Source of the DNA: an uncultured Verrucomicrobiae bacterium
Lineage (GTDB): Bacteria; Verrucomicrobiota; Verrucomicrobiia; Chthoniobacterales; UBA10450
Direction: 5' to 3'
DNA length: 64,000 nt
Assembly: GCA_963824205.1 (NCBI GenBank)
Contig: CAWGOG010000004.1
Coordinates: 149,934-213,933 of the forward strand
The notes under the pieces are model-generated. The model made no database searches. It was given only the letters and a program-made list of their open reading frames with translations, and was not told the DNA's origin. The translations under genes were made by a program, and so were the position numbers. This document shows, one piece after another, positions 1 to 64,000 of the stretch (positions are counted from its first letter, which is position 1; each line of letters begins with the position of its first letter).

Positions 1-34
1 TAGCCCTCCCCTATACATCGGCCGTGACTGAGTC

Positions 35-2173
35 ATGAGCGACAAGCCGACATTTTTTTCCGAACTGAAACGGCGCAACGTTTACAAGGTCGCAGTGGCC
101 TACGCCGTCGTCTCGTGGCTGCTCATTCAAATCGCCACCCAGGTCTTTCCGTTCTTCGAGATCCCGAACTGGGCCGTTCGCCTGGTTGTGATTCTTTTGA
201 TCCTGGGCTTCCCGATCGCCTTGATTCTCTCCTGGGCCTTCGAAATCACCCCCGAAGGAATCAAACGCGAATCGGAAGTTTCCCCTAACGAATCGATCAC
301 CGCTCATACCGGGCGGAAACTGGTCGTCCTAACCGTGCTTCTGGCCGTCCTCGCCGCCGGGTTGTTCGCCTGGCAAATGATGCGTTCTAAAGGCGCAAGG
401 GCAGTCGAGGGTCGAGCTCCTGCGAGACCGCTTTCGGAAGACGGCGTCGCAGGAGCTCCGCCCTCCACGCCTCCCGGCGTCTCCGCACCCATCCCCGACA
501 AAAGCATCGCCGTCCTGCCATTCGACAACCTGAGCGACGATAAATCGAACGGCTATTTCGCCGAAGGCATCCAGGACGAGATCCTGACCCGGCTCTCCAA
601 GATCGCGGCGCTGAAAGTCATCTCGCGCACTTCCACCCAAAAATACAAAAGCGCCCCGGATAATTTGCGCGAAGTCGGCAAGCAACTCGGAGTGGCGAAC
701 GTTCTCGAAGGCAGCGTCCAAAAAATCGCCAACGCGGTGCACATCAATGTGCAGCTGATTCGCGTCGCGACGGACGAACACTCTGGGCGGAGAGTTACAA
801 TCGCAAACTCGACGACGTTTTCGGCGTGGAAGGCGAAGTGGCCGCCGCCATCGCCGATCAATTGAAGACCCAGCTGACCGGCGCGGAGCAAAAAGCGGTT
901 ACGAAAAGCCAACCCAAAACCCAGCGGCTTACGACGCCTACCTGCGCGGCCTGGCGATCGAGCATAACGAATACAGCTACAGGCCTCATACGACCGGGCC
1001 GCGCGGAGTCTACGCTGAGGCCGTGGCCAGCTGATCCGAACTTCGCCCTGGCCTGGGCGCGGCTGGCCGTCATGCGAAGCTTCCTGTATTTCAACATGGT
1101 TGATCGCGAGACACAACACTGCGGCAGCGGTGAAGGAAGGCGGCCGATCGCGCCATGGCGCTCGCACCCGAAGCCGGTGAATCGTGGATCTGCGCAGGGC
1201 GCATATCGTTACCGCATCTTGCGCGACTTCGAAGGCGCCGTTGCTTCCTACAAACAAGCGCAAACCCGATTGCCTAACAATGCCTACGTTTTGCAGAATC
1301 TGGCCTTTGTCTTGCGCCGGGTCGGGCGCTGGGACGAAGCCGAGGCAATCTTCAAGAAGGCCCTTGAGCTCGATCCGCGCGACGTCTCATTGCTGAGTAG
1401 CCTCGGCGGCGAGTTCTACAATTACCTTCGCCGCTTTGACGACGCGCGAAAGGCCCTGGACGCGGCCTTGGCCATCGCGCCCGACGCGCAAACTCCGCGC
1501 GCGAACAAGGCTGGCGTCTATCTCAGCGAAGGAAAGCTCGACGAAGCCGCCGCCATTATCCGGACAATTCCAGGGGACGCTGCCACGGAGGATTTTAGTC
1601 CTAAGCAACCAGACTCGGTCTGGCACTCTATCAGCGTGATTTCGATGCCGTCGTCGAGGCGATGAAGCAGAAGCTAAATGGGATCAAGGCGGGCGAGCCG
1701 CTCGATTCCATTGTCCTCGGCGGTCTTGTGCAAATGGGCTTTTGCCAGGAGTGGCTCGGTAAGCGTGACGATGCTCGGGAAACGTTTACTCGCGTGGTCA
1801 ATGCCATTAAACCGACGGCGGACACCGTCGTCGCGCCGGAGGCCAATGGAATTCCATCGACCCTCGCTTTCGCTTATGCCGGGCTCGGTGAGAAGGAGAA
1901 GGCTCTCGCGCAGGCGCACAAGGAGTGAAAGACTACGACACCGATGCCGTGAACAAACCCGCGGCGGAGATTTCCCTGGCGCAAATCCAGGCACTCTTCG
2001 GCGACCATGACGCCGCCATCGCGGCCTTGCCGCATCTGCTGCAAGTTCCAGCCGGCCTCACGATCTCGAACCTCAAGTTCGATCCATCCTGGGATCCCCT
2101 GCGAAAAGATCCGCGCTTCCAGAAGTTGGTGACCGAAGGCCCCTCGCCTTCGCCTAACAAATCGCAGCCATGA
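35..2173 (+). pseudogene. TolB-N-like/TPR membrane protein paralog (3-TM FFSELKRRNVYKVA head), disrupted by at least 3-4 frameshifts and an in-frame stop
   Basis: ORF fragments 35-865 (frame 2), 826-1665 (frame 1), 1662-1928 (frame 0) and 1925-2173 (frame 2) together recapitulate the paralog architecture. The N-terminus is MSDKPTFFSELKRRNVYKVAVAY plus 3 TM helices. The TolB-like motif KSIAVLPFDNLSDDKSNGYFAEGIQDEILTRLSKIAALKVISRTS follows, then TPR-like segments, and the C-terminus carries the family motif DPRFQKL. It ends in an ATGA overlap with the next gene. Confidence 0.6.
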
Positions 2174-4107
2174 GCGGAGACCGCCCCTTTTTCGCCGAAT
2201 TGAAGCGGCGAAACGTTTACAAGGTTGCGGTCGCGTACGGTGTCGTCGCCTGGCTCGTAGTCCAGGTTGCCACCCAGGTCTTCCCCTTCCTCGAGATTCC
2301 AAACTGGGCCGTTCGCCTTGTCATCGCACTGGTCGTGATCGGGTTTCCGATTGCGCTTGTGATCGCATGGGCCTTCGAAACCACACCGGAAGGACTCAAA
2401 CGAACCGAGACAGCCGACGCCATGCCGGCGACCGCCCGCCGCCAGAAGAAAACCTGGATCTACGTCGTCGTCATCGGCGGTGCAATCTCCGTCGCGCTTT
2501 TCTTCGCCGGCAGGTACACCGCATCTACCGCAGGCAACCAAACATCTCAAAACCCTAACGAGCCAACCACCAAGTCCATCGCGGTGCTGCCTTTTGTGAA
2601 CATGAGCGCGGACAAGGAAAACGAATTCTTCGCCGATGGGCTTTCCGAGGAAATTCTGAATTCGCTCGCCCGGATCGATGGGATGCGAGTGGTCGGCCGC
2701 ACTTCGTCGTTTCAGTTCAAGGGCAAGGCCGAGGATCTCCGCGCCATCGGCCAAAAACTGGGCGTCGCCAATGTGCTCGAAGGCAGCGTACGGCGTGAAG
2801 GCCAACGGGCCCGGATCACGGCGCAGCTCGTCCGTACATCCGATGGCATCCACTTATGGTCACAGACTTACGATCGCACGCTGACGGATACGCTGGCGGT
2901 GCAACTGGATATCGCCGAGCAGGTCGCCGGCGTGCTCAACGTAGTGCTGGACGACAAACAGCGGGACGCGATGCGTGCCGCCGGGGTAAAAAATGTCGAT
3001 GCCTTCATCGCCTATGAAAAAGGATTGAAGCTTTATGCCGATGCGCACAATCCGGCCAAAAGCCACAACGTCATCGATGGTCTGCGGGCCGCGAACAAAG
3101 AGTTCGATAGCGCCATTGCGCTGGACCCGGGGTTTTCCCAGGCTTATTTCGCCGCCGCGGATCTGTACGATCACATTATCCTGGCAGACGACCGGCCGGA
3201 CTCGGAACGTCGCGACGCCCAACAGCAGGTTTTGCATTACCTCGAGCTCTCGGCCGCTAATAGTCACGATGAACAGCAACGCCTCCTGACTCTGGCTGAC
3301 CGACAGTTGGTGGAAGACGACTGGCATGGCCTGCCGGCCCGGATCGACACCGCCTTGCGTGCGCCGGGATGCAGCGCACCAGACTGGTTACCGGTCTTTG
3401 CATGTATCTTTGGTTATGGCGATCTGATCGAAGATCTCGGAGCGCGTGTCAGCGTTTGTGATCCTCTCAATGCGGTCAATTTCAATACTCGCATTCGCGC
3501 TGCCTTGGCCGCGGGGAAACCGGAGCGGGCGCTCGCTATTCTGACGGCGGCCGAGAAGGCGAATAGCGGCACGCCGCCACATAGCGCTTATCGCGTTCAG
3601 GCCTTTCTCATGGCCGGACATGTGGACGAAGCCAGAACCGAATTGTCCAAGTTGGAGCCCACCGGCGAAAACTACTATCGGGCTCGACTCATGTTTGGCC
3701 TGGCGACAGGCGAGAGTGCCGCCAGCATCCATGCGGCCTTGCAAAGCGTCGATCGGAGCAAGTCCGTCTACAAAGTGTGGAAGATGAACGACATGATCGA
3801 GGCCGCGCTCATGGGCGATCGCGTAACCGCGAATCGCCTGGCCGGAGAAATCGACAAGCAACCTGGCGGCGGCCTGATCCTGGCGGTGATCGCTGCTGAC
3901 AGCTTGTGCGGCGCGCCCTTCGATCTTGAGGCGACACCTTATTTCAAGGCCAGGCTCGCCCAATCGGGTTTGCCCTGGCCGCCGATGCGGGCCCTCAAGC
4001 TTCCACCGCGCACCGCGGCATCCAATCCACTGCGCGGCGATCCACGCTTCGAAGCGCTGGCCGAGAAGATTATTCCGGCAGCAGAATTTCCCGCGCCTGC
4101 CAAATGA
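2170..4107 (+). CDS. TolB-N-like domain / TPR repeat membrane protein (3-TM anchor head), intact paralog
   Basis: The 645-aa ORF has the N-terminus MSGDRPFFAELKRRNVYKVAVAYGVVAWLVVQ and 3 predicted TM helices. It carries the TolB-like motif KSIAVLPFVNMSADKENEFFADG...VVGRTSS...LEGSVRR and a C-terminal helical/TPR-like region ending DPRFEAL. Its ATG overlaps the upstream stop as ATGA. Confidence 0.85.
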   Translation: MSGDRPFFAELKRRNVYKVAVAYGVVAWLVVQVATQVFPFLEIPNWAVRLVIALVVIGFPIALVIAWAFETTPEGLKRTETADAMPATARRQKKTWIYVVVIGGAISVALFFAGRYTASTAGNQTSQNPNEPTTKSIAVLPFVNMSADKENEFFADGLSEEILNSLARIDGMRVVGRTSSFQFKGKAEDLRAIGQKLGVANVLEGSVRREGQRARITAQLVRTSDGIHLWSQTYDRTLTDTLAVQLDIAEQVAGVLNVVLDDKQRDAMRAAGVKNVDAFIAYEKGLKLYADAHNPAKSHNVIDGLRAANKEFDSAIALDPGFSQAYFAAADLYDHIILADDRPDSERRDAQQQVLHYLELSAANSHDEQQRLLTLADRQLVEDDWHGLPARIDTALRAPGCSAPDWLPVFACIFGYGDLIEDLGARVSVCDPLNAVNFNTRIRAALAAGKPERALAILTAAEKANSGTPPHSAYRVQAFLMAGHVDEARTELSKLEPTGENYYRARLMFGLATGESAASIHAALQSVDRSKSVYKVWKMNDMIEAALMGDRVTANRLAGEIDKQPGGGLILAVIAADSLCGAPFDLEATPYFKARLAQSGLPWPPMRALKLPPRTAASNPLRGDPRFEALAEKIIPAAEFPAPAK

Positions 4108-5904
4108 AGAGCGATAACTTCTTCGCCGAGCTGAAGCGGCGCAATGTTTACAAGGTCGCGGTCGCCTACGCAGTCGTTGGCTGGCTGGTTGTCCAGGTGA
4201 GTTCGACGGTCCTGCCAACTTTTCATGCACCCGAGTGGGTCGTGCAGACGCTGGTGGTGATCGTTGCGATCGGGTTTCCCGTCGCCCTCGTCATCGCGTG
4301 GGCTTTTGAAGCGACGCCAGAAGGAATCAAGCGAACCGAGGTGGCAGACGCCATGCCGGAAACGGCACGATCAAAGAAGCACGCCTGGATTTATGTGGTG
4401 CTCATTGGCGCTGTTATTTCGGCGGCCGTCTTCTTTGCGGCCCGTGGCGGCAAACGAATGTCTTCGTCGGAAACAGTATCCGGCGGCGAACCGGCAGTGT
4501 CCCTGCCGGCGAAGTCGATCGCGGTATTGCCGCTTGATAATCTGAGCGAGGACAAGGCGAACGCCTATTTCGCAGAAGGTGTGCAGGACGAAATTCTCAC
4601 GCGTCTGGCCAAGGTGGCCGACCTGAAAGTCATCTCGCGCACATCGACGCAGCGATTCAAAAGCACGCCGACAGATTTGCGTGAGATCGCGAAGCAGCTT
4701 GGGGTCATGAACATTCTCGAAGGCAGCGTACAGAAGGCAAACGACCAGGTGCGGGTCAATGTTCAATTGATCAACGCCACTACCGATGCGCATCTCTGGG
4801 CGGAGATTTACGATCGCAAGCTGACGCGATATCTTCGCGGTCGAGAGCGACATCGCGAAAACTATCGCCGATACCTTACAGGCGAAACTGACCGGTTCAG
4901 AAAAGCAAATGATGGCCACGGCTCCGACTAACGACACGACGGCCTACGAGCTTTATCACAAAGGCAGATCGCTATGGGGAAAGCGGACGGGCGACAATAT
5001 TCCGAAAGCAATCGAATTCTACCAGCAGGCGATTTCGCACGATCCGAATTACGCGCTGGCTTACGCCGGTCTTTCGAGCGCATATATTCTGTCCCCCTTT
5101 TACGCTAACGCGAACCGGCTCGAGATGTCTGCGAAAGCGAAAGAGGCGGCCCTCAAAGCTCTCCAACTCGATCCAAATTTGGCCGAAGCGCACGCGGCAC
5201 TTGGAAAAGTGCTCTTCTTTGGCGAAATCGATCTGGCCGGAGCCGCGCGCGAATACAAGCGCGCGATCGAGCTCAAGCCGAACGACGCAGACGCCCACCA
5301 TTGGTTCAGTAACGACATTCTGGCGGCGCTGGGACGATTCGACGAGGCCATCGCCGAGGGCAGGCGCTCGGTTGAATTAGATCCGTTGTCGGTAGTCATA
5401 AACGCGGACCTGGGCGAGACGTTCTACTACGCCAAGCGCTACGACGAGTCAGTTACGCAATTGCGAAAGACGCTCGAGATCGATCCAACATCTTTCTACA
5501 CGCACTACAATCTCGGCATTGCTCTTCAGGCGAAGGGCGACCTGCCTGGTGCAATTGCCGAATACGAGAAAGCTAAGGAATTAGGCGATAACACGACTGT
5601 GTCGACGTTTTACGCCGCGGCCAAAGCGCAGGCTGGTGACAAGGAGGCCGGGCGGCGGATGTTGAGCGAGCTCGACAAAATAAGTCAGCAACGCGAGGTG
5701 GTTGGCTACTTGCGCGCTCTACTCTATCTCAGCTTGAACAATAAAGATGAAGCTCTGCGCTGGCTCGAACAGGGCATCAAGGAACGCGACGGCTCAAACA
5801 TCTGCTGGATCAATGTTGATCCCCTCCTCGCTTCGCTACACGGCGACCCGCGCTTCGAGACCCTTGTCCAAAAAGTGATCGCGCCAAAAACGGAAACGAA
5901 GTGA
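4104..5904 (+). pseudogene. TolB-N-like/TPR membrane protein paralog with a single +1 frameshift near 4824-4830 (possible sequencing error)
   Basis: ORF 4104-4931 has the MKSDNFFAELKRRNVYKVAVAY head, 3 TM helices and KSIAVLPLDNLSEDKANAYFAEGVQDEILTRLAKVADLKVISRTS. It continues in frame +1 as ORF 4909-5904, which holds TPR repeats and ends DPRFETL. Across the junction, the alternative frame reads DIFAVESDIAKTIADTLQAKLTGSEKQ, matching the other paralogs. A 1-nt insertion therefore explains the frameshift. Confidence 0.6.
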
Positions 5905-7751
5905 ACCCCGGCAATTTCTTTGCCGAGCTCAAACGGCGAAATGTTTACAAGGTCGCGGCCGCGTATCTGGTGGTCTCTTGGCTCCTGATCCAGGCGGCTT
6001 CGATTCTTTTTCCCACGTTCGATGCCCCCGCATCAGCGATGAAGATTCTGGTGGTCATCCTTGCAATCGGCTTTCCCATCGCGCTTGCCTTCTCCTGGGC
6101 CTTCGAGATCACCCCCGAAGGACTCAAGCTCGAATCGGACATCGATCCCAAGCAATCGATTGCGCAGCACACCGGAAAGAAGATTATTGGCCTAACGATC
6201 ACGCTGGCGGTCATCGCAGCTGGGCTCTTCGCCTACCGACTATTGCGGCCCCGTGACGCGGCTGTAGGGGAAGCTGTTAGCTTCCCGCCTAAACAAGATG
6301 GGAAGCTAACAGCTTCCCCTACAAACCGAGGTCTCGCGGGAGCTGCATCCTCCATCCCCGAAAAAAGCATCGCCGTTCTTCCGTTCGATAATCTCAGTCG
6401 CGACCCTGATAACGCCTATTTCAGCGAAGGCATTCAGGACGAAATTCTGACGCGACTGGCCAAGGTGACGGATCTCAAGGTGATCTCACGCACCTCGACT
6501 CAACGCTTCAAAAGCACCCCTAACGATCTTCCTCAGATTGCCCAGCAACTCGGCGTGGCCAACATTCTCGAAGGCAGCGTGCAGAAGGCGGGCGATCAAG
6601 TGCGCGTCAATGTTCAGCTGATTAAGGCAGCCACCGATGCGCATCTTTGGGCGGATACCTACGATCGGAAGCTGACCGACATTTTTGCAGTCGAAAGTGA
6701 AATTGCGCGGACCGTCGCAGAGACGCTCCAGGCCAAGCTTACCGGAGCGGCGCCGCAGGTATTGTCGTCGAAGCCGACGGAAAATCCGGAAGCACACGAG
6801 CTTTACCTCAAAGGGCGCCATTTCTGGAACCGCCGCAACGAGGCCGACATCAAGAAGGCTTTGCAATACTTCCAGGAAGCGGTGGCGAAAGATCCCTCGT
6901 ACGCCCTCGCCGTTGTTGGAGTGGCTGACTCTTATGCCATCCTGCCAAGCTACAGCAACGATCCGCCCAAGCCAGAGGTGGAACGGGCTTTGGCTGCAGC
7001 ACACAAGGCCATAGAGCTCGACGATTCACTGGCCGAGGCGCACACCGCTCTGGCGAACGCTCTCGGGGCCGACTTTCAGTTCGCGGCTTCGGAGGCCGAA
7101 TTCAAACGCGCCTTCGCCTTGAATCCTAACTACGCCTCGGCCCACCAGTGGTATGGCGAATGCCTTCAGTCGTTAGGTCGCTTCGATGAAGCTATCGCGG
7201 AGCTCCGCCACGCCCACGACCTCGATCCCCTTTCGATGATCATCAATGTCGTGCTCGCAGGCACGTATTACTCCGCGGGCCGGATGGACGAAGCCACTCA
7301 ACAACTCGCGCGCGCGATTGAGCTCGACCCGACCTTCACGGTCAATTATTGGTTGCGCGGCCAAATCGACGAAAGCCGCGGACAATTTGGCGAAGCTATT
7401 GCCGACTACAAGAAAGCCGCGATTTCTACTTCCCCTGAAGTAACCCAGGCACTGATTGCCTGCGCTTATGCCCGTTCAGGCGAGACCGCCAAAGCGCAAG
7501 AGATTTTGAAATGGTTGACTGCACGATCGCAGCAAACCTTTCTTCCCAGTTACTATATCGCCGAGGTTCACGCAATGCTCGGGAACAAGGACGAAGCCAT
7601 TCGCCTCCTCGAAAAAGCTTACGAAGAACGAAGCATCCCCGTGGGCGGCGCGGGCATTGGCGGCCCGATCACCGATCCTCGCTTCGATTCTCTTCGCGGC
7701 GACCCACGTTTCCAGAAACTGATTGCGAAATTTTCCGGCGAGGCAAAGTGA
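5901..7751 (+). CDS. TolB-N-like domain / TPR repeat membrane protein (3-TM anchor head), intact paralog; GTG start
   Basis: The 616-aa ORF has the head MNPGNFFAELKRRNVYKVAAAY and the motif KSIAVLPFDNLSRDPDNAYFSEGIQDEILTRLAKVTDLKVISRTS. TPR repeats follow, and the C-terminus ends DPRFQKLIAKF. Its GTG start overlaps the upstream stop as GTGA. The linker carries an in-frame REP-like palindrome pair at 6264-6324. Confidence 0.85.
   Translation: MNPGNFFAELKRRNVYKVAAAYLVVSWLLIQAASILFPTFDAPASAMKILVVILAIGFPIALAFSWAFEITPEGLKLESDIDPKQSIAQHTGKKIIGLTITLAVIAAGLFAYRLLRPRDAAVGEAVSFPPKQDGKLTASPTNRGLAGAASSIPEKSIAVLPFDNLSRDPDNAYFSEGIQDEILTRLAKVTDLKVISRTSTQRFKSTPNDLPQIAQQLGVANILEGSVQKAGDQVRVNVQLIKAATDAHLWADTYDRKLTDIFAVESEIARTVAETLQAKLTGAAPQVLSSKPTENPEAHELYLKGRHFWNRRNEADIKKALQYFQEAVAKDPSYALAVVGVADSYAILPSYSNDPPKPEVERALAAAHKAIELDDSLAEAHTALANALGADFQFAASEAEFKRAFALNPNYASAHQWYGECLQSLGRFDEAIAELRHAHDLDPLSMIINVVLAGTYYSAGRMDEATQQLARAIELDPTFTVNYWLRGQIDESRGQFGEAIADYKKAAISTSPEVTQALIACAYARSGETAKAQEILKWLTARSQQTFLPSYYIAEVHAMLGNKDEAIRLLEKAYEERSIPVGGAGIGGPITDPRFDSLRGDPRFQKLIAKFSGEAK
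6264..6324. repeat. Inverted pair of REP-like hairpin elements (tgtaggggaagctgttagcttccc / gggaagctaacagcttcccctaca) inside a coding sequence
   Basis: The two copies form a perfect 61-bp palindrome around a 13-nt spacer. Each copy is itself an 8-bp stem hairpin (GGGAAGCT-NNN-AGCTTCCC). The same core recurs at 56319-56368 and 56845-56870. Confidence 0.55.
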
Positions 7752-9523
7752 GAACCAACTTTTTCGCCGAGCTGAAACGCCGGAACGTCTACAAGGCGGC
7801 GGTGGCTTACGCCGTCGTTGCCTGGCTCATCGTCCAGGTCGCCACGCAGGTTTTTCCGTTCTTCGACGTGCCTAACTGGGCTATCAGGCTCGTGGTGATC
7901 CTTTTGGTTCTCGGATTTCCGGCAGCGATGATTTTTTCCTGGGCTTTCGAAATCACACCCGAAGGGATCAAGCGCGAGTCGGAAATAGACGCTAACGAGT
8001 CAATCGCGCCGAGAACGGGACAAAAACTTGTCGCGATGACGGTCGTCCTCGCTGTCATCGCCATCGGCTTGTTCATGTTCCAAAGGCTTCGCCAGACCAC
8101 GTCCGCAACGGCGCCAAACGCTCTTCCTGCGATCACCGCCAAGTCCATCGCCGTCCTGCCATTCGAGAATCTTAGCCGCGATCCCGACAACGCGTTTTTC
8201 GCCGACGGCGTCCAGGATGAAATCCTGACTCGCCTGGCGCGGATTGCCGATCTAAAAGTCATCTCGCGAACTTCGACCGAGAAATACCGCACCAAGCCGG
8301 ATAATCTGCGCGAGATCGCGCAGCAACTGGGCGTGACCAACATTCTCGAAGGCAGCGTCCAAAAAGCGGGGGACCAAGTGCGCATCACCGTGCAGCTGAT
8401 TAACGCCCTGACCGATTCACATCTGTGGGCCGACACCTTCGATCGCAAACTGCTCGATACGTTTGCGGTCGAAAGCGATGTCGCGCAAAAAATCGCCGCT
8501 TCGCTAGAAGCGAAACTGACCGGATCGGAAAAACGCGCGATCGCGGCCCGCCCGACAGAAAATTCGGAGGCCTATCAGCTTTTCCTCAAAGGCCGCTTCT
8601 TCTGGAACAAGCGGACCGGCTCCGACCTTCACACCGCGGCGAATTACTTCGAGCAGGCGATTGCCGCCGACGCCAATTTTGCCGGCGCCTACGCTGGATT
8701 GGCCGACGCGGACCTTCTCATCCCGGTATTCGGCGCAGGCGCCCCGCGCGAATTTTTCCCCAAAGCCATGGCCGCGGCACGTCGTGCAATCGAACTCGAC
8801 GACGCGTCTGCCGAAGGACACACCGCCCTTGCTCAACTGGTCATGTTCGATTTCAAATTTCCCGAATCAGAGCGTGAGTTTCGGCGCGCGATCGAACTGA
8901 ACCCCAATTACGCCACCGCTCATCACTGGCTGGGCAACAGCCTTTTGGTCACCCTTGGTCGCTTCGACGAAGCCGTCAAAGAGGGCCGGCGCGCCATGGA
9001 ATTGGATCCGCTTTCGCTCATCATTAATGCCGATCTCGGAAGCACCCTGCTGGTTGCGCGGCGATATGACGAGGCGATTGCTCAATTACAGCGAACACTC
9101 AAGCTGGACAGCAATTTCGCCTACGCCCACTGGAACCTTGGCGAAGCGCTTTATCTCAAAGGCGATCTTCCAGGCGCGATTGCAGAATACCAGCGCGCAG
9201 ACGCCCTCGATGACGATCCCGAAATCACAGCGTTGTTAGGCGCTGCCTATGCCAAGGCAGGACAACGGGACAAGGCGCTGGAGTGTCTCGAGAAACTCAA
9301 GCAAGTCGAAAAACAGCGATTCGTTCGCAACTATCTTTTCACCTTTCTCTATGCCGCTCTCGGCGACAACGCGACCGCCCTGAATTATCTCGAGAAGGCA
9401 GATAACGATGGCGAAACCCCCGATACGACATGGATGAAGGTGGATCCGCTTTTCGATTCCCTACGAGGCGAGCCGCGTTTCCAGAAACTGATCGCGAAAC
9501 TCTTTCCGGACACCGCTAAGTGA
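7748..9523 (+). CDS. TolB-N-like domain / TPR repeat membrane protein (3-TM anchor head), intact paralog; GTG start at 7748
   Basis: The long ORF 7511-9523 has a non-homologous, Arg-rich N-extension that overlaps the upstream gene. Homology to the paralogs begins at VRTNFFAELKRRNVYKAAVAY, which is encoded from GTG 7748 and overlaps the upstream TGA as GTGA. The protein carries KSIAVLPFENLSRDPDNAFFADGVQDEILTRLARIADLKVISRTS and TPR repeats, and ends DSLRGEPRFQKLIAKLF. Confidence 0.8.
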   Translation: MRTNFFAELKRRNVYKAAVAYAVVAWLIVQVATQVFPFFDVPNWAIRLVVILLVLGFPAAMIFSWAFEITPEGIKRESEIDANESIAPRTGQKLVAMTVVLAVIAIGLFMFQRLRQTTSATAPNALPAITAKSIAVLPFENLSRDPDNAFFADGVQDEILTRLARIADLKVISRTSTEKYRTKPDNLREIAQQLGVTNILEGSVQKAGDQVRITVQLINALTDSHLWADTFDRKLLDTFAVESDVAQKIAASLEAKLTGSEKRAIAARPTENSEAYQLFLKGRFFWNKRTGSDLHTAANYFEQAIAADANFAGAYAGLADADLLIPVFGAGAPREFFPKAMAAARRAIELDDASAEGHTALAQLVMFDFKFPESEREFRRAIELNPNYATAHHWLGNSLLVTLGRFDEAVKEGRRAMELDPLSLIINADLGSTLLVARRYDEAIAQLQRTLKLDSNFAYAHWNLGEALYLKGDLPGAIAEYQRADALDDDPEITALLGAAYAKAGQRDKALECLEKLKQVEKQRFVRNYLFTFLYAALGDNATALNYLEKADNDGETPDTTWMKVDPLFDSLRGEPRFQKLIAKLFPDTAK

Positions 9524-11936
9524 ACCCTCCGGCAAATCGAGCGGAAGAAATGAAACTCGATATCGGTCACGTTCTGTTCATCGACATTGTCGGCTATTCC
9601 AAGCTTCACCTGGACGAACAAACCAATCTAATCCAGACGCTGCGCGAGATTGTTCGCAATACTGAGCAAGTCCGCCTGGCGGAGAAGGAAGGCAAGCTTC
9701 TCCGCCTGCCCACCGGCGATGGCGGCGCACTTGTGTTCCGAAACAACCTTGAAGCGCCTGTCCTGTGTGCGCTCGAAATCAGTCAGGCGCTCAAAAGCCA
9801 TCCCGAGCTCCCGGTCCGCATGGGCATTCACAGCGGCCCGGTTAACGAAGTAACCGATCTCAACGAACAGGCCAACGTCGCCGGCGTCGGAATCAACATG
9901 GCCCAGCGCGTCATGGATTGCGGCGACGCCGGGCACATCCTGCTTTCCAAACGCGTAGCCGATGACCTCGAACAATATCCGCAGTGGCGTTCGCGGCTAC
10001 AGTCCCTCGGCGAATGTGAAGTCAAACACGGTGTTCGAATTGGCCTGGTCAATCTTTACACCGATGAGGCTGGCAACGCGAAACCGCCCGCGCGACTCGC
10101 TGCTGGCGACAAAACGCCCACTCGCCCCGCCAAAAGACTAACGAACTTTCAACGTCTCCTTGCGACTCTCGTCCTCCTTGTCTGCCTCGGCGTTCCCGCG
10201 CTCATTTTCATGCCCGCGATTCTCAAATCTTACCGAACGAAGGCCGGGACCATGGTTCCGGAAAAGAGCATCGCCGTTTTGCCTTTTGAAAATCTGAGTG
10301 ATGACAAAACCAACGCTTACTTCGCCGACGGGATTCAAGATGAAATTTTGACCAAGCTGGCCGGGATTGCTGACCTGAAAGTTATCTCCCGCACTTCCAC
10401 AGCTAAGGTACAAGAGCAAACCGGAAGATTTGAAGACCGTCTCGCAGCAGTTAGGCGTCGCTACCGTGTTAGAGGGCACGGTGCAACGGGCCGCAGACAA
10501 GGTCCGCGTGAACGTTCAGTTGATCGATGCCCGTGCCGACGCCCACCTTTGGGCGAAAACCTTTGATCGCGAGCTCAAGGATGTTTTCGCGGTGGAAAGC
10601 GAAGTGTCACAGGAGATTGCAAATGCTTTGCAGGCAAAACTTTCGCCTAAAGAAACTAACAACCTGGCCACCGCCCCGACCCAGGATACCGAGGCCTACG
10701 ATCTATTCTTGAAAGGTGAATTCGAGGAGCGGGAGGCGGAAAGCTCGCTCAAACCTGAGGCGTACGATCAGGCTGTTAGTTGGTATCGGCAAGCCGTCGC
10801 GCATGATCCGAGCTTCGCTCTTGCGGTTGCTCGCCTCGCTCGTAGCCAATTAGATCGCCACTGGTTCGTCCAACCTTTAACGGAACCGCAATTGGCTGAA
10901 GTAAAGAACACGATAGACCACGCGTTGACGCTCGCGCCGAATCTGGCCGAGACGCACGTCGCACTTGGAGAATTCTATTACCTTGGCCATCGCGAGTACG
11001 AGCAGGCCCTGGCCGAATTCCGAAAGGCAATCGACCTACAACCAAACAATGCCTGGGCGGCCGAGCTTTCCGCATTTGTCCATCGGCGTCAGGGGAAATG
11101 GCGGGAGTGTTTGACTGAGCTCCTTAGGAGCAAGGAAACGGATCCTCTGAATGCCGTGGTTGCCGCTGACATTGGCACCACCTACGTGCACTTACGGATG
11201 TGGAAGCAAGCCAGGGAGGCCGCGGCCCATGCTCTCGAAATCAATCCACACAATGTCGTGGCGATGCGCGTGAGTCTTGTCAGTTGTCGCAATGGAAGCG
11301 GCGATCTCACCGAAGCGAAACGCTTGCTGGCGACATTTCCGAAAGAGCCTGACCTCACAGTGACGCGTCCCGGTGTCGCCCCGCTCATTGGTGAGCGCGC
11401 TTACCTATCGATCATCGAGCGAGAGTTTGGAGCTGCTCTCACTGTCTGGGAAAACGATCGCAGCGATCCCGGCGAAAAGCGCAAGCAGCTTTCCGCGCGC
11501 TCGGCCATCCGCGTTCTTTCCGGCGACCTGCCTGCTGCTAAGGCTGATGCTGAAGAAGCGCATAACCTGCTAGATAGCCGATTACGTGAGCAACCGAATG
11601 ATGAGTTCGCGTTGGTCCAGTTGAGTTGGGTGGATCTGGCCCTTGGCCGCGTTGCCGAGGCAATCAAAGCGGCGCGAGAAGCCGCGGACTTGCTACCAAT
11701 CGAGAAAGATCGCTTTCGACGGGACGTCGGCGCTGGTCAATCTGGCGGAAGTTCAGGCGCGCGGTGGTCACGGTGAGGAAGCGATTACGATCTTGAAACG
11801 ACTGCTTTCCATTCCAGCGGGCTTTGATGTTTCGATTGTCAGACTAAAGATCGATCCGGTCTGGGATCCGATCCGCAATGATCCGGGGTTCCAACAACTC
11901 CTCGCCGGCAAAGAGCAGATCGGGCCTAACCAGTGA
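9520..11936 (+). pseudogene. Cyclase-homology-domain (class III nucleotide cyclase-like) / TM / TolB-N-like / TPR protein with at least 2 frameshifts (near 10407 and near 11700)
   Basis: ORF 9520-10566 encodes a cyclase-like head (VLFIDIVGYSKL...LRLPTGDGGALVF...MGIHSGPV...GVGINMAQRVMD), then a TM helix, then KSIAVLPFENLSDDKTNAYFADGIQDEILTKLAGIADLKVISRTSTAKV. After a 1-nt insertion (aagGtacaag) it continues in ORF 10430-11776 (PEDLKTVSQQLGVATVLEGTVQ plus TPR). The family C-terminus (KIDPVWDPIRNDPGFQQLL) lies in a third frame, ORF 11643-11936. Confidence 0.6.
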
Positions 11937-11965
11937 CAGAAGAGGATGCGTAACGTTTTCGCCGA

Positions 11966-14080
11966 GTGATGGCCCCGGAAATAAAAAAAGAAATTCAGCT
12001 CGAGATCGCCCATGTCTTGTTTATCGACATCGTCGGTTACTCGAAGCTTTCGATTAACGACCAGCGCGCGGCGATTGACGAACTGACTCAAGCCGTTCGC
12101 GCGACCGAACAATTTCAAAAAGCTGAGGCCGCGGCCCGCTTGATCAAGATCCCGACCGGCGACGGAATGGCGCTGGTCTTTTACAAGAGCCCGGAAGAAC
12201 CGGTGGAATGCGCGCTCGAAATCAGTCGCGCGCTCAAGGGACATCCGAGGATACAACTTCGCATGGGAGTGCACAGCGGCCCGGTCAGCGGCGTGATCGA
12301 TGTGAACGGTCACGCTAACCTTGCCGGGGCTGGCCTTAATATGGCGCAACGCGTGATGGACTGCGGGGACGCTGGACACATTCTTCTCTCCAAGCGCGTG
12401 ACCGAAGACTTAGGGGAGTACGAGCACTGGCGACCGCTTCTGCACGATCTCGGCGAATGCGAAGTGAAGCATGCAGTGCGTGTGTCGATCGCGAATCTGC
12501 ACGCGGATGAAGTGGGCAATCCGCAACTGCCGAGAAAATTCGAGGCCCTGAAAAAACGCAGGGCACGCAAGCGCTGGGCTACTGCGGCGATAGCATTGTT
12601 CGCACTCGCGACAATCGTCGCCGCCTTTGTCTTTTCCCAGAGATCGGCGAAATCGACATTAGCCGCGCCAGAAAAGAGCATCGCTGTTTTGCCTTTTGAA
12701 AATCTGAGCGATGACAAGGCGAACGCCTATTTCGCTGAAGGGATACAGGACGAACTTCTGACGCGTTTGTCGAAGATCGCCGATCTCAAGGTGATTTCGC
12801 GGACGTCGACCGAGCATTACAAGAGCGCTCCGGGGAATTTGCCGGAGATTGCGCGCCAACTTGGTGTCGCCAACATCATGGAGGGGAGCGTTCAAAAGAG
12901 CGCGGACGCCGTGCGCGTGAATGTGCAGTTGATCAAGGCGGCGACCGACTCTCATCTCTGGGCCGACAGCTTCGATCGAAAGTTAACCGACGTTTTTGCC
13001 GTCGAAAGTGAGATCGCCGCGACCATTGCGGATAAGTTAAAGGCGAAACTAACTGCGCCGGAAGCGCAGGCGATTCAGCTGCGACCGACGGAGAGCGCCG
13101 CCGCCCACGAGCTTTACTTAAAGGGGCTCTACTTCTGGAACAAACGAAACGCCGCCGATCTGGAGAAAGCGTTGGCTTACTTCAACCAGGCGGTAGGGCA
13201 GGACCCTAACTATGCGCTCGCCTGGACTGGAATTGCGCAAGCCTATACCCTTTTGCCTCTCTACGGCGGAGCTTCGCCCGCTGACGCTTTGCCGAAGGCT
13301 AGGGCAGCGGCGAATAAAGCCATCCAACTCGACCCAACCTTAGGCGAACCGCACGCTGTTCTGGGTAATTTACTGACCGCCACGTTTGAGTTTCCGGAGT
13401 CGATGCGCGAATTCGAGAAAGCCATCGCCCTTAACCCCAATGACGCGACCACCCATCACTGGTTTGGCGATTCGCTTCTGGAATGCATTGGAGATCATGA
13501 TCGATCCATTGCCGAACACAAACGTGCCTTGGAACTCGATCCTCTTTCCCTCGCCATCAATATCGATCTTGGCTACTCCTATTATACGGCCGGACGTTAT
13601 TCGGAAGCGATTGCGCAAGGGCGCAAGGCGCTGGAGCTCGATCCGAATTCCTATGCTGCCCACTACAATCTTGGCTGGGCTTTGGAAGCCAGCGGAGATC
13701 TACCTGGCGCCCTCGCCGAGTACGCGAAAGCAGTCTCCTTGGATTCCGATCCCTTCGCGCTCGCATTGCTTGGGCACGCTGAAGCGCTCCACGGAAATCG
13801 CGATGCCGCCTTGGAGATTTTGAAGAAATTGACTACGTCCACGCGCTATACACCGGATTACTCCATCGGCCTCGTCTATCTCGGTCTCGGCGATCGAGAT
13901 CAGGCAATGAATTGGCTGGAAAAGGCCTTCGCCGAAAAACAACCGGACGTAAACACCATTCGTTTCGATCCGCTCCTTAAACCACTCCATGGCAACCCGC
14001 GCTTCGACGCGCTTGTTGAGAAAATCGCTCCTGCACGAGTGCTGGAGTCGCTGGTGACGGAAAACAAAAAACCGAATTAG
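11966..14080 (+). CDS. Cyclase-homology-domain-like / TM / TolB-N-like domain / TPR repeat protein, intact
   Basis: The 704-aa ORF has the cyclase-like head EIAHVLFIDIVGYSKL...LIKIPTGDGMALVF...MGVHSGPV...AGLNMAQRVMDCGDAGHILLS. A TM helix (AAIALFALATIVAAFVF) follows, then KSIAVLPFENLSDDKANAYFAEGIQDELLTRLSKIADLKVISRTS and TPR repeats. It ends FDPLLKPLHGNPRFDALVEKI. Confidence 0.85.
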   Translation: MMAPEIKKEIQLEIAHVLFIDIVGYSKLSINDQRAAIDELTQAVRATEQFQKAEAAARLIKIPTGDGMALVFYKSPEEPVECALEISRALKGHPRIQLRMGVHSGPVSGVIDVNGHANLAGAGLNMAQRVMDCGDAGHILLSKRVTEDLGEYEHWRPLLHDLGECEVKHAVRVSIANLHADEVGNPQLPRKFEALKKRRARKRWATAAIALFALATIVAAFVFSQRSAKSTLAAPEKSIAVLPFENLSDDKANAYFAEGIQDELLTRLSKIADLKVISRTSTEHYKSAPGNLPEIARQLGVANIMEGSVQKSADAVRVNVQLIKAATDSHLWADSFDRKLTDVFAVESEIAATIADKLKAKLTAPEAQAIQLRPTESAAAHELYLKGLYFWNKRNAADLEKALAYFNQAVGQDPNYALAWTGIAQAYTLLPLYGGASPADALPKARAAANKAIQLDPTLGEPHAVLGNLLTATFEFPESMREFEKAIALNPNDATTHHWFGDSLLECIGDHDRSIAEHKRALELDPLSLAINIDLGYSYYTAGRYSEAIAQGRKALELDPNSYAAHYNLGWALEASGDLPGALAEYAKAVSLDSDPFALALLGHAEALHGNRDAALEILKKLTTSTRYTPDYSIGLVYLGLGDRDQAMNWLEKAFAEKQPDVNTIRFDPLLKPLHGNPRFDALVEKIAPARVLESLVTENKKPN

Positions 14081-14090
14081 TTAACACAGA

Positions 14091-14444
14091 ATGAGCAACG
14101 GAAACTTCTTCGCTGAACTCAGTCGCCGTAATGTTTATAAGGTGGCCATCACCTACGGCGTCATCGCGTGGCTTCTCTATGAGATCCTCTCCCTGCTTCT
14201 TCCACCCGATGCTACCTCGTCCGTGCTCAATATTTTCCTGATCCTGGCCACGCTTGGATTTGTCCTCGCGCTCTATATTTCGTGGTCGTTCGAAGCAACC
14301 CCGGAGGGATTGAAGAGAACTAAGAACGTTCCCGCGAATGCGTCCCTGCCAACCTGGAGTCGGCGGAAATACGCCACTTTCGTGGTTACGGTTGCGGCCT
14401 TGGCGGGAGCTCTTCGGGCATATCAATTCTTCCGGCATCCGTGA
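14091..14444 (+). CDS. Stand-alone copy of the N-terminal FFAELxRRNVYKVA membrane module (no TolB/TPR part)
   Basis: The 117-aa ORF reads MSNGNFFAELSRRNVYKVAITYGVIAWLLYE...ISWSFEATPEGLKRTKNV plus a further TM helix. It lies 10 nt after the previous paralog. Confidence 0.6.
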   Translation: MSNGNFFAELSRRNVYKVAITYGVIAWLLYEILSLLLPPDATSSVLNIFLILATLGFVLALYISWSFEATPEGLKRTKNVPANASLPTWSRRKYATFVVTVAALAGALRAYQFFRHP

Positions 14445-14584
14445 AGCCCCCCCTCCGTGGGCTCCCGCAGCCTGGGGAGCGTACACTTATAGATACGTTC
14501 CTTTTTGGGGGGGCTGTCGGACCCCGTCTTATCAGTATTGACGGCCCTTCCGATTTCCGATAAAGGACGGACTTAGCAACCGCC

Positions 14585-17500
14585 TTGCCTATGAAGAACT
14601 TCCGTATCGGAGCGCTCGTCGCTGTACTTATTCTCAGCCTTGGTTTCTGGACCGGACCGGTCCGCGGCCAGGGCGCAACTGGAAACCCGGGAACACCTGG
14701 AGTTGATGGTGATAACGGCAAAAAGGGAAACGATGGCGTGCAGCCGGGCGATCCCAACGGCGGCGATGGAACTTCGGGTACCGATGGGTACCTGGCGGCG
14801 GTGAAGCCAGCTCGGGGACTGGTGGTGACGGTCAGTCTGGGCTCTCGACCAGTTCCGCGCCTGCGTCCGGAAATTATCACGGTGAAGACGGCGCAACCGG
14901 AACGGGCGGCGATGGTGGTAGCGGCGGCAATGGCGGACGTGGCGGCAGGGGCGGCGACGGCGCTGCTGTCGGACCGTCAGGCGCGACTGGCGTAACTGGC
15001 GTTACTGGTCCGACCGGAACGATTCTTCCCGCGATCGCGATTTCAGTGACTGGCGGTAATGGCGGCAACGGCGGAGCTGGTGGCAACGGCGGCGACGGCG
15101 GAAACGGCGCCGACGGAACTGGCGGCAATGGTGGCGCCGGGCTCGTTATTTTTTCACCGACTGATCTGACCGGAATCACTTTCACAAATACCAACGCGGT
15201 TGGCGGCAACGGCGGCGCTGGGATCGGCGGCAATGGTGGCGATGGCGGCAATGGTGGAAACGGTGGGAATGGCGGAAACGGTGGAGACGGTACCGGGGCC
15301 GACGGCTTTGACGAAAACGGCGGCGACGGAATCGGCGGCAATGGCGGCAATGGCGGAAACGGCGGTTTCGGCGGCGCCGGTGCAACCGGCGGCCTTGGCC
15401 AAGGCGGGCGCGGCGGCGAGGGTCTCGTGCTTACCGCCAACAACAACATTGATTCAATCACGATCAATAACACGGGCCCAGCAGCCGGCGGTAATGGCGG
15501 CAACGGCGACGGCGGCAACGGTGGCAATGGCGGTAAAGGTGGCAACGGCGGCGACGGCGGTAATGGCGGCAACGGATTCGGCGGCGGAGCCGCCGTCGAA
15601 ATTATCGGGGCCCCGATTCGCGATCAGGCTTTGACATTCGCTGGGACGGGTATCGGCGGTGACGGTGGCAATGGCGGTAACGGCGGCTTCGGGGGCAATG
15701 GCGGCAACGCTGGCGTCGGTTTCGGGGGCAACGGTGGCCACGGCTTGGAAATTGTGGCCGGCGGAACGGTAACAAATATCAACCTGACGAATTCGGACAC
15801 CGCGTCAGGAGGCGCTGGTGGAAATGGAACTTCGGGTAGCGGAGGCGCGGGCGGCAATGGTGGCAACGGCGGAAATGGTGGTAATGGCGGCAACGGAACC
15901 GCTGGACCAGCTTCGAGTTCTGGTGTCACCCCAGGTGATTCCAGCGGTGGCCTCGGTGGATTCGGAGGAAACGGTGCCAATGGCGGCAATGGTGGCACGA
16001 GCAATTTCGGACAGGGCGGAAACGCGGGCGACGGCATCGCCATTTTTGGAAGCGGGATCGATACGGTTACCCTAACGAATAGTGGCACCGCACAAGGCGG
16101 TAATGGCGGGGTTGGTGTCGATCAAGGCGGCGGAAATGGTGGCAAAGGCGGCGACGCGGGGAACGGCGGCAATGGCGGTGACGCCTTGCCTGCCCCAGAA
16201 CCACTCGAGCCTGTTTTCAATTTCGCCGGTAACGGCGGCAATGGCGGCGGCGCTGACGTCGCTTTCGGCGGCAACGGCGGCGACGGTATCACCTTCAGCA
16301 CGGAGGGAAGCATCACCAACGTCACTCTTGATAACCCGGGCAATGCCCTCGGGGGGAATGGCGGCGACGCCACCGGCGGTAACGGCGGAAAAGGCGGCAA
16401 CGGCGGCTTCGGCGGCAATGGCGGCAATGGATTTAACTCCCTAACGAACCAAGATAGCGTCACCAATCTTGCCGGCGGTGGACAGGATGGCGGTTTCGGC
16501 GGCAACGGCGGTTTCGGCGGCAACGGCGGCTCAGCGTTCGCCGGAGATGCCGGCTGGGGAATCGCCTTCCGCTCGGACGGAACTGATACAATTTCCCTAA
16601 CGAATGAAGGCCTGGCTTCCGGTGGTAACGCCGGTTCGGCCGTAGGAGGATCTGGCGGCAACGGTGGCAAGGGCGGCAACGGCGGGAACGGGGGTAACGG
16701 TGGCAACGCGTTAGGCGGCGACCCGGCGATCGGCGGCTTCGGCGGCAACGGATTGGATGGCGGCAATGCCGGTAGCGGCGGTTTCGGCAACACTGCCCAG
16801 GGCGGCAGCGGCGGGGAAGGCATCGGCTTCCAGACTTTTGGCTCCGGCAACAACATTTCCAATATCACAATGTTCAATACCGGCAGTGCCCTCGGCGGTA
16901 ATGGCGGAAACGCCCAGGGTGGCAATGGCGGCAGCGGTGGGAATGGTGGGAACGGCGGCAATGGCGGCAACGGCGGCGACGCTACCGGAGGAATTGGCGG
17001 CAACGAAAACACTTATGAAGGTGACGGCGGCGATGCCGGCAATGGCGGCAATGGCGGCAACGGCGGCGACGGAAGCTTCGGCGGATCCGGCTTTGGTGGC
17101 GACGGCGGCAACGGCGTGAGTTTCCGCTCAAGCGGCGACATCACAAACGTGTTCATCAAGAACCTTGGAACTTTCGCCGGCGGCAACGGCGGTTTTGGCG
17201 CCGGTGGTAACGGCGGCAATGGTGGCAACGGAGGAAATGGCGGTGACGGCGGCAACGGCGGAACTGGAACCGGCGGAAGCGACGGCGAAGTTACCGGCCC
17301 TGGATTTGGTGGAACCGGTGGCAACGGCGGCAACGGCGGCACTGGTGGTAACGGAGGCAGTGGTGCAAACGGCTTCGGCGGCAACGGCGGCGTCGGACTT
17401 CTCTTTGCCCTCGGCGGCATGCCTTTGAACGCTTCTGGTGCCGAGCCCCAAGGAAATATCCAACCAGGGGGCGGATCGTTCCAGAATATTACCGTGATCA

Positions 17501-19449
17501 ACAACGGAACGATTACCGGCGGCAACGGCGGTAATGGCGCCGGCGGTCTTGGCGGCGCAGCCGGCAGTGGCGGCGCCCGCGGCGCGCGCGGCAATGGCGG
17601 AAGTGGAATCGGCGGCGAAGGCAGTGCCGACGGCAATAATGGAACTGCCGGCACGGCTGGCACCTCCGGCGATAGTGGCTCACCCGGCGCAGGCTTCGCC
17701 GGTAACGGCGGCGCCGGCATTGAATTTCGTCGCGCCGAAATTGACGGCGGCGGCGATGGACCCCTGATCATTCCGGTGACTAACGACAGCAACCTGGTGA
17801 TCAACAACTGTGGCGACATTTTCGGCGGTAATGGTGGCAACGGAAACAATCCCGGCAACGCCGGCGAAGGTATTCGAGCGCACGCCGATAACCTGACGAT
17901 CAATAACTGGGGCGACGTTTTCACCGGCACGGGCGCCAATCAGGCGGCCATCCGATTTATCGGTAACAACGACACCATCAATCTGCGCGGTTGGTCCGTC
18001 ATTCACGGCGTCATGACTAACGATGGCGGCGGCGCTAACGACATCATTAACTTCGCCTTTTCGGGGGTCAACAACCAGAAGGCCGCGCAGCTGAATTCGA
18101 TGCTCTCACCATTTCTCACCGGAACCGAGAGCAGCGGCACCATCACCTTCCGGGGTGAGACTTACAGCTGGAACAACCTGATCGTGCAGGATAATCCCAC
18201 TTCCTACCAGGCGTTGGCGACCACCTCCGGTGGAAAATCTCTCGGCGCAGCCTTGGATAGTTTCAATACCACACCGCCGCGCGCGCTTCGCGATCTCCTC
18301 TGCCTGATTGATCAGAGCGGCGCCATTGGCGAGAACCTCGATCAACTTTCGCCACAGGTTTATCAGGAATACAGCGAGATTGCCCTGGCGATTATGAACT
18401 TCACGACCCAGGCAATCGATGCCCGTTTGAACAATCTCCACGATGGTAGCGAAAGCATCGATACCCGCGGACTCGGCGGTATGGGCGGCCTAACGACCGG
18501 CCTCGTGACCGAAACGAATACCATTGCTTATCAGCGCGATGGCAAAACAACGCTGTCCGAGGGCAAAGACAAGGAGGTAGCCGCTCCGGCCCCCGACCAA
18601 AAACAGTGGGGATTCTTTGCCTCCGGCACAGGTCTCTTCGGCGACATCGATGCTGACAAAAATGCCGGACGTCTCAGCGACGCCGACTTCACCAGTTGGG
18701 GTGTCCTCGGAGGTGTAGACACGAAAATCGGCGACCATTTCGTCCTCGGCGCTTACGGCGAGTACACCCACACCTGGGCCGATCTCGACAATCAAGGCAG
18801 CAATGCTGAGATAGACAGTTACGGCGGCGGCCTTTACCTCGGCTGGCATGGAAGCCCGCCCTATTTGAACGCTCTCTTCAACGTCACCAAGAATTCCTAC
18901 GACAGCAATCGCACGATCGCCTTGATCGGGCTGCCCGATCCGGTTGTTCACGCGAACGCCGATGGCCTTCAGTTCGGCGGCGATCTCTCCGGCGGCTATG
19001 ATTTTTATATCGGTGACCATTTCGCCATTGGGCCCTTTGTCGGGCTGCAATATGTCCACTTCGACGTTAACGACTTCAACGAAGTCGGCCCGATCCCAAC
19101 CGGTCTCGTAATTGGGGACGAATTGAATTCACTCCGATCGCGCATGGGAGGCAAGGCGGATTACCACACTACTTTCCGCCGCGTCGCTCTGGATTTTCAG
19201 GCTCGCGCCGCCTGGCAGCATGAATACCTCGACGATGGCCACAACATCACTGGCAGTTTCTTCGGTGGCGGCGGCCCGACTTTCATCGTCCCGACCACCA
19301 TCCACGGCCGCAATGCGGCTCTCTGTGGTGTCGGCGCCAACGTGACCGTCTGGAATATGCTCACCTTCTTTGCCGACTACGATGTCCAGGCCGGCCAGAG
19401 CGATTACCTGGTGCAAAGCGCCAAAGGCGGCTTGCGCATCGATTTCTAG
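14585..19449 (+). CDS. Large Gly/Asn-rich (GGNGG repeat) autotransporter-like surface protein with signal peptide, collagen-like GXY N-terminus, PATR-like beta-strand repeats and C-terminal beta-barrel; apparent frameshift near 14790-14800
   Basis: ORF 14585-14995 encodes a signal peptide ([28 protein letters not shown]) and GXY repeats. The +1 frame stays open from about 14790 and joins ORF 15046-19449 (1467 aa). That ORF carries long [11 protein letters not shown] tracts interleaved with recurring motifs of the form [18 protein letters not shown]. A non-repetitive domain follows, then a C-terminal autotransporter-type beta-barrel ending GLRIDF. Confidence 0.7.
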
Positions 19450-19747
19450 TCCATTCTCTCCCATCCCCTAACGAACTGGCCTGCTTGGTTGCGCAGGCGG
19501 TTCGCGGGGGAGCGGCTCATTCCGCGAAAGGCGACGACCTTTCACACTCTCCGTCTCGCCATTCACTCTGCGCGATTGTAGGGCCGGCATCCTGCCCGCC
19601 ATCTCAACCACCGGCCGCGAAGATCGCCGCCCTACAGTTCCCCCGCTCTGATTTGGCGTTGGCGTATCGCAAACCGAATGACGTCCCCCCGAGAGGGCGA
19701 AAATTGAGCGGAGGATTGCGCCCTCACCGTTTTCCCGTCAGGATCCG

Positions 19748-20230
19748 GTGATGCAAAAGATCACGCCATTTCTCTGGTTTGATCATCAGGCTGAAGAAGC
19801 CGCTAACTTCTACGTCTCAATTTTTCAGAATTCGAAAATCCTCGGCCTAAGCCGTTATGGCGAGGAGGGTCCTGGCCCGGAAGGATCGGTCATGACCGTC
19901 TCCTTCGAATTGAACGGACAGGAATTCGTGGCTTTGAACGGCGGACCTCGCTTCAAATTCACCGAAGCCGTTTCCTTTGTCATTAACTGCGACTCGCAGG
20001 CCGAAATCGATCGCTACTGGTCGAAACTCACGGCCGATGGCGGCGAGGAAAGTTGCTGCGGCTGGCTTACTGATCGCTACGGACTTTCCTGGCAGGTTGT
20101 TCCCAGGAAGATTCGCGAGTGGATGCTCACGGGCGACCCTAAACGCGCTCAACGCGTCATGGCTGTCGTCGGACCGATGCGAAAACTCGACATGGCGGCG
20201 ATGGAGCGCGCCTTCGAAGGAAAAGAGTAG
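19748..20230 (+). CDS. VOC (glyoxalase/bleomycin-resistance) family protein, PhnB-like
   Basis: The 160-aa ORF starts MQKITPFLWFDHQAEEAANFYVSIFQNSKI and ends GWLTDRYGLSWQVVP, which is typical of PhnB/3-demethylubiquinone-9 methyltransferase-like VOC proteins. Confidence 0.75.
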   Translation: MMQKITPFLWFDHQAEEAANFYVSIFQNSKILGLSRYGEEGPGPEGSVMTVSFELNGQEFVALNGGPRFKFTEAVSFVINCDSQAEIDRYWSKLTADGGEESCCGWLTDRYGLSWQVVPRKIREWMLTGDPKRAQRVMAVVGPMRKLDMAAMERAFEGKE

Positions 20231-20366
20231 TCGTAGCCAAGAATGCCCCCAGCCTTGGCGTGCACAGGCGGCGTTGAACGTTTCCTTTCGCGTCCTAAAC
20301 TGAAACCGTGCCCAGCTCCTCCCCCGGAAGCATCGCTGCATCATCGTTGGCGGCGGACCGGCGGGA

Positions 20367-21542
20367 ATGATGACAGGTTATCTCCTCGCTCGTGTGGGCG
20401 TGGATGCGCTGGTCCTGGAAAAACATTCGGATTTCAACCGCGATTTTCGCGGCGACACCATTCACCCGTCGACTCTCGATCTGATGTATGAACTCGGCCT
20501 GCTCGGCGAGTTTCTGAAGCTTCCCCACCAGCAAGTGCCTTCCCTGGCGGGAATTTTCAATGGCCACACCGGACGCATTGCCGACTTCTGGCGTCTGCCT
20601 ACCCAATGCAAATTTCTCGCCTTTATGCCGCAATGGGATTTTTTGAATTTTTTATCGGCTGAGGCGAAGAAATTCCCCTCGTTTTCTTTACAAATGGAAC
20701 ACGAGGCCACTGACCTGATCTTTGACGGAGAACGGGTCACAGGCGTGAAGGTCGAGACTCCCACTGGCTCGTCGGAGTTTTTCGCTGATCTAATAATTGG
20801 AGCCGATGGGCGCCATGCGGTGACCCATGCGCGCGCAGGTTTCGAGATCAAAGATGTAGGCGCGCCAATTGATGTACTCTGGATGCATATATCCAAACGA
20901 ACCGGTGATCCGAGTCACTTATTCGGCTTTTTTCGCCACGGCAAACTTCTCGTTCTGATCGATCGTGACGATTACTTTCAGGCAGGCTTTGTTATCCCAA
21001 AAGGCGGCATCGAATTCATCAAGCAACAGGGCCTCCCCTACTTGCACGAGCAAATCGTCGCCTTGGCGCCCTTCCTCAGAGACAGAATCACCGAGCTCGA
21101 TGATTGGTCGAAGGTCAAACTCCTGACCGTTCAAATCAATCGCCTTCGCAAATGGTACCGTGAAGGCTTGCTCTGCATCGGCGATAGCGCCCACGCCATG
21201 TCGCCCGCGGGTGGCGTTGGAATTAATCTTGCCCTGCAGGATGCCGTTGCCACCGCGAATTTGCTCGCGGCAAAATTACAAAACGGCCCGGTCTCCGTGG
21301 CTGATCTTCGAAAAATACAAAGCCGACGGGAATGGCCCACTCGTGTTATCCAGGCGATGCAGGCTTTTATTCATCGCCGTGTTGTCACTGGGCGCGAATC
21401 CAGTAGTGGCGATTCGCTCCCGTTGATCGTCAGGCTGCTCCAGTGGTTTCCGCCCCTTCGGGCGCTTCCGGCAAGATTCGTTGGAATGGGGCCGCGCCCC
21501 GAACACCTGAGCGCGCTTATTCGGAACGCCGGAATCAGATAA
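20367..21542 (+). CDS. FAD-dependent monooxygenase/oxidoreductase (N-terminus probably longer; possible 1-nt indel around 20330-20345)
   Basis: The 391-aa ORF carries DSAHAMSPAGGVGINLALQDA, a UbiH/FAD-binding monooxygenase signature. The Rossmann motif IIVGGGPAGMM is encoded immediately upstream of the first ATG, in frame but without a start codon. A GTG start in another frame (VPSSSPGSIAA) suggests a small frameshift. Confidence 0.7.
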   Translation: MMTGYLLARVGVDALVLEKHSDFNRDFRGDTIHPSTLDLMYELGLLGEFLKLPHQQVPSLAGIFNGHTGRIADFWRLPTQCKFLAFMPQWDFLNFLSAEAKKFPSFSLQMEHEATDLIFDGERVTGVKVETPTGSSEFFADLIIGADGRHAVTHARAGFEIKDVGAPIDVLWMHISKRTGDPSHLFGFFRHGKLLVLIDRDDYFQAGFVIPKGGIEFIKQQGLPYLHEQIVALAPFLRDRITELDDWSKVKLLTVQINRLRKWYREGLLCIGDSAHAMSPAGGVGINLALQDAVATANLLAAKLQNGPVSVADLRKIQSRREWPTRVIQAMQAFIHRRVVTGRESSSGDSLPLIVRLLQWFPPLRALPARFVGMGPRPEHLSALIRNAGIR

Positions 21543-21687
21543 CTTTCAAAGTAACGTTTAGCAGTGTCCCGCGCCGGCTCAGAGGCGGGAGGGTGAGGCT
21601 GACGCAGAGCGTCTCCCCAACGTTCAGCACTTGTCCCGAGCTGACTGAGCGCGAGGGAGGGTGAGTGTTGGCGCAGAGCCAAAAGGG

Positions 21688-22020
21688 TCAGTTCGGAAGC
21701 AAACTGACTTTATCGGCCACGTAATCGCCCCCGACCTTGGAATAATGAATTCGGACCTTCCGATTCGTCGTTAGGCCGGCCGCCTCGATCGTTTTTCCGT
21801 CGGTGTCGTTGAAGGTGATATTCTTGGCCAGCTTGAACTGAACCGGCGCGGTCGGCGCAAGCGTTTCCAATACCAGCGAACTAGCCGGTGTGTACTCCTT
21901 GATCGTTCCCGTCATCTCCCCGCTGGAAGAATTTGACCCGGCTGCTCCGGGAGCCTGTCCACGCATCGGCGATACAAGGAGGAAGGAGAAGGCCAGGCCA
22001 AGCGCGAGTAATGGTTTCAT
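21688..22020 (-). CDS. Hypothetical small secreted protein
   Basis: The 110-aa ORF has an N-terminal signal peptide (MKPLLALGLAFSFLLVSPMRGQA). No recognisable domain is present. Confidence 0.45.
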   Translation of the reverse strand: MKPLLALGLAFSFLLVSPMRGQAPGAAGSNSSSGEMTGTIKEYTPASSLVLETLAPTAPVQFKLAKNITFNDTDGKTIEAAGLTTNRKVRIHYSKVGGDYVADKVSLLPN

Positions 22021-22112
22021 AGTCTTTCTATCTCTTCGACACGCGGAACCTCTCCGGCCGTAAAAGATGCTAAGTCTTTCTAACGTTCAGCCCTTGTCCA
22101 GCGCCAAGCCGC

Positions 22113-22460
22113 TTACAATCCCGGTATCGGCGTGGAGGATGGCGATGGATTCAGGCCCAGCGAATCACGGGAGCCCTGGCCGTTCGCAGAATTACCGCCA
22201 TGCGCATGACGATGATGGTGCGACTCATCCGCCGTCGCGTCGTCGTGATCGGCGCAAGCTGTTGCCAGGATCGTCCAGGCCAGGCAAAGGATCGTAAAAA
22301 GCACGTTGATAATTCCCAGCCGGAACAGGTGGCGACGTTTGAATTTTTCGAACGCTCTCGCTAATTGCGCGGGGGATGCCGGTTTCGAGCTGGTCAATCT
22401 CTGAAAACGTCTGCCGTTAAATACGGCCTTGTTTTTAGCCGGTCCCTCTTTGTCGTTCAT
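22113..22460 (-). CDS. Hypothetical membrane protein with His-rich C-terminus
   Basis: The 115-aa ORF has one predicted TM helix (LGIINVLFTILCLAWTILATA) followed by HHHRHAHGG. Coding is inferred from ORF length only. Confidence 0.3.
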   Translation of the reverse strand: MNDKEGPAKNKAVFNGRRFQRLTSSKPASPAQLARAFEKFKRRHLFRLGIINVLFTILCLAWTILATACADHDDATADESHHHRHAHGGNSANGQGSRDSLGLNPSPSSTPIPGL

Positions 22461-22654
22461 CGCCGAAACTCCTTTCCGCTGAGTAGATGACCGTTGGGAC
22501 GGCCTGGCGGTTACATTTTTTTATCCGGCCCCAACAATATGACACTCGAGGCGGATGGAACGCGGCGTCTGGGTCGCTTTCCCGGCAAGAACACAGCCGG
22601 CTTTTCGCCGGCTGTCTCCAATTCACATCCGCGCCAACCTTCGTGCGTTCCGGG

Positions 22655-23155
22655 TCAGCCTGTAGGCTTCAAACTGTGCAGGATTTTACCGACTTCTTCC
22701 TGATGTTCCTTCTCCTTGGATGATGTGACCCAATAGGTCAGCACGACCACTTTATCCTTAATAGGCACGAACGAGATGCTCACCGAACACGGACCGTCTT
22801 CATCCTTACCGTGGAAGATAAGTTCCTGCACTTGCTCACCGTTAAGGTCGAACTTGCTTTCCTGTTTACTCGACTTGTCGAGATCAACCTTGTGCTCCTT
22901 GAGCATGTCGAAGGTGTCGTTGAGCTCGGCTTCCATTCCTTTGTCGCTCCCAACGGCGACAGCCGCAAGGTAAACGGCACTATCGGGGCTCTGACCCGCT
23001 GCGCCGTTGGTGACTTCTTCCGGCTCCCAGTCGCTTGGGAAATTGATCGAGGCGATGGCAAATTCATCGCTCGGTAATTTCATTGTTTTTGCGAATGTGG
23101 AAGCTCCGAGCGCAATCGAAATGGCTAATATGAGTGCGGGCACGAATTGTTTCAT
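22655..23155 (-). CDS. Hypothetical secreted protein
   Basis: The ORF 22655-23227 is annotated from its internal Met (MKQFVPALILAISIALGASTFA), which gives a clean signal peptide. No known domain was recognised. Confidence 0.45.
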   Translation of the reverse strand: MKQFVPALILAISIALGASTFAKTMKLPSDEFAIASINFPSDWEPEEVTNGAAGQSPDSAVYLAAVAVGSDKGMEAELNDTFDMLKEHKVDLDKSSKQESKFDLNGEQVQELIFHGKDEDGPCSVSISFVPIKDKVVVLTYWVTSSKEKEHQEEVGKILHSLKPTG

Positions 23156-23482
23156 GATCGCGACACAGGAAGCAGCCTTCATACCCTTGGAAAACGCTTC
23201 ATAGCGCGTAAAACGCCTGTGAGGCACACTTGTTACCTACCGCCCTTACTGCTAGGCTAACCAGGCATCGAATGACAAAGTCTTCAAAGTCGTCGCGCAA
23301 AGCCGCGCGGAAGCCGGTTCCGATGAAAGATCTGCCATCTGCGAAAGAGGTTCGCGGCGGCGCTTGCACAACTCCGCGCCCCGGGGGCCCTGTTCCCATT
23401 CCCTACCCTAATTAAGAAGGGCATTCGGGCCTGCGTTGCTGAGACAGGACGTTCGGCCCAGCCCTGTTCGATTGCCCAAATC

Positions 23483-25507
23483 ATGTTAGAGGTAATCGTG
23501 GACTCCGACTCCGCTGCCGACATCAAACTCGAGATCGGCCACGTCCTGTTCCTCGACATCGTCGGCTATTCCAAGCTGCTCATTCATGAGCAGACAGAAT
23601 TTTTGGAAAAACTCCAAAACATTGTCCGCTCCACGGCCCCATTTCGCGCCGCCCAGGAAGCGGGCACGCTCCTTCGACTTCCAACCGGTGACGGAGGCGC
23701 CCTTGTTTTCCGCGATTCTCCCGAGTCGCCGGTTCTATGCGCCGTCGAGATCGCCAAAACTCTCAGGAAAAATCCGGAACTGCGGGTGCGCATGGGCGTT
23801 CACAGCGGACCAATTCGGGACGTCACTGACTTGAATGAAAACAGCAACATTGCCGGCGCGGGCATCAACGTCGCGCAGCGTGTCATGGATTGCGGGGACG
23901 GGGGGCACATTCTGCTTTCAAAACGCGTCGCTGACGATCTTGAGCAATATGCTCGCTGGCGTCCCCTCCTCCATGAGCTCGGCAACTGCGAAGTGAAACA
24001 CGGCCTGACCCTGACCGTCTTCAATCTCTTTTCAGACGAATTTGGAAACGCCCGGCCGCCGAAGCGATTCGCTCAACAAAAGGAATCTGCGTCGGACATA
24101 ACGGCCCTGCCCGTTTCCCGTAAATCGATCGCCGTGCTCCCCTTCCAAAGTCTGAGCGAAGACAAGGCCAACGCTTACTTCGCCGACGGCATTCAAGAAG
24201 AAGTGCTCACCCGCCTCTCTCAAATCGCCGACCTCAAGGTCATTTCGCGTACGTCGACGCAGGGATTTCGTGATTCGTCCGAGAACATTCGTGAAATCGC
24301 GAAGCAACTCGGCGTGGTTAACATCCTGGAAGGCACCGTTCAAAAAGCGGGCGGCAGAGTTCGCGTCCACGTCCAGCTGATCGACGCCATCAGGGATGCT
24401 CACATCTGGGCGGAACGATACGACCGCGATCTGGTGGACATTTTTGCTGTCGAATCGGACATCGCCTCCAAGATTGCCGACGCCCTCAAGGCAAAACTCA
24501 CCGGCGCGGAACGCCGCGCCATTGCCAACCGGCCCACAAACAACACCGAAGCGCACGAATACTATCTCAGGGGCCAATACCAATGGCGAAATTTCTTCGC
24601 CCCGGGTTTTCAGCAAGTCCGCGAGCACTTCGAAAAGGCAATTGAACTCGATCCGGCGTTCGCCCCCGCCTATTCCGGCCTTGGTCTCTACCATTCCTTC
24701 GGCGCCGCCAACGCGGTTTTGCCACCGGAGAACTGGCCGTTGGCGGAAAGCGCCGTTAACAAAGCGCTCGAACTCGATGAAAACCTCGCGGAAGCCTACA
24801 ACCCGCGCGCCGCGGTCGACATCTATTACAAGCGCGACTGGCCCGCCGCCGAACGCGCATTCTTGCGCGGAGCTGAATTGAATAAAAATCTTGCCGGTGT
24901 TCGGCATCACTATGGAATTTGTCTGGTCTTGTTAGGCCGCGCCGACGAGGGCCTCGCGCAGATGCGAAATGCTGAGAACCTCGATCCGTTCTTTTCCGGA
25001 TTGCATCTTCATGCCGGGAGAGTCTTCTATTTCCTGCGCGACTACGACCAGGCCATCAAACGTTACCTTCGGGCACTCGAGCTCCAGCCTGGCAATCCGG
25101 TGGCTCATGAATACTTCGGGGACGCTTATGCGAAGAAAGGCATGTTCCGCGAAGCGATTACGCAATGGTCTGCTTCGTTAACTCTAACTGGCCAGGCAGA
25201 AACGGCCAGGGAACTCGAGCAGAGGCACTCTGAATCCGGATTCGAGGTTGCTCTTCGCCAATTTGGCACGAGGCAACTCCAAACCTATGACACGCAAACC
25301 GCCCAGGGCCTTTATATTCCCTCATGGAATTACGCCATCGCCCATATGCGCGCAGGCCATCATGATCATGCCTTCGCTTCGCTGATAACAGCGATCGATG
25401 AGCCTAACTGGTTTGCACTGCAGTTGAACGTTAACCCGATTCTCGATCCTTTGCGCGCGGACTCCCGTTTTTCGGAAATCAGCGCAAAAGTCAAACTCAC
25501 ACGTTAG
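23483..25507 (+). CDS. Cyclase-homology-domain-like / TolB-N-like domain / TPR repeat protein, with no TM segment between head and TolB-like domain
   Basis: The 674-aa ORF has the head EIGHVLFLDIVGYSKL...LLRLPTGDGGALVF...MGVHSGPIRD...AGINVAQRVMDCGDGGHILLS. It then carries KSIAVLPFQSLSEDKANAYFADGIQEEVLTRLSQIADLKVISRTS and TPR repeats. No hydrophobic helix is visible anywhere in the protein. Confidence 0.85.
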   Translation: MLEVIVDSDSAADIKLEIGHVLFLDIVGYSKLLIHEQTEFLEKLQNIVRSTAPFRAAQEAGTLLRLPTGDGGALVFRDSPESPVLCAVEIAKTLRKNPELRVRMGVHSGPIRDVTDLNENSNIAGAGINVAQRVMDCGDGGHILLSKRVADDLEQYARWRPLLHELGNCEVKHGLTLTVFNLFSDEFGNARPPKRFAQQKESASDITALPVSRKSIAVLPFQSLSEDKANAYFADGIQEEVLTRLSQIADLKVISRTSTQGFRDSSENIREIAKQLGVVNILEGTVQKAGGRVRVHVQLIDAIRDAHIWAERYDRDLVDIFAVESDIASKIADALKAKLTGAERRAIANRPTNNTEAHEYYLRGQYQWRNFFAPGFQQVREHFEKAIELDPAFAPAYSGLGLYHSFGAANAVLPPENWPLAESAVNKALELDENLAEAYNPRAAVDIYYKRDWPAAERAFLRGAELNKNLAGVRHHYGICLVLLGRADEGLAQMRNAENLDPFFSGLHLHAGRVFYFLRDYDQAIKRYLRALELQPGNPVAHEYFGDAYAKKGMFREAITQWSASLTLTGQAETARELEQRHSESGFEVALRQFGTRQLQTYDTQTAQGLYIPSWNYAIAHMRAGHHDHAFASLITAIDEPNWFALQLNVNPILDPLRADSRFSEISAKVKLTR

Positions 25508-25706
25508 CCCAATCGCTAGTTTTTATTCTCGCCGGCCATCCGAGGACCCCTCCAGGGGCCGACTTGAGTCTTACATTGGGATTTCCCGTTTCCGAGTAAG
25601 ATTACGCCTTTCATGCCGATACCCTTTGTTTGGGCGCCGGCGAACCTCTTTTGCCCGGCGGCTCAATCCTTGGTTTTCCGATTTGCGGCCGTAAACTGGC
25701 TTCGAA

Positions 25707-26279
25707 TTGGCGACCCCGTTAACGACTCCGAAGTTCTTCCCTACGCCGGAGCATTTCCGCCGATGGCTCGAGCGCAATCATGCAAAAGAAACCGCCTTGT
25801 GGGTCGGTTACTATAAGAAGGGCACCAGCCGGGGAAGCATTACCTGGCCGGAGTCGGTCGACGAAGCGCTTTGCTTCGGTTGGATTGATGGCATCCGGAA
25901 AACGATCGACGAAATCAGTTACACAGTTCGTTTCACTCCACGCCGCAAAACTAGTGTCTGGAGTGCTATCAACATCAGGAATGTTCAACGCCTGATTGAA
26001 ACCGGGCGGATGCAACCGGCCGGTTTAAAGGCGTTTGAGGCCAGGCGCGCGCATCACTCGAAAATTTATTCCTACGAACAGCGCCCACAGGATTTGCCCG
26101 ACGCGCTGATGGCGCAGATGCGGAAGCACAAGCGGGCATGGAAGTTTTTTCAGGCTCAACCACCCGGTTACCGGCGGCAGATGACGTGGTGGATCGTCAG
26201 TGCCAAAACCGAGCCGACTCAAAAGAAGCGCCTTGCGCGCCTCACCGCGGCATCGGCGCGAGAACAGCGGCTTCGTTAA
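25707..26279 (+). CDS. YdeI/OmpD-associated family protein (DUF1801-like)
   Basis: The 190-aa ORF contains FPTPEHFRRWLERNHAKETALWVGYYKK...WIDGIRKTIDEISYTVRFTPRR...TEPTQKKRLARL, the characteristic pattern of YdeI/OmdA-associated proteins. Confidence 0.65.
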   Translation: MATPLTTPKFFPTPEHFRRWLERNHAKETALWVGYYKKGTSRGSITWPESVDEALCFGWIDGIRKTIDEISYTVRFTPRRKTSVWSAINIRNVQRLIETGRMQPAGLKAFEARRAHHSKIYSYEQRPQDLPDALMAQMRKHKRAWKFFQAQPPGYRRQMTWWIVSAKTEPTQKKRLARLTAASAREQRLR

Positions 26280-26385
26280 CCGCAGAAAATTGCCCGGCAC
26301 CGATGTGTCATTCAAGTTTTTCCCATCCCTCCTATGGAACCAGATTCTTCTATCCTAAGTTCGCGAAATAAGTAGAGATGAATCC

Positions 26386-27216
26386 ATGAACCATCTCCGC
26401 GGCGCTCGAGTTTACCTCTCCGGTCCAATGGATTTCGTGGCCTCCCGTGCCGACGAAAAAGCCAGCGGCTGGCGCAACCGGGTCGGCGACTTCCTCCGCT
26501 CACTCGGCGCAGTCGTCTTCGATCCGTGGTTCAAGCCATCCGTCCGCGGCCTTCATCAATACGGACTTGAAGACGTCAACACCATCGACGTCCGCGAAAC
26601 TTGGACCTTTGAATCAAACGAAGCAGGCGATGGGACGCGTTCTGATTGCGCTGACAAATTCTGGGAGACCCTCCATATCGATCTGCGGATGGTCGATACG
26701 AGCGATTTCACCATCGCCTATGTCCCGACAAACATTTACAGCGTCGGCACGGCGCACGAGATTATCCTTTCCCGTCAACAGTCAAAACCGGTCCTGTTCG
26801 TTAGCCCACCGGTGGTCTTCCCGACTTTTGAAAAATTGTGCGAACATTTGCGGGACGATCCAAAAGGCGCGGCTCTGCTCGAGCAGCTTGCCGATGAAGT
26901 CCCCATCAAACCTAACGCGCGCGGTATTCCGAGCCTCTGGTACATGCCCCTGATCGGAAGCAGCAATTTCTTCGACGGCTTCGGGTTTGCGCAATATGCG
27001 GAGCGGTTCGGATGGGGAAAAACGCCGATCGACGAACGGGAAGAGAAACACCCACCCAAGCGCCCTCTTCTGCCGTTTATCGAGAAATTAACGACTGACG
27101 TCCCCAAGCGTTGGGACAACAAACTCAAAAAATACGTCACTAACGACGACTGGCTTCTTTGGGAATTCGATTCTGCCGGTCGACAAGGCGAAACCATCAC
27201 CGACAGCAGCACCTAG
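26386..27216 (+). CDS. Hypothetical protein, nucleoside 2-deoxyribosyltransferase-like fold
   Basis: The 276-aa ORF carries N-terminal RVYLSGPMDF and SVGTAHEIILS, resembling the xYLAGPxF ... DxGTxxExG motifs of nucleoside 2-deoxyribosyltransferase-like proteins. The call rests on weak motif similarity only. Confidence 0.45.
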   Translation: MNHLRGARVYLSGPMDFVASRADEKASGWRNRVGDFLRSLGAVVFDPWFKPSVRGLHQYGLEDVNTIDVRETWTFESNEAGDGTRSDCADKFWETLHIDLRMVDTSDFTIAYVPTNIYSVGTAHEIILSRQQSKPVLFVSPPVVFPTFEKLCEHLRDDPKGAALLEQLADEVPIKPNARGIPSLWYMPLIGSSNFFDGFGFAQYAERFGWGKTPIDEREEKHPPKRPLLPFIEKLTTDVPKRWDNKLKKYVTNDDWLLWEFDSAGRQGETITDSST

Positions 27217-27251
27217 CAATGTGACCGAGCATTCCCTCGCCCGGAATGCGA

Positions 27252-27746
27252 TTAATGCTTCTTGCCTCGCAGCGCTTGCCGTTCCGCGAGCGCGTTCAGG
27301 ATATCGACATTGCCTAACGCCCAGGCGCTATCGATTGTGATTCGCTTAAATCGCCACTTCGCGCCGTCCCGGACGAGCTCGCAATCGTAGCGGTTCATCA
27401 AGAGGGCATATTCCGTGTCAGGACGGCAGCCTTCGCGCGGCATGAAATGTTGCGACTGCACATAGGCGTAAAGCGTGGCCGTATCGCCACTGACCTCAAT
27501 CTGCAGATTGGTCGCCGAATGACTAGTGTCGAGCGGCCCTATGAGCGCCAGGACCGACTGCAAAATAGCGTCGCGTCCGGCAACAACCGGAAATCGGATC
27601 CCAAGCTTCTTTCCCGCGGGCGTGAAATCGAAGTGGCAATCTTCCGTTAAGGCCGAGGCCAGCGAATCAGGGTGGTTATGATCCAGTCCGAACGCATAAC
27701 GATGCAACGCGTCTGCGATTTCATATCGGTCGTTTGCAAGATCCAT
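27252..27746 (-). CDS. SnoaL-like / NTF2-like superfamily protein
   Basis: The 164-aa ORF reads MDLANDRYEIADALHRYAFGLDHNHPDSLASALTEDCHFDF. Its size and pattern fit SnoaL-like polyketide cyclase/NTF2 fold proteins. Confidence 0.6.
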   Translation of the reverse strand: MDLANDRYEIADALHRYAFGLDHNHPDSLASALTEDCHFDFTPAGKKLGIRFPVVAGRDAILQSVLALIGPLDTSHSATNLQIEVSGDTATLYAYVQSQHFMPREGCRPDTEYALLMNRYDCELVRDGAKWRFKRITIDSAWALGNVDILNALAERQALRGKKH

Positions 27747-27815
27747 GCAGGGCCAAGGTTAGAGGTTGGACTTCACGAAAGCCAGGAACGAAGTCGTCGA
27801 ATTAGAGAAGGTCGA

Positions 27816-29201
27816 CTACTCTTTGCCTGTCGGCCGGATGTTTTGGTTCACGCGAAAAAGATTCTGCGGGTCATACTTATTCTTGATCGCCACAAGGCGC
27901 TGGTAGTTTTCGCCGTAGGTGGCTTTGATTCGGTCTTCGCCCTCGTCCATCATGAAATTGACGTAAGCGCCGCCAGCCGAAAACGGATGCAAGGCATCAT
28001 AATAATCCTTAGTCCATTTGGTGATCTTATCTTTGTTCGCCGGATCGGGGTCCACGCCGACCATCACCTGTGCCCAGTTCGCATGCCGATAACTCCATGC
28101 AGTGTCCTTCGCATTCACGCGCGAAGCCGCGCCATTGATCGGATAAAGATGCATTGTCGATTGCCACGACGGCATCGCATTGGCAAAACGGATATGCTCG
28201 GCAATGGCAGCGTCGCTTAACTCGTTAACAAAATCCGCGCGCCAGTACCATTGCAGGCCAGGGGGATAAATTGGATCGAACATGCTTTGCAAGGCCGGCT
28301 GCGGCAGCGGTCCCACGAGATCGAGCGCCGGTTTCTTAAAGGCGCGAATAGGCTTAAAGATTTCCTCTGCCTTTGCCTGCGGTTCGGCGCAGCACCAAAC
28401 GATCCCGCACATCTTTCTAAGATGCAGATTTTCCGGGAACGGCGGGCCCGGCGGCACGCTTAAGAACGCGAAGAATCCACTCAGATCATCTGGAGCTTTG
28501 ACGATGAATTCCCGGTACCACCTCATCACCTCGGCAGCGTCGCTCAGTTCGTAAAGCATCGGGCCGCCATAGACGGTGTCGATCTCATGCAGTTTGAACG
28601 TGAAGGCTGTCACTACCCCGAAGTTTCCACCGCCGCCCCGCAGCGCCCAAAAGAGATCCGGGTTTTCGTCTGCGTTCGCGTGGACAAACCGGCCATCGGC
28701 CAGAACCACATCGGCAGAAAGCAAATTGTCGATTGTTAGGCCGCATTTCCTTGTGAAGTGGCCGATGCCGCCTCCGAGAGTCAATCCGCCCACACCGGTT
28801 GTAGAAATAATTCCGCTCGGCGTGGCCAGGCCGAAGGCATGGGTCGCGTGATCGATGTCGCCCCAAACGCAACCCGCGCCGACGGTCACTGTGCGTTTCG
28901 CCGGATCGACCCGGGCGTATTTGATTCCCGCCAGATCGATCACCAGGCCATCATCGCAAACTCCCAGGCCGGCGGCGTTGTGCCCCCCGCTGCGAATGGC
29001 GAGCCGTACTCCTTGTTCGCGCGCGAAGTTTACCGACGCGATGACATCCGCAGCATCCGCACAGCGCACAATCAAGCGCGGGTGGCGCTCGATCATTCCG
29101 TTATAGACCTTGCGCGCTTCTTCGTAATCCGCGTCACCGGGTTCAATCACCCGGCCGCGCAATGTTGCTTTGAAAGTATTGCGGGAGAGATCCGGGGGCA
29201 T
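27816..29201 (-). CDS. FAD-binding oxidoreductase, berberine-bridge-enzyme-like (FAD_binding_4 + BBE)
   Basis: The 461-aa ORF has the N-terminal FAD-binding PCMH signature RSGGHNAAGLGVCDDGLVIDL and the motif GGGGNFGVVT. It ends with a BBE-like C-terminus YVNFMMDEGEDRIKATYGENYQRLVAIKNKYDPQNLFRVNQNI. Confidence 0.85.
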   Translation of the reverse strand: MPPDLSRNTFKATLRGRVIEPGDADYEEARKVYNGMIERHPRLIVRCADAADVIASVNFAREQGVRLAIRSGGHNAAGLGVCDDGLVIDLAGIKYARVDPAKRTVTVGAGCVWGDIDHATHAFGLATPSGIISTTGVGGLTLGGGIGHFTRKCGLTIDNLLSADVVLADGRFVHANADENPDLFWALRGGGGNFGVVTAFTFKLHEIDTVYGGPMLYELSDAAEVMRWYREFIVKAPDDLSGFFAFLSVPPGPPFPENLHLRKMCGIVWCCAEPQAKAEEIFKPIRAFKKPALDLVGPLPQPALQSMFDPIYPPGLQWYWRADFVNELSDAAIAEHIRFANAMPSWQSTMHLYPINGAASRVNAKDTAWSYRHANWAQVMVGVDPDPANKDKITKWTKDYYDALHPFSAGGAYVNFMMDEGEDRIKATYGENYQRLVAIKNKYDPQNLFRVNQNIRPTGKE

Positions 29202-29332
29202 AGACGGCTATGATCGCAAATCTCTCGCTGCCAGGCAAATAACTAACGGGATCGCCGGCTGCGACGCTCTTTTCATCGGCGGAAGCCCGTTCGCCGGCTG
29301 AGTTTCATCACGGCGCCTGATTGTCGGCGAGT

Positions 29333-30391
29333 CTAATCGAGGCCGATGCTGTGCCCTGCGGCTGCGGTATCCGTCATCACTTTGTATAAAGCCGGATGCT
29401 CGAAGACGTAAAAATTTAACAGCGTCGTCACCGCCGCGGCGATATCGCCGACTTCAGCGAGCCTGCCTTCCGGTCCGCCCTTCCAAAAATTCTTCGCGTC
29501 TTCCGCGATCTCTTTCTCAACGTCCTTAAAGCCGGCTTCCCCCTGTTCCTTCGTCAGGTGTTGGATCACTTTATCGAACTCGCCGCGATCCAGCCAGACG
29601 CCGTGACACTTCGGGCACCAGTCCAGCACGACCGACGATTTTCCGAAGACCACTGAGACCAGCTTGCCGCCGTCTTTTTTCGGACAGACACGCTTGCCCG
29701 GAAGAGCTGCCGTTTTCTCAAGGTTATCGACTTCCGAATTGAGCCAGTGCAGTTGCCCAATCCCAACCTTGTTCTTGAGTTTGCGCAGCTCGTCCTTGGA
29801 CAGCCACATGCCGTGACATTTCGGGCAGCCCTCGAACTTCATCGAAAGAATCGAATAGAGATCGAGTTTGGCGCCGCATGCCGGACAGTCCTCGTCCGTG
29901 CTTTCGAGATGTTTCGCTCCGCTGATTGGTTCTACTTCCACATTAAAATCCGTTTCGCTGCTTGGTTTCCTGATCCGCTTAAACCAGTAAGGCACATGGA
30001 CGCCATTAACAAAATCGGAAAATCCATGGCCCTCGACAGGCATGATCTTGACCAGCTCCTGATCAATCAGATTTAGCTCACCTCCATCAAGCCAAAATCC
30101 GCCGCAATTTCGGCAGTGATGGAGAATGATATCGGTATTTCCGAGGAAACGAACCGGCACCAACGCCGAGCCATCGCACCTCGGACAATCCTTCGCCTTG
30201 GCTTCGGCAATGGCCGTTTCCTCTTCCGAGCAAAACTCGATCGAGCCCTCGACCTTGAAAGCCATCTTGTCGAGCTCACCACGATCGAGCCAAAGGCTCC
30301 CGCATTGCTCGCAGACGTCATAGGAAAGCTCCGCGCTCCTGGTGATAACGTCGTAGTTCACCATCTCCGACTGGCAGTTTAAACAGTGCAT
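29333..30391 (-). CDS. Protein with four tandem zinc-ribbon (zf-TFIIB-like, CxxC...CxxC-G-WLD-GEL) domains
   Basis: The 352-aa ORF has four repeats, each with two CxxC pairs followed by G(S/F/M/V)WLD(R/G)GEL(D/N)K. The motif is seen directly as CLNCQ...CEQCGSLWLDRGELDKM, CPRC...CRNCGGFWLDGGELNLI, CPAC...CPKCHGMWLSKDELRKL and CPKK...CPKCHGVWLDRGEFDKV. Confidence 0.65.
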   Translation of the reverse strand: MHCLNCQSEMVNYDVITRSAELSYDVCEQCGSLWLDRGELDKMAFKVEGSIEFCSEEETAIAEAKAKDCPRCDGSALVPVRFLGNTDIILHHCRNCGGFWLDGGELNLIDQELVKIMPVEGHGFSDFVNGVHVPYWFKRIRKPSSETDFNVEVEPISGAKHLESTDEDCPACGAKLDLYSILSMKFEGCPKCHGMWLSKDELRKLKNKVGIGQLHWLNSEVDNLEKTAALPGKRVCPKKDGGKLVSVVFGKSSVVLDWCPKCHGVWLDRGEFDKVIQHLTKEQGEAGFKDVEKEIAEDAKNFWKGGPEGRLAEVGDIAAAVTTLLNFYVFEHPALYKVMTDTAAAGHSIGLD

Positions 30392-30430
30392 GTGTTCCCC
30401 AATTTTCCTTCCCGTGTTCTTGGAGTCGTT

Positions 30431-30790
30431 CTATTTTCGTTCGGACTCGATCGTGAACCACATCGGGTTGAGGTGAGCCAGTGGACCTTTGAGTTTCTCG
30501 ATCTCGACCCCCGGTCCGTGCACTTCGATCCGAACGAGATCGGCCATCTTGAGCATCTCCGCGAGCAATGCGCCGATGTTTTCGACATGCGCGAGCAAAC
30601 TTTCGGCGTCGCGGTAACCCTCGCGACAAAACACATCGTCGCCGTTAACGCTGAACCCGTAGAAGAGATTGTTTTTCTCAGCTGCGGTTTTCTCAACGAA
30701 GCGCGCGAACCCGGCTTTGATCGTCTCACGCTTTCCGGGATGCGCTTTGAAATACGGATGAAGGGTAACGAAGTCTGAGAGGACGCTCAT
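30431..30790 (-). CDS. Putative ABM (antibiotic-biosynthesis-monooxygenase-like) / Dabb-type small alpha+beta barrel protein
   Basis: The protein is about 120 aa from the internal Met (MSVLSDFVTLHPYFKAHPGKRETIKAGFARFVEK...). Its size and the pattern VHGPGVEIEKL are consistent with ABM-domain proteins, but the similarity is weak. Confidence 0.4.
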   Translation of the reverse strand: MSVLSDFVTLHPYFKAHPGKRETIKAGFARFVEKTAAEKNNLFYGFSVNGDDVFCREGYRDAESLLAHVENIGALLAEMLKMADLVRIEVHGPGVEIEKLKGPLAHLNPMWFTIESERK

Positions 30791-30896
30791 GTCGAAAACT
30801 ACTCCTGCGCGCATAAACTTGTCGAGGCGCAGCCGCTCGCACGCGGGTTTGGCGCCGAGTGCGAGACAATACTATTCCCGGTGGGGGCGACGGGCC

Positions 30897-33104
30897 TCAA
30901 TCGCCCTGGCGCTTCGGTGAAGCGCCGCTGCCAACCGCCGCAGGCGCCGGCTTTTTCAATGGATCGCCGTTCCCGGTCGCTCCCCCTCCGCTGAATTGCC
31001 GGATGAAGTCCTCCAGCGGCTTGGAACTACCGGCGGTTTCCTGGATGTTGATCCCGGCTTTCTCGCTCAGGATCAGGCTGAGCAACGTCTCAAGGACGCT
31101 CCCGCCCGTTTGTCCCTGCCCTTCACCCGATTTGCCTCCGGCGTTGCTGATGAACAATCTGCTAGGCACCAGCGGTTGAATGCTCTTGGAGAATTGATCC
31201 GCGAATACATTCAATGCGTAGAGCCGCGGATCGCGATAAGCCCCGACCTTTTGCAACGTGACCGCTGCCTCCGCCAGACCTACTTGCGCAATACGCGAGG
31301 ATTCGCCGCGCCCGATCAATTCTTTCGCGCGCGCTTCGCCTTCCGCGAGCGTCACCTGTTTCTTGGCTAACTGCTCCGCTTCGGCGAACTGCGCCTGACC
31401 TCGATTGGCCGCGATCTCGACCGCAATCGCACTCTGGGTCAATTCCGTTTGGCGTTCCGCCTTCGCTTGCGCCTGGTTGAGCGCCACCTGTTGCTGTGCC
31501 GCTTCCTGCTGTCGAGCGTAGGTCGCCCGCTGCTCGTCGGCCAATCGTCGCATGCGCAATTGATCGAACAAGGTTTCGATGGGATCGGCCTTTCCGGCCG
31601 CGGCTTCCCGCGATTCCGGCCGGCCAATCAGGACTGCGACCACATTGATGTCGTAACGTTTGAAACGTTCGCCCAACTGCTCCGTGGCTTGTTTCTGGAT
31701 TTCTTCGCGCTTGGTCAACAGATCGAGCATGTGCGATGTCTGAGCCACGTCGCGGAAGTAAGCCGTCAGTATGGGATCGAGCGTCTGCGTAATCAGCCGC
31801 TTGACGTCGCCAAACCGTTGCACCACCGACGGCGCCTTCTGGTAGTCGATATGCAGGACTAACGACAAAGGCAGACGCGGCTCATAACCGTCAGCCGTGA
31901 TCAAATCGATGCTGGTCAGGTCCTCATCGTAATGATGCGCTTCGGTCTGGCCGCTGATCCAGCGCAGGACGAAGTTGATCGTCGGAACGAGCTCAACTTT
32001 TACCGCGTACGGATTCAGCGCGTATTTGCCCGGAGCGAGCGCCGATCGCCAGACACCGCGGTGACCGGCCTCGACCTGTTCGCCGTAACGGAACGAATCG
32101 CCGGTAGTGTCGTCACCCGCGGCTCCGTGATACGAAACCACCACGCCGACATAACCAATTGGGATCAGGGTCTTGGCCTTGATCTCTACCGTGCCGAACC
32201 AACGATTGATGAAGAACGTGCCATCGGTTAGCACCTGCAATTGTTTGCCGCGTTTTCCGCCGAGTTGCAGGAACGCTTCCGGATCCTGGAAATAATTGTG
32301 ATCCTTTTCCGCGGTAGGTTTGACCTCGGGGGCAATGATTTCACCGGACCCAATCGTCGGGCCATCCTGAATACTCACCACACCGATCGTGTCGACGTTA
32401 GCATCGAACTCAGGCGTGGCCGCGGCTAACGAAGGAGGCGCGCCCCCTTCGCTCGCGCTCGTCTCGCTGACGCCACGGAAACGACTTTGTCCGCCCGCGC
32501 CGATGACCACCGGATCAAACGCGCGCATGGAAGCGAGTTGCGCCCTCCAAGACTCATAGCGATCGGCCGATTCTTTCACCGGCCCCGAAAACACGCGGTC
32601 TTCGGTGATGACAACAAACACTGCCAGGTTAATCGCGTAAACGCCTTCGCGCAGAATCCCGCGTTGCCGTCCTCGCTGGCCCTGGCCTTCGAAGAAACGG
32701 AGGGCGTCCTGGAAATGATTCGAATCTACGTTGCGACCAAGCGTTTGAATCGGCTCCAGCGGAACACCGTCGCGTGCGTAGACATAGGCCATTTTGCCTT
32801 CGCCAACGACCACGAGTGGTTCTCTGTGAATGCGATATTGCCACGGATACAATCCGAAGTGAATGCCGCCGCGCAGAAACTCGGCTTGAAAACCAGCCTT
32901 GCCGTTTCGCGCGATGATTTGACCTTCGCGCAGTGAACCTTTGCTGGTCCAATACTTCTCAATGATGCCAACCTGGGTGTGCGGAATGTAAACAATTCCC
33001 AGCAACCGCGGCAGGCAGAATAACAACACCACAACTGCGAGGCCTCCAAGTCCCCAAACCCACGGAGCGACCTCTGGAAGTGAGAGAGCAAGAGCGATGT
33101 TCAT
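30897..33104 (-). CDS. Flotillin-family (SPFH/band-7) membrane protein
   Basis: The 735-aa ORF has an N-terminal TM anchor, then an SPFH/band-7 core. A long Ala/Glu/Gln-rich coiled-coil typical of flotillin follows (QQEAAQQQVALNQAQAKAERQTELTQSAIAVEIAANRGQAQFAEAEQLAKKQVTLAEGEARAKELIG), and the C-terminal tail is Gly-rich. Confidence 0.85.
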   Translation of the reverse strand: MNIALALSLPEVAPWVWGLGGLAVVVLLFCLPRLLGIVYIPHTQVGIIEKYWTSKGSLREGQIIARNGKAGFQAEFLRGGIHFGLYPWQYRIHREPLVVVGEGKMAYVYARDGVPLEPIQTLGRNVDSNHFQDALRFFEGQGQRGRQRGILREGVYAINLAVFVVITEDRVFSGPVKESADRYESWRAQLASMRAFDPVVIGAGGQSRFRGVSETSASEGGAPPSLAAATPEFDANVDTIGVVSIQDGPTIGSGEIIAPEVKPTAEKDHNYFQDPEAFLQLGGKRGKQLQVLTDGTFFINRWFGTVEIKAKTLIPIGYVGVVVSYHGAAGDDTTGDSFRYGEQVEAGHRGVWRSALAPGKYALNPYAVKVELVPTINFVLRWISGQTEAHHYDEDLTSIDLITADGYEPRLPLSLVLHIDYQKAPSVVQRFGDVKRLITQTLDPILTAYFRDVAQTSHMLDLLTKREEIQKQATEQLGERFKRYDINVVAVLIGRPESREAAAGKADPIETLFDQLRMRRLADEQRATYARQQEAAQQQVALNQAQAKAERQTELTQSAIAVEIAANRGQAQFAEAEQLAKKQVTLAEGEARAKELIGRGESSRIAQVGLAEAAVTLQKVGAYRDPRLYALNVFADQFSKSIQPLVPSRLFISNAGGKSGEGQGQTGGSVLETLLSLILSEKAGINIQETAGSSKPLEDFIRQFSGGGATGNGDPLKKPAPAAVGSGASPKRQGD

Positions 33105-33433
33105 AATTTTTACTTTTACTTTCTATCTTTTGTTTTCGTCATCTTAGACAACGCAAACTTGAGGTTACGAGTTTCCGTTCGACCAATTTTTCGCAATAAA
33201 TTTCCCAGACGGGCATGCCACTTGAACGCGTTGAATAGCGTGAAAGTGACCACATCAAGAGCGCATACATAACGTGCCGAAATACGACCACTTGTGTGGC
33301 TTGGCATGCCGGTAGCAGCCTGGTGAATCCGTACCGGAGAGTTCAGTCTCACCCGTAGGATTGTGACCTACATTAACTTCCTCTAACGTTAGCAGCCGCG
33401 TTTCCCACGCAGTAGGGTTCGGGAATATTCGGC

Positions 33434-34180
33434 ATGTCTGCGATGGGACAACCCAACACATACTCGGCGCAATGGTTTGCCGCGTTTCACGACCAAATCG
33501 ATGAAGCGCGAACCGCTAGAGAGGTGGATTTCATCACCGAATGCCTGCCGCGTCCCGAGTTTTGCAGAATACTGGACGCCTGCTGTGGGACAGGGCGGCA
33601 CGCCAGAAGGCTCGCGGGATCTGGTTATGTCGTTACCGGAATCGACCGTAACGGCGAGGCCATCGCGCGCGCGATTTGCATTGGCGGCGGCCCCAGTTAT
33701 CTCCAGGGAGATATTCGCACACAGAAGTTTCCTTTGGGGCAGTTCGACGCCGCCATCGTAATGTCCCAAAGCTTCGGCTATTTCGATGAGGCGACAAACC
33801 GCAGAATTCTGCAAAGCCTGGCGAACGCCATCCGACCAGGAGGTCGAATCATTCTCGACCTGTGGAATCCTGCGTTTTTCATAAGGCATCAAGACACGCG
33901 TGAGCTTGAGAGTGCCATCGGGACAGTTACCGAAACGAAGCAAATGCGGGGCAATCGTTTGGTCGTGACCCTCAATTATCCAACCGGTGACGAGGAAGGA
34001 TTCGAGTGGCAACTCTTTACTCCGGCCGAAATGGACCTCCTGGCCGCATCCGTCGGCCTAACCAATTCCTTATCCTGCACCAACTTCACCCGGGCCTCTT
34101 TGGCCGTAGAATCCAACCCGCGTATTCAGTTTCTCCTGCAGAAGTCCGTTTGCGTCGCCAGCGGCGAAGTAATTGTATGA
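33434..34180 (+). CDS. Class I SAM-dependent methyltransferase
   Basis: The 248-aa ORF carries SAM motif I (ILDACCGTGRHARRLAGSGYVVTGIDRN) and the post-I acidic motif QGDIRTQ, plus the RPGGRIILD motif. Confidence 0.8.
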   Translation: MSAMGQPNTYSAQWFAAFHDQIDEARTAREVDFITECLPRPEFCRILDACCGTGRHARRLAGSGYVVTGIDRNGEAIARAICIGGGPSYLQGDIRTQKFPLGQFDAAIVMSQSFGYFDEATNRRILQSLANAIRPGGRIILDLWNPAFFIRHQDTRELESAIGTVTETKQMRGNRLVVTLNYPTGDEEGFEWQLFTPAEMDLLAASVGLTNSLSCTNFTRASLAVESNPRIQFLLQKSVCVASGEVIV

Positions 34181-34560
34181 ACACGTTCTCCCCTCCCCGT
34201 CGCTTTCCTCTGCTCACGATGGCTGCAACTATCCTCATGGTTTGCTTGATTTCTGCCCCGGTCGTCTTGGCGGACTCGGCGCAGGTCATCATTCATCGCG
34301 CACCGAACTTCGGTAACCGGCAATGGCTGCGAATCTGGATCGACGGCTATAAGGTCGAGCCTATTGCCGTCGGCCACGATTTCGCCGCTCCAATCTCATC
34401 CGGCCATCATGTGATTTCCGTCCTCCCATCGGACAATCCGTGGCATTACCCTCCAACGAGGCTGGTCCTAAACGCGCGCGCCGGTCGAACTTACGAATTC
34501 ACCACAGTCCGGGGGCAGAACGACCGCATTTTTCTTCAGAGCATCAATACCACGCGGTGA
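34177..34560 (+). CDS. Hypothetical secreted protein (ATGA-overlapped with upstream methyltransferase)
   Basis: The internal Met of ORF 34006-34560 is an ATG that overlaps the TGA of the upstream gene. The product is 127 aa with a signal peptide (MNTFSPPRRFPLLTMAATILMVCLISAPVVLA). Confidence 0.5.
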   Translation: MNTFSPPRRFPLLTMAATILMVCLISAPVVLADSAQVIIHRAPNFGNRQWLRIWIDGYKVEPIAVGHDFAAPISSGHHVISVLPSDNPWHYPPTRLVLNARAGRTYEFTTVRGQNDRIFLQSINTTR

Positions 34561-34795
34561 TATCGGACTACCGGCGAAAGTTGCGCCAAAGGTCTCAGTG
34601 AGGGCAGATGATCGTAATGGGTCTGCGGGATAGTCCGATTGCCTTGGTCGTCCTTGCAATCCCGTCCATCCTGCTCGGGGGTAGACTTGCAGCGAAGCGG
34701 CAGTAGCCGTCTCGACAGTCGCGCCGAAAATTCCCGAATTTCTTTTGGGTTAGGCTTGTCTCCTGGGAGGGCCCTCATCTACTCTGCGCGTTTCC

Positions 34796-35281
34796 ATGAT
34801 GTCCATAAAACTCATTTTTGCAGGAATGCTCTGCTCGCTGCTCTTTTCTCAGGCTCAGGCCGGCGATGCCGTGGCCATGGCATACAATTCCGACGGCGTT
34901 TGGACCGCAGTCACATACATTCGATCGACGACTCCAAAGGGCGGTGCCCATTACCACGAATCGACCGAGGCCGCGTCTTCCGCCCGGCAGGATTTGCATC
35001 GCCGCGCAGGCACCGACGTCTTCCGAACCAAAGTGATCGGCCAATCAGACCGAACCTGTTATGTCACCGTTGCGCGGGGCAAATCTTCCAAACCCAACAC
35101 CTGCGTTACCGTGATCGGCCGCGGGGACACACAATCGCAGGCAGACCAGGACGCCTTGCAACAACTGAGTCACGCCGCTGCGGCCGCGGACGAGAAAATC
35201 GTCTACCAGTACTTTTCTTACGGAACAGACTCGGACGTTTCATCTCATCCCAATCCAAAACACCCCGGATCTCACACGTAG
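34796..35281 (+). CDS. Hypothetical secreted protein (DUF4189-like pattern)
   Basis: The 161-aa ORF has a signal peptide (MMSIKLIFAGMLCSLLFSQAQA) followed by AVAMAYNSDGVWTAVTY. An Arg-rich ORF in another frame (34639-35484) was rejected as compositional. Confidence 0.5.
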   Translation: MMSIKLIFAGMLCSLLFSQAQAGDAVAMAYNSDGVWTAVTYIRSTTPKGGAHYHESTEAASSARQDLHRRAGTDVFRTKVIGQSDRTCYVTVARGKSSKPNTCVTVIGRGDTQSQADQDALQQLSHAAAAADEKIVYQYFSYGTDSDVSSHPNPKHPGSHT

Positions 35282-35330
35282 GAATCCGCGCTCGCTCCGA
35301 ATCGTTGTTAGGCGTGGCTGTCGACCGCCC

Positions 35331-37484
35331 TTACTTCACTTGCTCATCCGACAGACCGACTTTATGCAAGAAAATACTCCAGCGTGCATCGCTGCGAATA
35401 TTTTCGACCAGCGGATCTGCGCGTAAACCTGCCAGGCCAGGATCCCGCTGCTGCCGAGCGCGCTCCAGCCATTCGAACGCTTGATCCTTTTCTCCCCGAT
35501 AGGCATACACTTCCCCCACCTGGCATGCCGCGGTGTCTCCAAGATTTTTCAATTGTGTGAGCGCCGCATCCGATTCCGCGAATTTCTTCTGCGACCACCG
35601 CGCACAGGCGATCACGAGAAGCCGCGCCCACTCGGCGGAATCACCTTCTGACGCGGTCACCGCCTCCACAAACTTGCCCTCCAGGAGGTAACTGAGTCCG
35701 AGGCCAGCGTGAGCCCATGGCGCTCCGGGATTCAGCTCCATCACCTTCGGGTATTCCGCGCGCGCCTCATCGAACCGTTTCGCCGTTACCAGCGTGAAGG
35801 CAAGGAACGACCTGGCTAGCCCGTTCACCGGATCCAACGCAACCGCTTGCTTGTAGAATTCGATCGCACGATTCAGGTCACCGCGCGTTGTCTCAAGGTT
35901 GCCGGCAACGATGAGCACATCGGGATTCGAAGGTGCAAGAGTAAGGGCCTTCTTCAAGTCTTCCGACGAAGCTTTCACATCGAAATCGAAATTCAGTTCG
36001 ATGTTAGAACGGGTGAACAATGCTTCCACCAGATTGGGTTCGATCGCCAAAGCGCGCGCCACCGCTTCTCGGGCCGCCGCAAGGTGTTGTTCAAACCCAG
36101 CTCGTCCTATCGAGGTGGAAAACGCTGAGAACCAAGTGTGGGTGCTGGCAAGTCCAGCCCAGGCCAGAGCGAAATTGGGATCCAGTTGAACCGCGCGTTG
36201 AAAAGCGGCCAGAGCCTGCTCCTCTTCTTTTTCCGAGTGGCGATTGCCGAAGAAGCGGCCCTGCAAGTAATACTGATGCGCCTCGACGTTTTTCGTCCCG
36301 CCTTTTTCCGCGGCCTGCACCTCCGCCTGAATCTTCTCTTTGGTCGCTGAACCCGCTTCTCCTTCAGCGAACCGACTGCGCAGTTGCCCGACGATCGTTT
36401 GTGCGAGTTCAGTTTGCACCGCGAACACGTCCTTCAGATCACGCGTGTAGTTTTCCGACCAAAGATCCTCGCCGGTGTCGGCACGGGTGAGCCGCGCCGC
36501 GATCCGGACACTGTCACCCGCCTTGCGCACGCTTCCCTCAACCAGGTGCGCCACGCCGAGTTTCTGTCCAATTTCCTGCGCCGTCGCGTTCTTGCCCTTG
36601 AACGAAAACGCCGAAGTCCGCGCGGCCACGTGCAGTCCGGGAATTTTTTGCAGCACCGTGAGTAGCTCTTCGCTCACGCCGTCCGAAAAATATTCGCTGC
36701 CTTTATCGTCACTCAGGTTAACGAATGGCAAAACCGCGACGGAATTCTGATCGGTCGGCTTTGCCGGCGCGGTCGGAAGTGCCACGCTCGTCGTGTCGGT
36801 CAAGGGACGCTCGTGGTCGCGTTTGGCATGTTGCACCGACCACCAGACGCCGCTAAGTAGCCCGAGAGCTGCAATAACAGCAGCCCAAATCGGCAGCGGC
36901 GATTTATTTGAGGCGGCTGTGCCCGTGCCGGGCGCTGCTTTCGGACCCGCTTCCCAGGGCAACACGATTCGGAATAAATCCATCGGCAGACTGATGTTCT
37001 TTAAATCCGCCGAGCCGAATTTTTCAAACCTCGCCTCGAGCGCGTTACGAATCTGACGCTCAACATCCATGGACACACAAATGCCGCCCGCGCCGGCCAA
37101 CGGTTCGATGCGCGAAGCAATGTTCACACCGTCGCCGTAGACATCGCCGTCGCGATGCATCACGTCGCCGATATGAATTCCGATCTTGAGTTCTATCCGG
37201 CGGACGGCGCTGACATCATGGTTCCGCTTGGCCAGCGTCCGTTGGATTTCGATGGCACATTGGGCTGCTTCGAGTGCACTGCCGAACTCCACCAGGAAGG
37301 CGTCGCCGATGGTTTTGATCTCCGTTCCGTGAAAGCGTGGAAAGATTTCGCGCAACAACCGCCGATGCTCCTCGAGCAATTCGAGCGCCAGCTTGTCATC
37401 GCGCTGAGACAGCGCGCTATAGCCCACCATGTCGGTGAACATGATGGCCGCGAGTCGGCGTTGTTCGGTCTCGTCCAGAGGCAC
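35331..37484 (-). CDS. Class III adenylate/guanylate cyclase (canonical catalytic motifs) fused to TM / TolB-N-like domain / TPR repeats
   Basis: The 717-aa ORF has canonical cyclase motifs: FTDMVGYSAL, KTIGDAFLVEF, IGIHIGDV and GDGVNIASRIE. A TM helix (IWAAVIAALGLLSGVWW) follows, then SVAVLPFVNLSDDKGSEYFSDGVSEELLTVLQKIPGLHVAARTS and a TPR region. Confidence 0.85.
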   Translation of the reverse strand: MPLDETEQRRLAAIMFTDMVGYSALSQRDDKLALELLEEHRRLLREIFPRFHGTEIKTIGDAFLVEFGSALEAAQCAIEIQRTLAKRNHDVSAVRRIELKIGIHIGDVMHRDGDVYGDGVNIASRIEPLAGAGGICVSMDVERQIRNALEARFEKFGSADLKNISLPMDLFRIVLPWEAGPKAAPGTGTAASNKSPLPIWAAVIAALGLLSGVWWSVQHAKRDHERPLTDTTSVALPTAPAKPTDQNSVAVLPFVNLSDDKGSEYFSDGVSEELLTVLQKIPGLHVAARTSAFSFKGKNATAQEIGQKLGVAHLVEGSVRKAGDSVRIAARLTRADTGEDLWSENYTRDLKDVFAVQTELAQTIVGQLRSRFAEGEAGSATKEKIQAEVQAAEKGGTKNVEAHQYYLQGRFFGNRHSEKEEEQALAAFQRAVQLDPNFALAWAGLASTHTWFSAFSTSIGRAGFEQHLAAAREAVARALAIEPNLVEALFTRSNIELNFDFDVKASSEDLKKALTLAPSNPDVLIVAGNLETTRGDLNRAIEFYKQAVALDPVNGLARSFLAFTLVTAKRFDEARAEYPKVMELNPGAPWAHAGLGLSYLLEGKFVEAVTASEGDSAEWARLLVIACARWSQKKFAESDAALTQLKNLGDTAACQVGEVYAYRGEKDQAFEWLERARQQRDPGLAGLRADPLVENIRSDARWSIFLHKVGLSDEQVK

Positions 37485-37585
37485 GGCAGGATTAAATCAG
37501 AGACCTCCCAAAAGAACAGGCAATCCTGTCTTAGATGAGGGACCTCCAGACCTTAGCCGCGCCGCTGGTAACGTCCACCCGGCTT

Positions 37586-40282
37586 TTATTCGTAGCGCAG
37601 CGCCAGCATCGGATCGATCCGCGTCGCTCGTAACGCCGGAATGAGACTAGCCAGCATGGCGACGCCGATGAGCACGCAAGAGATGCTCAAAAATGTGAGC
37701 GGATCGGTGGCGCTGATTCCAAACAGCAGGCTCGACATCACCCGCGTCAAAATGACTGCCGCGAGAAGCCCGAGTCCTACTCCGATGCCGACAAGCTTCA
37801 AGCCCTGTCCAACGGTCATTCGCAAAACATCGCGCCGCTGCGCCCCCAAAGCCATGCGGATGCCAATCTCACGCGTGCGTTGCGCGACTGAATAACTCAT
37901 GACCCCGTAAATGCCAACCGCCGCCAGGACCAGCGCCAGGCTGGCGAACACGCCTAACAACACCATGCTGAATCGTTGCCGCGCCACCGCGCCGGCCACG
38001 ATGTGTTCCATCGAATCGATGTTGGCGACCGTCTGATCTTTGTTCACCGCCCAAATGGCGTTGCGCACTGAGGTTGCCAGGCTCAACGGCGTCACCGTAG
38101 TTCGAACAACAAGGGCGTTCGGCGCCAGGCTCTTCAGTTGTCGATAGCTCAGGTACATCTGCATTTTCGGTTCGGCGATGAAATCATTTTGCCGCACATC
38201 CTTCACAACCCCGATAACCGTGCGCCAGGGATTTTCCGACGCGCTCGCACCCGCCTTTAGTCGTTTGCCGATCGGATCCACGTTAGGCCAATAGTGTTGC
38301 GCCGTTTTTTCGCTGATCACTACAGCCGGCGTCGCATCGAGGTTGTCTTGATCATTGAAATCTCGCCCGTGCACGAGCCCAATACCCATGGTGCCAAAGT
38401 AACCTGGACCGACCGCGCGGTAGATAACGTCCGGCCACTGATCAGACGGCGGATCCGGCAATCCCTCGACCGCGATTCCCATGGAATCTCCGTTGTAGGT
38501 GAACGGCAGATTTCCGGCCACGGCGACAGACTGCACACCCGGGAGAGTTTGTACCCGCCGCACGACCTCATCAAAAAAAGCGGAGCGCGACGCGTTATCG
38601 GGATATTTCGCCTCCGACAAATCCACGTTCAGGGCAAGCAAGTGATCCGCTCGGAAACCGGGATCAAGATTACGCAGATGCATGAAACTATTGATGAGGA
38701 GGCCAGCGCCGATCAGGAGCAAAAATGAAACCGCAACCTCGGCGATCACCAGAGCGCTTCGGAGACGTTTTCCACGTGCGCCGCTGGAGTCGCGCGCACC
38801 TTCTTTCAGAGTGTCGTTCAAATCAAAGCGTGCGGCCTGGCTTGCAGGTGCCAGGCCAAAAATCAAACCGGCCAACAAAGCCATGATGAGAGTGAATATG
38901 AGCACTCTGGCATCAATCGGAATTGTGTCGGCATGAGCAAGGTCCGCCGGAACGAAGCGTGTCAGTACTTGCAGACCGGCATAGGCGAAAGCCAGCCCAA
39001 CACCGCCACCGCAGACCGAGAGCATGACACTTTCGACCAGAAGCTGCTTCGTCAGGCGCGCACGATTGGCCCCGAGGGCCAGCCGCAAAGCAATCTCCTT
39101 TTGCCGCGCAGCCGCCCGGGCCAAGAGCAAGTTAGCGACATTGGCACACGCAATCAGAAGCACAAAGATGACCGCGCCTAACAAAATCAGCAGCGCCGGC
39201 TTCATATTACCGACGACTTCCTCATGCAGTGGATTGACCACCGCACCGATGCGCAGATTGTATTTCGGATACTCCTGGGCCAGGCGTGTCGCGATCGTAT
39301 CCATCTCCGCTCGCGCCTGGGCCAATGCGATACCTGGTTTCATCCTCCCGATCACTTCCAGGAAGTGATCACCGCGATTGGCTGCCTCTTCCGGCGAAAA
39401 TGCCATTGGCACCCAGACTTGATCGCGCCATTTTCCGTACGCCGGCAGTTGAACATTGGCCGGCAAAACGCCGACAACAGTGTAACTCTCACCATTCAGG
39501 GCCAGACCGCGTCCAATCACAGTCGGATCCCCGCCGAAGCGGCGTCTCCATAAGCTTTCGTTCAGAAGCGCCACTTTCGTCCCGGGCTTGTCGTCATCCG
39601 GTGAAAAGGTCCGGCCCACCAGCGGTTTCACGCCTAACACATCAAAGAGATTGGCCGAAACGCGGCGACCATCCAATCGCTCCGGCTCGCCGGCCCCAGT
39701 CAGATTGAAACTGCGCTGCGCAAACGCAGCCATTCCCTGGAAGATCGTGTTCTGTTTTTGCCAATCCAGAAAGTTCGCCGGCGAAGGAGTGTTCTTCGGG
39801 AAACCGAGATGCGCCGCGTTTTCCCATATGACCACGAGTTGGGCCGGCTTATTGAAAGGAAGCGGACGGAGCAGGATGCTATTGACTACGCTGAAGATCG
39901 CTGTGTTCGCGCCAATTCCGAGGCCGAGCGCCAGAAGCGCGATGGTGGTAAAGCCCGGATTCTTGATCATCATCCGGAGGCCGTAACGAATATCCTGTGA
40001 CAGATCCCCCAGGAAGTTGCCCCGCACCTGTCCACCCATCGGTGTCATTTGGTTAGGCGCGCGTCGTTCTACCCCCTTAAGTTCCGCGCCGAGCCGGCCG
40101 GCCACATCCAACTCATCCAGCACCGAATCCTTTGCTTCCGCTTCGCTGGCGCCGCGTGTTATTGCCCGTTCGTACTCGTCCTCCAGATGCTGGGAAAGTT
40201 CTTCCACGATTTCCCCTTCGCGCCCGGGCGGGAGCTGCAATCCCACCAGTTGTTTCCGGATCTCCGCTTTGAAATCAGGCAT
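37586..40282 (-). CDS. ABC transporter permease, MacB/FtsX-like duplicated 'ADOP' type
   Basis: The 898-aa ORF has the permease prefix MPDFKAEIRKQLVGLQLPPGREGEIVEELSQHLEDEYE. It then carries two MacB-like periplasmic/FtsX 4-TM modules, with the usual ADOP-type organisation. Confidence 0.9.
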   Translation of the reverse strand: MPDFKAEIRKQLVGLQLPPGREGEIVEELSQHLEDEYERAITRGASEAEAKDSVLDELDVAGRLGAELKGVERRAPNQMTPMGGQVRGNFLGDLSQDIRYGLRMMIKNPGFTTIALLALGLGIGANTAIFSVVNSILLRPLPFNKPAQLVVIWENAAHLGFPKNTPSPANFLDWQKQNTIFQGMAAFAQRSFNLTGAGEPERLDGRRVSANLFDVLGVKPLVGRTFSPDDDKPGTKVALLNESLWRRRFGGDPTVIGRGLALNGESYTVVGVLPANVQLPAYGKWRDQVWVPMAFSPEEAANRGDHFLEVIGRMKPGIALAQARAEMDTIATRLAQEYPKYNLRIGAVVNPLHEEVVGNMKPALLILLGAVIFVLLIACANVANLLLARAAARQKEIALRLALGANRARLTKQLLVESVMLSVCGGGVGLAFAYAGLQVLTRFVPADLAHADTIPIDARVLIFTLIMALLAGLIFGLAPASQAARFDLNDTLKEGARDSSGARGKRLRSALVIAEVAVSFLLLIGAGLLINSFMHLRNLDPGFRADHLLALNVDLSEAKYPDNASRSAFFDEVVRRVQTLPGVQSVAVAGNLPFTYNGDSMGIAVEGLPDPPSDQWPDVIYRAVGPGYFGTMGIGLVHGRDFNDQDNLDATPAVVISEKTAQHYWPNVDPIGKRLKAGASASENPWRTVIGVVKDVRQNDFIAEPKMQMYLSYRQLKSLAPNALVVRTTVTPLSLATSVRNAIWAVNKDQTVANIDSMEHIVAGAVARQRFSMVLLGVFASLALVLAAVGIYGVMSYSVAQRTREIGIRMALGAQRRDVLRMTVGQGLKLVGIGVGLGLLAAVILTRVMSSLLFGISATDPLTFLSISCVLIGVAMLASLIPALRATRIDPMLALRYE

Positions 40283-40619
40283 ACTCGATTCCCGTTATTC
40301 TTCCGATGGCCTCTACAAAATCCCGCCAACCGTCGCGCTGCGACGCCAGGACCTTCCGACCGGCGGCTGTCAGGCGATAATATCGCCGCCGCCGTTGTCC
40401 GGCTTTCTCAACCCAGCGTCCACGGATCCAGCCGCGCTTTTCCAGGCGATACAACAACGGGTAGAGCGAGGCGACATTGAACCGAAGCGCGCCGCGCGAG
40501 CGCAGTTCGATCAACTGGCCGATGTCATACCCATGGCGCGGCCGGTCTTCCACCAGCGAAAGAATCAGCAACTCCGCGCTTCCCTTCTTTAATTCGCGAT
40601 CCAGCGCCCGTGAAGCCAT
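40275..40619 (-). CDS. PadR family transcriptional regulator
   Basis: The 114-aa ORF carries the PadR wHTH signature LILSLVEDRPRHGYDIGQLIELRSRGALRFNVASLYPLLYRLEKRGWI. It overlaps the downstream ADOP permease gene by 8 nt. Confidence 0.9.
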   Translation of the reverse strand: MASRALDRELKKGSAELLILSLVEDRPRHGYDIGQLIELRSRGALRFNVASLYPLLYRLEKRGWIRGRWVEKAGQRRRRYYRLTAAGRKVLASQRDGWRDFVEAIGRITGIEYA

Positions 40620-40638
40620 ATATGTTGATACAACATAT
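40620..40638. promoter_or_regulatory. Putative PadR operator: palindrome ATATGTTG-ATA-CAACATAT abutting the padR start codon
   Basis: The sequence is a perfect 8-3-8 inverted repeat containing ATGT-N7-ACAT. This resembles the ATGT-N8-ACAT PadR-family operator consensus. It sits immediately 5' of the padR ATG on the coding strand. Confidence 0.4.
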
Positions 40639-41087
40639 CGCTCCGATATATAACAGCCGTCAATGAAAAATCATCACCGGTGCCATCCTTACCGCAGAGC
40701 TCGCGCAGACCGCAGAGCGGTTACAAGGTCGAGCCTTTTGGCAATTCATCCTACTCGCACTCATGCTCCCGATCTTGATCGAGCTGAGGATGACTCTTTT
40801 GAATCCATTCAGCCGCAGTCCCGCATCATATATATATGATGCACCGGCTCGCCGTCGGCTCTCTCCTCCTGTGCATAACTCTCGGAGCGGCCTTTGCAGC
40901 AAACGAGCCGCCGACGAAAAACGACAAGGCGTGCCGGCCTGCGGAACAATCCTTAGAAGCGACTTAACGACGCATCAAAATTCTGTTTGCCCTGCCTAGA
41001 CTTCAGTCTTCTTTCGGCGACATCAGTTTGCAGATTCAAAGCACGCCAATTCTTCCATTTTGGCGCCAAAGGTGTTATCGCTGAGCG

Positions 41088-41567
41088 ATGAAAACGACCG
41101 CGCTCTTTTCTCTCATTCTCTCGCCCATGCTCGCCTTCTCGCAACCATCCGCATCACCGGCGAGCGCGCCCGATGCCGCGACCTTGACGCAATTGCTGAA
41201 AGAGTTCCTTGAGGGCGCGGCGCATAACGATCTGGCGGTGCACGAGCGTTTCTGGGCCGACGAGTTGATCTACACGCGCTCGGCCGGCCAACGGCTCAGC
41301 AAGGCGGATATTTTGCACGACATGAAAACGGAAGCGGCCGCGCCGAAGAAACCCGACGAAGGAACGACCACATATGGCGCCGAAGACATTCGCATTTTAC
41401 AATACGACACCACCGCGGTGGTCGCGTTTCGTTTGGTCGCCACGACCAGGAAGGGCGACAAAACCGATGTCTCGAATTACTTCAACACCGGCACATTCGT
41501 AAAACGCGACAACAAATGGCAGGCGGTTGCCTGGCAAGCAACGAAGATTCCGGGAGAAAAGAAATGA
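41088..41567 (+). CDS. Secreted NTF2-like / DUF4440-family protein
   Basis: The 159-aa ORF has a signal peptide (MKTTALFSLILSPMLAFSQ). The region LLKEFLEGAAHNDLAVHERFWADELIYTRSAGQ has the pattern of the SnoaL/DUF4440 fold. Confidence 0.55.
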   Translation: MKTTALFSLILSPMLAFSQPSASPASAPDAATLTQLLKEFLEGAAHNDLAVHERFWADELIYTRSAGQRLSKADILHDMKTEAAAPKKPDEGTTTYGAEDIRILQYDTTAVVAFRLVATTRKGDKTDVSNYFNTGTFVKRDNKWQAVAWQATKIPGEKK

Positions 41568-41884
41568 CCGGCCACTAATAGGTTCTGCCTATCGCCGCCA
41601 GAGGCAGCACGTATTTCACAAAGTCGCGTGTCTAGTCGTTAGTTAGGCATGCAGACATTAACTTTAAGCAGCACTCCCCTGAAGGGCCGGATGCTGGATA
41701 CGAAAGCCACCCCGGTGCGCTTGCGCGCCTTTCGTTTCCTGAGCAAACGCTACGCTCAACGTGAGCGGCCAAGCGTGGTTGCCGAGTTCGCTCTCTTCGC
41801 CATCATCTCGATCACCGCCTCGTGGCCCGTGTGGTCGATGATCCAGGCGCTCAAAGCGATGCGGTAAAAAAAGCGAATTCTTCG

Positions 41885-42781
41885 TCAGCGGCGCTTCAAC
41901 TTGCTGAAGGCTGCGGCGGCCTCCTCGCGGAAGGCCACTGCGGCCTTGCTCTCAACGCGCAGCGGATTTCGCAGCAAAATGAGTTCTCGCGTCGGGACCG
42001 GCGGCGCGAAAGGTACCGCCACGCAACCTTTAATAAATTCCGTTTCCGTCATCATCTCCGGGATGACCGTCACTCCCAGTCCCGCAGCCACCATCCGCGC
42101 GATCGTGACCAACTGAGCGCCCTGCAGCGCCACTTCAGGGTTGAGATGATTCGTGGCCAGCAATCGTCGCACCTGAATCGACACCGAATGCGTTTCGTGC
42201 AAAAGCAAAAACTTCTCCGACGCCAAATCGCGCCACTTGATCGTTTTTCTGGTCGCCAGCGAATGCTTTTCCGGGACGAGCAGCACAAGCGGTTCCTTCC
42301 CTAACGAGTCATAAGCCAGCGTCGAGGTCTGGTCGCCCAGGGACGCGAGCGCCACGTCCAGGGTCCCATCTTCGAGACGCTGAGCCAGTTTTTCGGTCGT
42401 ATCCTCGAACAACTCAAAACTGACTTTTGGGTAGGCCTTCTGAAAATTCCCGATCAAACGCGGCAGGACATAAACCGCGATCGAAGGGATGGCGCCCACC
42501 GACAGTCTTCCGATGACTTCAGTCTCGAGCGCGGCCACAGAGCGGCGGGCATCGGCGATGCCGGTCAAAATCTGCCGCGCATACTCGAGCAGGACACGAC
42601 CGGCTTCGGTAAGAACGACCGAACGCGGCAACCGATCGAACAATTGCTGATTGAGTTCCGCTTCCAGTTTTTGAATTTGCTGGCTTAAGGAAGGTTGCGA
42701 GACGTGTTCCCGTTCGGCTGCGTGCGAAAAACTCCCCTCCTCCGCCACCGCCACAAAATACCGAAGCTGATGAACCTCCAT
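41885..42781 (-). CDS. LysR family transcriptional regulator
   Basis: The 298-aa ORF has the N-terminal HTH MEVHQLRYFVAVAEEGSFSHAAEREHVSQPSLSQQIQKLEAELNQQLFDR. A LysR substrate-binding domain follows. Confidence 0.9.
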   Translation of the reverse strand: MEVHQLRYFVAVAEEGSFSHAAEREHVSQPSLSQQIQKLEAELNQQLFDRLPRSVVLTEAGRVLLEYARQILTGIADARRSVAALETEVIGRLSVGAIPSIAVYVLPRLIGNFQKAYPKVSFELFEDTTEKLAQRLEDGTLDVALASLGDQTSTLAYDSLGKEPLVLLVPEKHSLATRKTIKWRDLASEKFLLLHETHSVSIQVRRLLATNHLNPEVALQGAQLVTIARMVAAGLGVTVIPEMMTETEFIKGCVAVPFAPPVPTRELILLRNPLRVESKAAVAFREEAAAAFSKLKRR

Positions 42782-43112
42782 GCCTTGAGATAGTTATGAG
42801 CCGCCAAGCACGATGATGCCGCCGAGATATTCAGCCGGGAAGGCTTCGACGCAAAGGAATCGAATTAGAAATCCCAGCGCTAACGCACCCTGTCTTCCTA
42901 ATTCGACGGAGGGTCCGGAGTGAACGAGACGCTGGCGTTAAAGGACAACTGAGTGATGTCGGCGGCGGACGGATCCGTGCTCGCGAGCGTCCTGACGCGA
43001 ACCCCGATCTCGATCGCCGGCGTTAACCGTGATCCCGCCCGCGTTGATGTTCGTTGCACTGCGGAATGTCCCAGGGTGATGACGTTGGGAAATCCAAAAT
43101 GAACCGAGGTGG

Positions 43113-43801
43113 TCAATGGGTCGTGACATAGGGCGAAGACAAATGATCGATGCCATTGTTCGGCGCAGAGGGAGAGACAAAGACTTCGAAATCATATTGC
43201 AAGCCTACCACGTTGATCGACACAACCGAGGCCACGAGCAAGTCGGCGCTGACCTGAAGATTTTGGATGGTGCCGCTCGAAGGAACCGGGAAGGAAAAAC
43301 CGCCCGCTTCCGGAGGCGAAGTGGATTGGCCACTCCCATCGATGACTTCGGTGGTGTGATTTCCAAAACCTAACAAGACCGGCGCAGCCGAAACGACGGT
43401 CGCTCCCGAAAGGATGACGCCATTCGAGAAAACAATGAGTCCGGTGCCCTGTCCAGTCGCGCCAGTAGCCCGGCGCCCAGCGGCGGGGCCCGTTGCTCCA
43501 GTCGATCCGGTGGCGCCAGTTGCTCCGGCATTCCGCTCGGGCCGATGGGACCCGTGAGACCCGTCGCGCCAGTTGTTCCATTCGCGCCAGTCGGCCCGAT
43601 GGGTCCGGTAACTCCGGAGGGACCTCGCGCGCCGGTCGGCCCGACAGGACCGGTGGCACCGCGCGGTCCCGTAGCACCGGTGGCGCCGGTTGGTCCCGTC
43701 GCACCTGTCGGCGGAGGCATCTGTTTGGCGGAGCTCGCGCCCGGCGTCATTACGCCGAGGATAAAAAGTAACGAAAGCAGTCTAACTAATTGTAGTTTCA
43801 T
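43113..43801 (-). pseudogene. Collagen-like (GXY) secreted protein with BclA/C1q-like C-terminal domain, with a frameshift near 43510-43520
   Basis: ORF 43370-43801 encodes a signal peptide ([25 protein letters not shown]) and 20 or more GXY triplets, then degenerates. The third frame (ORF 43113-43376 and upstream) continues [15 protein letters not shown]...[39 protein letters not shown]...VSPSAPNNGIDHLSSPYVTTH. Its ATG overlaps the upstream gene's stop as ATGA. Confidence 0.55.
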
Positions 43802-44706
43802 AGGAGATTTCCTGGCCTCAAAGTTTCGATTCCGTCTCGACGTGGTGTCGTTAAGGACCCAGTGGCGCCAGTGATGCCAGTTGCCCCGGTAGGTCCAGTT
43901 GCGCCTTGGAATCGGATGATCACCAGATGTGCTGAGACGGGGTTTGTTCCGCCCGCCAATGGAGTCACGCCGAGAGCAACAGATTCTCCCGCAGGATTAC
44001 GAACCTGAAGAGTCGAATTGATTGTCGACGTCCTCACCAGGGCTGTTTCGACTATTTGGCTGGTCCCCGTAGCCCGTCCGACGACGGTCGAAGGGATTTC
44101 AAGAAACCCTGCGCCCGAATTGAGCGCCAAGACCAATTGACCCGGTTCAGTCACGCTCACCTGGAACGTGACTTGGTAAACACCGGGTTCAGCCAGAAGA
44201 AATGTGTCCGAGCCGGTTCTGACGATCAGACCTGTGCCGCTCGATTCGCCGTCGTTCGGAAATGCCACGGCCGACCCGGGCGAAACTGTGGCCGCATTAT
44301 CGGGCGGCATTAAAGCGAAGAAGTCAGCGTAGTCGGGCACACCGGAAATACCTGAAGCGCCCGTCGCTCCGACCGGTCCGGGCGTTCCTGTCGCTCCAGT
44401 CGCGCCGGTCACGCCGGTCGCTCCGATTGCGCCGGTCGATCCATTTAATCCGGGACTCCCGCTCGGGCCGGTGGCGCCAGTTGGTCCTTGTGCGCCTGTC
44501 GCTCCGGTCACACCACTCGCTCCACTGGGGCCTCGCGGACCCGTGGGTCCAGTCGGGCCGGTTGCACCTCGCGTGCCGGTTGCGCCCGTTGGCCCGGGTG
44601 TACCTCCAGGCGGAGTCGTTTGCGTCGCCGAGCTCACGCTCGCCGTCATCACGCCCACGACAAAAACCAACGAGAGTGCCTGCGCCAATTTGCTGTTCAA
44701 TTGCAT
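43798..44706 (-). CDS. Collagen-like (GXY) secreted protein with BclA/C1q-like C-terminal domain
   Basis: The internal Met of ORF 43798-44847 gives the signal peptide [27 protein letters not shown]. About 30 GXY triplets follow, then a globular C-terminal domain ([58 protein letters not shown]...LVIIRFQ). A short GXY tail ([17 protein letters not shown]) trails the domain. Confidence 0.7.
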
Positions 44707-45002
44707 AAAAATCCCTGAGTTACTGAATTGTTCCCCGACAAGATACACAGAATCCACAGCAAGTTTCGCCGCACTTTGAGGAAAAGGTTTGGCACACAGA
44801 GGGGATCGCTTTGATCGCGACCCCAAATGAGCGCTGTTTTGTTCCACTTTCCTTCAAAAAAGTGCGGTTTCCATTATTCCGCATCGTAAGCAGCTTACGA
44901 TATTTTCGATCCCGACTGATTTTGTTCTTTCTGATTTCTGTCCCGCTGCCTCGACCTGGCCTTCGGCATTGACGCTTCGGCTCTCTCTGCCAAAATCGCC
45001 GC

Positions 45003-45815
45003 ATGAAGACTGCTCTCACCATCTCCGCTTCCCTTTTGCTCGCTGGATTTGCTTTCGCGGGGCCGGAACCAATTCAAGGTTCCGGAAAAGAAATGAAGCA
45101 GGTTGCTCCCATGCCGCCCGCCTGCCCTAACTGGACTGGCTTTTATGTGGGTGCCTTCGGCGGCTACAAATTCGCTGCGACCGATATCAATTTAAATCTC
45201 GGTGGACTTTGGAACGGCCCCAACCCCATCGACGTGGCTGACAGAGATGCCGTCAACTCGCAAGCCCGCCACGATTTGGACACCAGTGGCGCCGAAGCCG
45301 GCGGCCTGATCGGATACAATTACCAATGGAACAAGTGGGTTCTGGGAGCGGAAGCTGCCGGGGGCTATCTCTGGTTGCGTAATTCCGACGAGACTGATGT
45401 TTTCGGCGTCAATTTTCCAAGAGACCCGGACACGTATTCCGTCGCGACCTCCTTCAAGACGCATTATCTGTTCACGGCAGCGCCGCGAATCGGCTACGCG
45501 TTTTGTCATTGGCTACCGTATGTGACCGGCGGTCTCGCGCTTGGCGATGTCGATTTTCAACAGGACGTTATCCAGCACAACTTGTCGTTTCGTAACTCCG
45601 GCCGCACCGATGATACCCACGTGGGTTGGATGGTCGGCGGCGGTTTGGAATATGCCCTAACGGATCACTGGCGGTTGCGTGGCCAATACCAATATATCGA
45701 TCTCGGGAACGCGGATTACCACACCGTGGGTGATACCGGTGCCGGCTACACCAGTCATCCATCGATAAACGTGCGCGAGCACAACGCCAGCGTGGCGTTG
45801 ATCTTTGGATTTTAA
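45003..45815 (+). CDS. Outer-membrane beta-barrel protein (OmpA-like/opacity-family porin fold)
   Basis: The 270-aa ORF has a signal peptide (MKTALTISASLLLAGFAFA). Its segments alternate amphipathic Tyr/Gly-rich runs and end with a C-terminal aromatic (ALIFGF), the hallmark of outer-membrane beta-barrel proteins. Confidence 0.75.
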   Translation: MKTALTISASLLLAGFAFAGPEPIQGSGKEMKQVAPMPPACPNWTGFYVGAFGGYKFAATDINLNLGGLWNGPNPIDVADRDAVNSQARHDLDTSGAEAGGLIGYNYQWNKWVLGAEAAGGYLWLRNSDETDVFGVNFPRDPDTYSVATSFKTHYLFTAAPRIGYAFCHWLPYVTGGLALGDVDFQQDVIQHNLSFRNSGRTDDTHVGWMVGGGLEYALTDHWRLRGQYQYIDLGNADYHTVGDTGAGYTSHPSINVREHNASVALIFGF

Positions 45816-45890
45816 TTGCGTCTATTAGTTAGGCAGGCGCCGCTGGGAAACCTTGGACAATAGCCAACGGTCCCTGGACGAATCCGGGCT

Positions 45891-46568
45891 TTGGCGGAGA
45901 ATCTGGAGATTTCCGACGTAGGCGGTTTTATGGAACGCTTCATCGACACTGCGGTTGAGGAGTTCGCCCGTGATCACACGGCGCCGGAATCCGACTTATA
46001 CATTCGTCTCCGGGAAGAAACCTACCGAACGATGGACCGGCCACAGATGCAGGTCGATGTCATCGAGGGCCGTTTTCTCAAAACGCTTGTCCGTCTGACG
46101 GGGGCCCGCACAATTCTTGAGGTCGGGATGTTCACCGGTTACAGCGCGCTCATGATGGCTGAAGGTCTGCCCGATGGCGGGAATCTCATCACCTGTGAGA
46201 TCGATCCGAAAGCGGAAGCGATCGCGCGACGCTACTTCGCGGAGAGTCCTCACGGACACAAAATCAGCATCCGCATGGGTCCCGCCCTGGAGACGATCAC
46301 GACTCTGACCGGCCCGCTCGATCTCGTCTTTATCGATGCCGACAAGCCTAACTACTCAAACTATTATGAAGCCTGCCTGCCGTTGCTCAAACCCGGCGGA
46401 CTCGTCGTGGCCGACAACGTCCTCTGGAGCGGCAAAGTGCTCAATCCGCAGGACGACGACACTCGCGCGATCGTCGCCTTCAACGACTTGGTGCAAGGCG
46501 ACTCACGCGTCGAAAACGTCTGCCTGACCGTCCGCGATGGAATGATGCTCGCTCGAAAACGGACGTAA
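45891..46568 (+). CDS. Class I SAM-dependent O-methyltransferase (family 3, caffeoyl-CoA OMT-like)
   Basis: The 225-aa ORF carries ILEVGMFTGYSALMMAEGLP, DLVFIDADKPNYSNYYEACLPLLKPGGLVVADNVLWSG and a DxDK metal/SAM site. Confidence 0.8.
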   Translation: MAENLEISDVGGFMERFIDTAVEEFARDHTAPESDLYIRLREETYRTMDRPQMQVDVIEGRFLKTLVRLTGARTILEVGMFTGYSALMMAEGLPDGGNLITCEIDPKAEAIARRYFAESPHGHKISIRMGPALETITTLTGPLDLVFIDADKPNYSNYYEACLPLLKPGGLVVADNVLWSGKVLNPQDDDTRAIVAFNDLVQGDSRVENVCLTVRDGMMLARKRT

Positions 46569-46662
46569 CTTCCTTCCGCAATGGCAAATTCTGACGGTCG
46601 CTGCCCTGAAGGCCGGAAACGAGAGCTTGCATCCGCAGGGGCTTTGTAATACGAAACCCTAC

Positions 46663-46962
46663 ATGATGAAAACGAGACTCCTACTCTTCCTGTCCGTCTT
46701 GATCGCGGTGAGTGCGATGTTCAGCCCTTCGGCAAAGGCGATTCGTCTGGAAATTAACGTCGGCGACCGCCCGTATTACGAAGGCCCAGAGTTCTGGGAT
46801 TACGGATGGCATTACGTCTGGGTGCCCGGTCACTACGAGCATCACCATTGGGTTCACGGATACTACGAACGCCACGGCGACTGGAACCACGTTCACCTTC
46901 GGACAATTCATCGGTGGCACCATCATGACCACGACCGTGATTACGATCACGATCATCACTAA
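46663..46962 (+). CDS. Small secreted His-rich protein (putative metal-binding)
   Basis: The ORF has a signal peptide (MMKTRLLLFLSVLIAVSAMFSPSAKA). The mature part is about 75 aa with 20 or more His residues (HYEHHHWVHGYYERHGDWNHVHLRTIHRWHHHDHDRDYDHDHH). A strong terminator follows it. Confidence 0.55.
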   Translation: MMKTRLLLFLSVLIAVSAMFSPSAKAIRLEINVGDRPYYEGPEFWDYGWHYVWVPGHYEHHHWVHGYYERHGDWNHVHLRTIHRWHHHDHDRDYDHDHH

Positions 46963-46989
46963 TTAGATAAACAAATCTCCATTTCGTGA

Positions 46990-47019
46990 CTGGGCGACCT
47001 CGGTCGCCCAGTTTTTTTT
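46990..47019 (+). terminator. Rho-independent terminator (ctgggcgacc-tcg-ggtcgcccag + T8)
   Basis: A 10-bp GC-rich stem with a 3-nt loop is followed by eight T residues. It lies 28 nt after the stop of the His-rich protein gene. Confidence 0.75.
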
Positions 47020-47131
47020 GGGCCAGCTCAATGCCGCTCGAGCAATAGGGGCCAATTAAGTGCCATGGGTTCTGTGATGGAATCATTCGCTAGTTACGCG
47101 TAACCGCCAGGGCGGGGCCGTTTATCTCTGT

Positions 47132-48130
47132 GTGGATCACAACACGCGAAAAGAAGAATCGGCGAAATCAGACTCTGCCTGCGCAAACACTCCACTGGAT
47201 GTGATCATTGTCGGAGGCGGACCAGCTGGCCTGAGCGCAGCCTTGGTGTTAGGCCGGTGCCGGCGGCGCACGCTTCTCTTTGATGCCGGCCATCCGCGCA
47301 ATGAAGCTTCACACGCGCTTCATGGATACCTCACGCGCGACGGCATTCCCCCGGCCGAGTTTCTAAAGATCGGTCGGGAACAGCTGGCGCGCTACGACAC
47401 CATCGAAATCCGTTCCGCGAAAGTCATCCAAGTCGAACGCGGCCAGTGTCACTTCACTGCAACGATCGAAGGGGGCGAACAATTTTCCTCGCGCATGCTC
47501 TTACTCGCCACCGGTTTGGTCGACGAGCTGCCGAAGATAGATGGCTTCCGGCAATTTTATGGCATAACGGCGCATAGCTGTCCCTACTGCGACGGCTGGG
47601 AACATCGCGATCAGCCGCTGGCCGTGCTTGGGTGCAGCAAAGATGCGGCCGACCTCGCCCTCGAGCTCCTGCTTTGGAGCAAAGATGTTATTCTTTGCAC
47701 GAACGGCGCGCCTGAGTGCGGTTGTGATGTCCTCGATCCGATGGAGCGCAATGGCGTGCGCGTCATCGACAAACCGATTGCGCGGCTCGAAGGCACCGGC
47801 GACAAGCTCGAGCGCATCCGTTTTCAGGACGGGAGCGAGCTTGCGCGCACGGCGATTTTCTTTTCACCCGGTCAACATCAGCGCTCGCAACTCGCGGAAC
47901 AGCTCGGCTGCGAATTCTGTGAGGCCGATGGGTGCATCCAGTGCGGTGAAAACACCGCCACGAATGTGCCCGGCGTTTACGCCGCCGGAAATGCGACCCG
48001 CGGTGTGCAACTCGTCATCGCCGCCGCCGCCGAAGGCATGCAAGCGGCCTTCGCCATTAACACCGCGCTGCTGGAGGCTGATGCCAAACGCGGGGAAGTC
48101 CTGGAGACTAGCGTAGCAGGCGAGAAGTAG
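47132..48130 (+). CDS. NAD(P)/FAD-dependent oxidoreductase (thioredoxin-reductase-like)
   Basis: The 332-aa ORF carries the dinucleotide-binding motif DVIIVGGGPAGLSAAL. The region GITAHSCPYCDGWE contains a CxxC, and a second nucleotide-binding region (AVLGCSKDAADLA...GVYAAGN) follows. Confidence 0.8.
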   Translation: MDHNTRKEESAKSDSACANTPLDVIIVGGGPAGLSAALVLGRCRRRTLLFDAGHPRNEASHALHGYLTRDGIPPAEFLKIGREQLARYDTIEIRSAKVIQVERGQCHFTATIEGGEQFSSRMLLLATGLVDELPKIDGFRQFYGITAHSCPYCDGWEHRDQPLAVLGCSKDAADLALELLLWSKDVILCTNGAPECGCDVLDPMERNGVRVIDKPIARLEGTGDKLERIRFQDGSELARTAIFFSPGQHQRSQLAEQLGCEFCEADGCIQCGENTATNVPGVYAAGNATRGVQLVIAAAAEGMQAAFAINTALLEADAKRGEVLETSVAGEK

Positions 48131-48144
48131 CCGCGGAATATTGC

Positions 48145-49059
48145 ATGGCTAAACGGACCTCACTGTCTGCGACTACGATCGCTCTCTTCAAAGAAACCTT
48201 CGACCAATGGTTGAAAGATAAAGCGCCTCAACTGGGCGCTGCCCTCGCCTATTACACCGTCTTTTCTCTGGCACCTCTCGTCATCCTCCTGCTGGCCATC
48301 ATCGGAATCGTTTTTCGTCACGATCCGGCCGGGGCCTGGAGCAGACTGACCGAGCAATTGGGATACTTCCTGGATAAGAGCGCGATCCAAAGCGTGCAAA
48401 GTATCGCGAAACAAGCGGCTCAATCGGAGAAAAATGCCTGGGCCACCGTCCTTGGCATAATCATCGCGCTCTGCGGAGCCGGCGGCGTCTTCGGACAATT
48501 GCGGGACGCGCTCAACACCATCTGGGGCGTCGAAGCCAAACCGGGCGGCGGCGTCTGGGCCTTTTTGCGTTCGCGTTTCCTCTCTTTCGCCATGGTCGGC
48601 GGTGTTTGTTTTGTTCTGCTCGTCTCGCTCACAATCGAAACGCTCCTCCAGGCTTTCAGTCGTTGGATCCAGGCCTTGTGGACGGGTGGTATTGTCGTCG
48701 CCCTGGGAGCTTATTGGATTTTCGATCTCGCGGTTTTGGTTTTTTTCTTCGGCATGATCTTCAAGGTTCTCCCGGACGCACGGATTCGATGGAAAGACGT
48801 TTGGCTAGGCGCGGTGCTGACCGCCGTCTTGTTCGCGCTCGGGAAATGGGCACTCGGGTTCTATCTGGGAAGTGGAAGTGCCGCTTCGGCCTACGGAGCC
48901 GCGAGTTCTTTGGTGACGCTGCTCCTGTGGGTGTATTATTCCTCGCAGATTCTGCTATTCGGCGCGGAGTTCACCCAAGTCTACGCCTGTCAGCACGGCG
49001 GCGGCGCAAAGCCCGATCGTTTTGCCGTTCGGGTTCGGACAAAAGAAATCAAAGGCTAG
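48145..49059 (+). CDS. YihY/BrkB (virulence factor BrkB / ribonuclease-BN-like) family membrane protein
   Basis: The 304-aa ORF carries GAALAYYTVFSLAPLVILLLAIIG ... LWVYYSSQILLFGAEFT, the diagnostic YihY pattern. Six TM helices are predicted. Confidence 0.85.
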   Translation: MAKRTSLSATTIALFKETFDQWLKDKAPQLGAALAYYTVFSLAPLVILLLAIIGIVFRHDPAGAWSRLTEQLGYFLDKSAIQSVQSIAKQAAQSEKNAWATVLGIIIALCGAGGVFGQLRDALNTIWGVEAKPGGGVWAFLRSRFLSFAMVGGVCFVLLVSLTIETLLQAFSRWIQALWTGGIVVALGAYWIFDLAVLVFFFGMIFKVLPDARIRWKDVWLGAVLTAVLFALGKWALGFYLGSGSAASAYGAASSLVTLLLWVYYSSQILLFGAEFTQVYACQHGGGAKPDRFAVRVRTKEIKG

Positions 49060-49219
49060 CAGCTCCGCCAACCCCCAGAGATCGAACAGTGCTCAGAACA
49101 CGCTTGCAATGTCGTTAGCTACTCAAGAAATATGCTCTTGAGAGCTTGACCGGTTAAATCGGTCACTCTCAAAAACACCTTCGTCTCTTTCGTTATTCCG
49201 CAACCCAACACCGCAATTT

Positions 49220-50047
49220 TCAGCGTCTGTTTGTGCGCCTTGGTCGGGTTAAGGCTGATCGATTCGTTGAGATGGAGCTTGGCGCATCGGCATATGCCAT
49301 CGGCGGGCACGGCTGTTGGCTCTGGCTTTGAACGGGAAGATATTGTGTCGATTTGGCGAGTGACACCGGAGAAATGGAGGGTCGAGCTCCCGCGGGACCG
49401 ATAAGCGGGGTCGCAGGACTAACGAGTGGAAGGCGGCTTCGATCATTCACGCCGCTGGCGACGCGCGTTGTCGGCGCGAAAGAGCCGGCATTAGACACGC
49501 GATATTTGCGGACGCCGTCATACGCGTAAATCGGCAGGTAGATCATCGGATCTAGCTCCGCCGTTCTGACCGGTGTTTCGTTGAAAGTCGGATCGAGCAC
49601 AAAAGTTCCGGCGGTCGTTTCCCATTCCAACCAGGCGTGCGTGACCGAGTCGTAAATGTGATGTTTCCCAATGACGAGCCAGAGGTTCGTTGCGCCGTTC
49701 TGCCGCATCTTTGCGTAAAGTGCCAGCGCCTTGCCTTTGCAATCGGTCGCCTCGAGCGTCGCCGACTTCCGCCGGCGTCTGCCAGTACTTGGAATAGTGA
49801 TAAGGAATCGCGCGCAGCTCGGTCATCCACTGGTCCAGCGCGAGCGATGAGATCGAACTCGATCTTTCCGTCGGTGCGCGCGTCGCCAGCGTGAAGCTGA
49901 CGCGAACCATCTGACGATCGTAGGGCGTTTTCGAACATTGAAAAAAACCGGCTGCCCAAACGCGGAAACGGAAGCGATCCCGATGAGCAGAGCAAAAATC
50001 AGGAAGCGTTTACGTAAAAACCAGGCGGTTAGGGCGAGCGCAGGCAT
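49220..50047 (-). pseudogene. Fragmented hypothetical gene (N-terminal signal-anchor, then at least 2 frameshifts)
   Basis: Overlapping minus-strand ORFs in three frames (49823-50047, 49518-49910, 49220-49708) each carry protein-like stretches. Examples are MPALALTAWFLRKRFLIFALLIGIASVSAF, ...YHYSKYWQTPAEVGDARGD... and ...HHIYDSVTHAWLEWETTAGTFVLDP. No single long ORF exists. Confidence 0.3.
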
Positions 50048-50201
50048 ATGGGAGCTGCATCCTGCCTAGCAGCGCGTGTGCCCGGCTCAATCTAGACCAC
50101 AGATAACGGACCACTGACTACCGACCACCGACAAATCCGCGATCCGCAATTCAATTCCGTCTTTAAACCCACAGCTTGCCGTCGTCGTCGTTTCGGCTTA
50201 G

Positions 50202-51179
50202 GTGCTCGCCCTCATGAAGGTCCTCCGCATTCTCTCTCTTCATATTGCTCTGTTTTTTGTCACCGCCGGCATCAGCGCCGCAAAGCAGCAGCCGCCGCCG
50301 GGTGGACCAACGGGTCCGACCGGGGCAACGGGACCAACCGGGCCGGCCGGCAAGACGGGCGCAACCGGCCCCACTGGGCCGCGCGGTAATAGCGGCGCAA
50401 CCGGTGCGAGCGGGGCGAACGGAAACACTGGTGCAACCGGTCCGTCTGGTTCAAATGGTGCCCCCGGCCCAACAGGCACAACCGGAGCCACAGGTTCAAC
50501 GGGTGCAACAGGCGGAACCGGAATCACCGGTGCAACGGGCCCCTCTGGTTCGAATGGTGCCACCGGTCCCATCGGCACAACGGGTTCAACCGGTGCCACG
50601 GGTGCGACCGGAGCTGGTTCAACTGGTGCCACCGGCGCGACAGGGGCAACTGGCGAATCCGGCGCTGGCTCAATTATTCCTTTCGCCTCGGGCACGCCTG
50701 TCACGCTAACCACAACTCTCGGCGCGTTCACGAATCAGCTTGGTCTGATCGGGTTTGGCAACTCTAGCAGCGTCCTGCCCTCTGGCCCATTTATCGACCT
50801 CAGAGGTGGCCCCGGGATAAACACAAACTTCGCTTTCTCCGTGCCTCGCGACGGCACATTGACCTCGATTGCTGCCTATTTTAGCCTAACTAGCGCAGAG
50901 TCGTTAGTCGGAACCACGGTGACGGTGACCGCTCAACTTTATAGTTCTTCGACGCCCGATAACTTCTTCCTGCCGGTGCCAGGCGCCGCCGTAACACTAA
51001 CTCCGGCGCTGACGGGCGTCGTGGCCACCGGGACCACCAGCAACGGAATCACCACTGGCCTGTCGATCCCGGTCACAGCGCAAACGCGTTACCTCATGGT
51101 GTTTTCCATCACAAGCACGGGCGTTTCTCTGACAAACACCGTGCCCGGTTACGCCAGCGGCGGGATAACGATCGAGTAA
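50202..51179 (+). CDS. Collagen-like (GXY) secreted protein with BclA/C1q-like C-terminal domain
   Basis: The 325-aa ORF has a signal peptide ([23 protein letters not shown]). About 47 GXY triplets follow ([28 protein letters not shown]...), then a roughly 160-aa Thr/Ser-rich globular C-terminus ([14 protein letters not shown]...TVTAQLYSS...[11 protein letters not shown]). Confidence 0.75.
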
Positions 51180-51272
51180 GTTCGATCGTAAACTCGGTAA
51201 AGGAGCGTGGCTCCCACGGAGCTTTACGCTCTCATCCAGGGAGCGCACGCGCCTGCCCTCAGTGCTTAACTC

Positions 51273-52140
51273 GTGAAATCTTTGAAAGTTCGCCCATGGA
51301 TGCTCGCCTACTCACTCGGGCTACTGGCGCTTTTCATTGTAGTAGAGATTACCGCGCCGCACAGGCCGACTACCCGACCTTTCCTTCTCCGACAACTTTC
51401 GACGTGCTCTGTTATTCTGTTGTTCGTCGGCAACTTTCTCTACGCCTTCACCTACTCACCGCGTAGCGTACAGGACGGCTTGGAAGTTCCTCTTTCCGAT
51501 AACAGCGATCGATTTCATCCTCGAGCTTTTCTACGGCTGGATGGAATCTTCTCAGGATCCAGCCGTCGGCACGGCCATCCGGATTTTCGCTATGATCGCA
51601 ATGATCGTCCTATTCTTTCCGACATTTCGTGCGGGATTTTTGCTTGGCTACGGCCGTCTCGCAGTCGATACACCTCCTGAGATGAGTGGCGATCCCCTTC
51701 ACGAAATAGTAGGAGAACTCAGGCTTCTAAGGAAGACAACGCGAATGTCCTGGGTCATTGTCATCGTTTTGTTAGGCGCTCTCGTTTTGAATAGCTATTT
51801 TCAGATCCACTTTGAGCCCGCCAACGATTCGTGGCCGCGAGTCCGACGGCTTGCCGCATCTGGCAAAATGGACGAAGCGCTCACGGTCGCGCATCGTCTC
51901 GCCGAAAAACAACCGGACAGCCCAGATATTCAAGTTTCCGTGGGGGACCTCGAGTTGAATCTTGGACACCTTCACGAGGCCGAGGAATCGTACGCGCGTG
52001 CGTTCAAGCTTAATCCAAACGAAGTGACCGTGAGTCGACTCAACGCTGTGCGCATAAGAATCGAGGCTGCGGAATCGATACCCTCACTTTCCCCTACCCT
52101 CGCGCCGTCGAACGACGCCGAGCCGTCGTCAACGCCTTAG
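51273..52140 (+). CDS. Hypothetical membrane protein with C-terminal TPR-like segment (two overlapping frames; possible frameshift near 51540-51680)
   Basis: ORF 51273-51680 has TM helices (MLAYSLGLLALFIVVEITA, SVILLFVGNFLYAF). ORF 51541-52140 in the +1 frame has further TM helices and a TPR-like C-terminus (ALTVAHRLAEKQPDSPDIQVSVGDLELNLGHLHEAEESYARAFKLNPNE). Neither frame is complete on its own. Confidence 0.35.
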
Positions 52141-52236
52141 CCGCAGCCAAGAAGAAAAAAGCCGATTGGATTTAGAGAATCGCAACTTCTAACGACTTTC
52201 CTTGTAACCCTTTTTTCTCGCGCCTGTCATATATGT

Positions 52237-52665
52237 ATGTCCAACAACATCCTCAGGCGGTTTCTCGTCGTTTTCGTTAGCCTCGGATTCCTCGGAATAG
52301 CGCGCGCTCAAACGGCCGGCCATGCGGGAGATTCCATTAGCGGTGACTGGGTCCTCCGCTTCCTGCTGGAGAATCAGACTGTTCCTGGAAAAATGAATCT
52401 CAGAGTAGACGGAGAAAAGGTCACCGGCACCATCGAAACTGCCCATACAGGGCCGGGCACTTTTCAAGATGGCAAATGGAGCGACGGAAAACTAACCGCC
52501 ACGCTCGTCTTCGAAAAACACGAATCGATTGCGCTCACTGGCGATCAAAAAGCCGGCACGGCTCAGAAGTTGGAAGGAGAATTTCGGACCGAAGGTCGCG
52601 TTGGAAAATGGGAGGCGGAGCGAGCCTCGGAAAAAGCGCCTGGGTCCACGCCAAACGGAATGTAG
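52237..52665 (+). CDS. Hypothetical secreted protein
   Basis: The 142-aa ORF has a signal peptide (MSNNILRRFLVVFVSLGFLGIARA). No recognisable domain is present. Confidence 0.5.
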   Translation: MSNNILRRFLVVFVSLGFLGIARAQTAGHAGDSISGDWVLRFLLENQTVPGKMNLRVDGEKVTGTIETAHTGPGTFQDGKWSDGKLTATLVFEKHESIALTGDQKAGTAQKLEGEFRTEGRVGKWEAERASEKAPGSTPNGM

Positions 52666-52806
52666 GGTGGCGATTTCTCGCCGCTGTCCTTGGCGCATTG
52701 TTTGACGCGGATCCGGCAAGTCGCCTAAAGTTCTATTGCCACGACCCCTCACCGCACATGCCGAGTTGCGCGCGCAGCTTTCGTCTGCGTTATCACAATC
52801 GTTCTT

Positions 52807-53859
52807 TTGCGATTGGTTTCCGCGGCCGCCGGAGACGATGTCGATCTCCGAAATGTTTGCTGGAAATACATTCGGTATCCCCAATTCGTTTTTCCTGGTG
52901 CTCCTGAACGAACAGGACAGTTCATGATCGGCTCCAGCGGATATGGCGAGGGTAAGCATTTTCGTTTCGATATTATGTGGTTCGGGAAAATGGGGGCGCC
53001 GCAAAAAGGCGCAGCAACGGAAGTTCCGAAGCCGCCGGAAGCGCTCGTCGATCCGCAGAAAATCGTAGTGCGAATGCACTTGCCCTACGGGCAAATCGTC
53101 GAACCGAGCGTGGTCCAGCCAAAAAATGACTGGGACGGAGTTGGAATGTCCGGAGGATGGACAGGTTCGCGGCTCTACATCTTTGCCTGGCAGCGCAACG
53201 CGTTTGATGAAGCATGGATTGAGGTGCGACTTCCAACCCAAACCTATTGGGTCGAGATTCCTTATGGATTTACGCGTAACCCGGCCGATCCGCTGCCTCC
53301 GGCGGAACATGGTCGGGGCCGTCCGGCGTTAGCCCCCCAACTCGCGATGAGGGGCTTCGCGCAAGACGACCGCATTGTTCCCTGGTTAGAGGTTGAATAC
53401 GACCTGGGCGAAATTCAGAACCATTGGAAACTCTCGCCGAGCATCGCCAATCCATTTCAAGCCGGGATCGATTTCACATTCTACAGCGAGTCGACCGACT
53501 GGCGTGCACACACGCCCGTCACGGGTGTCTCGATTAAAACCGCCGACGGAACAAGCAGCGCCGGCGTCAAGGTTGCGTCCCGTTTGGATAATGGACCGTT
53601 TGATAAAATCGACACGTTCAAATTTGGGGCTGAAGGATACGGCGACGACGCGCGCGAATGGGGCACCGTGAGCGCTCGGGTGGACGACAAATCTTTTGAG
53701 TTCGCAGTGCCATCGAGTCTGTTCAAACATCTGCACGGCACAGCCGATTTCGATCCTAAGAAGGAGCTCATGCTCCTACGATCCCCCGACCTCGTCGGAA
53801 GGACATGGCAGGCCGGAGCGGATCAGCTCTTCAATCTTCTGCTAAAGCCAGGCGATTGA
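52807..53859 (+). CDS. Hypothetical protein (start uncertain; possible internal start at 52924)
   Basis: The 350-aa ORF has good coding character and no recognisable domain. It is the last gene before the rRNA leader. Confidence 0.45.
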   Translation: MRLVSAAAGDDVDLRNVCWKYIRYPQFVFPGAPERTGQFMIGSSGYGEGKHFRFDIMWFGKMGAPQKGAATEVPKPPEALVDPQKIVVRMHLPYGQIVEPSVVQPKNDWDGVGMSGGWTGSRLYIFAWQRNAFDEAWIEVRLPTQTYWVEIPYGFTRNPADPLPPAEHGRGRPALAPQLAMRGFAQDDRIVPWLEVEYDLGEIQNHWKLSPSIANPFQAGIDFTFYSESTDWRAHTPVTGVSIKTADGTSSAGVKVASRLDNGPFDKIDTFKFGAEGYGDDAREWGTVSARVDDKSFEFAVPSSLFKHLHGTADFDPKKELMLLRSPDLVGRTWQAGADQLFNLLLKPGD

Positions 53860-54111
53860 GGCGCGAGTTGAGATGGGATCGGTGATGAACACGCCGTCTC
53901 GCGGGGCGGCATGCGCCAATCAATACAAGATTAGTTAACCGACTCGCGGCTCAAAGAGTCGATCCATCTGGTAAGCGCCAGACGAGAATGTCTAAAATCT
54001 GTAAAAGACACCAAGCCCCGAATTGAAACAGAATTTGCCGTGATTCGGGCGCTAAATTGACTCGTTTCCCCAGCGGCGAAGCCTTTTTCCTAAGAAATTA
54101 AAACAGGACAT

Positions 54112-54139
54112 TTGACAGCAAATCGCTGTCGGCTATCTT
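54112..54139 (+). promoter_or_regulatory. Putative sigma70-type rRNA promoter (TTGACA-16nt-TATCTT) with A-rich UP-like region upstream; a second TTGACA is at 54283
   Basis: The -35 TTGACA at 54112-54117 is preceded by aagaaattaaaacagg and followed after a 16-nt spacer by TATCTT. The promoter lies about 515 nt upstream of the 16S 5' end. A repeated ggacatttga motif occurs at 54104 and 54270. The second TTGACA at 54283 has a poor -10. Confidence 0.35.
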
Positions 54140-54652
54140 GCCAGTCCCGCGAGGCGGGTTCCTGGGAGATTCCCTGGAAGTTCTGGTCGAGCTCAAGGCG
54201 AGCTCAGTTATCTGTAATCGGTTACTGGTTAATCGTGTCAGGCAGCTGGGTCTTTTTTTGTACCGGCAAGGACATTTGATCTTTGACAGCTTTGGTCGCG
54301 GTTTCTGAGCACGACTTGTCGTCTCTCTATATATAGAGGGCGGCGAATACAGGAATCGGCGATGAGATTATAGATAGTCAGCGAAAATTGAATTGTGCGT
54401 TACCAAGCTCAGGCTTAGCGGCCTGGGTGTTGGTTTCTTTGATTAAAAAATACAATTTTGCCCTCGGTTGCAGGCGGGGGGAAAGATTAATAAGATCGGA
54501 CAAACCCTGGCTTCAATCCGGAAGACGGATCAGTTTGAAGATGGGAGTCAGGTAAGAAAGTCAGATCGGCCAGTCGTTATAGCGAGGCATTGGCCAACGC
54601 AAACTCTGGGAACTGAATCGGGATTTCGATCCCGGCTACAACCCAATCGTTT

Positions 54653-56226
<1,574 letters not shown>

Positions 56227-56318
56227 TTCATTGCCCTTCTCGAGCTTCGGCTCGGCAAGAGGCGGTTGAATAGGTCGACGGCTAAGTCCGATCTTTTCAG
56301 ATGCTCACCAAGTTCCTC

Positions 56319-56368
56319 GTAGGGGAAGTAGTTAGTTAGTTGGAAGACAAGCAGAGCGCTTCCCCTAC
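56319..56368. repeat. REP-like hairpin (gtaggggaag - 30 nt loop - cttcccctac) in the 16S 3' trailer
   Basis: A 10-bp perfect inverted repeat shares the GTAGGGGAAG core with the elements at 6264-6324 and 56845-56870. Confidence 0.5.
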
Positions 56369-56490
56369 CAGGACAAGGGCATTTGGGATGATCGGATATG
56401 CCGTGAAGACTTTGGAATCGAAAGAAACCAGAGCTCAAGGAAAACGACGTGGTAACGCACAATTCAGTCTTTGCTGCAAACATCGATAAA

Positions 56491-56522
56491 ATGCCGATCC
56501 CTGATGGGGTCGGCATTTTTGT
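56491..56522 (+). terminator. Rho-independent terminator downstream of 16S (atgccgatcc-ctgat-ggggtcggcat + TTTTT)
   Basis: The stem has 10 of 11 paired bases and is followed by tttttgttg. It lies about 275 nt after the 16S 3' end. No tRNA or 23S lies between them. Confidence 0.6.
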
Positions 56523-56844
56523 TGTACCGCAATCCCTAGGAAAGCCGGAACGAAGGAAAAGAGGCCGGGATCATTTCAATTAGGAAGCCAGGACTCCAGG
56601 AGTTGGATCAATTAGGAACCCAGGAAAGCAGGAAATTCTGAAAAGGCTTTAACCTCGGACTCCCTGAATCGCAGATTGCAATTACGAAAACCGGAACTCA
56701 GAAAAGGGCAAGACTACGCGGGATTCTTTCTGGAAGTAACGTCTCGGTGCGGTGATCACGCCACGCCTGCATCACATATTCCGCATGCTGCAGCGAGCAG
56801 GACTGCACTGTAGGGAAGGCGTTGCCTTCCGTTATTTATTAGGC

Positions 56845-56870
56845 GGGAAGCTATCAGCTTCCCCTACAAA
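56845..56870. repeat. REP-like hairpin element gggaagctatcagcttcccctacaaa overlapping the stop codon of the minus-strand gene 56864-57842
   Basis: An 8-bp stem (GGGAAGCT / AGCTTCCC) flanks a 3-nt loop and carries a CCTACAAA tail. The element differs from the 6300-6324 copy only in its loop. Confidence 0.5.
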
Positions 56871-57842
56871 ACGCCGGCAGGATGCCGGTCGAAGCGAGCA
56901 GAATGCTCGCGCTCTCCAAGCTCTCCGCTTTCCGCTTTTACTTCTTTCCTTTCTTGAGCTCCGCCAACGCATCTTTCGCTTCCTGGGCGTTCTCGCCCTT
57001 GGGGATCCACTTTGACGGCTTCCTCGTAATATTTTTTAGAGGCGGCATCGTCGCCCAGATCGCTTGAGACCCGGCCGAGATTGATCAGCACAAGCGCATC
57101 TTTTGGATCGGCCTTGTGCGCTTTCTCCAGCCATTCCTTCGTCTTTTCGTTGTCGCCTTCCACGGAATAATACAAGGCGACATCGTTCAAGGCGTAGGGA
57201 TGATTCGGATATTGCTCGGCCGCGAACTGCGCCATTTTCAGGAAACGCTTGTCGTCATCTTCGTCCTCTTTCTTCTCATAATAAATGGCGTAGCCGTGCA
57301 GCTTTTCCGGGATGAACTTATCCGGCGGATCTGAGAATCTTGTTCCCCATCCAAAGCAAATTCGCCGGATGCGCCTTGGCGTAGGCCACCATCTTTTGAA
57401 GAACGGGAAATTGGGCATCGAAATTCCCGCTCTCCTGATAAATGAAGGCGAGCCCGCACCAGATATCGAGGCGATCGGAGAATTTCCTGGTCGCTTCCTC
57501 GAGCAGATCGGCGGCGCGTTTGGCGTTCTCAGGATCGAGCGGAAATGAAACACTCCCCTCCTCTCCGGTGTCCTTTTTCTTAAGCGGAATATCGCCCGCT
57601 TCCGGTTTCTTTTTGGAAATGTTGAGCTGGCGCTTGTTGAAATAGTAATTCGCGCTCACCACCCACGCCTCGGGATCGTCCGATTTTTTCGCGCGCCATT
57701 CGGTGAGCAAGGCTTCAAGCTCGGCATCGCCGGCTTTTTTGTCGCGTAAGCTCTGGTATTTAGCGGCGTAATTTTCGTCGGCGCGCAGGATCGGCGCGAC
57801 AGCGAGGAAAAGGATCAGGATTGAACGGATGGTAGCGCTCAT
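56864..57842 (-). CDS. Secreted TPR-like/helical repeat protein, apparent frameshift near 57340
   Basis: ORF 57318-57842 has a signal peptide (MSATIRSILILFLAVAPILRA). ORF 56864-57553 in another frame carries helical repeat content (YAIYYEKKEDEDDDKRFLKMAQFAAEQYPNHPYALNDVALYYSVEGDNEKTKEWLEKAHKADPKDALVLINLG). The two join at ...LLWMGNKI / SDPPDKF... Confidence 0.45.
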
Positions 57843-58018
57843 GCGTTAAGCATGGTGCGCTTCCCTAACCGGCGTCGATAAGATTTTGACCGCGGATTAC
57901 ACGGATATTCTAATTAATTTGGAAGCCAAGAAATCAGGAAGGTAGGCCCAGGATTTTGCCCAGTGAGGTTCGGCCGCTTCTTCACCTCAATTCCTGGCTT
58001 CCTGGATTCCAAATTCAA

Positions 58019-59482
58019 TTAGTCTGCCTCTGCTGAGAGCGGGGCGGCGATTTCTTCGAGGGAGACGCGCTCGGCTTTGACCCCGATGATGGCTTCGCAG
58101 ACGGCGGCGAGAACCATGAGCGCAGCGCCAACGAGATAACCGATGAAGAGCGCGTCGCGCGATCCCGTTCCGATGAGCGCGCCGAAAATCCAGGGAGCGA
58201 AGACTCCGCCGGCGAGCGTACCGACAGCGTAAAAAATGGCGATGGCGACTGCGCGGATCTCGAGTGGAAAAATTTCGCTGACGGTGAGATAAGCCGAGCT
58301 CGCGGCGGCGGAGGCGACGAAAAATATGATCGTCCAGGCGAGCGTCTGCGTTTGGGCGGTGAGCAAACCTTCTTGGAAAAGCCAGCCACTGACTGCGAGC
58401 AACAGGCCGGAGACGGCGTAGGTAATCACGATCATGGGCTTGCGGCCGATGGTGTCGAAGAGATGCCCGAGAAGAAGCGGCCCAAGGACATTGCCGAGCG
58501 CGAACGGCAAAAGATATCCGCCAACACTTTCCGCAGGGACGCCGTAGAACCGAGTCAGGACCAACGCATAAGTGAAAAAGATGGCGTTATAAAAGAACGC
58601 CTGGGCAATCATGAGCACAAGGCCGAGGAAGGAGCGCGCGCGATAGCGATGCGCGATGGTGTGCCAGATTTCGCGCCAAGGCGTGTGCGTCCGGGTGATG
58701 ATTCGCGCGGGCAAGGCACCGGGCGGAATTACCTCGGCGGCGCTGAAGCCGGACGATTTCTCGATATCGCCGACGATTTGTTCCGCTTCCTCGGCGCGAC
58801 CGTGAACCATGAGCCAGCGCGGACTTTCCGGAAGCCAGCCCCGAAAGAAAATAACCACAAGGCCGAGAGCCGCACCGATACCGAAGGCGAATCGCCAGCC
58901 TAACGAGATCGGCAGAAATCGTGGATCCAGTAAAATAATCGTCGCACCCGAACCCATGGCGGCCCCGACCCAATAACTGCCATTGATGATCAGATCGACT
59001 CGTCCGCGGACACGCGCGGGAATCAGTTCGTCGATGGCAGAATTGATGGCGGCGTATTCACCGCCGATGCCGGCGCCGGTAAGAGCGCGGAAGAAAATGT
59101 AGCTCGCAAAGCTCCAGGAAAATGCGCTCAGCGCAGTGGCCGTGAGATAAAGGCCGACAGTGATGAAGAATAACTTTTTGCGACCGAGCCGATCGGTGGC
59201 GTAACCAAAGATGAGCGCACCGATGACTGCGCCGGCGAGATAGGCGGTGGCGCTGGCGCCCACCTGCGTTTCAGTAAGGCCGAGGGTTTCACGCCTTGTA
59301 AGAATTCCGCCGAGCGCACCGGCGAGTGTGACTTCAAGGCCATCGAGAATCCAGGTGGCACCGAGAGCGGTTACCACGAGCCAGTGGAAACGGCCCCATG
59401 GCAGGCGGTCGAGCCGCGCAGGGATGTGGGTCTCGATTCTCCCTGGAGTAATGGAGTTTTGGAATGGCGGAGTGATCGGCAC
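58019..59482 (-). CDS. MFS transporter (metabolite:H+ symporter / sugar-porter-like)
   Basis: The 487-aa ORF has 12 predicted TM helices. It carries the MFS motif GYATDRLGRKKLFFITVGLY between TM2 and TM3 and the motif LIPARVRGR, with a central cytoplasmic loop. Confidence 0.9.
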   Translation of the reverse strand: MPITPPFQNSITPGRIETHIPARLDRLPWGRFHWLVVTALGATWILDGLEVTLAGALGGILTRRETLGLTETQVGASATAYLAGAVIGALIFGYATDRLGRKKLFFITVGLYLTATALSAFSWSFASYIFFRALTGAGIGGEYAAINSAIDELIPARVRGRVDLIINGSYWVGAAMGSGATIILLDPRFLPISLGWRFAFGIGAALGLVVIFFRGWLPESPRWLMVHGRAEEAEQIVGDIEKSSGFSAAEVIPPGALPARIITRTHTPWREIWHTIAHRYRARSFLGLVLMIAQAFFYNAIFFTYALVLTRFYGVPAESVGGYLLPFALGNVLGPLLLGHLFDTIGRKPMIVITYAVSGLLLAVSGWLFQEGLLTAQTQTLAWTIIFFVASAAASSAYLTVSEIFPLEIRAVAIAIFYAVGTLAGGVFAPWIFGALIGTGSRDALFIGYLVGAALMVLAAVCEAIIGVKAERVSLEEIAAPLSAEAD

Positions 59483-59750
59483 GCGATCATGCTCATGCTC
59501 TTAATCGTGCTCTTGATCAAGGGCGGACAAGTTCCAGACAGACCTCCAAATTCAACGGCCTCACCTCAGTCCTCTCCTGGGAAGAGAGGAAGAAGAGACT
59601 GGTCATCTTAGCGGGGGCAAACTACCAATTTGTCAGCCCGAACCAAGCCTATTACTCACGAGAAACCAGAGGAGAATAATGGAATTTCCTAAAATTCTCA
59701 CCGTGCCGAGGGCGATATTTGGGCCGGAAAAAACAAGGGAATGTGGTTAG

Positions 59751-60248
59751 GTGTTCGGCTTGAAATTTCAGGATATTCTAACCGGCGTTCTTAAGACAAT
59801 CGGGGTCGTTTTTCTGCTCGGCGTGGCCGTGCTGCTGGTCGTGCTTGAACTCAACCGGATCCATCGCCCGCCCGAAAGTTGGCACGCTCATGCCTCGGCT
59901 TTGCTCCTTTTTCTGTTTTGCCTAACCGCGGCCTACTCTTTGATCCAACCCGCTGGAGATTCAGTTGCAACTATCTCATGTCCTCGCTGCCATTCTCTGG
60001 GCGGACATCTTGCCGGCTCATCACTCGGACCGTCTCACAGCCGACTTGGTTCTCACTTTGGCGGAATTCTGTTCAATATCATCTACGCATCAAGCCGGCC
60101 GCAAAGGTTTCGCTGTCGTCAATGCGAGACGTCGTTTGAGGAGCGCACGTCCGTTTCGCGCCGATACCAGGTGCTGCTGGTGTTGCTGGTGGCATTGATT
60201 GCCAACTACCTTTGGTGGGAGATCTCGGATTTCTGGTATCAGAACTGA
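59751..60248 (+). CDS. Hypothetical membrane protein with CxxC...CxxC zinc-ribbon-like motif
   Basis: The 165-aa ORF has TM helices at both ends. The central region CPRCHSLGGHL...CRQCETSF contains the zinc-ribbon-like motif. Coding is inferred from ORF length only. Confidence 0.35.
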   Translation: MFGLKFQDILTGVLKTIGVVFLLGVAVLLVVLELNRIHRPPESWHAHASALLLFLFCLTAAYSLIQPAGDSVATISCPRCHSLGGHLAGSSLGPSHSRLGSHFGGILFNIIYASSRPQRFRCRQCETSFEERTSVSRRYQVLLVLLVALIANYLWWEISDFWYQN

Positions 60249-60336
60249 CGGAGCCCGACGCCCATTACGTTGCTCCGATGAATTGCTTTTTCGCGCCTTT
60301 CCTCTACCATTCCCGTCTCAGTTCTCGGTTTTCAAC

Positions 60337-60409
60337 GGGGGCATAGCTCAGTTGGTAGAGCGCCAGCTTTGCAAGCTGGATGTCAGGGGTTCGAATCCCC
60401 TTGCCTCCA
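60337..60409 (+). tRNA. tRNA-Ala (anticodon TGC), no encoded CCA
   Basis: GGGGGCATAGCTCAGTTGGTAGAGCGCCAGCTTTGCAAGCTGGATGTCAGGGGTTCGAATCCCCTTGCCTCCA folds as a cloverleaf. The G3:U70 wobble pair is the tRNA-Ala identity element. The anticodon loop is CTTTGCAAG. Confidence 0.9.
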
Positions 60410-60824
60410 ATGAAATGCTGAAATCCTGACAAGCTGAAAAGCTGAAATGGAATCGCGCGCTGGACGGAGATGAGAACTCGTTCGGCTGGTGGGGGCGCGA
60501 AGCGCAGGGTCGCAAAGCGACGCTCATTCTCCAGAGCCGGCGCGAAGCGCTGGATAATTCCCTTGCCTCCAATCTGAAATAGCGGAAACCGGACAAGCTG
60601 AGAAACGCTGAAATGCGAATCTCGCGCTAGAGCAGGAGATGAGAACTTGTTCGGCTGGTGGGGGCGCGAAGCGCAGGGTCGCAAAGCAACGGCTCATTCT
60701 CCAGAGCCGGCGCAAAGCGCTGGATAATCCCCTTGCCTCCAATGAAATGCTGAAATCCTGACAAGCTGAAAAGCTGAAATGGAATCGCGCTGGACGGAGA
60801 TGGGAACTTGTTCGACTTCATTCT
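60397..60824 (+). repeat. About 2.5 tandem copies of a ~170-bp unit, each starting with the last 12 nt of tRNA-Ala (ccccttgcctcca)
   Basis: Unit 1 spans 60397-60566, unit 2 spans 60567-60735 and partial unit 3 spans 60736-60824. Units 1 and 3 are nearly identical (ccccttgcctccaatgaaatgctgaaatcctgacaagctgaaaagctgaaatggaatcgcgc...). Unit 2 is diverged in its first 60 nt. All share the block ttcggctggtgggggcgcgaagcgcagggtcgcaaagcgacgctcattctccagagccggcgcgaagcgctggataat. Confidence 0.7.
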
Positions 60825-60878
60825 TTTTGTAGGTCTACGGCCGGCATCAATGGCATAGCATGTGCATCCCCTCCCCTT

Positions 60879-61661
60879 ATGCCTCGGAAAATAGCACGCT
60901 ACGGCTGGATTCCGGATTTACCGGACAACCGCGATTACATTCTCAAGGCCAGCCCGCGCGCGCTGGCACGTTTGCCGGTTAGTGTTGACCTAACGAAAAA
61001 GTGTCCACCGGTTTACGACCAGGGCGAGATTGGAAGCTGCACGGCCAACGCCATTGCCGGCGCGATCGAGTTCGACCAGATGAAACAGAAGATGCGGGGC
61101 GTCTTTCTGCCATCGCGCCTTTTCATCTATTATAATGAGCGCGTCATCGAGCACACGGTCGACCAGGATTCCGGCGCGATGATCCGGGACGGCATCAAGA
61201 GTGTCTCGAGCGAGGGCGTGTGTGCCGAGAAGCTCTGGCCTTACGATCCGGATCCGTTTCCGGGAAATACCCGCCTAACGAAGAAGCCATCAACCAAATG
61301 TTACAAGGAAGCGCTCAAGCACACGGCCGTGCAGTATGAACGCGTGCCGCGCGTCCTTGCGCACATGAAAGCGTGTCTCGCTTCCGGCTACCCCTTCGTA
61401 ATCGGGTTCACGGTTTACGAAAGTTTTGAAAGTGATGAAGTGGCGAAGGATGGCGTCATGCCGATGCCGGCGCCGCGCGAACAAGTGGTCGGCGGCCATG
61501 CCGTTGTCGCGGTGGGTTACGACGACAAGGCCGACCGGTTTCGGATGAGGAATTCGTGGGGCACGGATTGGGGAGTGCAAGGTTACTTCACCATGCCTTA
61601 CGCATATCTGTTGAACGAAAATCTCTCGGACGACTTCTGGAAGATCACCTTAGTGAAATGA
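60879..61661 (+). CDS. Papain-family (C1A) cysteine peptidase
   Basis: The 260-aa ORF has the catalytic Cys in QGEIGSCTANA (QGxCGSC-type) and the catalytic His in GGHAVVAVGYD. The Asn/Trp motif MRNSWGTDWG is also present. Confidence 0.85.
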   Translation: MPRKIARYGWIPDLPDNRDYILKASPRALARLPVSVDLTKKCPPVYDQGEIGSCTANAIAGAIEFDQMKQKMRGVFLPSRLFIYYNERVIEHTVDQDSGAMIRDGIKSVSSEGVCAEKLWPYDPDPFPGNTRLTKKPSTKCYKEALKHTAVQYERVPRVLAHMKACLASGYPFVIGFTVYESFESDEVAKDGVMPMPAPREQVVGGHAVVAVGYDDKADRFRMRNSWGTDWGVQGYFTMPYAYLLNENLSDDFWKITLVK

Positions 61662-61736
61662 CGAAGACGAATGCCGAGTGACGAAATGGTAATTTTTTGG
61701 CCTCTCCTTGCCTTCGGTCGGTGATACATCAGGGCG

Positions 61737-63425
61737 TTGCATAATATCCTCAAAAGCTTTCTTCTCACGATCCTGGCGTTGTCCGTGTGCGCGGCAAGAG
61801 ACCCAGATGTTCAACAGGTAGCCTTCGCAGGTTTTGGTACGGCAGCGCAAAAGGCAGGGAGAGCCGGCGCGGAAAAGGAAAAGCGAGGCGATCTTGCGGG
61901 GGCCTTGGCCGATTTTAACCGGGCGATCGAATTAGATCCAAAACTAGCGCCTGCATACGCGGATCGCGGCGTGGTTGAAATGAAGCAGCAAAATTTTGAT
62001 GCCGCGCTCAAGGATCTCGACCGGGCCATCCAGATTCAGCCTTCACTAAAAGACGTGTTCTACGTCCGCGGCACCATCAAGCGCCTTAAGCACGACTATG
62101 ATGGTGCGATTGAGGACTATAACGTCGCGCTACGAGAAGATGCGGCCGACACGCGTGTTCTTCTTGATCGCGGACTGGCATGGACACAAAAGCATAATTA
62201 CGACAGGGCTATTGCCGATTTCGACCGAATTCTGTCAATGACTCCTGGAGACTCCAAGGCACTCGTTAACCGAGCGGAGGCGGACCTGCAGAAAAAAGAC
62301 ATTGAGACCGCGGGGTCCGATATTCGGCGCGCCTTGGAACTCGATCCGAAAAGCGCCAGAGCCCATGGCCTTCGAAGCATGCTTGAGCTTCGTAAGGGCG
62401 ACCTGGACGCGGCGCTGGCAGAGGCGAATCGCAGCATCGAACTTGATCCGAAGCTGGCGGTCGCACGCTATCAACACGGCGTGGTGCAGTTGCGAAGAGG
62501 AGACGTGAACGCAGCCTGGTCGGATGAGGCACAGGCAATTCAGTTAGATTCCAGACTTGCAGGCGCGTGGGTGGTACGCGCGCAAATCAACGTTCGCGAG
62601 GGCGATTACGAAGACGCATTATCCGATTGCAACCGCGCGGTGGCGGTCAATCCAACGTACCCGGGAGGGTTTTTCGAGCGCGGCGCGGTCGAGGTGCATC
62701 TCGGCAATTTCGCGGCGGCAAATAGCGACGTTGACCGAGTATTGTCCCTGCTTCCAAGGATGGCCGAGGCCTACAATCTCCGCGGGACAATTAAGCGGCT
62801 TAGTGGCGATGCTGATGGCGCACGGAAGGAGAATACTCACGCCTTGGAAATCGATCCCAAGGATGCTGGAGCGCACCGCAGGATTGGAAATCAGCTCTTT
62901 GCGGAGGGGCGTTACTCCGAAGCTCTGCGCGAGTTTCACCAGGCGCTTCAACTGGGCCCGGGTGATTCCGGCTACCTCAGGCTGTCCATCTGGATAACAC
63001 GCTGCCGATTGGGAGAGCAGGATGGTGCGACGCTGGAGCTCAGAGAGTACCTCGAGAGAAATCGGAATCGACTGCCGTTTGATTGGACGAGCCGACTCGT
63101 TGCTTTCGTCTGCGGCGAAACGACCGAGGCGGATTTGCTCGAGGGTGCGAACGATTCAACAGGCAAAGCGGAACATCAGCCTAACAAACCAAACTGGTTT
63201 CAAATGAAACAGGCCGCGGGAATCACTCATAGGCACGGCGTTAACACCGGAAGGCTGTGCGAAGCGTGGTTCTACGCCGGAGCAAAACGCCTGAGCACGG
63301 GAGACCGCGACGGAGCGCTTCAACTCTTTGAGAAATGTATCGGGACAAACCAGCGCAGCTTTGTCGAGTACCAGATGGCGACGGCTGAGATTAAGGAGAT
63401 TTCTTCACCGCAACCCGTCCCCTAA
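61737..63425 (+). CDS. Secreted tetratricopeptide (TPR) repeat protein
   Basis: The 562-aa ORF has a signal peptide (MHNILKSFLLTILALSVCAA). About 12 34-residue repeats follow, with the TPR consensus (A..F..AIELDPK.A.AY..RG). Confidence 0.8.
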   Translation: MHNILKSFLLTILALSVCAARDPDVQQVAFAGFGTAAQKAGRAGAEKEKRGDLAGALADFNRAIELDPKLAPAYADRGVVEMKQQNFDAALKDLDRAIQIQPSLKDVFYVRGTIKRLKHDYDGAIEDYNVALREDAADTRVLLDRGLAWTQKHNYDRAIADFDRILSMTPGDSKALVNRAEADLQKKDIETAGSDIRRALELDPKSARAHGLRSMLELRKGDLDAALAEANRSIELDPKLAVARYQHGVVQLRRGDVNAAWSDEAQAIQLDSRLAGAWVVRAQINVREGDYEDALSDCNRAVAVNPTYPGGFFERGAVEVHLGNFAAANSDVDRVLSLLPRMAEAYNLRGTIKRLSGDADGARKENTHALEIDPKDAGAHRRIGNQLFAEGRYSEALREFHQALQLGPGDSGYLRLSIWITRCRLGEQDGATLELREYLERNRNRLPFDWTSRLVAFVCGETTEADLLEGANDSTGKAEHQPNKPNWFQMKQAAGITHRHGVNTGRLCEAWFYAGAKRLSTGDRDGALQLFEKCIGTNQRSFVEYQMATAEIKEISSPQPVP

Positions 63426-63440
63426 CGAACGATCGGCGCC

Positions 63441-63725
63441 CTAGGCGGCGCGATCGCACACGCGCTGGCCACAGGCCGGGCAGGTTTCGGCGCCCTGGCG
63501 GTCGACCGTGAGAAGCTCGGGCGGCCAGCAACGCGGACAGACATGAAATCCGAGCTCTCCGGCGAGCGTCGCTTTGGCGACGCGAAGATCATTTTCCGCA
63601 TCGATGAGGGCGCGCTTGATATTTGCCGTGCCATTTTTCCCCGGCAAATCTCGCGCGATTGAAGCAAGCTTCTCCGAGACGAGCGTGACGGTGAGAAGCG
63701 TGGAGTGAAGAGCGTCGATATCCAT
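63441..63725 (-). CDS. Hypothetical small protein with C-terminal CxxC...CxxC zinc ribbon
   Basis: The 94-aa ORF contains CPRCWPP...CPACGQRVC. No other evidence supports it. Confidence 0.35.
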   Translation of the reverse strand: MDIDALHSTLLTVTLVSEKLASIARDLPGKNGTANIKRALIDAENDLRVAKATLAGELGFHVCPRCWPPELLTVDRQGAETCPACGQRVCDRAA

Positions 63726-64000
63726 GTCTAAAGATTAAACCGCGCTTGTGTCGATTCGGTTGCGGTTGGATAACGCTTTTGTGAAATCGGGTTGTGAATA
63801 ACTTTGGGGGGCGAGCGTGAAAAAACCTGGCTCAGGATGACAGAGCTCCGGGATCCAAAGGAAAACGCCGGGAGTTGTCTCTCTCCCGGCGTTGGCGATC
63901 AACACCCTGACACCCTGTTTATCGAACTCTCCTTACCTGAAGATTATTGTGAGCGGCGACGATTACGCCAACCTGAACAATCTGTCGGGCGAGGAATTAC

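Follow-up and report, generated by a model that had tools for sequence, protein, structure and literature searches.

Rickettsia palindromic elements (RPE), associated with the work of Ogata et al. in 2000, are reportedly inserted in frame in protein genes. As in the case considered here, they are mobile palindromes which survive in open reading frames (ORFs), keep the frame and add a peptide at permissive sites. They differ in that RPE-1 is longer, while RPE-4 and RPE-6, equated with CGTC-type REPs in PMC3733652, are tagged by CGTC instead of GTAG, and in that their lineage is unrelated. According to the same article, no dedicated transposase is known for RPE.

The REPINs of Pseudomonas and Enterobacteria consist, like the element in question, of two inverted REPs and a spacer which together form a long hairpin, and their doublets are likewise conserved beyond expectation (Bertels and Rainey, 2011, PMC3116915; PMC3479197). 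Furthermore, the GTAG head, the CT dinucleotide and a RAYT gene flanked by REPs are shared with REPIN-RAYT systems (PMC3116915; PMC3479197); the RAYT here occupies a conserved position in four related contigs. E. coli TnpA-REP cleaves at CT, with the A and G of the GTAG acting as guides (Messing et al., 2012, PMC3479197). In contrast to the REPINs of Pseudomonas and Enterobacteria, which are described as extragenic (PMC3116915; PMC3479197), the one in the window (the whole 64-kb stretch of DNA that was analysed) is predicted to be translated. Here, GTAG also takes part in the outer stem of the doublet, a single palindrome and not a doublet is the commonest form among the fetched loci, and the host belongs to a different phylum.

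Intragenic dimers of GTAG REPs which encode 20–30 aa were reported in 2013 and are most abundant in the verrucomicrobium Opitutus terrae (Di Nocera, De Gregorio and Rocco, 2013, BMC Genomics 14:522, PMC3733652). The article describes a minority of GTAG REP units as lying wholly inside ORFs, more than half of these being dimers or groups encoding 20–30 aa; it proposes a placement of intragenic REPs in flexible linkers and names DnaE/DnaE2 and other replication and repair genes among their hosts. The O. terrae REPs resemble those described here in their GTAG head and short hairpin, in their tail-to-tail and head-to-head dimers and in their REP-flanked RAYT genes (“REPtrons”), whereas the stem and the encoded peptides differ (VGPALAAG and similar in O. 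terrae, VGEAVSFP and GKLTASPT here), as does the host order (Opitutales for O. terrae, Chthoniobacterales here). An in-frame arrangement of this kind is already known from a related bacterium, and the window copy is a further case. An intragenic copy whose nucleotides are conserved across lineages is seen here and is not reported in the accessible part of PMC3733652.

The element and its host gene

The element lies in a gene for a 616-aa protein. The features of the locus, together with a second copy of the element, are located in the window as follows:

5901 to 7751, plus strand: host gene of 616 aa (ORF translation), member of a tandem paralogue array
6262 to 6263, plus strand: CT dinucleotide immediately 5' of the GTAG head, read from the sequence
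6263 to 6286: left arm, TGTAGGGGAAGCTGTTAGCTTCCC (repeat finder)
6264 to 6286, plus strand: left REP unit of 23 nt, GTAG head at 6264–6267 and hairpin GGGAAGCT-GTT-AGCTTCCC at 6268–6286
6287 to 6299, no strand assigned: spacer of 13 nt, GCCTAAACAAGAT, between the REP tails, loop of the long REPIN hairpin
6300 to 6323: right arm, GGGAAGCTAACAGCTTCCCCTACA (repeat finder)
6300 to 6322, minus strand: right REP unit, inverted, minus-strand reading GTAGGGGAAGCTGTTAGCTTCCC, head at 6319–6322
56809 to 56868, no strand assigned: second, diverged REPIN, TGTAGGGAAGGCGTTGCCTTCC, 14-nt spacer, GGGAAGCTATCAGCTTCCCCTACA

The 61-nt element at 6263–6323 is a REPIN, made up of inverted GTAG-tagged REPs which are arranged tail-to-tail around a short spacer. 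Its arms, each 24 nt long and separated by 13 nt, are 100% complementary, in agreement with the earlier note, which had placed two inverted hairpin copies at 6264–6324; the “perfect 61-bp palindrome” described there holds for 48 of the 61 nt, the spacer being non-palindromic. Each arm contains its own hairpin (GGGAAGCT-nnn-AGCTTCCC) with an 8-bp stem and a 3-nt loop, and the 23-nt unit lies within the 20–40 nt of the short hairpin-forming palindromes that define REPs. GTAG is found at the 5' foot, and the CT in front of the left head is a candidate cleavage dinucleotide on the model of E. coli TnpA-REP. The right arm is lengthened by base 6323, and the minus-strand dinucleotide at the right end is TT rather than CT because position 6324 is an A.

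An RNA segment of 100 nt folds at -67.2 kcal/mol (z = -9.5); the 61-nt element by itself reaches -49 kcal/mol when folded as RNA and -29 kcal/mol as DNA, and its minimum-energy fold is the long hairpin of inverted REPs with a spacer. The arm motif occurs three times in the window as opposed to 0.00 expected occurrences. A palindrome arisen by chance or an assembly chimera, the latter having been raised in the earlier note, can be dismissed with near certainty: none of 100 shuffles contains any match, the fold has the z-score given above, the same element occupies the same site in independent assemblies from several metagenomes (L120, L125 and L126/L127), and the family has well over a hundred other members.

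The host protein comprises three N-terminal hydrophobic segments (about aa 17–40, 42–71 and 92–115), a variable linker with the REPIN, a conserved “TolB-like” block and TPR repeats, and an identical 616-aa protein is on record as P0001. Position 6264 is the first base of a codon; the REPIN encodes residues 122–141 (VGEAVSFPPKQDGKLTASPT) just after the third hydrophobic segment and before the conserved block IPEKSIAVLPF. Both the in-frame insertion inside the gene and its location in the variable linker between TM3 and the TolB-like domain had been proposed from the outset, as had a linker some 20 aa longer than that of the siblings; all three are borne out, the homologues being mostly about 595 aa long. 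Only one of the three frames on each strand of the element is free of stops, and it is this frame which the host gene uses. As 61 nt is not divisible by three, further indels must have come with or after the insertion.

Other classes of element were considered and rejected. A MITE derived from a DDE insertion sequence is excluded by the flanks GACGCGGC and AACCGAGG, which share no direct repeat and hence no target-site duplication; around the longer family forms listed, target-site duplications are likewise absent, the flanks showing just a palindromic CT/AG extension. The head GTAG, as opposed to CGTC, sets the element apart from CGTC-type REPs and Rickettsia palindromic elements as defined in PMC3733652. 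An intrinsic terminator was rejected, with no terminator-like site on the plus strand in a 1-kb scan; the sole terminator-like site of the element is weak and lies on the minus strand (2 sites found in the 1-kb scan, 1.1 expected), and a search for promoters and terminators gave nothing above chance on the coding strand. Rfam contains no match at gathering thresholds, and in E-value mode it returned only long-hairpin look-alikes, namely eukaryotic miRNA precursors at 18.5–42 bits (thresholds 63–95). Such sub-threshold matches are expected of any long hairpin, and a known RNA family was therefore rejected.

The REP family and its transposase

The REP family to which the element belongs populates verrucomicrobial genomes of the order Chthoniobacterales (Udaeobacter, Chthoniobacter). 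The window itself holds two REPIN copies, the second of which (56809–56868) is situated downstream of a TPR gene on the minus strand, past its 3' end, and has a left hairpin whose pairing is preserved through compensatory changes. A genome scan revealed at least 119 stretches with the family, nearly all from Verrucomicrobiota/Chthoniobacterales (Udaeobacter and Chthoniobacter MAGs), and these include 35 palindromes of 27 nt which stand alone and 39 longer forms, for the most part doublets of 47–100 nt. The commonest form among the fetched loci is a single 27–29-nt palindrome with a head on each side. CT|GTAG is found at 121 of 158 family ends. In 32 partner arms, which were picked solely by their GTAGGG head, 95.7% of the cells are paired (36–57% in slid controls), 34 cells are double changes, and changes occur on both sides in 5 of 8 pairs; none of 500 shuffles scores as high. 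The REP/BIME-like assignment made in the earlier note is supported by the second window copy, these at least 119 stretches, the CT|GTAG head, the covarying hairpin and the cognate RAYT described below. The absence of further copies, which the note had named as its refutation, is contradicted by the first two of these.

About 139 elements in 843 kb are dispersed mainly over extragenic sites: 53 lie in intergenic regions (12 expected), while ORF interiors contain 41 as opposed to 106 expected, a count which is an upper bound because the gene calls include spurious Arg-rich ORFs. These location statistics use greedy longest-ORF gene calls, a procedure which missed the window gene because of a longer overlapping ORF. 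Intragenic copies verified with Pfam amount to 7 elements in 6 other genes, in addition to the window gene. They are read in frame in FtsK (motor domain), DnaE (PHP domain), an E2 acyltransferase (linkers), a GT2-CBM48 protein, an ABC transporter and ThiC. The description of an in-frame insertion as rare has to be tempered by these further cases in the clade and by the GTAG dimers published in PMC3733652.

A single RAYT gene (HUH/Y1 transposase, IS200/IS605 superfamily) is located between the proteasomal ATPase and Pup-ligase genes of related genomes. Its 162-aa product in L033 passes the cut-offs of two profiles, reaching 85.9 bits against 80 for REP_Tyr_transpos (NCBIfam NF047646) and 29.7 against 23 for Y1_Tnp (Pfam); it exhibits the HUH (PDHAH) and tyrosine (YVQDNP) motifs, and has TnpA-REP (4er8) as its closest solved structure. 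REP flanks and the conserved position are found in L033, L069, L128 and L130, and REP flanks are listed for L129 as well; the lineage accordingly holds a cognate HUH/Y gene flanked by the same REPs. Relatives of the protein number 532 at E <= 1e-10, some of them called RayT by their sources, and two RAYT matches occur in the at least 119 fetched stretches. A search of the 64-kb window with an E. coli RAYT and the L033 protein as probes found no RAYT. The REPs which flank the L130 RAYT equal the window arms exactly, so that the window element looks like a “REPtron” minus the transposase.

We consider it probable that the element is a REPIN of a Chthoniobacterales family spread by RAYT, which was inserted in the linker, is now read through in frame and is tolerated there as a passenger. 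Judging from the biochemistry of E. coli TnpA-REP, the RAYT would bind the hairpin and GTAG on single-stranded DNA, cleave at CT and transfer strands, whereby doublets would be copied. One copy would have entered the DNA for an unconstrained juxtamembrane linker, where it could have survived because the sole stop-free frame was used and the net length change preserved the frame. The REPIN would then be read through as 20 additional linker residues.

Conservation at orthologous sites

The same REPIN with the same spacer is present in four homologous genes, where it shows 0–3 differences per 61 nt while the aligned flanks differ by 14–31% (binomial P between 7e-7 and 6e-3). Neither the right arm nor the spacer varies across the four genes, the right arm being without synonymous change, and the few changes are confined to the left arm (V>V, E>A, V>A). 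The orientation is the same throughout, and the junctions are alike (left GGCTGTAG or ACTGTAG/ACTGTGG, right CTACAA).

A master REPIN inserted several times, independently and recently, into a hot-spot target, as opposed to one ancient insertion, would account for near-identity beside diverged flanks, and IS200/IS605-type enzymes are generally known to be capable of target specificity (PMC3479197). Such a series of events is nevertheless very improbable, given that spacer, orientation and junctions are alike in all four genes. Furthermore, no other doublet among the at least 119 stretches listed has the spacer GCCTAAACAAGAT, and a metagenome scan for it found matches in this gene alone.

Exaptation of the 20-residue segment, conserved since the peptide matters to the protein, would fit its in-frame retention across four lineages and its location at a domain boundary. 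It is very improbable, more so even than a master REPIN, as synonymous differences are lacking wherever the peptide stays the same and such differences as do occur change amino acids. The linkers of close orthologues are unrelated and differ in length. In addition, the same peptide frames recur in unrelated proteins because these share the same DNA. Protein-level conservation of the inserted peptide was rejected on the substitution pattern.

Three close orthologues are without the element, and presence/absence variation is seen in the host gene and in both E2 linkers. The orthologues offer no clean empty site: an unrelated stretch of 46–52 nt replaces 72 nt, so that the boundaries and mechanism of the insertion are not readable from them. 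These REPIN-free linkers were rejected as decayed REPs, their local alignment scores being matched by 115 to 910 of 2000 shuffles. In neighbour-joining trees, REPIN-bearing and REPIN-free alleles are interleaved, and the most distant homologue, L127, carries the REPIN. A recombination breakpoint at the REPIN, an idea which goes back to the recombination site suggested in the earlier note, was rejected as well; L120 is a mosaic, but its identity to the window declines gradually from about 6650 onward and not at the element, and L127 shows no resolvable switch of nearest relative.

Alternatively, selection may have kept the hairpin for a nucleic-acid job at the locus, with the 20 residues as a by-product. 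Candidates are an mRNA structure which controls how fast the transcript is translated or how stable it is between the membrane and periplasmic modules, or a DNA site recognised by RAYT or some other protein. The low divergence relative to the flanks argues for such a role, as do the invariant right arm and spacer and the V>V, E>A and V>A changes, which run opposite to protein-level constraint. As the spacer is found only in the host gene, templating from other copies cannot account for its constancy, and the interleaved alleles together with carriage by L127 point to long retention of the REPIN. We regard this explanation as unlikely, because at other orthologous REP sites, mostly intergenic, the arms are about 91–100% conserved beside flanks at 71–79%, which makes better-than-flank conservation a property of the family and not of the host gene. 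Moreover, the three close orthologues manage without the element, and REP doublets in the linkers of the E2 gene decay, come and go.

At the protein level, the REPIN is thus most likely a tolerated passenger, and its high nucleotide conservation appears to match the general conservation of REP arms in the family. The invariant locus-specific spacer and the lack of synonymous change in the right arm exceed what a pure “neutral passenger” predicts. It is a tentative suggestion, and one with rather low odds, that intragenic REPINs of Chthoniobacterales are in dual use, combining linker coding with purifying selection on the hairpin at the nucleotide level; the hairpin could in that case have a role in RAYT recognition, mRNA structure or DNA metabolism.

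Intragenic REPINs in the Chthoniobacterales

Members of the Chthoniobacterales/Udaeobacter group rank among the commonest bacteria in soil, and nearly all knowledge of them comes from metagenomes. REPIN-RAYT systems are here extended to this group, whose REP family is repeatedly found in frame within housekeeping genes. For annotation, 20-aa inserts of the type “VGEAVSFP...GKLTASPT” are repeat-derived and represent neither domain features nor assembly errors. Furthermore, orthologous intragenic REPINs constitute a natural experiment in which the coding flanks serve as an internal clock for nucleotide-level constraint.

An inverted pair of REP hairpins read in frame

The element consists of two arms, located with a repeat finder and separated by a 13-nt spacer, GCCTAAACAAGAT:

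6263–6286: left arm, 24 nt, TGTAGGGGAAGCTGTTAGCTTCCC
6300–6323: right arm, 24 nt, GGGAAGCTAACAGCTTCCCCTACA

The arms are 100% complementary to each other, and each forms its own hairpin with an 8-bp stem and a 3-nt loop, which makes the element two small hairpins in inverted orientation. The earlier note had described a "perfect 61-bp palindrome," which is slightly too loose, since 48 of the 61 nt are palindromic and the spacer is not. The window contains three instances of the arm motif, whereas 100 shuffles gave none. A 100-nt RNA segment has a folding energy of −67.2 kcal/mol (z = −9.5), and the minimum-energy fold of the 61 nt alone is a single long hairpin (−49 kcal/mol as RNA, −29 as DNA), as compared with −26 (RNA) and −16 (DNA) for two separate REP hairpins. 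Tested as a MITE, a terminator and a member of an Rfam family, the element was assigned to none of these.

The host ORF (5901–7751, plus strand, 616 aa) contains the element with nucleotide 6264 at the first codon position, so that it encodes residues 122–141, VGEAVSFPPKQDGKLTASPT. Three hydrophobic segments (about aa 17–40, 42–71, and 92–115) precede these residues, and the conserved block IPEKSIAVLPF follows them. Most listed homologues measure ~595 aa and are roughly 20 residues shorter at this linker. Only one of the three frames per strand of the element is free of stops, and this is the frame read by the host gene.

Overlapping GTGA stop/start signals at 5901–5904 and 7748–7751 link the tandem TolB-like/TPR paralogues, an arrangement suggestive of a translationally coupled operon. 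The paralogue immediately upstream (4104–5904) is present as two overlapping ORFs (4104–4931 and 4909–5904) which together amount to one family-length protein and thus indicate a frameshift: the gene is a pseudogene or the sequence contains an error. Related contigs carry the same arrays, together with members containing a guanylate-cyclase domain.

The REP family and its transposase

The window holds one further copy of the whole doublet:

56809–56868: second REPIN, extragenic, diverged

Its left hairpin now reads GGAAGGC-GTT-GCCTTCC, with pairing retained. When one genome from each species was scanned with GGGAAGCNNNNNGCTTCCCCTACA, at least 119 stretches matched; together with the second copy, they bear out the suggestion of a REP family extending beyond the window. 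Among the matches listed (119 stretches), about 113 are, judged by record title, from Verrucomicrobiota, mostly MAGs of Chthoniobacterales, Candidatus Udaeobacter, Chthoniobacter, and "Spartobacteria." In the 843 kb of listed stretches ~139 elements were counted, most commonly as a single palindrome of 27–29 nt, (T)GTAGGGGAAGC-N5-GCTTCCCCTAC(A), while most of the 39 longer forms (47–100 nt) are doublets with the architecture of the window copy. The hairpins within one doublet are often unlike (GGGAAGC versus GGGACGC, GGGAGGC, or GCGAAGC), with pairing kept in each. Pairing holds in 95.7% of cells across 32 partner arms selected solely by their GTAGGG head, and changes on both sides affect five of eight stem pairs (34 cells). 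None of 500 shuffles reached the observed value on four of five measures, one did so for the number of pairs with double changes, and slid controls showed only 36–57% pairing. The dinucleotide CT directly precedes GTAG at 121 of 158 family ends.

A tblastn match revealed a REP-associated tyrosine transposase (RAYT) in one of the fetched contigs, and RAYT genes occupy the same position, between proteasomal AAA ATPase and Pup-ligase genes, in four:

L033, 5196–5681, minus strand: RAYT ORF, 162 aa
L069, 1271–1754: RAYT gene with a frameshift and the HUH motif lost (reads DLFH)
L128, 4001–4492: RAYT gene
L130, 4001–4453: RAYT gene

This shared position in four Chthoniobacterales contigs suggests a single, vertically inherited copy. 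The L033 protein scores 85.9 bits against NCBIfam NF047646, "REP-associated tyrosine transposase" (cut-off 80), and 29.7 bits against Pfam Y1_Tnp (cut-off 23), contains HUH (PDHAH) and tyrosine (YVQDNP) motifs, and has E. coli TnpA-REP (4er8) as its closest solved relative. Its 532 relatives at E ≤ 1e-10 are named RayT by some sources. Inverted REPs with their heads outward lie on both sides of the gene in L033, L128, L129, and L130. Those of L130, CTGTAGGGGAAGCTGTTAGCTTCCC and GGGAAGCTAACAGCTTCCCCTACAG, are identical to the window's two arms, and the window element therefore resembles a REPtron minus its transposase; no RAYT was found within the 64-kb window. Anatomy, family, covariation, and a RAYT bracketed by identical REPs in related genomes uphold the reading as a REP-like inverted pair. 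The original observation is confirmed, and its interpretation, apart from the word "perfect" and the suggested functions, is supported.

E. coli TnpA-REP requires the hairpin together with all four bases of GTAG, and cuts single-stranded DNA at CT (PMC3479197), while the REPIN concept treats the doublet as the replicative unit (PMC3116915). By analogy, the Chthoniobacterales RAYT would copy REP doublets. Judging from the sequence, one copy most likely ended up in linker-coding DNA and survived because both frame and reading remained intact where the protein is little constrained; its translation would yield a 20-residue linker extension. The hairpin might in addition influence translation or the fate of the mRNA.

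Surroundings of the second REPIN

The second REPIN lies beside an apparently broken gene:

56864–57842, minus strand: TPR gene, ORFs 57318–57842 and 56864–57553

The TAG stop of ORF 56864–57553 comes from the GTAG head of the REPIN, and an alternative frame (...AELKKGKK*) ending near 56941 may represent the true C-terminus. A complete bacterial 16S rRNA gene is located at 54653–56216; an Rfam search matched no 23S rRNA anywhere in the window, which extends ~8 kb past the 16S gene downstream, and this rRNA gene appears to be unlinked. The sole other Rfam match in the window is a tRNA (60337–60409). About 100 nt past the 16S end, a hairpin at 56314–56373 with 15-nt arms, TCCTCGTAGGGGAAG and CTTCCCCTACCAGGA, has ends resembling REP heads and an unrelated 30-nt interior; decay of a REP doublet, or chance, could account for it. 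Purine-rich direct repeats, each roughly 26 nt long (TCAATTAGGAAGCCAGGA...), occupy 56535–56707 in the non-coding DNA that separates the second REPIN from the 16S gene.

Intragenic copies, their conservation and age

By a crude longest-ORF procedure, the family is depleted in ORF interiors (41 elements versus 106 expected) and enriched between ORFs (53 versus 12) and at ORF ends (29 versus 8). In-frame copies in other genes were confirmed by Pfam domains at both sides:

L045: FtsK, within the motor domain
L094: DnaE, within the PHP domain
L047 (4364–5608), with L065 (2271–3545) and L056 (5021–6352): E2 acyltransferase, doublets in one or both inter-domain linkers (both in L047)
L113: GT2-CBM48 protein
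L082: ABC transporter, between membrane and ATPase domains
L081: ThiC

These copies are read in frames as in the window copy and share the peptide words VGEA.SFP, GK.TASPT, and ..SFPY. The E2-linker doublets are present or absent depending on the genome, with visible decay.

Three close orthologues of the host protein (P0002, P0003, and P0005; 83–87% identity) are without the element and carry an unrelated 46–52-nt stretch, with no significant similarity to the element, in place of the window's 72 nt; there is thus neither a clean empty site nor a target duplication. Three other homologous genes bear it at the same site and with the same spacer:

L120 (P0010): 61/61 identical
L125 (P0121): 59/61
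L126/L127: 58/61

Their aligned flanks are 14–31% different (binomial P between 6e-3 and 7e-7). Differences among bearers are confined to the left arm (A>G in the head, a single A>C in the stem, and T>C changes in the loop), with residue effects V>V, E>A, and V>A, while neither the right arm nor the spacer varies, with zero synonymous changes; the constraint is therefore read as acting on the nucleic acid and not on the peptide. Outside the host gene, the spacer was found neither in the metagenome scan nor in other doublets of the listed stretches. At other orthologous REP sites among the fetched loci, flanks are 71–79% and arms about 91–100% identical, and spacers vary. Conservation of the arms is thus common to the whole family, which does not account for the constancy of this spacer. 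The near-invariance of this copy, spacer included, leaves some chance, though a low one, of selection on the hairpin itself at this locus. Neighbor-joining trees interleave bearers and non-bearers, and L127, the most distant homologue, is a bearer; the element is therefore old, and the REPIN-free alleles are probably secondary. The L120 homologue P0010 (5001–6866) is a mosaic relative to 5901–7751, with ~80–90% identity over the first 750 nt and 45–70% in the TPR part, suggesting module exchange among paralogues.

The classical analogue of in-frame palindromic repeats is the RPEs of Rickettsia, which differ from the present element in bearing a CGTC tag or in being longer. GTAG-tagged REP families, with dimers in both tail-to-tail and head-to-head arrangement, and REPtrons already appear in Di Nocera et al. 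(2013; PMC3733652). There, intragenic REPs peak in number in the verrucomicrobium Opitutus terrae, and more than half of the intragenic units are dimers or groups coding for 20–30 aa; a flexible-linker location is suggested, and many hosts are replication or repair genes. The phenomenon is identical, whereas the peptides differ (e.g., VGPALAAG in O. terrae), which marks the window element as another family in another order. The sole feature beyond the published accounts compared here is an intragenic REPIN that is near-invariant, its private spacer included, at up to ~30% flank divergence.

Follow-up and report, generated by a model that had tools for sequence, protein, structure and literature searches.

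Three cyclase-like heads encoded in the 64,000-nt stretch of DNA analysed here (the window), in the genes starting at 9520, 11966 and 23483, appear to represent a large, uncharacterised subfamily with a fully functional domain that has Asn in place of Asp at one of the two base-reading residues. Judged from their sequences, they are probably catalytically competent class III cyclases of a distinct and conserved subfamily, with cAMP as the most likely product.

The first-pass annotation had placed cyclase-like heads within the span 9520-14080. The heads are there, but the span holds two plus-strand genes, one frameshifted (gene A, 9520-11936) and one intact (gene B, 11966-14080). Gene B is a single ORF of 704 amino acids with matches to PF00211 and Pfam TPR families. 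Its cyclase-homology domain (11966-12565, supported by the AF2 model, Foldseek and alignments) is followed by a single transmembrane (TM) helix (amino acids 203-227, 12572-12646; Kyte-Doolittle maximum of 2.44 in a 19-residue window), preceded by KKRRARKR, and then by a TolB_N-like (SIAVLPF...) plus TPR sensor module (12677-14080). Pfam detects TPR families in gene B and TolB_N in relatives, which bears out the proposed fusion to a TolB-like/TPR module. Between the gene B module and the non-cyclase paralogs at 5901 and 7511, identity is 53-56%. No sequence identical to the gene B product, with either start, is on record.

Gene A encodes the same arrangement of a divergent cyclase head (9520-10119, plus strand; PF00211 31.8 bits, subfamily profile 329.5 bits), one TM helix (amino acids 210-238) and a TolB_N-like plus TPR module. 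Two single-base insertions, a G at 10408 and a C at 11711, break the gene, and the ORFs called there, 9520-10566 and 10430-11776, are out of frame with each other where they overlap. Restoration of the frame gives a product of 804 amino acids, and the two junctions (TSTAK/YKSKPEDL and LLPIEKD/AFDGTS) agree with the paralogs and relatives. Gene C (23483-25507, plus strand; 674 amino acids) joins the divergent head directly to the TolB_N-like plus TPR module and scores 321.9 bits against the subfamily profile. No TM segment was found in it, with no hydrophobic window above threshold, and therefore a transmembrane-receptor picture does not suit all copies. The fourth head in the window belongs to a minus-strand paralog (35331-37484) with a short-arm class III adenylate-cyclase head (PF00211 68.4 bits), one TM helix and a TolB_N-like plus TPR module. 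All the canonical motifs quoted for it in the first-pass annotation are present (FTDMVGYS, KTIGDAFLVEF, IGIHIGDV, GDGVNIASRIE); its key residues are D18, K57, D61, D114, N121 and R125, and it matches PDB 3mr7 at E = 3e-32.

The three divergent heads are class III cyclase-homology domains and no chance motif matches. In a Pfam search all three reach the PF00211 gathering threshold of 21.9 bits, marginally, at 31.8 (gene A), 26.3 (gene B) and 22.1 bits (gene C, the smallest margin); their relatives score 24-42 bits. The AF2 model of the gene B head is a complete cyclase fold (pLDDT 93.4, pTM 0.88). A Foldseek search with this model against the PDB gave 170 matches at E <= 0.001, and the best 50 were class III cyclases without exception, among them 3et6, Rv1900c (1ybu/1ybt), RhGC (5oyh/6sir), Ma1120, 3mr7 and mammalian AC C2, with target-normalised TM-scores of up to 0.83. 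A profile built on the subfamily separates sharply, scoring members above 300 bits and canonical paralogs at 34-45 bits (37.8 bits for 35331-37484); these scores support the placement of the three heads in a separate cyclase-homology subfamily, as had been suggested. NCBIfam returned below-threshold matches only (LipJ, TIGR04510). TIGR04510, a putative peptide-modification-system cyclase, was rejected, with scores of 50.7 and 39.1 bits against the 400 required and a match to the TolB_N/TPR part alone.

Both metal-binding Asps are kept in the three heads, as had been read from the motifs. The first lies in FIDIVGYS (genes A and B) or FLDIVGYS (gene C), the second in RLPTGDG (genes A and C) or KIPTGDG (gene B). 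The transition-state Asn and Arg are likewise present, with small variations in the surrounding motif: GINMAQRVMD in gene A, GLNMAQRVMD in gene B and GINVAQRVMD in gene C. In gene B the four residues are D21 (12026-12028), D66 (12161-12163), N125 (12338-12340) and R129 (12350-12352), corresponding to D22, D67, N126 and R130 in gene A and D25, D70, N129 and R133 in gene C. Across 382 unique relatives of the domain (54-90% identity), D21 is conserved in 99%, D66 in 100%, N125 in 98%, R129 in 99.7% and the phosphate-loop Lys K168 in 97%.

The base-selecting residues were located with spacing rules derived from Rv1625c, Ma1120 and RhGC, which put the Lys four residues before the second metal Asp, the substrate Asp seven residues before the transition-state Asn and the Arg four residues after it. 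The substrate-Asp spacing is seen in Rv1625c (D365/N372), Ma1120 (D157) and RhGC (C566/N573). At this position, where canonical enzymes carry Asp or, in class IIIb, Thr, all three heads have Asn: N119 in gene A, N118 in gene B (12317-12319) and N122 in gene C, a residue shared by 374 of the 382 relatives (98%). N118 aligns with the Ma1120 Asp that becomes Gly in the 'KDA to EGY' mutant and with RhGC C566 (D566 in the ATP-converted mutant). RhGC (6ao9, 6sir; E497K/C566D adenylate-cyclase mutants 6aoa and 5oyh) is the best local match in the beta4-arm-alpha4 region, sharing G.(H/N)SGPV and AGHI with the heads, and this local alignment ties N118 to the C566/D566 specificity position. RhGC is, however, a light-gated guanylate cyclase of eukaryotic origin; it has an E/C pair, an arm two residues longer than that of the window heads, and no hairpin insertion.

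The spacing-defined Lys position is occupied by I or L, and alignments put a basic residue one position further upstream: K61 in gene B (12146-12148, followed by the inserted I62), R62 in gene A and R65 in gene C. In HMMER profile alignments this K/R falls on the Lys of both 3mr7 and Ma1120 and on the Asn that takes the place of Lys in Rv1900c, and in hhalign (probability 99.5%) on K57 of the canonical paralog family. In both methods it is followed by a single inserted residue in the beta2-beta3 hairpin, in line with the earlier observation that (R/K)(L/I)PTGDG has one residue more than KTIGD. A MAFFT alignment of the four window heads alone gave a two-residue hairpin gap and an ambiguous Lys equivalence, which the profile methods resolve. 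On these alignments the heads appear to keep a counterpart of the canonical Lys, as the K or R found at position 61 in 93% of the 382 relatives (202 K versus 153 R), and Glu is never among the residues listed there. The additional residue in the hairpin might displace the K/R side chain from the base; DSSP assigns K61, I62 and P63 of the gene B monomer model to strand beta2.

The claim that the heads lack the canonical specificity residues stands for the Asp; for the Lys, the alignments speak against it. Conversely, the alternative that the Lys/Asp pair is merely displaced by one position describes the K/R and its one-residue insertion but not the Asn. The first-pass annotation had instead taken the Asp of IGIHxGxV for the substrate-recognition position and had pointed to its replacement by Pro. 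This Pro is present in all three heads (MGIHSGPV in gene A, MGVHSGPV in gene B, MGVHSGPI in gene C; P106, 12281-12283, in gene B), but the x of GxHxGxV varies among cyclases: the canonical paralog and 3mr7 have D, Ma1120 has R, Rv1900c has E, and the guanylate cyclases RhGC and Chlamydomonas CYG12 have P. Because working guanylate cyclases also show GLNSGPV and GMHSGPV, the Pro of G(I/V)HSGP(V/I) is, by this comparison, no specificity residue.

The same data bear on whether the heads are non-catalytic regulatory modules, as had also been proposed, or dimerisation modules. The marginal PF00211 scores, the one non-canonical specificity position and the frameshifts in the copy at 9520 would all fit such a pseudo-cyclase. 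Pseudo-cyclase domains typically lose metal Asps or transition-state residues, as in the mammalian C2/C1 half-sites. Here, however, conservation across the 382 unique sequences is 93-100% at the six catalytic positions and at the phosphate-loop Lys, and the AF2 model is a complete, high-confidence cyclase fold. The near-invariance of the catalytic positions contradicts the proposal, and a dead regulatory domain is therefore very improbable.

Among solved structures, Rv1900c from M. tuberculosis (1ybt/1ybu) ranks among the best in structure (Foldseek TM-score 0.81-0.83, normalised to the target) and is the second-best profile match to the divergent heads (43 bits). It has a near-identical arm length (...EVRDASHGTDVAGVAV... 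against ...GVIDVNGHANLAGAGL...) and shares with the heads TxGDG and a small residue (Ala) two after the specificity position. Rv1900c is likewise non-canonical at a catalytic position: in the alignment its Lys is replaced by Asn and its transition-state Asn by His, which we take to be N342 and H402, and the substrate Asp is kept. Roles were reportedly assigned to these residues by Sinha et al. (2005). The window heads, unlike Rv1900c, keep K/R and the transition-state Asn, have Asn for the Asp and carry the extra hairpin residue; the fusion partner of Rv1900c is an alpha/beta-hydrolase, whereas the window heads are fused to TolB_N/TPR, with a TM helix in genes A and B.

The best sequence matches among solved structures are two minimal class III adenylate cyclases, Ma1120 from M. 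avium and 3mr7 from Ruegeria (Silicibacter) pomeroyi, with which the heads have in common K-x-x-GDG, the transition-state Arg and a conserved Cys in helix alpha3. Unlike the window heads, the two enzymes carry the canonical K/D pair (K101/D157 in Ma1120; PMC4215837) and lack the hairpin insertion; their arm is shorter by five residues, and they are far nearer the canonical paralog at 35331 (78-115 bits) than the divergent heads (28-48 bits). The literature mentions a Gln-Asn substrate pair, an indirect echo of Rv0386 from M. tuberculosis. Rv0386, with what is presumably a Q57/N106 substrate pair, is reportedly an adenylate cyclase with guanylate-cyclase side activity (Castro et al. 2005, FEBS J); to our knowledge no other class III cyclase that has been characterised carries Asn at the Asp position. 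Rv0386 has Gln at the first position where the window heads have K/R, and it is a cytosolic AC-ATPase-LuxR protein, unlike the window genes.

From these residues and by analogy with homodimeric class III cyclases, we infer a model for the topology, dimerisation, regulation and product of the heads. The N-terminal cyclase head would be cytoplasmic, followed in genes A and B by the single membrane helix and an extracytoplasmic TolB_N-like/TPR sensor module. Two heads would pair head-to-tail to form two active sites at their interface, one subunit contributing both metal-binding Asps and the other the base-contacting K/R and Asn with the transition-state Asn and Arg, and the sensor module would control the pairing. 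Base reading by Lys and Asp has been described for class III enzymes, as has the guanylate-cyclase type, with Glu at the first position and Cys, Ser, Gly and others at the second (PMC4215837). The divergent heads do not have Glu in place of the substrate Lys. Their basic residue would read adenine N1, and the Asn carboxamide would replace the Asp carboxylate as acceptor for the adenine 6-amino group, which would make cAMP the most likely product. Discrimination against GTP may be weaker than in a K/D enzyme, a possible relaxation of purine specificity. Against this model, none of the adenylate and guanylate cyclases listed in the literature consulted (PMC4215837) carries Asn at the Asp position. 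Nor does the genomic setting speak for it, as no gene for a cNMP-binding protein or a phosphodiesterase was found in the 64,000-nt window.

An active cyclase of different or broadened specificity (cGMP, dual cAMP/cGMP or a pyrimidine cNMP), serving a channel separate from the canonical K/D paralog, would account for the fixation of both the Asp-to-Asn change and the hairpin insertion across the subfamily while a canonical K/D paralog is kept alongside. The Asn carboxamide could serve both as donor to guanine O6 and as acceptor from adenine N6, position 61 shows free exchange between K and R, and in the cytidylate cyclase EaPycC an Arg stands four residues ahead of its second metal Asp. Against this, the first position in guanylate cyclases is Glu and not a basic residue. 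The PADLOC PycC models match none of the three divergent heads and, among the window heads, give a weak match to the canonical paralog only; the flanking genes encode paralogous receptors, with no adjacent effector gene of the TIR or TM kind. Without a Pycsar match, the reading as defence cyclases was dropped, and we regard altered specificity in general as unlikely. That the fixed K/R...Asn pair and longer hairpin mark a clade preferring a nucleotide in a manner unlike either the K/D or the E/C type is more doubtful still.

Finally, the divergent head might be active only as a heterodimer with the canonical head, in which, as in mammalian C1/C2, one site would be active and the other regulatory. 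Canonical-type and divergent-type genes directly adjoin in several related loci (L019, L025, L029, L043 and L078), but in most related loci there are divergent copies only, and in the window the canonical gene lies 21 kb away on the opposite strand. The dimer-interface arms of the two types differ by five residues, and the divergent head keeps its metal-binding, base and transition-state sets and therefore needs no complementing partner. Obligate heterodimerisation thus seems extremely improbable, and a catalytically competent, probably cAMP-forming head remains our preferred reading.

The subfamily comprises 1,192 clusters (50% identity, E <= 1e-30), of whose representatives the 150 best-scoring were covered, and thousands of metagenomic copies. 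In relatives the head is fused to TolB_N/TPR, PD40 propellers, Ser/Thr kinase or MASE1-HisKA modules, and the genes often stand in tandem arrays. The closest relatives in species-representative genomes are almost all from Chthoniobacterales or Ca. Udaeobacter, which are among the most abundant soil bacteria. Public sources name subfamily members just 'adenylate cyclase', and a literature search on Udaeobacter/Chthoniobacter cyclases and TolB/TPR cyclases returned nothing relevant.

The general picture of class III cyclases is unchanged by these data, as several bacterial members were already known to deviate at their specificity residues; the data do caution that a Pfam name does not give the product. 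The K/R-Asn base-reading pair offers a cheap biochemical test of the part played by the Asp position in the choice between ATP and GTP. The subfamily is large and occurs in a dominant, largely uncultured soil lineage, in tandem copies wired to many sensor modules. Should the heads prove to have a new nucleotide preference, with both purines (a true dual cyclase), cGMP or a pyrimidine product, Ca. Udaeobacter and other Chthoniobacterales would route many receptor inputs through a messenger separate from the cAMP of the canonical paralog.

The cyclase motif matches at the start of genes 9520, 11966 and 23483 are not due to chance, as judged from profile scores, structural modelling and fold comparison. 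The PF00211 scores of the three heads (31.8, 26.3 and 22.1 bits, respectively) all exceed the gathering score of 21.9; the minus-strand paralog 35331-37484 scores 68.4 bits. When the first 200 residues of the 11966 product were modelled with AF2 (mean pLDDT 93.4), the order of secondary structure agreed with the cyclase fold, and the best PDB matches of the model in Foldseek were without exception class III cyclase catalytic domains, including the Chlamydomonas guanylate cyclase 3et6, Rv1900c, rhodopsin-guanylyl cyclases, Ma1120, 3mr7, CyaB, CyaC and mammalian C2. Every motif string quoted in the first-pass annotation was present, with minor variants. The three heads belong to the class III cyclase-homology superfamily.

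The substrate-specifying residues had been described as missing from these heads, and we evaluated this using cyclases with assigned residues. Rv1625c has metal Asps D256 and D300, substrate pair K296 and D365, and transition-state residues N372 and R376 (PMC4174876). In Ma1120 the substrate pair is K101/D157 and position 164 corresponds to the transition-state Asn (PMC4215837), while RhGC has the pair E497/C566, with D501 and N573 (PMC5967339). These positions define a spacing rule in which the first specificity residue lies four residues before the second metal Asp, the second lies seven before the transition-state Asn, and the transition-state Arg lies four after that Asn. Applied to 11966, whose numbering is used here, the rule gives N118 (from N125) and I62 (from D66), with K61 one residue upstream of I62. 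Searches of the PDB with phmmer and a 33-sequence subfamily profile aligned 'liK/R-l/i-pTGDG' with 'ivK-tTGDG' of 3mr7, 'vvK-sQGDG' of Ma1120 and 'evN-tAGDG' of Rv1900c, each time with one inserted residue following the basic one; the extra residue noticed earlier in (R/K)(L/I)PTGDG is thus a hairpin one residue longer after K/R. Alignment by hhalign of the subfamily profile with the canonical paralog family plus 3mr7, Ma1120 and Rv1900c (probability 99.5%) paired K61 with K57 and N118 with D114 of the canonical paralog, 35331-37484. In the arm region, N118 falls on C566 of wild-type RhGC (NPHWCLVG) and on D566 of its ATP-converted mutant (NPHWDLVG), and in Ma1120 on the Asp replaced by Gly in the 'KDA to EGY' mutant. 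From these three lines of alignment we take the equivalences of K61 and N118 to be settled at the sequence level.

The claim of missing residues therefore stands for the second position, where Asp has become Asn and the three heads depart from the canonical K/D definition, and, on these alignments, fails for the first, where a basic residue remains (Lys in 11966, Arg in 9520 and 23483). The Pro of HSGPV had also been read as a change in substrate recognition. At the x of GxHxGxV, the canonical paralog and 3mr7 carry D, Ma1120 carries R and Rv1900c carries E, while RhGC (GLNSGPV) and the Chlamydomonas guanylate cyclase (GMHSGPV) both have P. Given this variation among cyclases, guanylate cyclases included, HSGPV is an ordinary cyclase motif and carries no information on substrate. 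Overall, the original observation was real, its residue assignment wrong and its conclusion partly right.

The heads form a distinct, conserved and large subfamily. The window is closest to soil-dwelling Chthoniobacterales, an order of Verrucomicrobiota to which Ca. Udaeobacter belongs, and nearly all of the best 80 genome loci (59-83% identity to the 11966 head) come from that clade. Among 1.84 billion cluster representatives, 1,192 reach E <= 1e-30 against the query, and identity to it is 52-89% for the best 150; a word-indexed search gave at least 8,000 matches, the best 120 being 84-90% identical. These matches are named 'adenylate cyclase', 'class 3 adenylate cyclase' or 'hypothetical protein' in their sources. 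Across the window and the 80 related loci, the subfamily HMM scores members above 300 bits and canonical-type paralogs at 34-45 bits, with only truncated copies in between. Among 382 unique domains, the metal Asps D21 and D66 are conserved in 99% and 100%, K/R at position 61 in 93% (202 K, 153 R), I/L62, P63 and T64 in 97%, 93% and 93%, and N118, N125, R129 and K168 in 98%, 98%, 99.7% and 97%. Conservation at every catalytic position favours a functional active site over the non-catalytic regulatory domain that had been offered as an alternative. Three further residues, H16, C133 and D135 (window positions 12011-12013, 12362-12364 and 12368-12370), are invariant or nearly so in the 382 members, the aligned residues in the canonical paralog family being A, L and G; these could together make up a metal or regulatory site.

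We propose that the heads act as sensor-controlled homodimeric class III cyclases, with dimerisation and regulation as predicted features, and that the product is most likely cAMP. A basic first residue is a hallmark of adenylate cyclases, since guanylate cyclases have Glu there (PMC4215837); a guanylate-cyclase type is excluded for the three heads on this residue. Like Asp, the carboxamide of Asn can act as hydrogen-bond acceptor for the 6-amino group of adenine. It could also serve as a donor to O6 of guanine, which makes weaker purine discrimination plausible. A precedent for Asn at the second position is Rv0386, with its Gln/Asn pair. Rv1900c is nearest to the heads in structure and arm length and is also non-canonical, but at other positions. 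The heads gave no PADLOC match and have no adjacent effector gene, and so are not Pycsar cyclases; they belong to neither TIGR04510 nor the LipJ family.

Genes 9520 and 11966 and the canonical paralog each encode a single hydrophobic helix after the head. In 11966 this helix is preceded by KKRRARKR, which by the positive-inside rule would make the head cytoplasmic and put the TolB_N-like/TPR module on the outer side of the membrane. Gene 23483-25507 has no transmembrane segment between head and TolB_N-like domain, an arrangement found in some relatives (P0137, P0145), and its 'periplasmic-type' sensor module would therefore be cytoplasmic. Relatives combine the subfamily head with PD40 beta-propellers, TPR_10/12 arrays, an N-terminal Ser/Thr kinase or MASE1-HisKA. 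The extension before the head is a Pfam Ser/Thr protein kinase in loci L034 and L049 and protein P0133, and MASE1 with a partial HisKA (Pfam) in locus L027 (8582-12274); these are putative two-output or relay receptors. Loci L037 and L040 carry, ahead of the divergent head, an extension resembling that of the kinase-fusion loci. Tandem copies occur in 27 of the 80 related loci. The sensor module of 11966 shares 53-56% identity with its non-cyclase neighbours 5901 and 7511, which have a three-helix membrane head (71-76% in the TolB_N-like part), and only 40-41% with the other cyclase-headed genes, so heads and sensors have been recombined, with heads exchanged between sensor lineages. A near-identical orthologue of 35331-37484 adjoins divergent-head genes in L019, L025, L029, L043 and L078; in the window the canonical paralog lies 21 kb away on the opposite strand.

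The region 9520-14080 covers the fifth and sixth genes of an array of six (2170-14080) that run in one direction and all share a TolB_N-like (SIAVLPF...) plus TPR module. The first four genes, 2170-4107, 4104-5904 (frameshifted), 5901-7751 and about 7748-9523 (also given as 7511-9523), carry a three-helix membrane head at their N-terminus (FFAELKRRNVYKV...). The cyclase-like head opens 9520-11936 (frameshifted) and 11966-14080, as it does the separate gene 23483-25507; the fourth cyclase-headed gene is 35331-37484 on the minus strand. Four-base ATGA or GTGA stop-start overlaps join array neighbours (4104/4107, 5901/5904, 7748/7751 and 9520/9523), which suggests that these receptor paralogs, of two head types, form one operon whose translation is coupled. 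Gene 9520 is interrupted by an inserted G at 10408 and an inserted C at 11711, each shifting the frame and neither within a long homopolymer. Without these two bases the frame encodes an 804-aa product, ending at 11936, which has the C-terminus usual for the family (...DPVWDPIRNDPGFQQLL) and matches the relatives of about 800 aa; the gene is either a young pseudogene or the product of assembly error. The TPR-only ORF 4909-5904 is the tail of the paralog 4104-5904, which starts at an ATG at 4104 (MKSDNFFAELKRRNVYK...) and reads past SIAVLPL...YDRKLT before the frame is lost near 4830. This one array thus holds three frameshifts within 8 kb (near 4830, 10408 and 11711).

Elsewhere in the window, 15046-19449 (plus strand) encodes an autotransporter of 1,467 aa with a passenger made up nearly entirely of GNGG-type glycine repeats; it causes GC content and GC skew to deviate locally and gives rise to long, spurious ORFs on the antisense strand (e.g. 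17013-17939). Two collagen-triple-helix (G-x-T repeat) proteins are encoded at 43798-44847 (minus) and 50202-51179 (plus), one of them with a BclA C-terminal domain, which is known from Bacillus exosporium fibres and is unusual in a Verrucomicrobia-like genome.

The variant described here is new to the literature searched, yet unsurprising for a very well-known enzyme domain. Its interest lies mainly in its abundance and expansion in Chthoniobacterales and Ca. Udaeobacter, and in the clean test it offers of what the Asp position does.

Follow-up and report, generated by a model that had tools for sequence, protein, structure and literature searches.

Tandem RtT-like repeats that end in copies of the tRNA 3′ end lie behind tRNA-Ala in a verrucomicrobial genome

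The sole tRNA gene in the window (the whole 64,000-nt stretch of an uncultured soil Verrucomicrobiae bacterium that was analysed) is a tRNA-Ala(TGC) gene on the plus strand, on which ARAGORN and Rfam agree. The tRNA carries the G3:U70 pair, and the gene ends in ...CCCCTTGCCTCCA followed by ATG, so that CCA is not encoded. Directly 3′ of it and on the same strand (the gene ends at 60409 and the first unit starts at 60410) lies a tandem array, for which TRF reports a period of 169 nt, 2.6 copies and 87% matches over 60394-60814 (Table 1). The template of the repeated tag is the last 16 nt of the gene, 60394-60409, from A58 in the T-loop to the discriminator base A73. The 14-mer CCCTTGCCTCCAAT has three exact occurrences in the 64 kb, at 60398, 60560 and 60730, a count that no shuffled sequence reached, the shuffle mean being 0.43 with two mismatches permitted. 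The first-pass annotation was thus right that the 3′ end of tRNA-Ala is reiterated in the downstream units. The copies that it placed at 60567 and 60736 exist, but the 14-mer truly starts at 60560 and 60730, and identity to the tRNA end reaches still further 5′, to T-loop A58 (AATCCCC..., beginning at 60394, 60556 and 60726).

Table 1. Coordinates of the tRNA gene and of the parts of the array, as positions in the window.
Feature	Coordinates	Strand	Evidence or remark
tRNA-Ala(TGC)	60337..60409	+	ARAGORN; Rfam tRNA 76.7 bits; sequence
Unit 1 spacer, A-rich trailer with 8-nt periodic (G)CTGAAA(T) and CTGACA	60410..60465	+	TRF period 8; comparison with L081-L083 and L086
Unit 1 body, GGAGATGAGAAC...GCGCTGGAT	60466..60555	+	alignment A4; pair counts; CM R1 106.6 bits
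Body 1 helix GAAC/GTTC	60474-60483		
Body 1 helix CTGG with CCAG	60486-89 with 60531-34		
Body 1 helix GCGC-GAA-GCGC	60495-60505		
Body 1 helix AGC/GCT	60516-60524		
Body 1 helix CCGGCGC-GAA-GCGCTGG	60537-60553		
Tag 1, AATTCCCTTGCCTCCA, tRNA positions 58-73 with one C>T	60556..60571	+	sequence comparison
Unit 2 spacer, diverged, with indels relative to spacer 1	60572..60634	+	
Unit 2 body	60635..60725	+	CM R1 99.4 bits
Tag 2, AATCCCCTTGCCTCCA, exact copy of tRNA positions 58-73	60726..60741	+	
Unit 3 spacer, 96% identity to spacer 1	60742..60795	+	
Unit 3 body fragment, GGAGATGGGAACTTGTTCGACT, severed at the rearrangement junction	60796..60817	+	alignment with L081, L083, L086 and L087

The plan of a unit comprises an A-rich, locus-specific spacer of ~55-63 nt, in which a GCTGAAA motif recurs with a period of 8 nt, a GC-rich conserved body of ~90 nt and the 16-nt tag, the body being laid out as GGAGATGAGAAC ... 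GTTCGGCTGG ... GCGCGAAGCGC ... CCAGAGCC-GGCGCGAAGCGCTGG-AT. Unit 1 (60410-60571) is 162 nt long and unit 2 (60572-60741) 170 nt; unit 3 is a 73-nt stump (60742-60814) that ends at about 60812-60817. The overall identity of units 1 and 2 is 89.5%. The initial impression that unit 2 shares only a 3′ block with the others does not hold, given that its spacer, though diverged, can be aligned with spacer 1 (79% identity) and that the two bodies agree at 94%. The near-identity of units 1 and 3, which had also been pointed out, is borne out at 95-96% across the 73 nt left in unit 3, and the sequence made up of the tRNA end and unit 1 agrees base for base over 65 nt with that made up of tag 2 and unit 3. 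Since unit 1 resembles unit 3 and differs from unit 2, a block of two units was probably duplicated recently, unit 2 being presumably the older. Candidate spacer/tRNA-body complementarities (I1-I4) were discarded, because by a rough estimate about as many 10-of-12 matches are expected by chance in 650 nt.

Unit 3 breaks off inside GTTCGACT, and from ~60818 onward the sequence is that of the conserved upstream region of a C1 peptidase gene. The junction shows the microhomology T(T/G)CGAC, and related contigs have TTGCGACC at the corresponding point. Because the end of unit 3 coincides with the start of homology to the C1-peptidase upstream region of relatives, the half unit is, judging from these alignments, the scar of a rearrangement that ended within the array.

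Related loci came from several searches. In a genome scan with the pattern GCGCRAAGCGCTGGATAAT, 40 of 41 loci were chance matches within coding sequence (..REALDN..); the only real one, L029, in a Chthoniobacterales MAG, has at least two units on a contig that begins within the array, with the tRNA off the contig, and its tags match the 3′ end of Ser(CGA) genes known from other contigs. A metagenome scan with GTTCGRCTGGNGGGGNCGCNNNGCG likewise returned mostly chance matches in GC-rich genes (35 of 38 loci), along with three real loci: tRNA-Ser(GCT) followed by at least two units (L052), tRNA-Ser(GGA) followed by one unit and the beginning of the next (L073), and tRNA-Ser(CGA) followed by one unit without a tag (L071). 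Orthologous tRNA-Ala loci were reached via homologues of the flanking C1 peptidase, one match being named Chthoniobacterales by NCBI, which puts the window in that order as well; an exact-protein look-up with the peptidase of the window itself gave no match. Among these loci, L081 and L083 have one unit each, the body of L083 being strongly diverged, L082 has the spacer alone, with neither body nor tag, and L086 has a different 70-nt insert (the X segment) that ends in the tag and is followed by a spacer and a body broken by an unrelated repeat. The tRNA lies on the strand opposite to the peptidase in all four, and in L081, L086 and the P0001 contig tRNA and peptidase are set apart by a glycosyltransferase gene.

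Spacer 1 is retained behind the tRNA-Ala of relatives, the body-less L082 included, and the number of units at the orthologous tRNA-Ala ranges from none (L082) through one (L081 and L083) to 2.5 in the window. A common body, 60-90% identical across different tRNA loci and assemblies, is found behind tRNA-Ala (L081, L083 and L086) and behind three tRNA-Ser isoacceptors, namely GCT (L052), GGA (L073) and CGA (L071), and its unit immediately follows the tRNA in L052, L071, L073, L081 and L083, as in the window. The tag, wherever present, repeats the 3′ end of the tRNA next to it and is joined to the body at (A/C)(T)AATCC; seven unrelated tRNAs from other loci, taken as controls, all lack a downstream copy of their own 3′ end. 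The same architecture recurs in six independent assemblies (L029, L052, L073, L081, L083 and L086) and, as units 1 and 2 of the window moreover differ by 10%, an assembly artefact is unlikely to lie behind it, the copy number given for the window being that of the assembly as it stands. Repeats of this general kind have been familiar from E. coli, as rtT, since the late 1970s, and the layout seen here fits the tyrT/rtT locus better than it fits the scars of phage integration.

The bodies appear to be constrained at the level of structure. Ten of them (four Ala-type and six Ser-type, representing about eight independent lineages) were aligned (alignment A4) and served to build our own covariance model, R1. 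The alignment supports a GAAC/GTTC helix, which extends to TCGAAC/GTTCGA in the Ser type, a CTGG/CCAG helix that closes a three-way junction, an AGC/GCT helix that reaches 8 bp in L073, a separate GC hairpin that is also kept, and a 7-bp hairpin with a triloop immediately before the tag. Over the ten bodies, 94.3% of the cells in these five helices are paired, as against 25-37% after sliding of the partners, and double changes are seen in five pairs, a count reached in none of 500 shuffles; examples of compensatory change are CTGC/GCAG in L083, CCAACGC/GCGTTGG in L081 and CCCGAGC/GCTCGGG in L073. Moreover, the wobble pairs are of the kind that reads as G:U on the tRNA-sense strand. Single sequences do not fold more stably than their shuffled counterparts (z of -0.7 and -0.4). 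Because the sample comprises only about eight lineages and the single-sequence folds are unremarkable, we take the covariation as moderate evidence that the body is a folded RNA of the sense strand.

A further helix attracted attention in the fold of the window unit, in which UGGGGGC pairs with GCCUCCA, with a G:U at the 3:70 position, and RNAalifold likewise pairs GG.GGG with the tag. L083 has no such G-run, and the alternative CTGG/CCAG helix bears a compensatory change. This candidate mimic of an acceptor stem was set aside as a conserved element, as it does not appear to be conserved among the units; ARAGORN finds no tRNA-like gene within them.

These data bear on one alternative, namely that a tRNA trailer was neutrally duplicated in tandem and the units have no function, their resemblance to RtT being coincidental or their copy number an artefact of assembly. 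The small and variable number of copies, with none in one relative, and the unremarkable folding of single sequences are what such a process would leave. It does not, however, account for a body that remains 60-90% identical between tRNA loci and assemblies while undergoing compensatory changes, nor for the recurrence of the body-to-tag junction at A58 at independent loci, and the 10% difference between units 1 and 2 argues against a collapsed repeat. We therefore regard neutral duplication as very improbable.

Another alternative, site-specific integration, starts from the direct repeats themselves. The identity block of att sites in the T-loop class consists of direct repeats that run from the T-loop to a few bases beyond the end of the tRNA, and integrases that target the T-loop leave behind tags with just this starting point, which makes this alternative a legitimate one. 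Under it, a tyrosine integrase with its crossover in the T-loop would have inserted small elements serially or mobilised them in trans, each insertion leaving the displaced tRNA 3′ end as attR, and the array would be a stack of miniature integrative elements or att scars, decayed or non-autonomous (CIME-like). Each unit is indeed bounded by direct repeats from the T-loop onward. In the one-unit loci L081 and L073 the duplicated segment consists of the tag and 12-22 nt of trailer, and further short inserts with tags at their bounds are present in relatives: the X segment of L086, the first 13 bp of which are a perfect copy of the tag in inverted orientation, and, in L090, a tag of 11 nt at a distance of 62 nt behind the tRNA-Ser. 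Among relatives the tRNA flips its orientation, at the Ala locus as well as at the Ser(CGA) locus, which marks these loci as prone to recombination, and the ncRNA model set of Phage_Finder includes RtT (PMC12540744).

Beyond these repeats, the scar interpretation that the first-pass annotation had put forward finds no support at any other point tested. In line with its statement that the window has no integrase, none of the 20 scanned ORFs, which are of integrase-like size (165-562 aa; the window extends 3.2 kb downstream of the array), contains an integrase or recombinase domain, and the gene tables of the related loci list none either. The phage or plasmid source for which it proposed a search did not emerge, the unit having no match in scans of viral contigs or, by blastn, in GenBank phages and matching plasmids only through its low-complexity spacer. 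The putative elements would be just ~150 bp long, devoid of cargo and of any partner bearing attP. Furthermore, the number of different tags that go with the one conserved body is four or five, and integrases of several specificities would be needed to account for them; att arms, decaying ones included, are not expected to show compensatory changes or G:U pairs on the sense strand; and L082, if it were an empty site, still has the spacer behind its tRNA, on the wrong side for a B′ arm. Taken together, an origin of the array as integrative elements or att scars appears rather unlikely.

Another possibility is that the body is a selfish repeat at the DNA level, similar to REP/BIME sequences or MITEs and devoid of RNA function, that spreads as folded single-stranded DNA by means of a transposase acting in trans, with a preference for the 3′ flanks of tRNA genes. 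GC-rich palindromic hairpins would fold in single-stranded DNA too, and in enterobacteria there is overlap between BIMEs and rtT-like sequences (PMC2965389). That tRNA trailers attract repeats is also suggested by the second, unrelated repeat inserted into or beside the bodies of L086 and L088. Nevertheless, a covariance-model search of the 64 kb detects no copy of the body outside the array, the hairpin motif occurs in the window at chance level, and every copy found lies directly behind a tRNA, in the orientation of that tRNA and with its tag where a tag is present. Neither terminal inverted repeats nor short target duplications were found, and there is no transposase nearby. A purely selfish repeat is accordingly a decidedly improbable explanation.

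The remaining precedent, the RtT RNA of E. coli (Rfam RF00391), was examined at the tyrT-tyrV-rttR locus of E. coli K-12, in which one RtT unit lies between two tRNA-Tyr genes and a repeat of 178 bp is present 3.1 times after tyrV. Each of these units closes with AATCCTTCCCCCACCACCA, the segment of tRNA-Tyr from A58 through CCA; the rttR RNA of 171 nt is annotated with its end exactly at the CCA of the tag. In a scan against 4227 Rfam families (E-value mode), RtT is the sole family besides tRNA to match the units. The match to unit 2 of the window covers 60619-60744, is full-length, lies on the correct strand and ends on the tag, with 18.8 bits and an E-value of 1.7; the L083 unit, for which RtT is again the sole family, gives a full-length match on the correct strand that ends on the tag, with 24.2 bits and an E-value of 0.0099 (261 nt against all families). 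These scores of 18.8-24.2 bits stay below the RtT gathering cut-off of 45 bits, the E. coli units themselves scoring 133-137 bits, and the Ser-type units give no RtT match at E<=10. In the reverse direction, R1 assigns 14-16 bits to the E. coli units, in a partial and shifted alignment; these scores are comparable to those of pattern-selected chance loci, and homology to RtT by way of R1 is therefore unproven.

Two further candidates for a shared feature were set aside. The outer helix P1 of RtT, formed by the 5′ flank and the tag, has a duplex energy of -19.5 kcal/mol in E. coli; in the Chthoniobacterales units the values are -4 to -11, and a cognate tag gives no advantage over a non-cognate one, so that P1, being weak and non-specific, was rejected as a conserved feature of the units. 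Tpr-like ORFs in the window units would specify two basic peptides (35 and 40 aa), the frames of which diverge past residue 17, and that in L083 one of 14 aa; the Ser-type units show ATTCGAAC, without ATG. As the frame is not conserved, the Tpr-like peptide was likewise set aside as a conserved product. Given the scores below the cut-off, the lack of a Ser-type match, the shifted R1 alignment and the lack of conservation of P1, the array is not a demonstrable member of RF00391; the order and nature of its parts suggest, however, that it may work in the manner of RtT and may be a distant relative.

We thus favor, as a fairly probable explanation, an RtT-like array of tRNA-trailer RNAs that would be transcribed together with the tRNA and would gain and lose units through unequal recombination, with the tyrT-rtT repeats of E. 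coli as the closest precedent; the notion of a small-RNA array, which had first been raised as an alternative, is the reading that the evidence favors. Transcription from the tRNA-Ala promoter would read through the whole array, as we infer from the prediction of neither a promoter-like nor a terminator-like site, and in particular of no intrinsic terminator, on the plus strand between tRNA-Ala and the units. The enzymes that cut the tRNA 3′ end would presumably also set the ends of the trailer RNA at each tag, and structured RNAs of ~165 nt would be released, the 3′ ends of which would be the tag, ...GCCUCCA, as annotated for rttR of E. coli. Expansion and contraction of the array would proceed by unequal homologous recombination between units. 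What the body keeps is the three-way junction and the 7-bp GC hairpin, and what the tag supplies is the 3′ strand of both the T-stem and the acceptor stem, as found in the adjacent tRNA; by analogy with rtT, the released RNA may act on translation or on the amino-acid-starvation response through mimicry of the tRNA end. A site-specific or other special event may have created the first tag; the other short inserts of relatives that end in tags (the X segment of L086 and the 11-mer of L090) hint at a process at the DNA level that makes tags.

In L052, both tags include CCA, which the adjacent tRNA-Ser gene does not encode. An argument for retro-copying from such CCA ends was considered and dropped: the tags of L029 also include CCA, but the L089 and L091 genes encode it (the tRNA-Ser(CGA) genes of L071 and L090 do not), so that the L029 tags may simply mirror a CCA-encoding gene, and L052 is the sole remaining case. 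This case, together with the invariant body-tag junction at A58 and the invariant match of the tag to the host tRNA, points toward a bolder extension of the RtT-like array, in which the present arrays and the enterobacterial RtT form a single, phylum-spanning class of RNAs that mimic tRNA 3′ ends and are installed by a dedicated copying process. Recombination specific to the T-loop is one conceivable process of this kind, copying from mature tRNA another, and the released RNAs could serve as decoys for factors that recognize the ends of uncharged tRNAs. As a whole, we consider this extension improbable.

The array is a real feature, an RtT-like tRNA-trailer repeat in Verrucomicrobiota, a phylum distant from E. 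coli. The literature examined places RtT in Gammaproteobacteria, with no published report found outside that group: members of the Rfam family adjoin tRNA-Asn and tRNA-Lys genes in Actinobacillus, with RNAs seen on Northern blots (PMC4986893), and RtT is annotated in Thioalkalivibrio (PMC8092127); recent work still describes its mode of action as unknown (bioRxiv 10.1101/2024.07.17.603846). The occurrence in Verrucomicrobiota of the same design, a structured body with a tag copied from the host tRNA, in tandem and here with Ala and Ser tRNAs, suggests that the design is ancient or has been selected repeatedly, and is not an enterobacterial accident. Furthermore, the diverged sequences are a gain for the comparative study of the structure and function of this RNA. 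The boundaries of genomic islands are widely called from direct repeats of tRNA 3′ ends. A practical warning follows, in that arrays such as this one would be false positives in this procedure.

Among known systems, tRNA att sites and CIMEs resemble the array in that direct repeats of the tRNA 3′ end flank segments and arrays can arise by tandem accretion; they differ from the units described here, which are ~150 bp long, carry no cargo, have no integrase or attP partner in the sequences scanned and combine an RNA-like conserved body with various tags. REP and BIME sequences share the GC-rich palindromic hairpins in intergenic DNA, but the units, in the sequence examined, are not dispersed and lie behind tRNAs only, in one orientation. 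Small RNAs from tRNA trailers and spacers, such as the 3′ETS of leuZ in E. coli, are stable RNAs that tRNA processing releases from the tRNA precursor, as is predicted here; such RNAs are, in contrast, single, short, unstructured base-pairing sponges that are not tandem and have no copy of the tRNA 3′ end. With respect to RtT, the differences lie in the host and the tRNA (Verrucomicrobiota with Ala or Ser tRNAs as against Gammaproteobacteria with Tyr), in the other register of the internal helices, in the lack of conservation of P1 and of the peptide frame and in the absence of an added CCA from the window tags. The likeness extends to tandem units of ~170-180 nt (162 and 170 nt in the window) directly behind a tRNA, with tags of the 3′ end of that tRNA from A58 in the T-loop onward (A58-A73 in the window); to a GC hairpin and TAAT before the tag (GCGCGAAGCGCTGGATAATCC in the window and GCGCGCAGCGCTGAGTAATCC in E. 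coli); to the order of the motifs GGATGAGAA and GTTCGACT, two hairpins and GCGC-GNA-GCGC; to a candidate ORF, initiated by ATGAGAA, that would encode a very basic peptide; and to a variable copy number, RtT copies having been gained and lost between strains of Erwinia (PMC7542023).

Tags, that is, copies of an adjacent tRNA 3′ end (in the window from T-loop A58 to A73), also terminate segments other than the RtT-like units. Directly after the tRNA-Ala end of L086, an orthologous locus from a related contig, lies a perfect 13-bp inverted copy of that end (CTTGCCTCCAAAT-ctatg-ATTTGGAGGCAAG), followed by a 70-nt segment whose end consists of GCGTAAT and a full tag. This insert is distinct from the RtT-like unit, yet its A58 junction is identical. 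Moreover, in L090 an 11-nt copy of the tRNA-Ser(CGA) 3′ end, CACCCCTTCCG, occurs 58 nt downstream of the tRNA without any RtT-like body, and the tRNA gene itself does not encode CCA. The tRNA-Ser(CGA) genes of L089 and L091, whose orientation with respect to nrdJ is the reverse of that in L090, encode CCA, and no tag was found behind them. In L052, both tags of the tRNA-Ser(GCT) array bear CCA (..CACCG-CCA), whereas the adjacent tRNA gene ends in ..CACCG-TTTG; furthermore, the spacer behind these tags bears no relation to that behind the tRNA.

Coordinates of features in the window and related contigs
Feature	Location	Strand	Remark
Tag-ended insert other than RtT-like unit	L086, original coordinates about 372-454	minus	directly 3′ of tRNA-Ala
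tRNA-Ser(CGA) and downstream 11-nt tag	L090:2057-2128		
tRNA-Ser(GCT) array with two tags	L052, original coordinates 13-352	minus	
Second repeat family	L086, about 220-290	minus	
Second repeat family	L088:14-330		
Second repeat family	L081	minus	downstream of RtT-like unit
Second repeat family	L082:2530-2850		
Leader boxes ATCTTGTGT / TTGTGTGTCC	L029:500-660, L089:470-600, L090:2340-2480, L091:2340-2480		
8-nt periodic motif TGAAATGC / GCTGAAA	window 60411-60449 and 60743-60781		4.9 copies, in spacer
Predicted ORF from conserved ATGAGAAC	window 60472-60579		35 aa (MRTRSAGGGAKRRVAKRR...)
Predicted ORF from conserved ATGAGAAC	window 60641-60763		40 aa (MRTCSAGGGAKRRVAKQR...)
Collagen triple-helix repeat protein	window 43798-44847	-	
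Collagen triple-helix repeat protein	window 50202-51179	+	
Protein with four TFIIB-type zinc-ribbon repeats	window 29333-30391	-	352 aa

A second repeat family (CCGGGTAGCGCACTCGTCTCGAGTGCTGG ... GGAGCGCAGGCTGCCAGCCTGCA ...), unrelated to the RtT-like units, adjoins tRNA-Ala trailers in related contigs; it splits the RtT-like body in L086 and L088 directly 3′ of GATGAGAA, and a search of the 64-kb window detected no copy. The gene for B12-dependent ribonucleotide reductase retains repeated boxes in its leader; these resemble the NrdR operator consensus and are putative NrdR operators.

Among the other proteins encoded in the window, one of the two with collagen repeats also possesses a BclA C-terminal domain; such surface-fibre cargo looks unusual for a Verrucomicrobium.

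Relatives keep the periodic spacer motif behind tRNA-Ala. The match of about 90% between a 40-nt stretch of the window spacer and Pseudomonas plasmids is most likely an effect of low complexity.

The reading frame of the predicted ORFs is kept neither between units nor in relatives. Both predicted peptides are very basic, and the ORFs resemble the 'protamine-like' Tpr ORF of E. coli, which starts at an equivalent ATGAGAAG.
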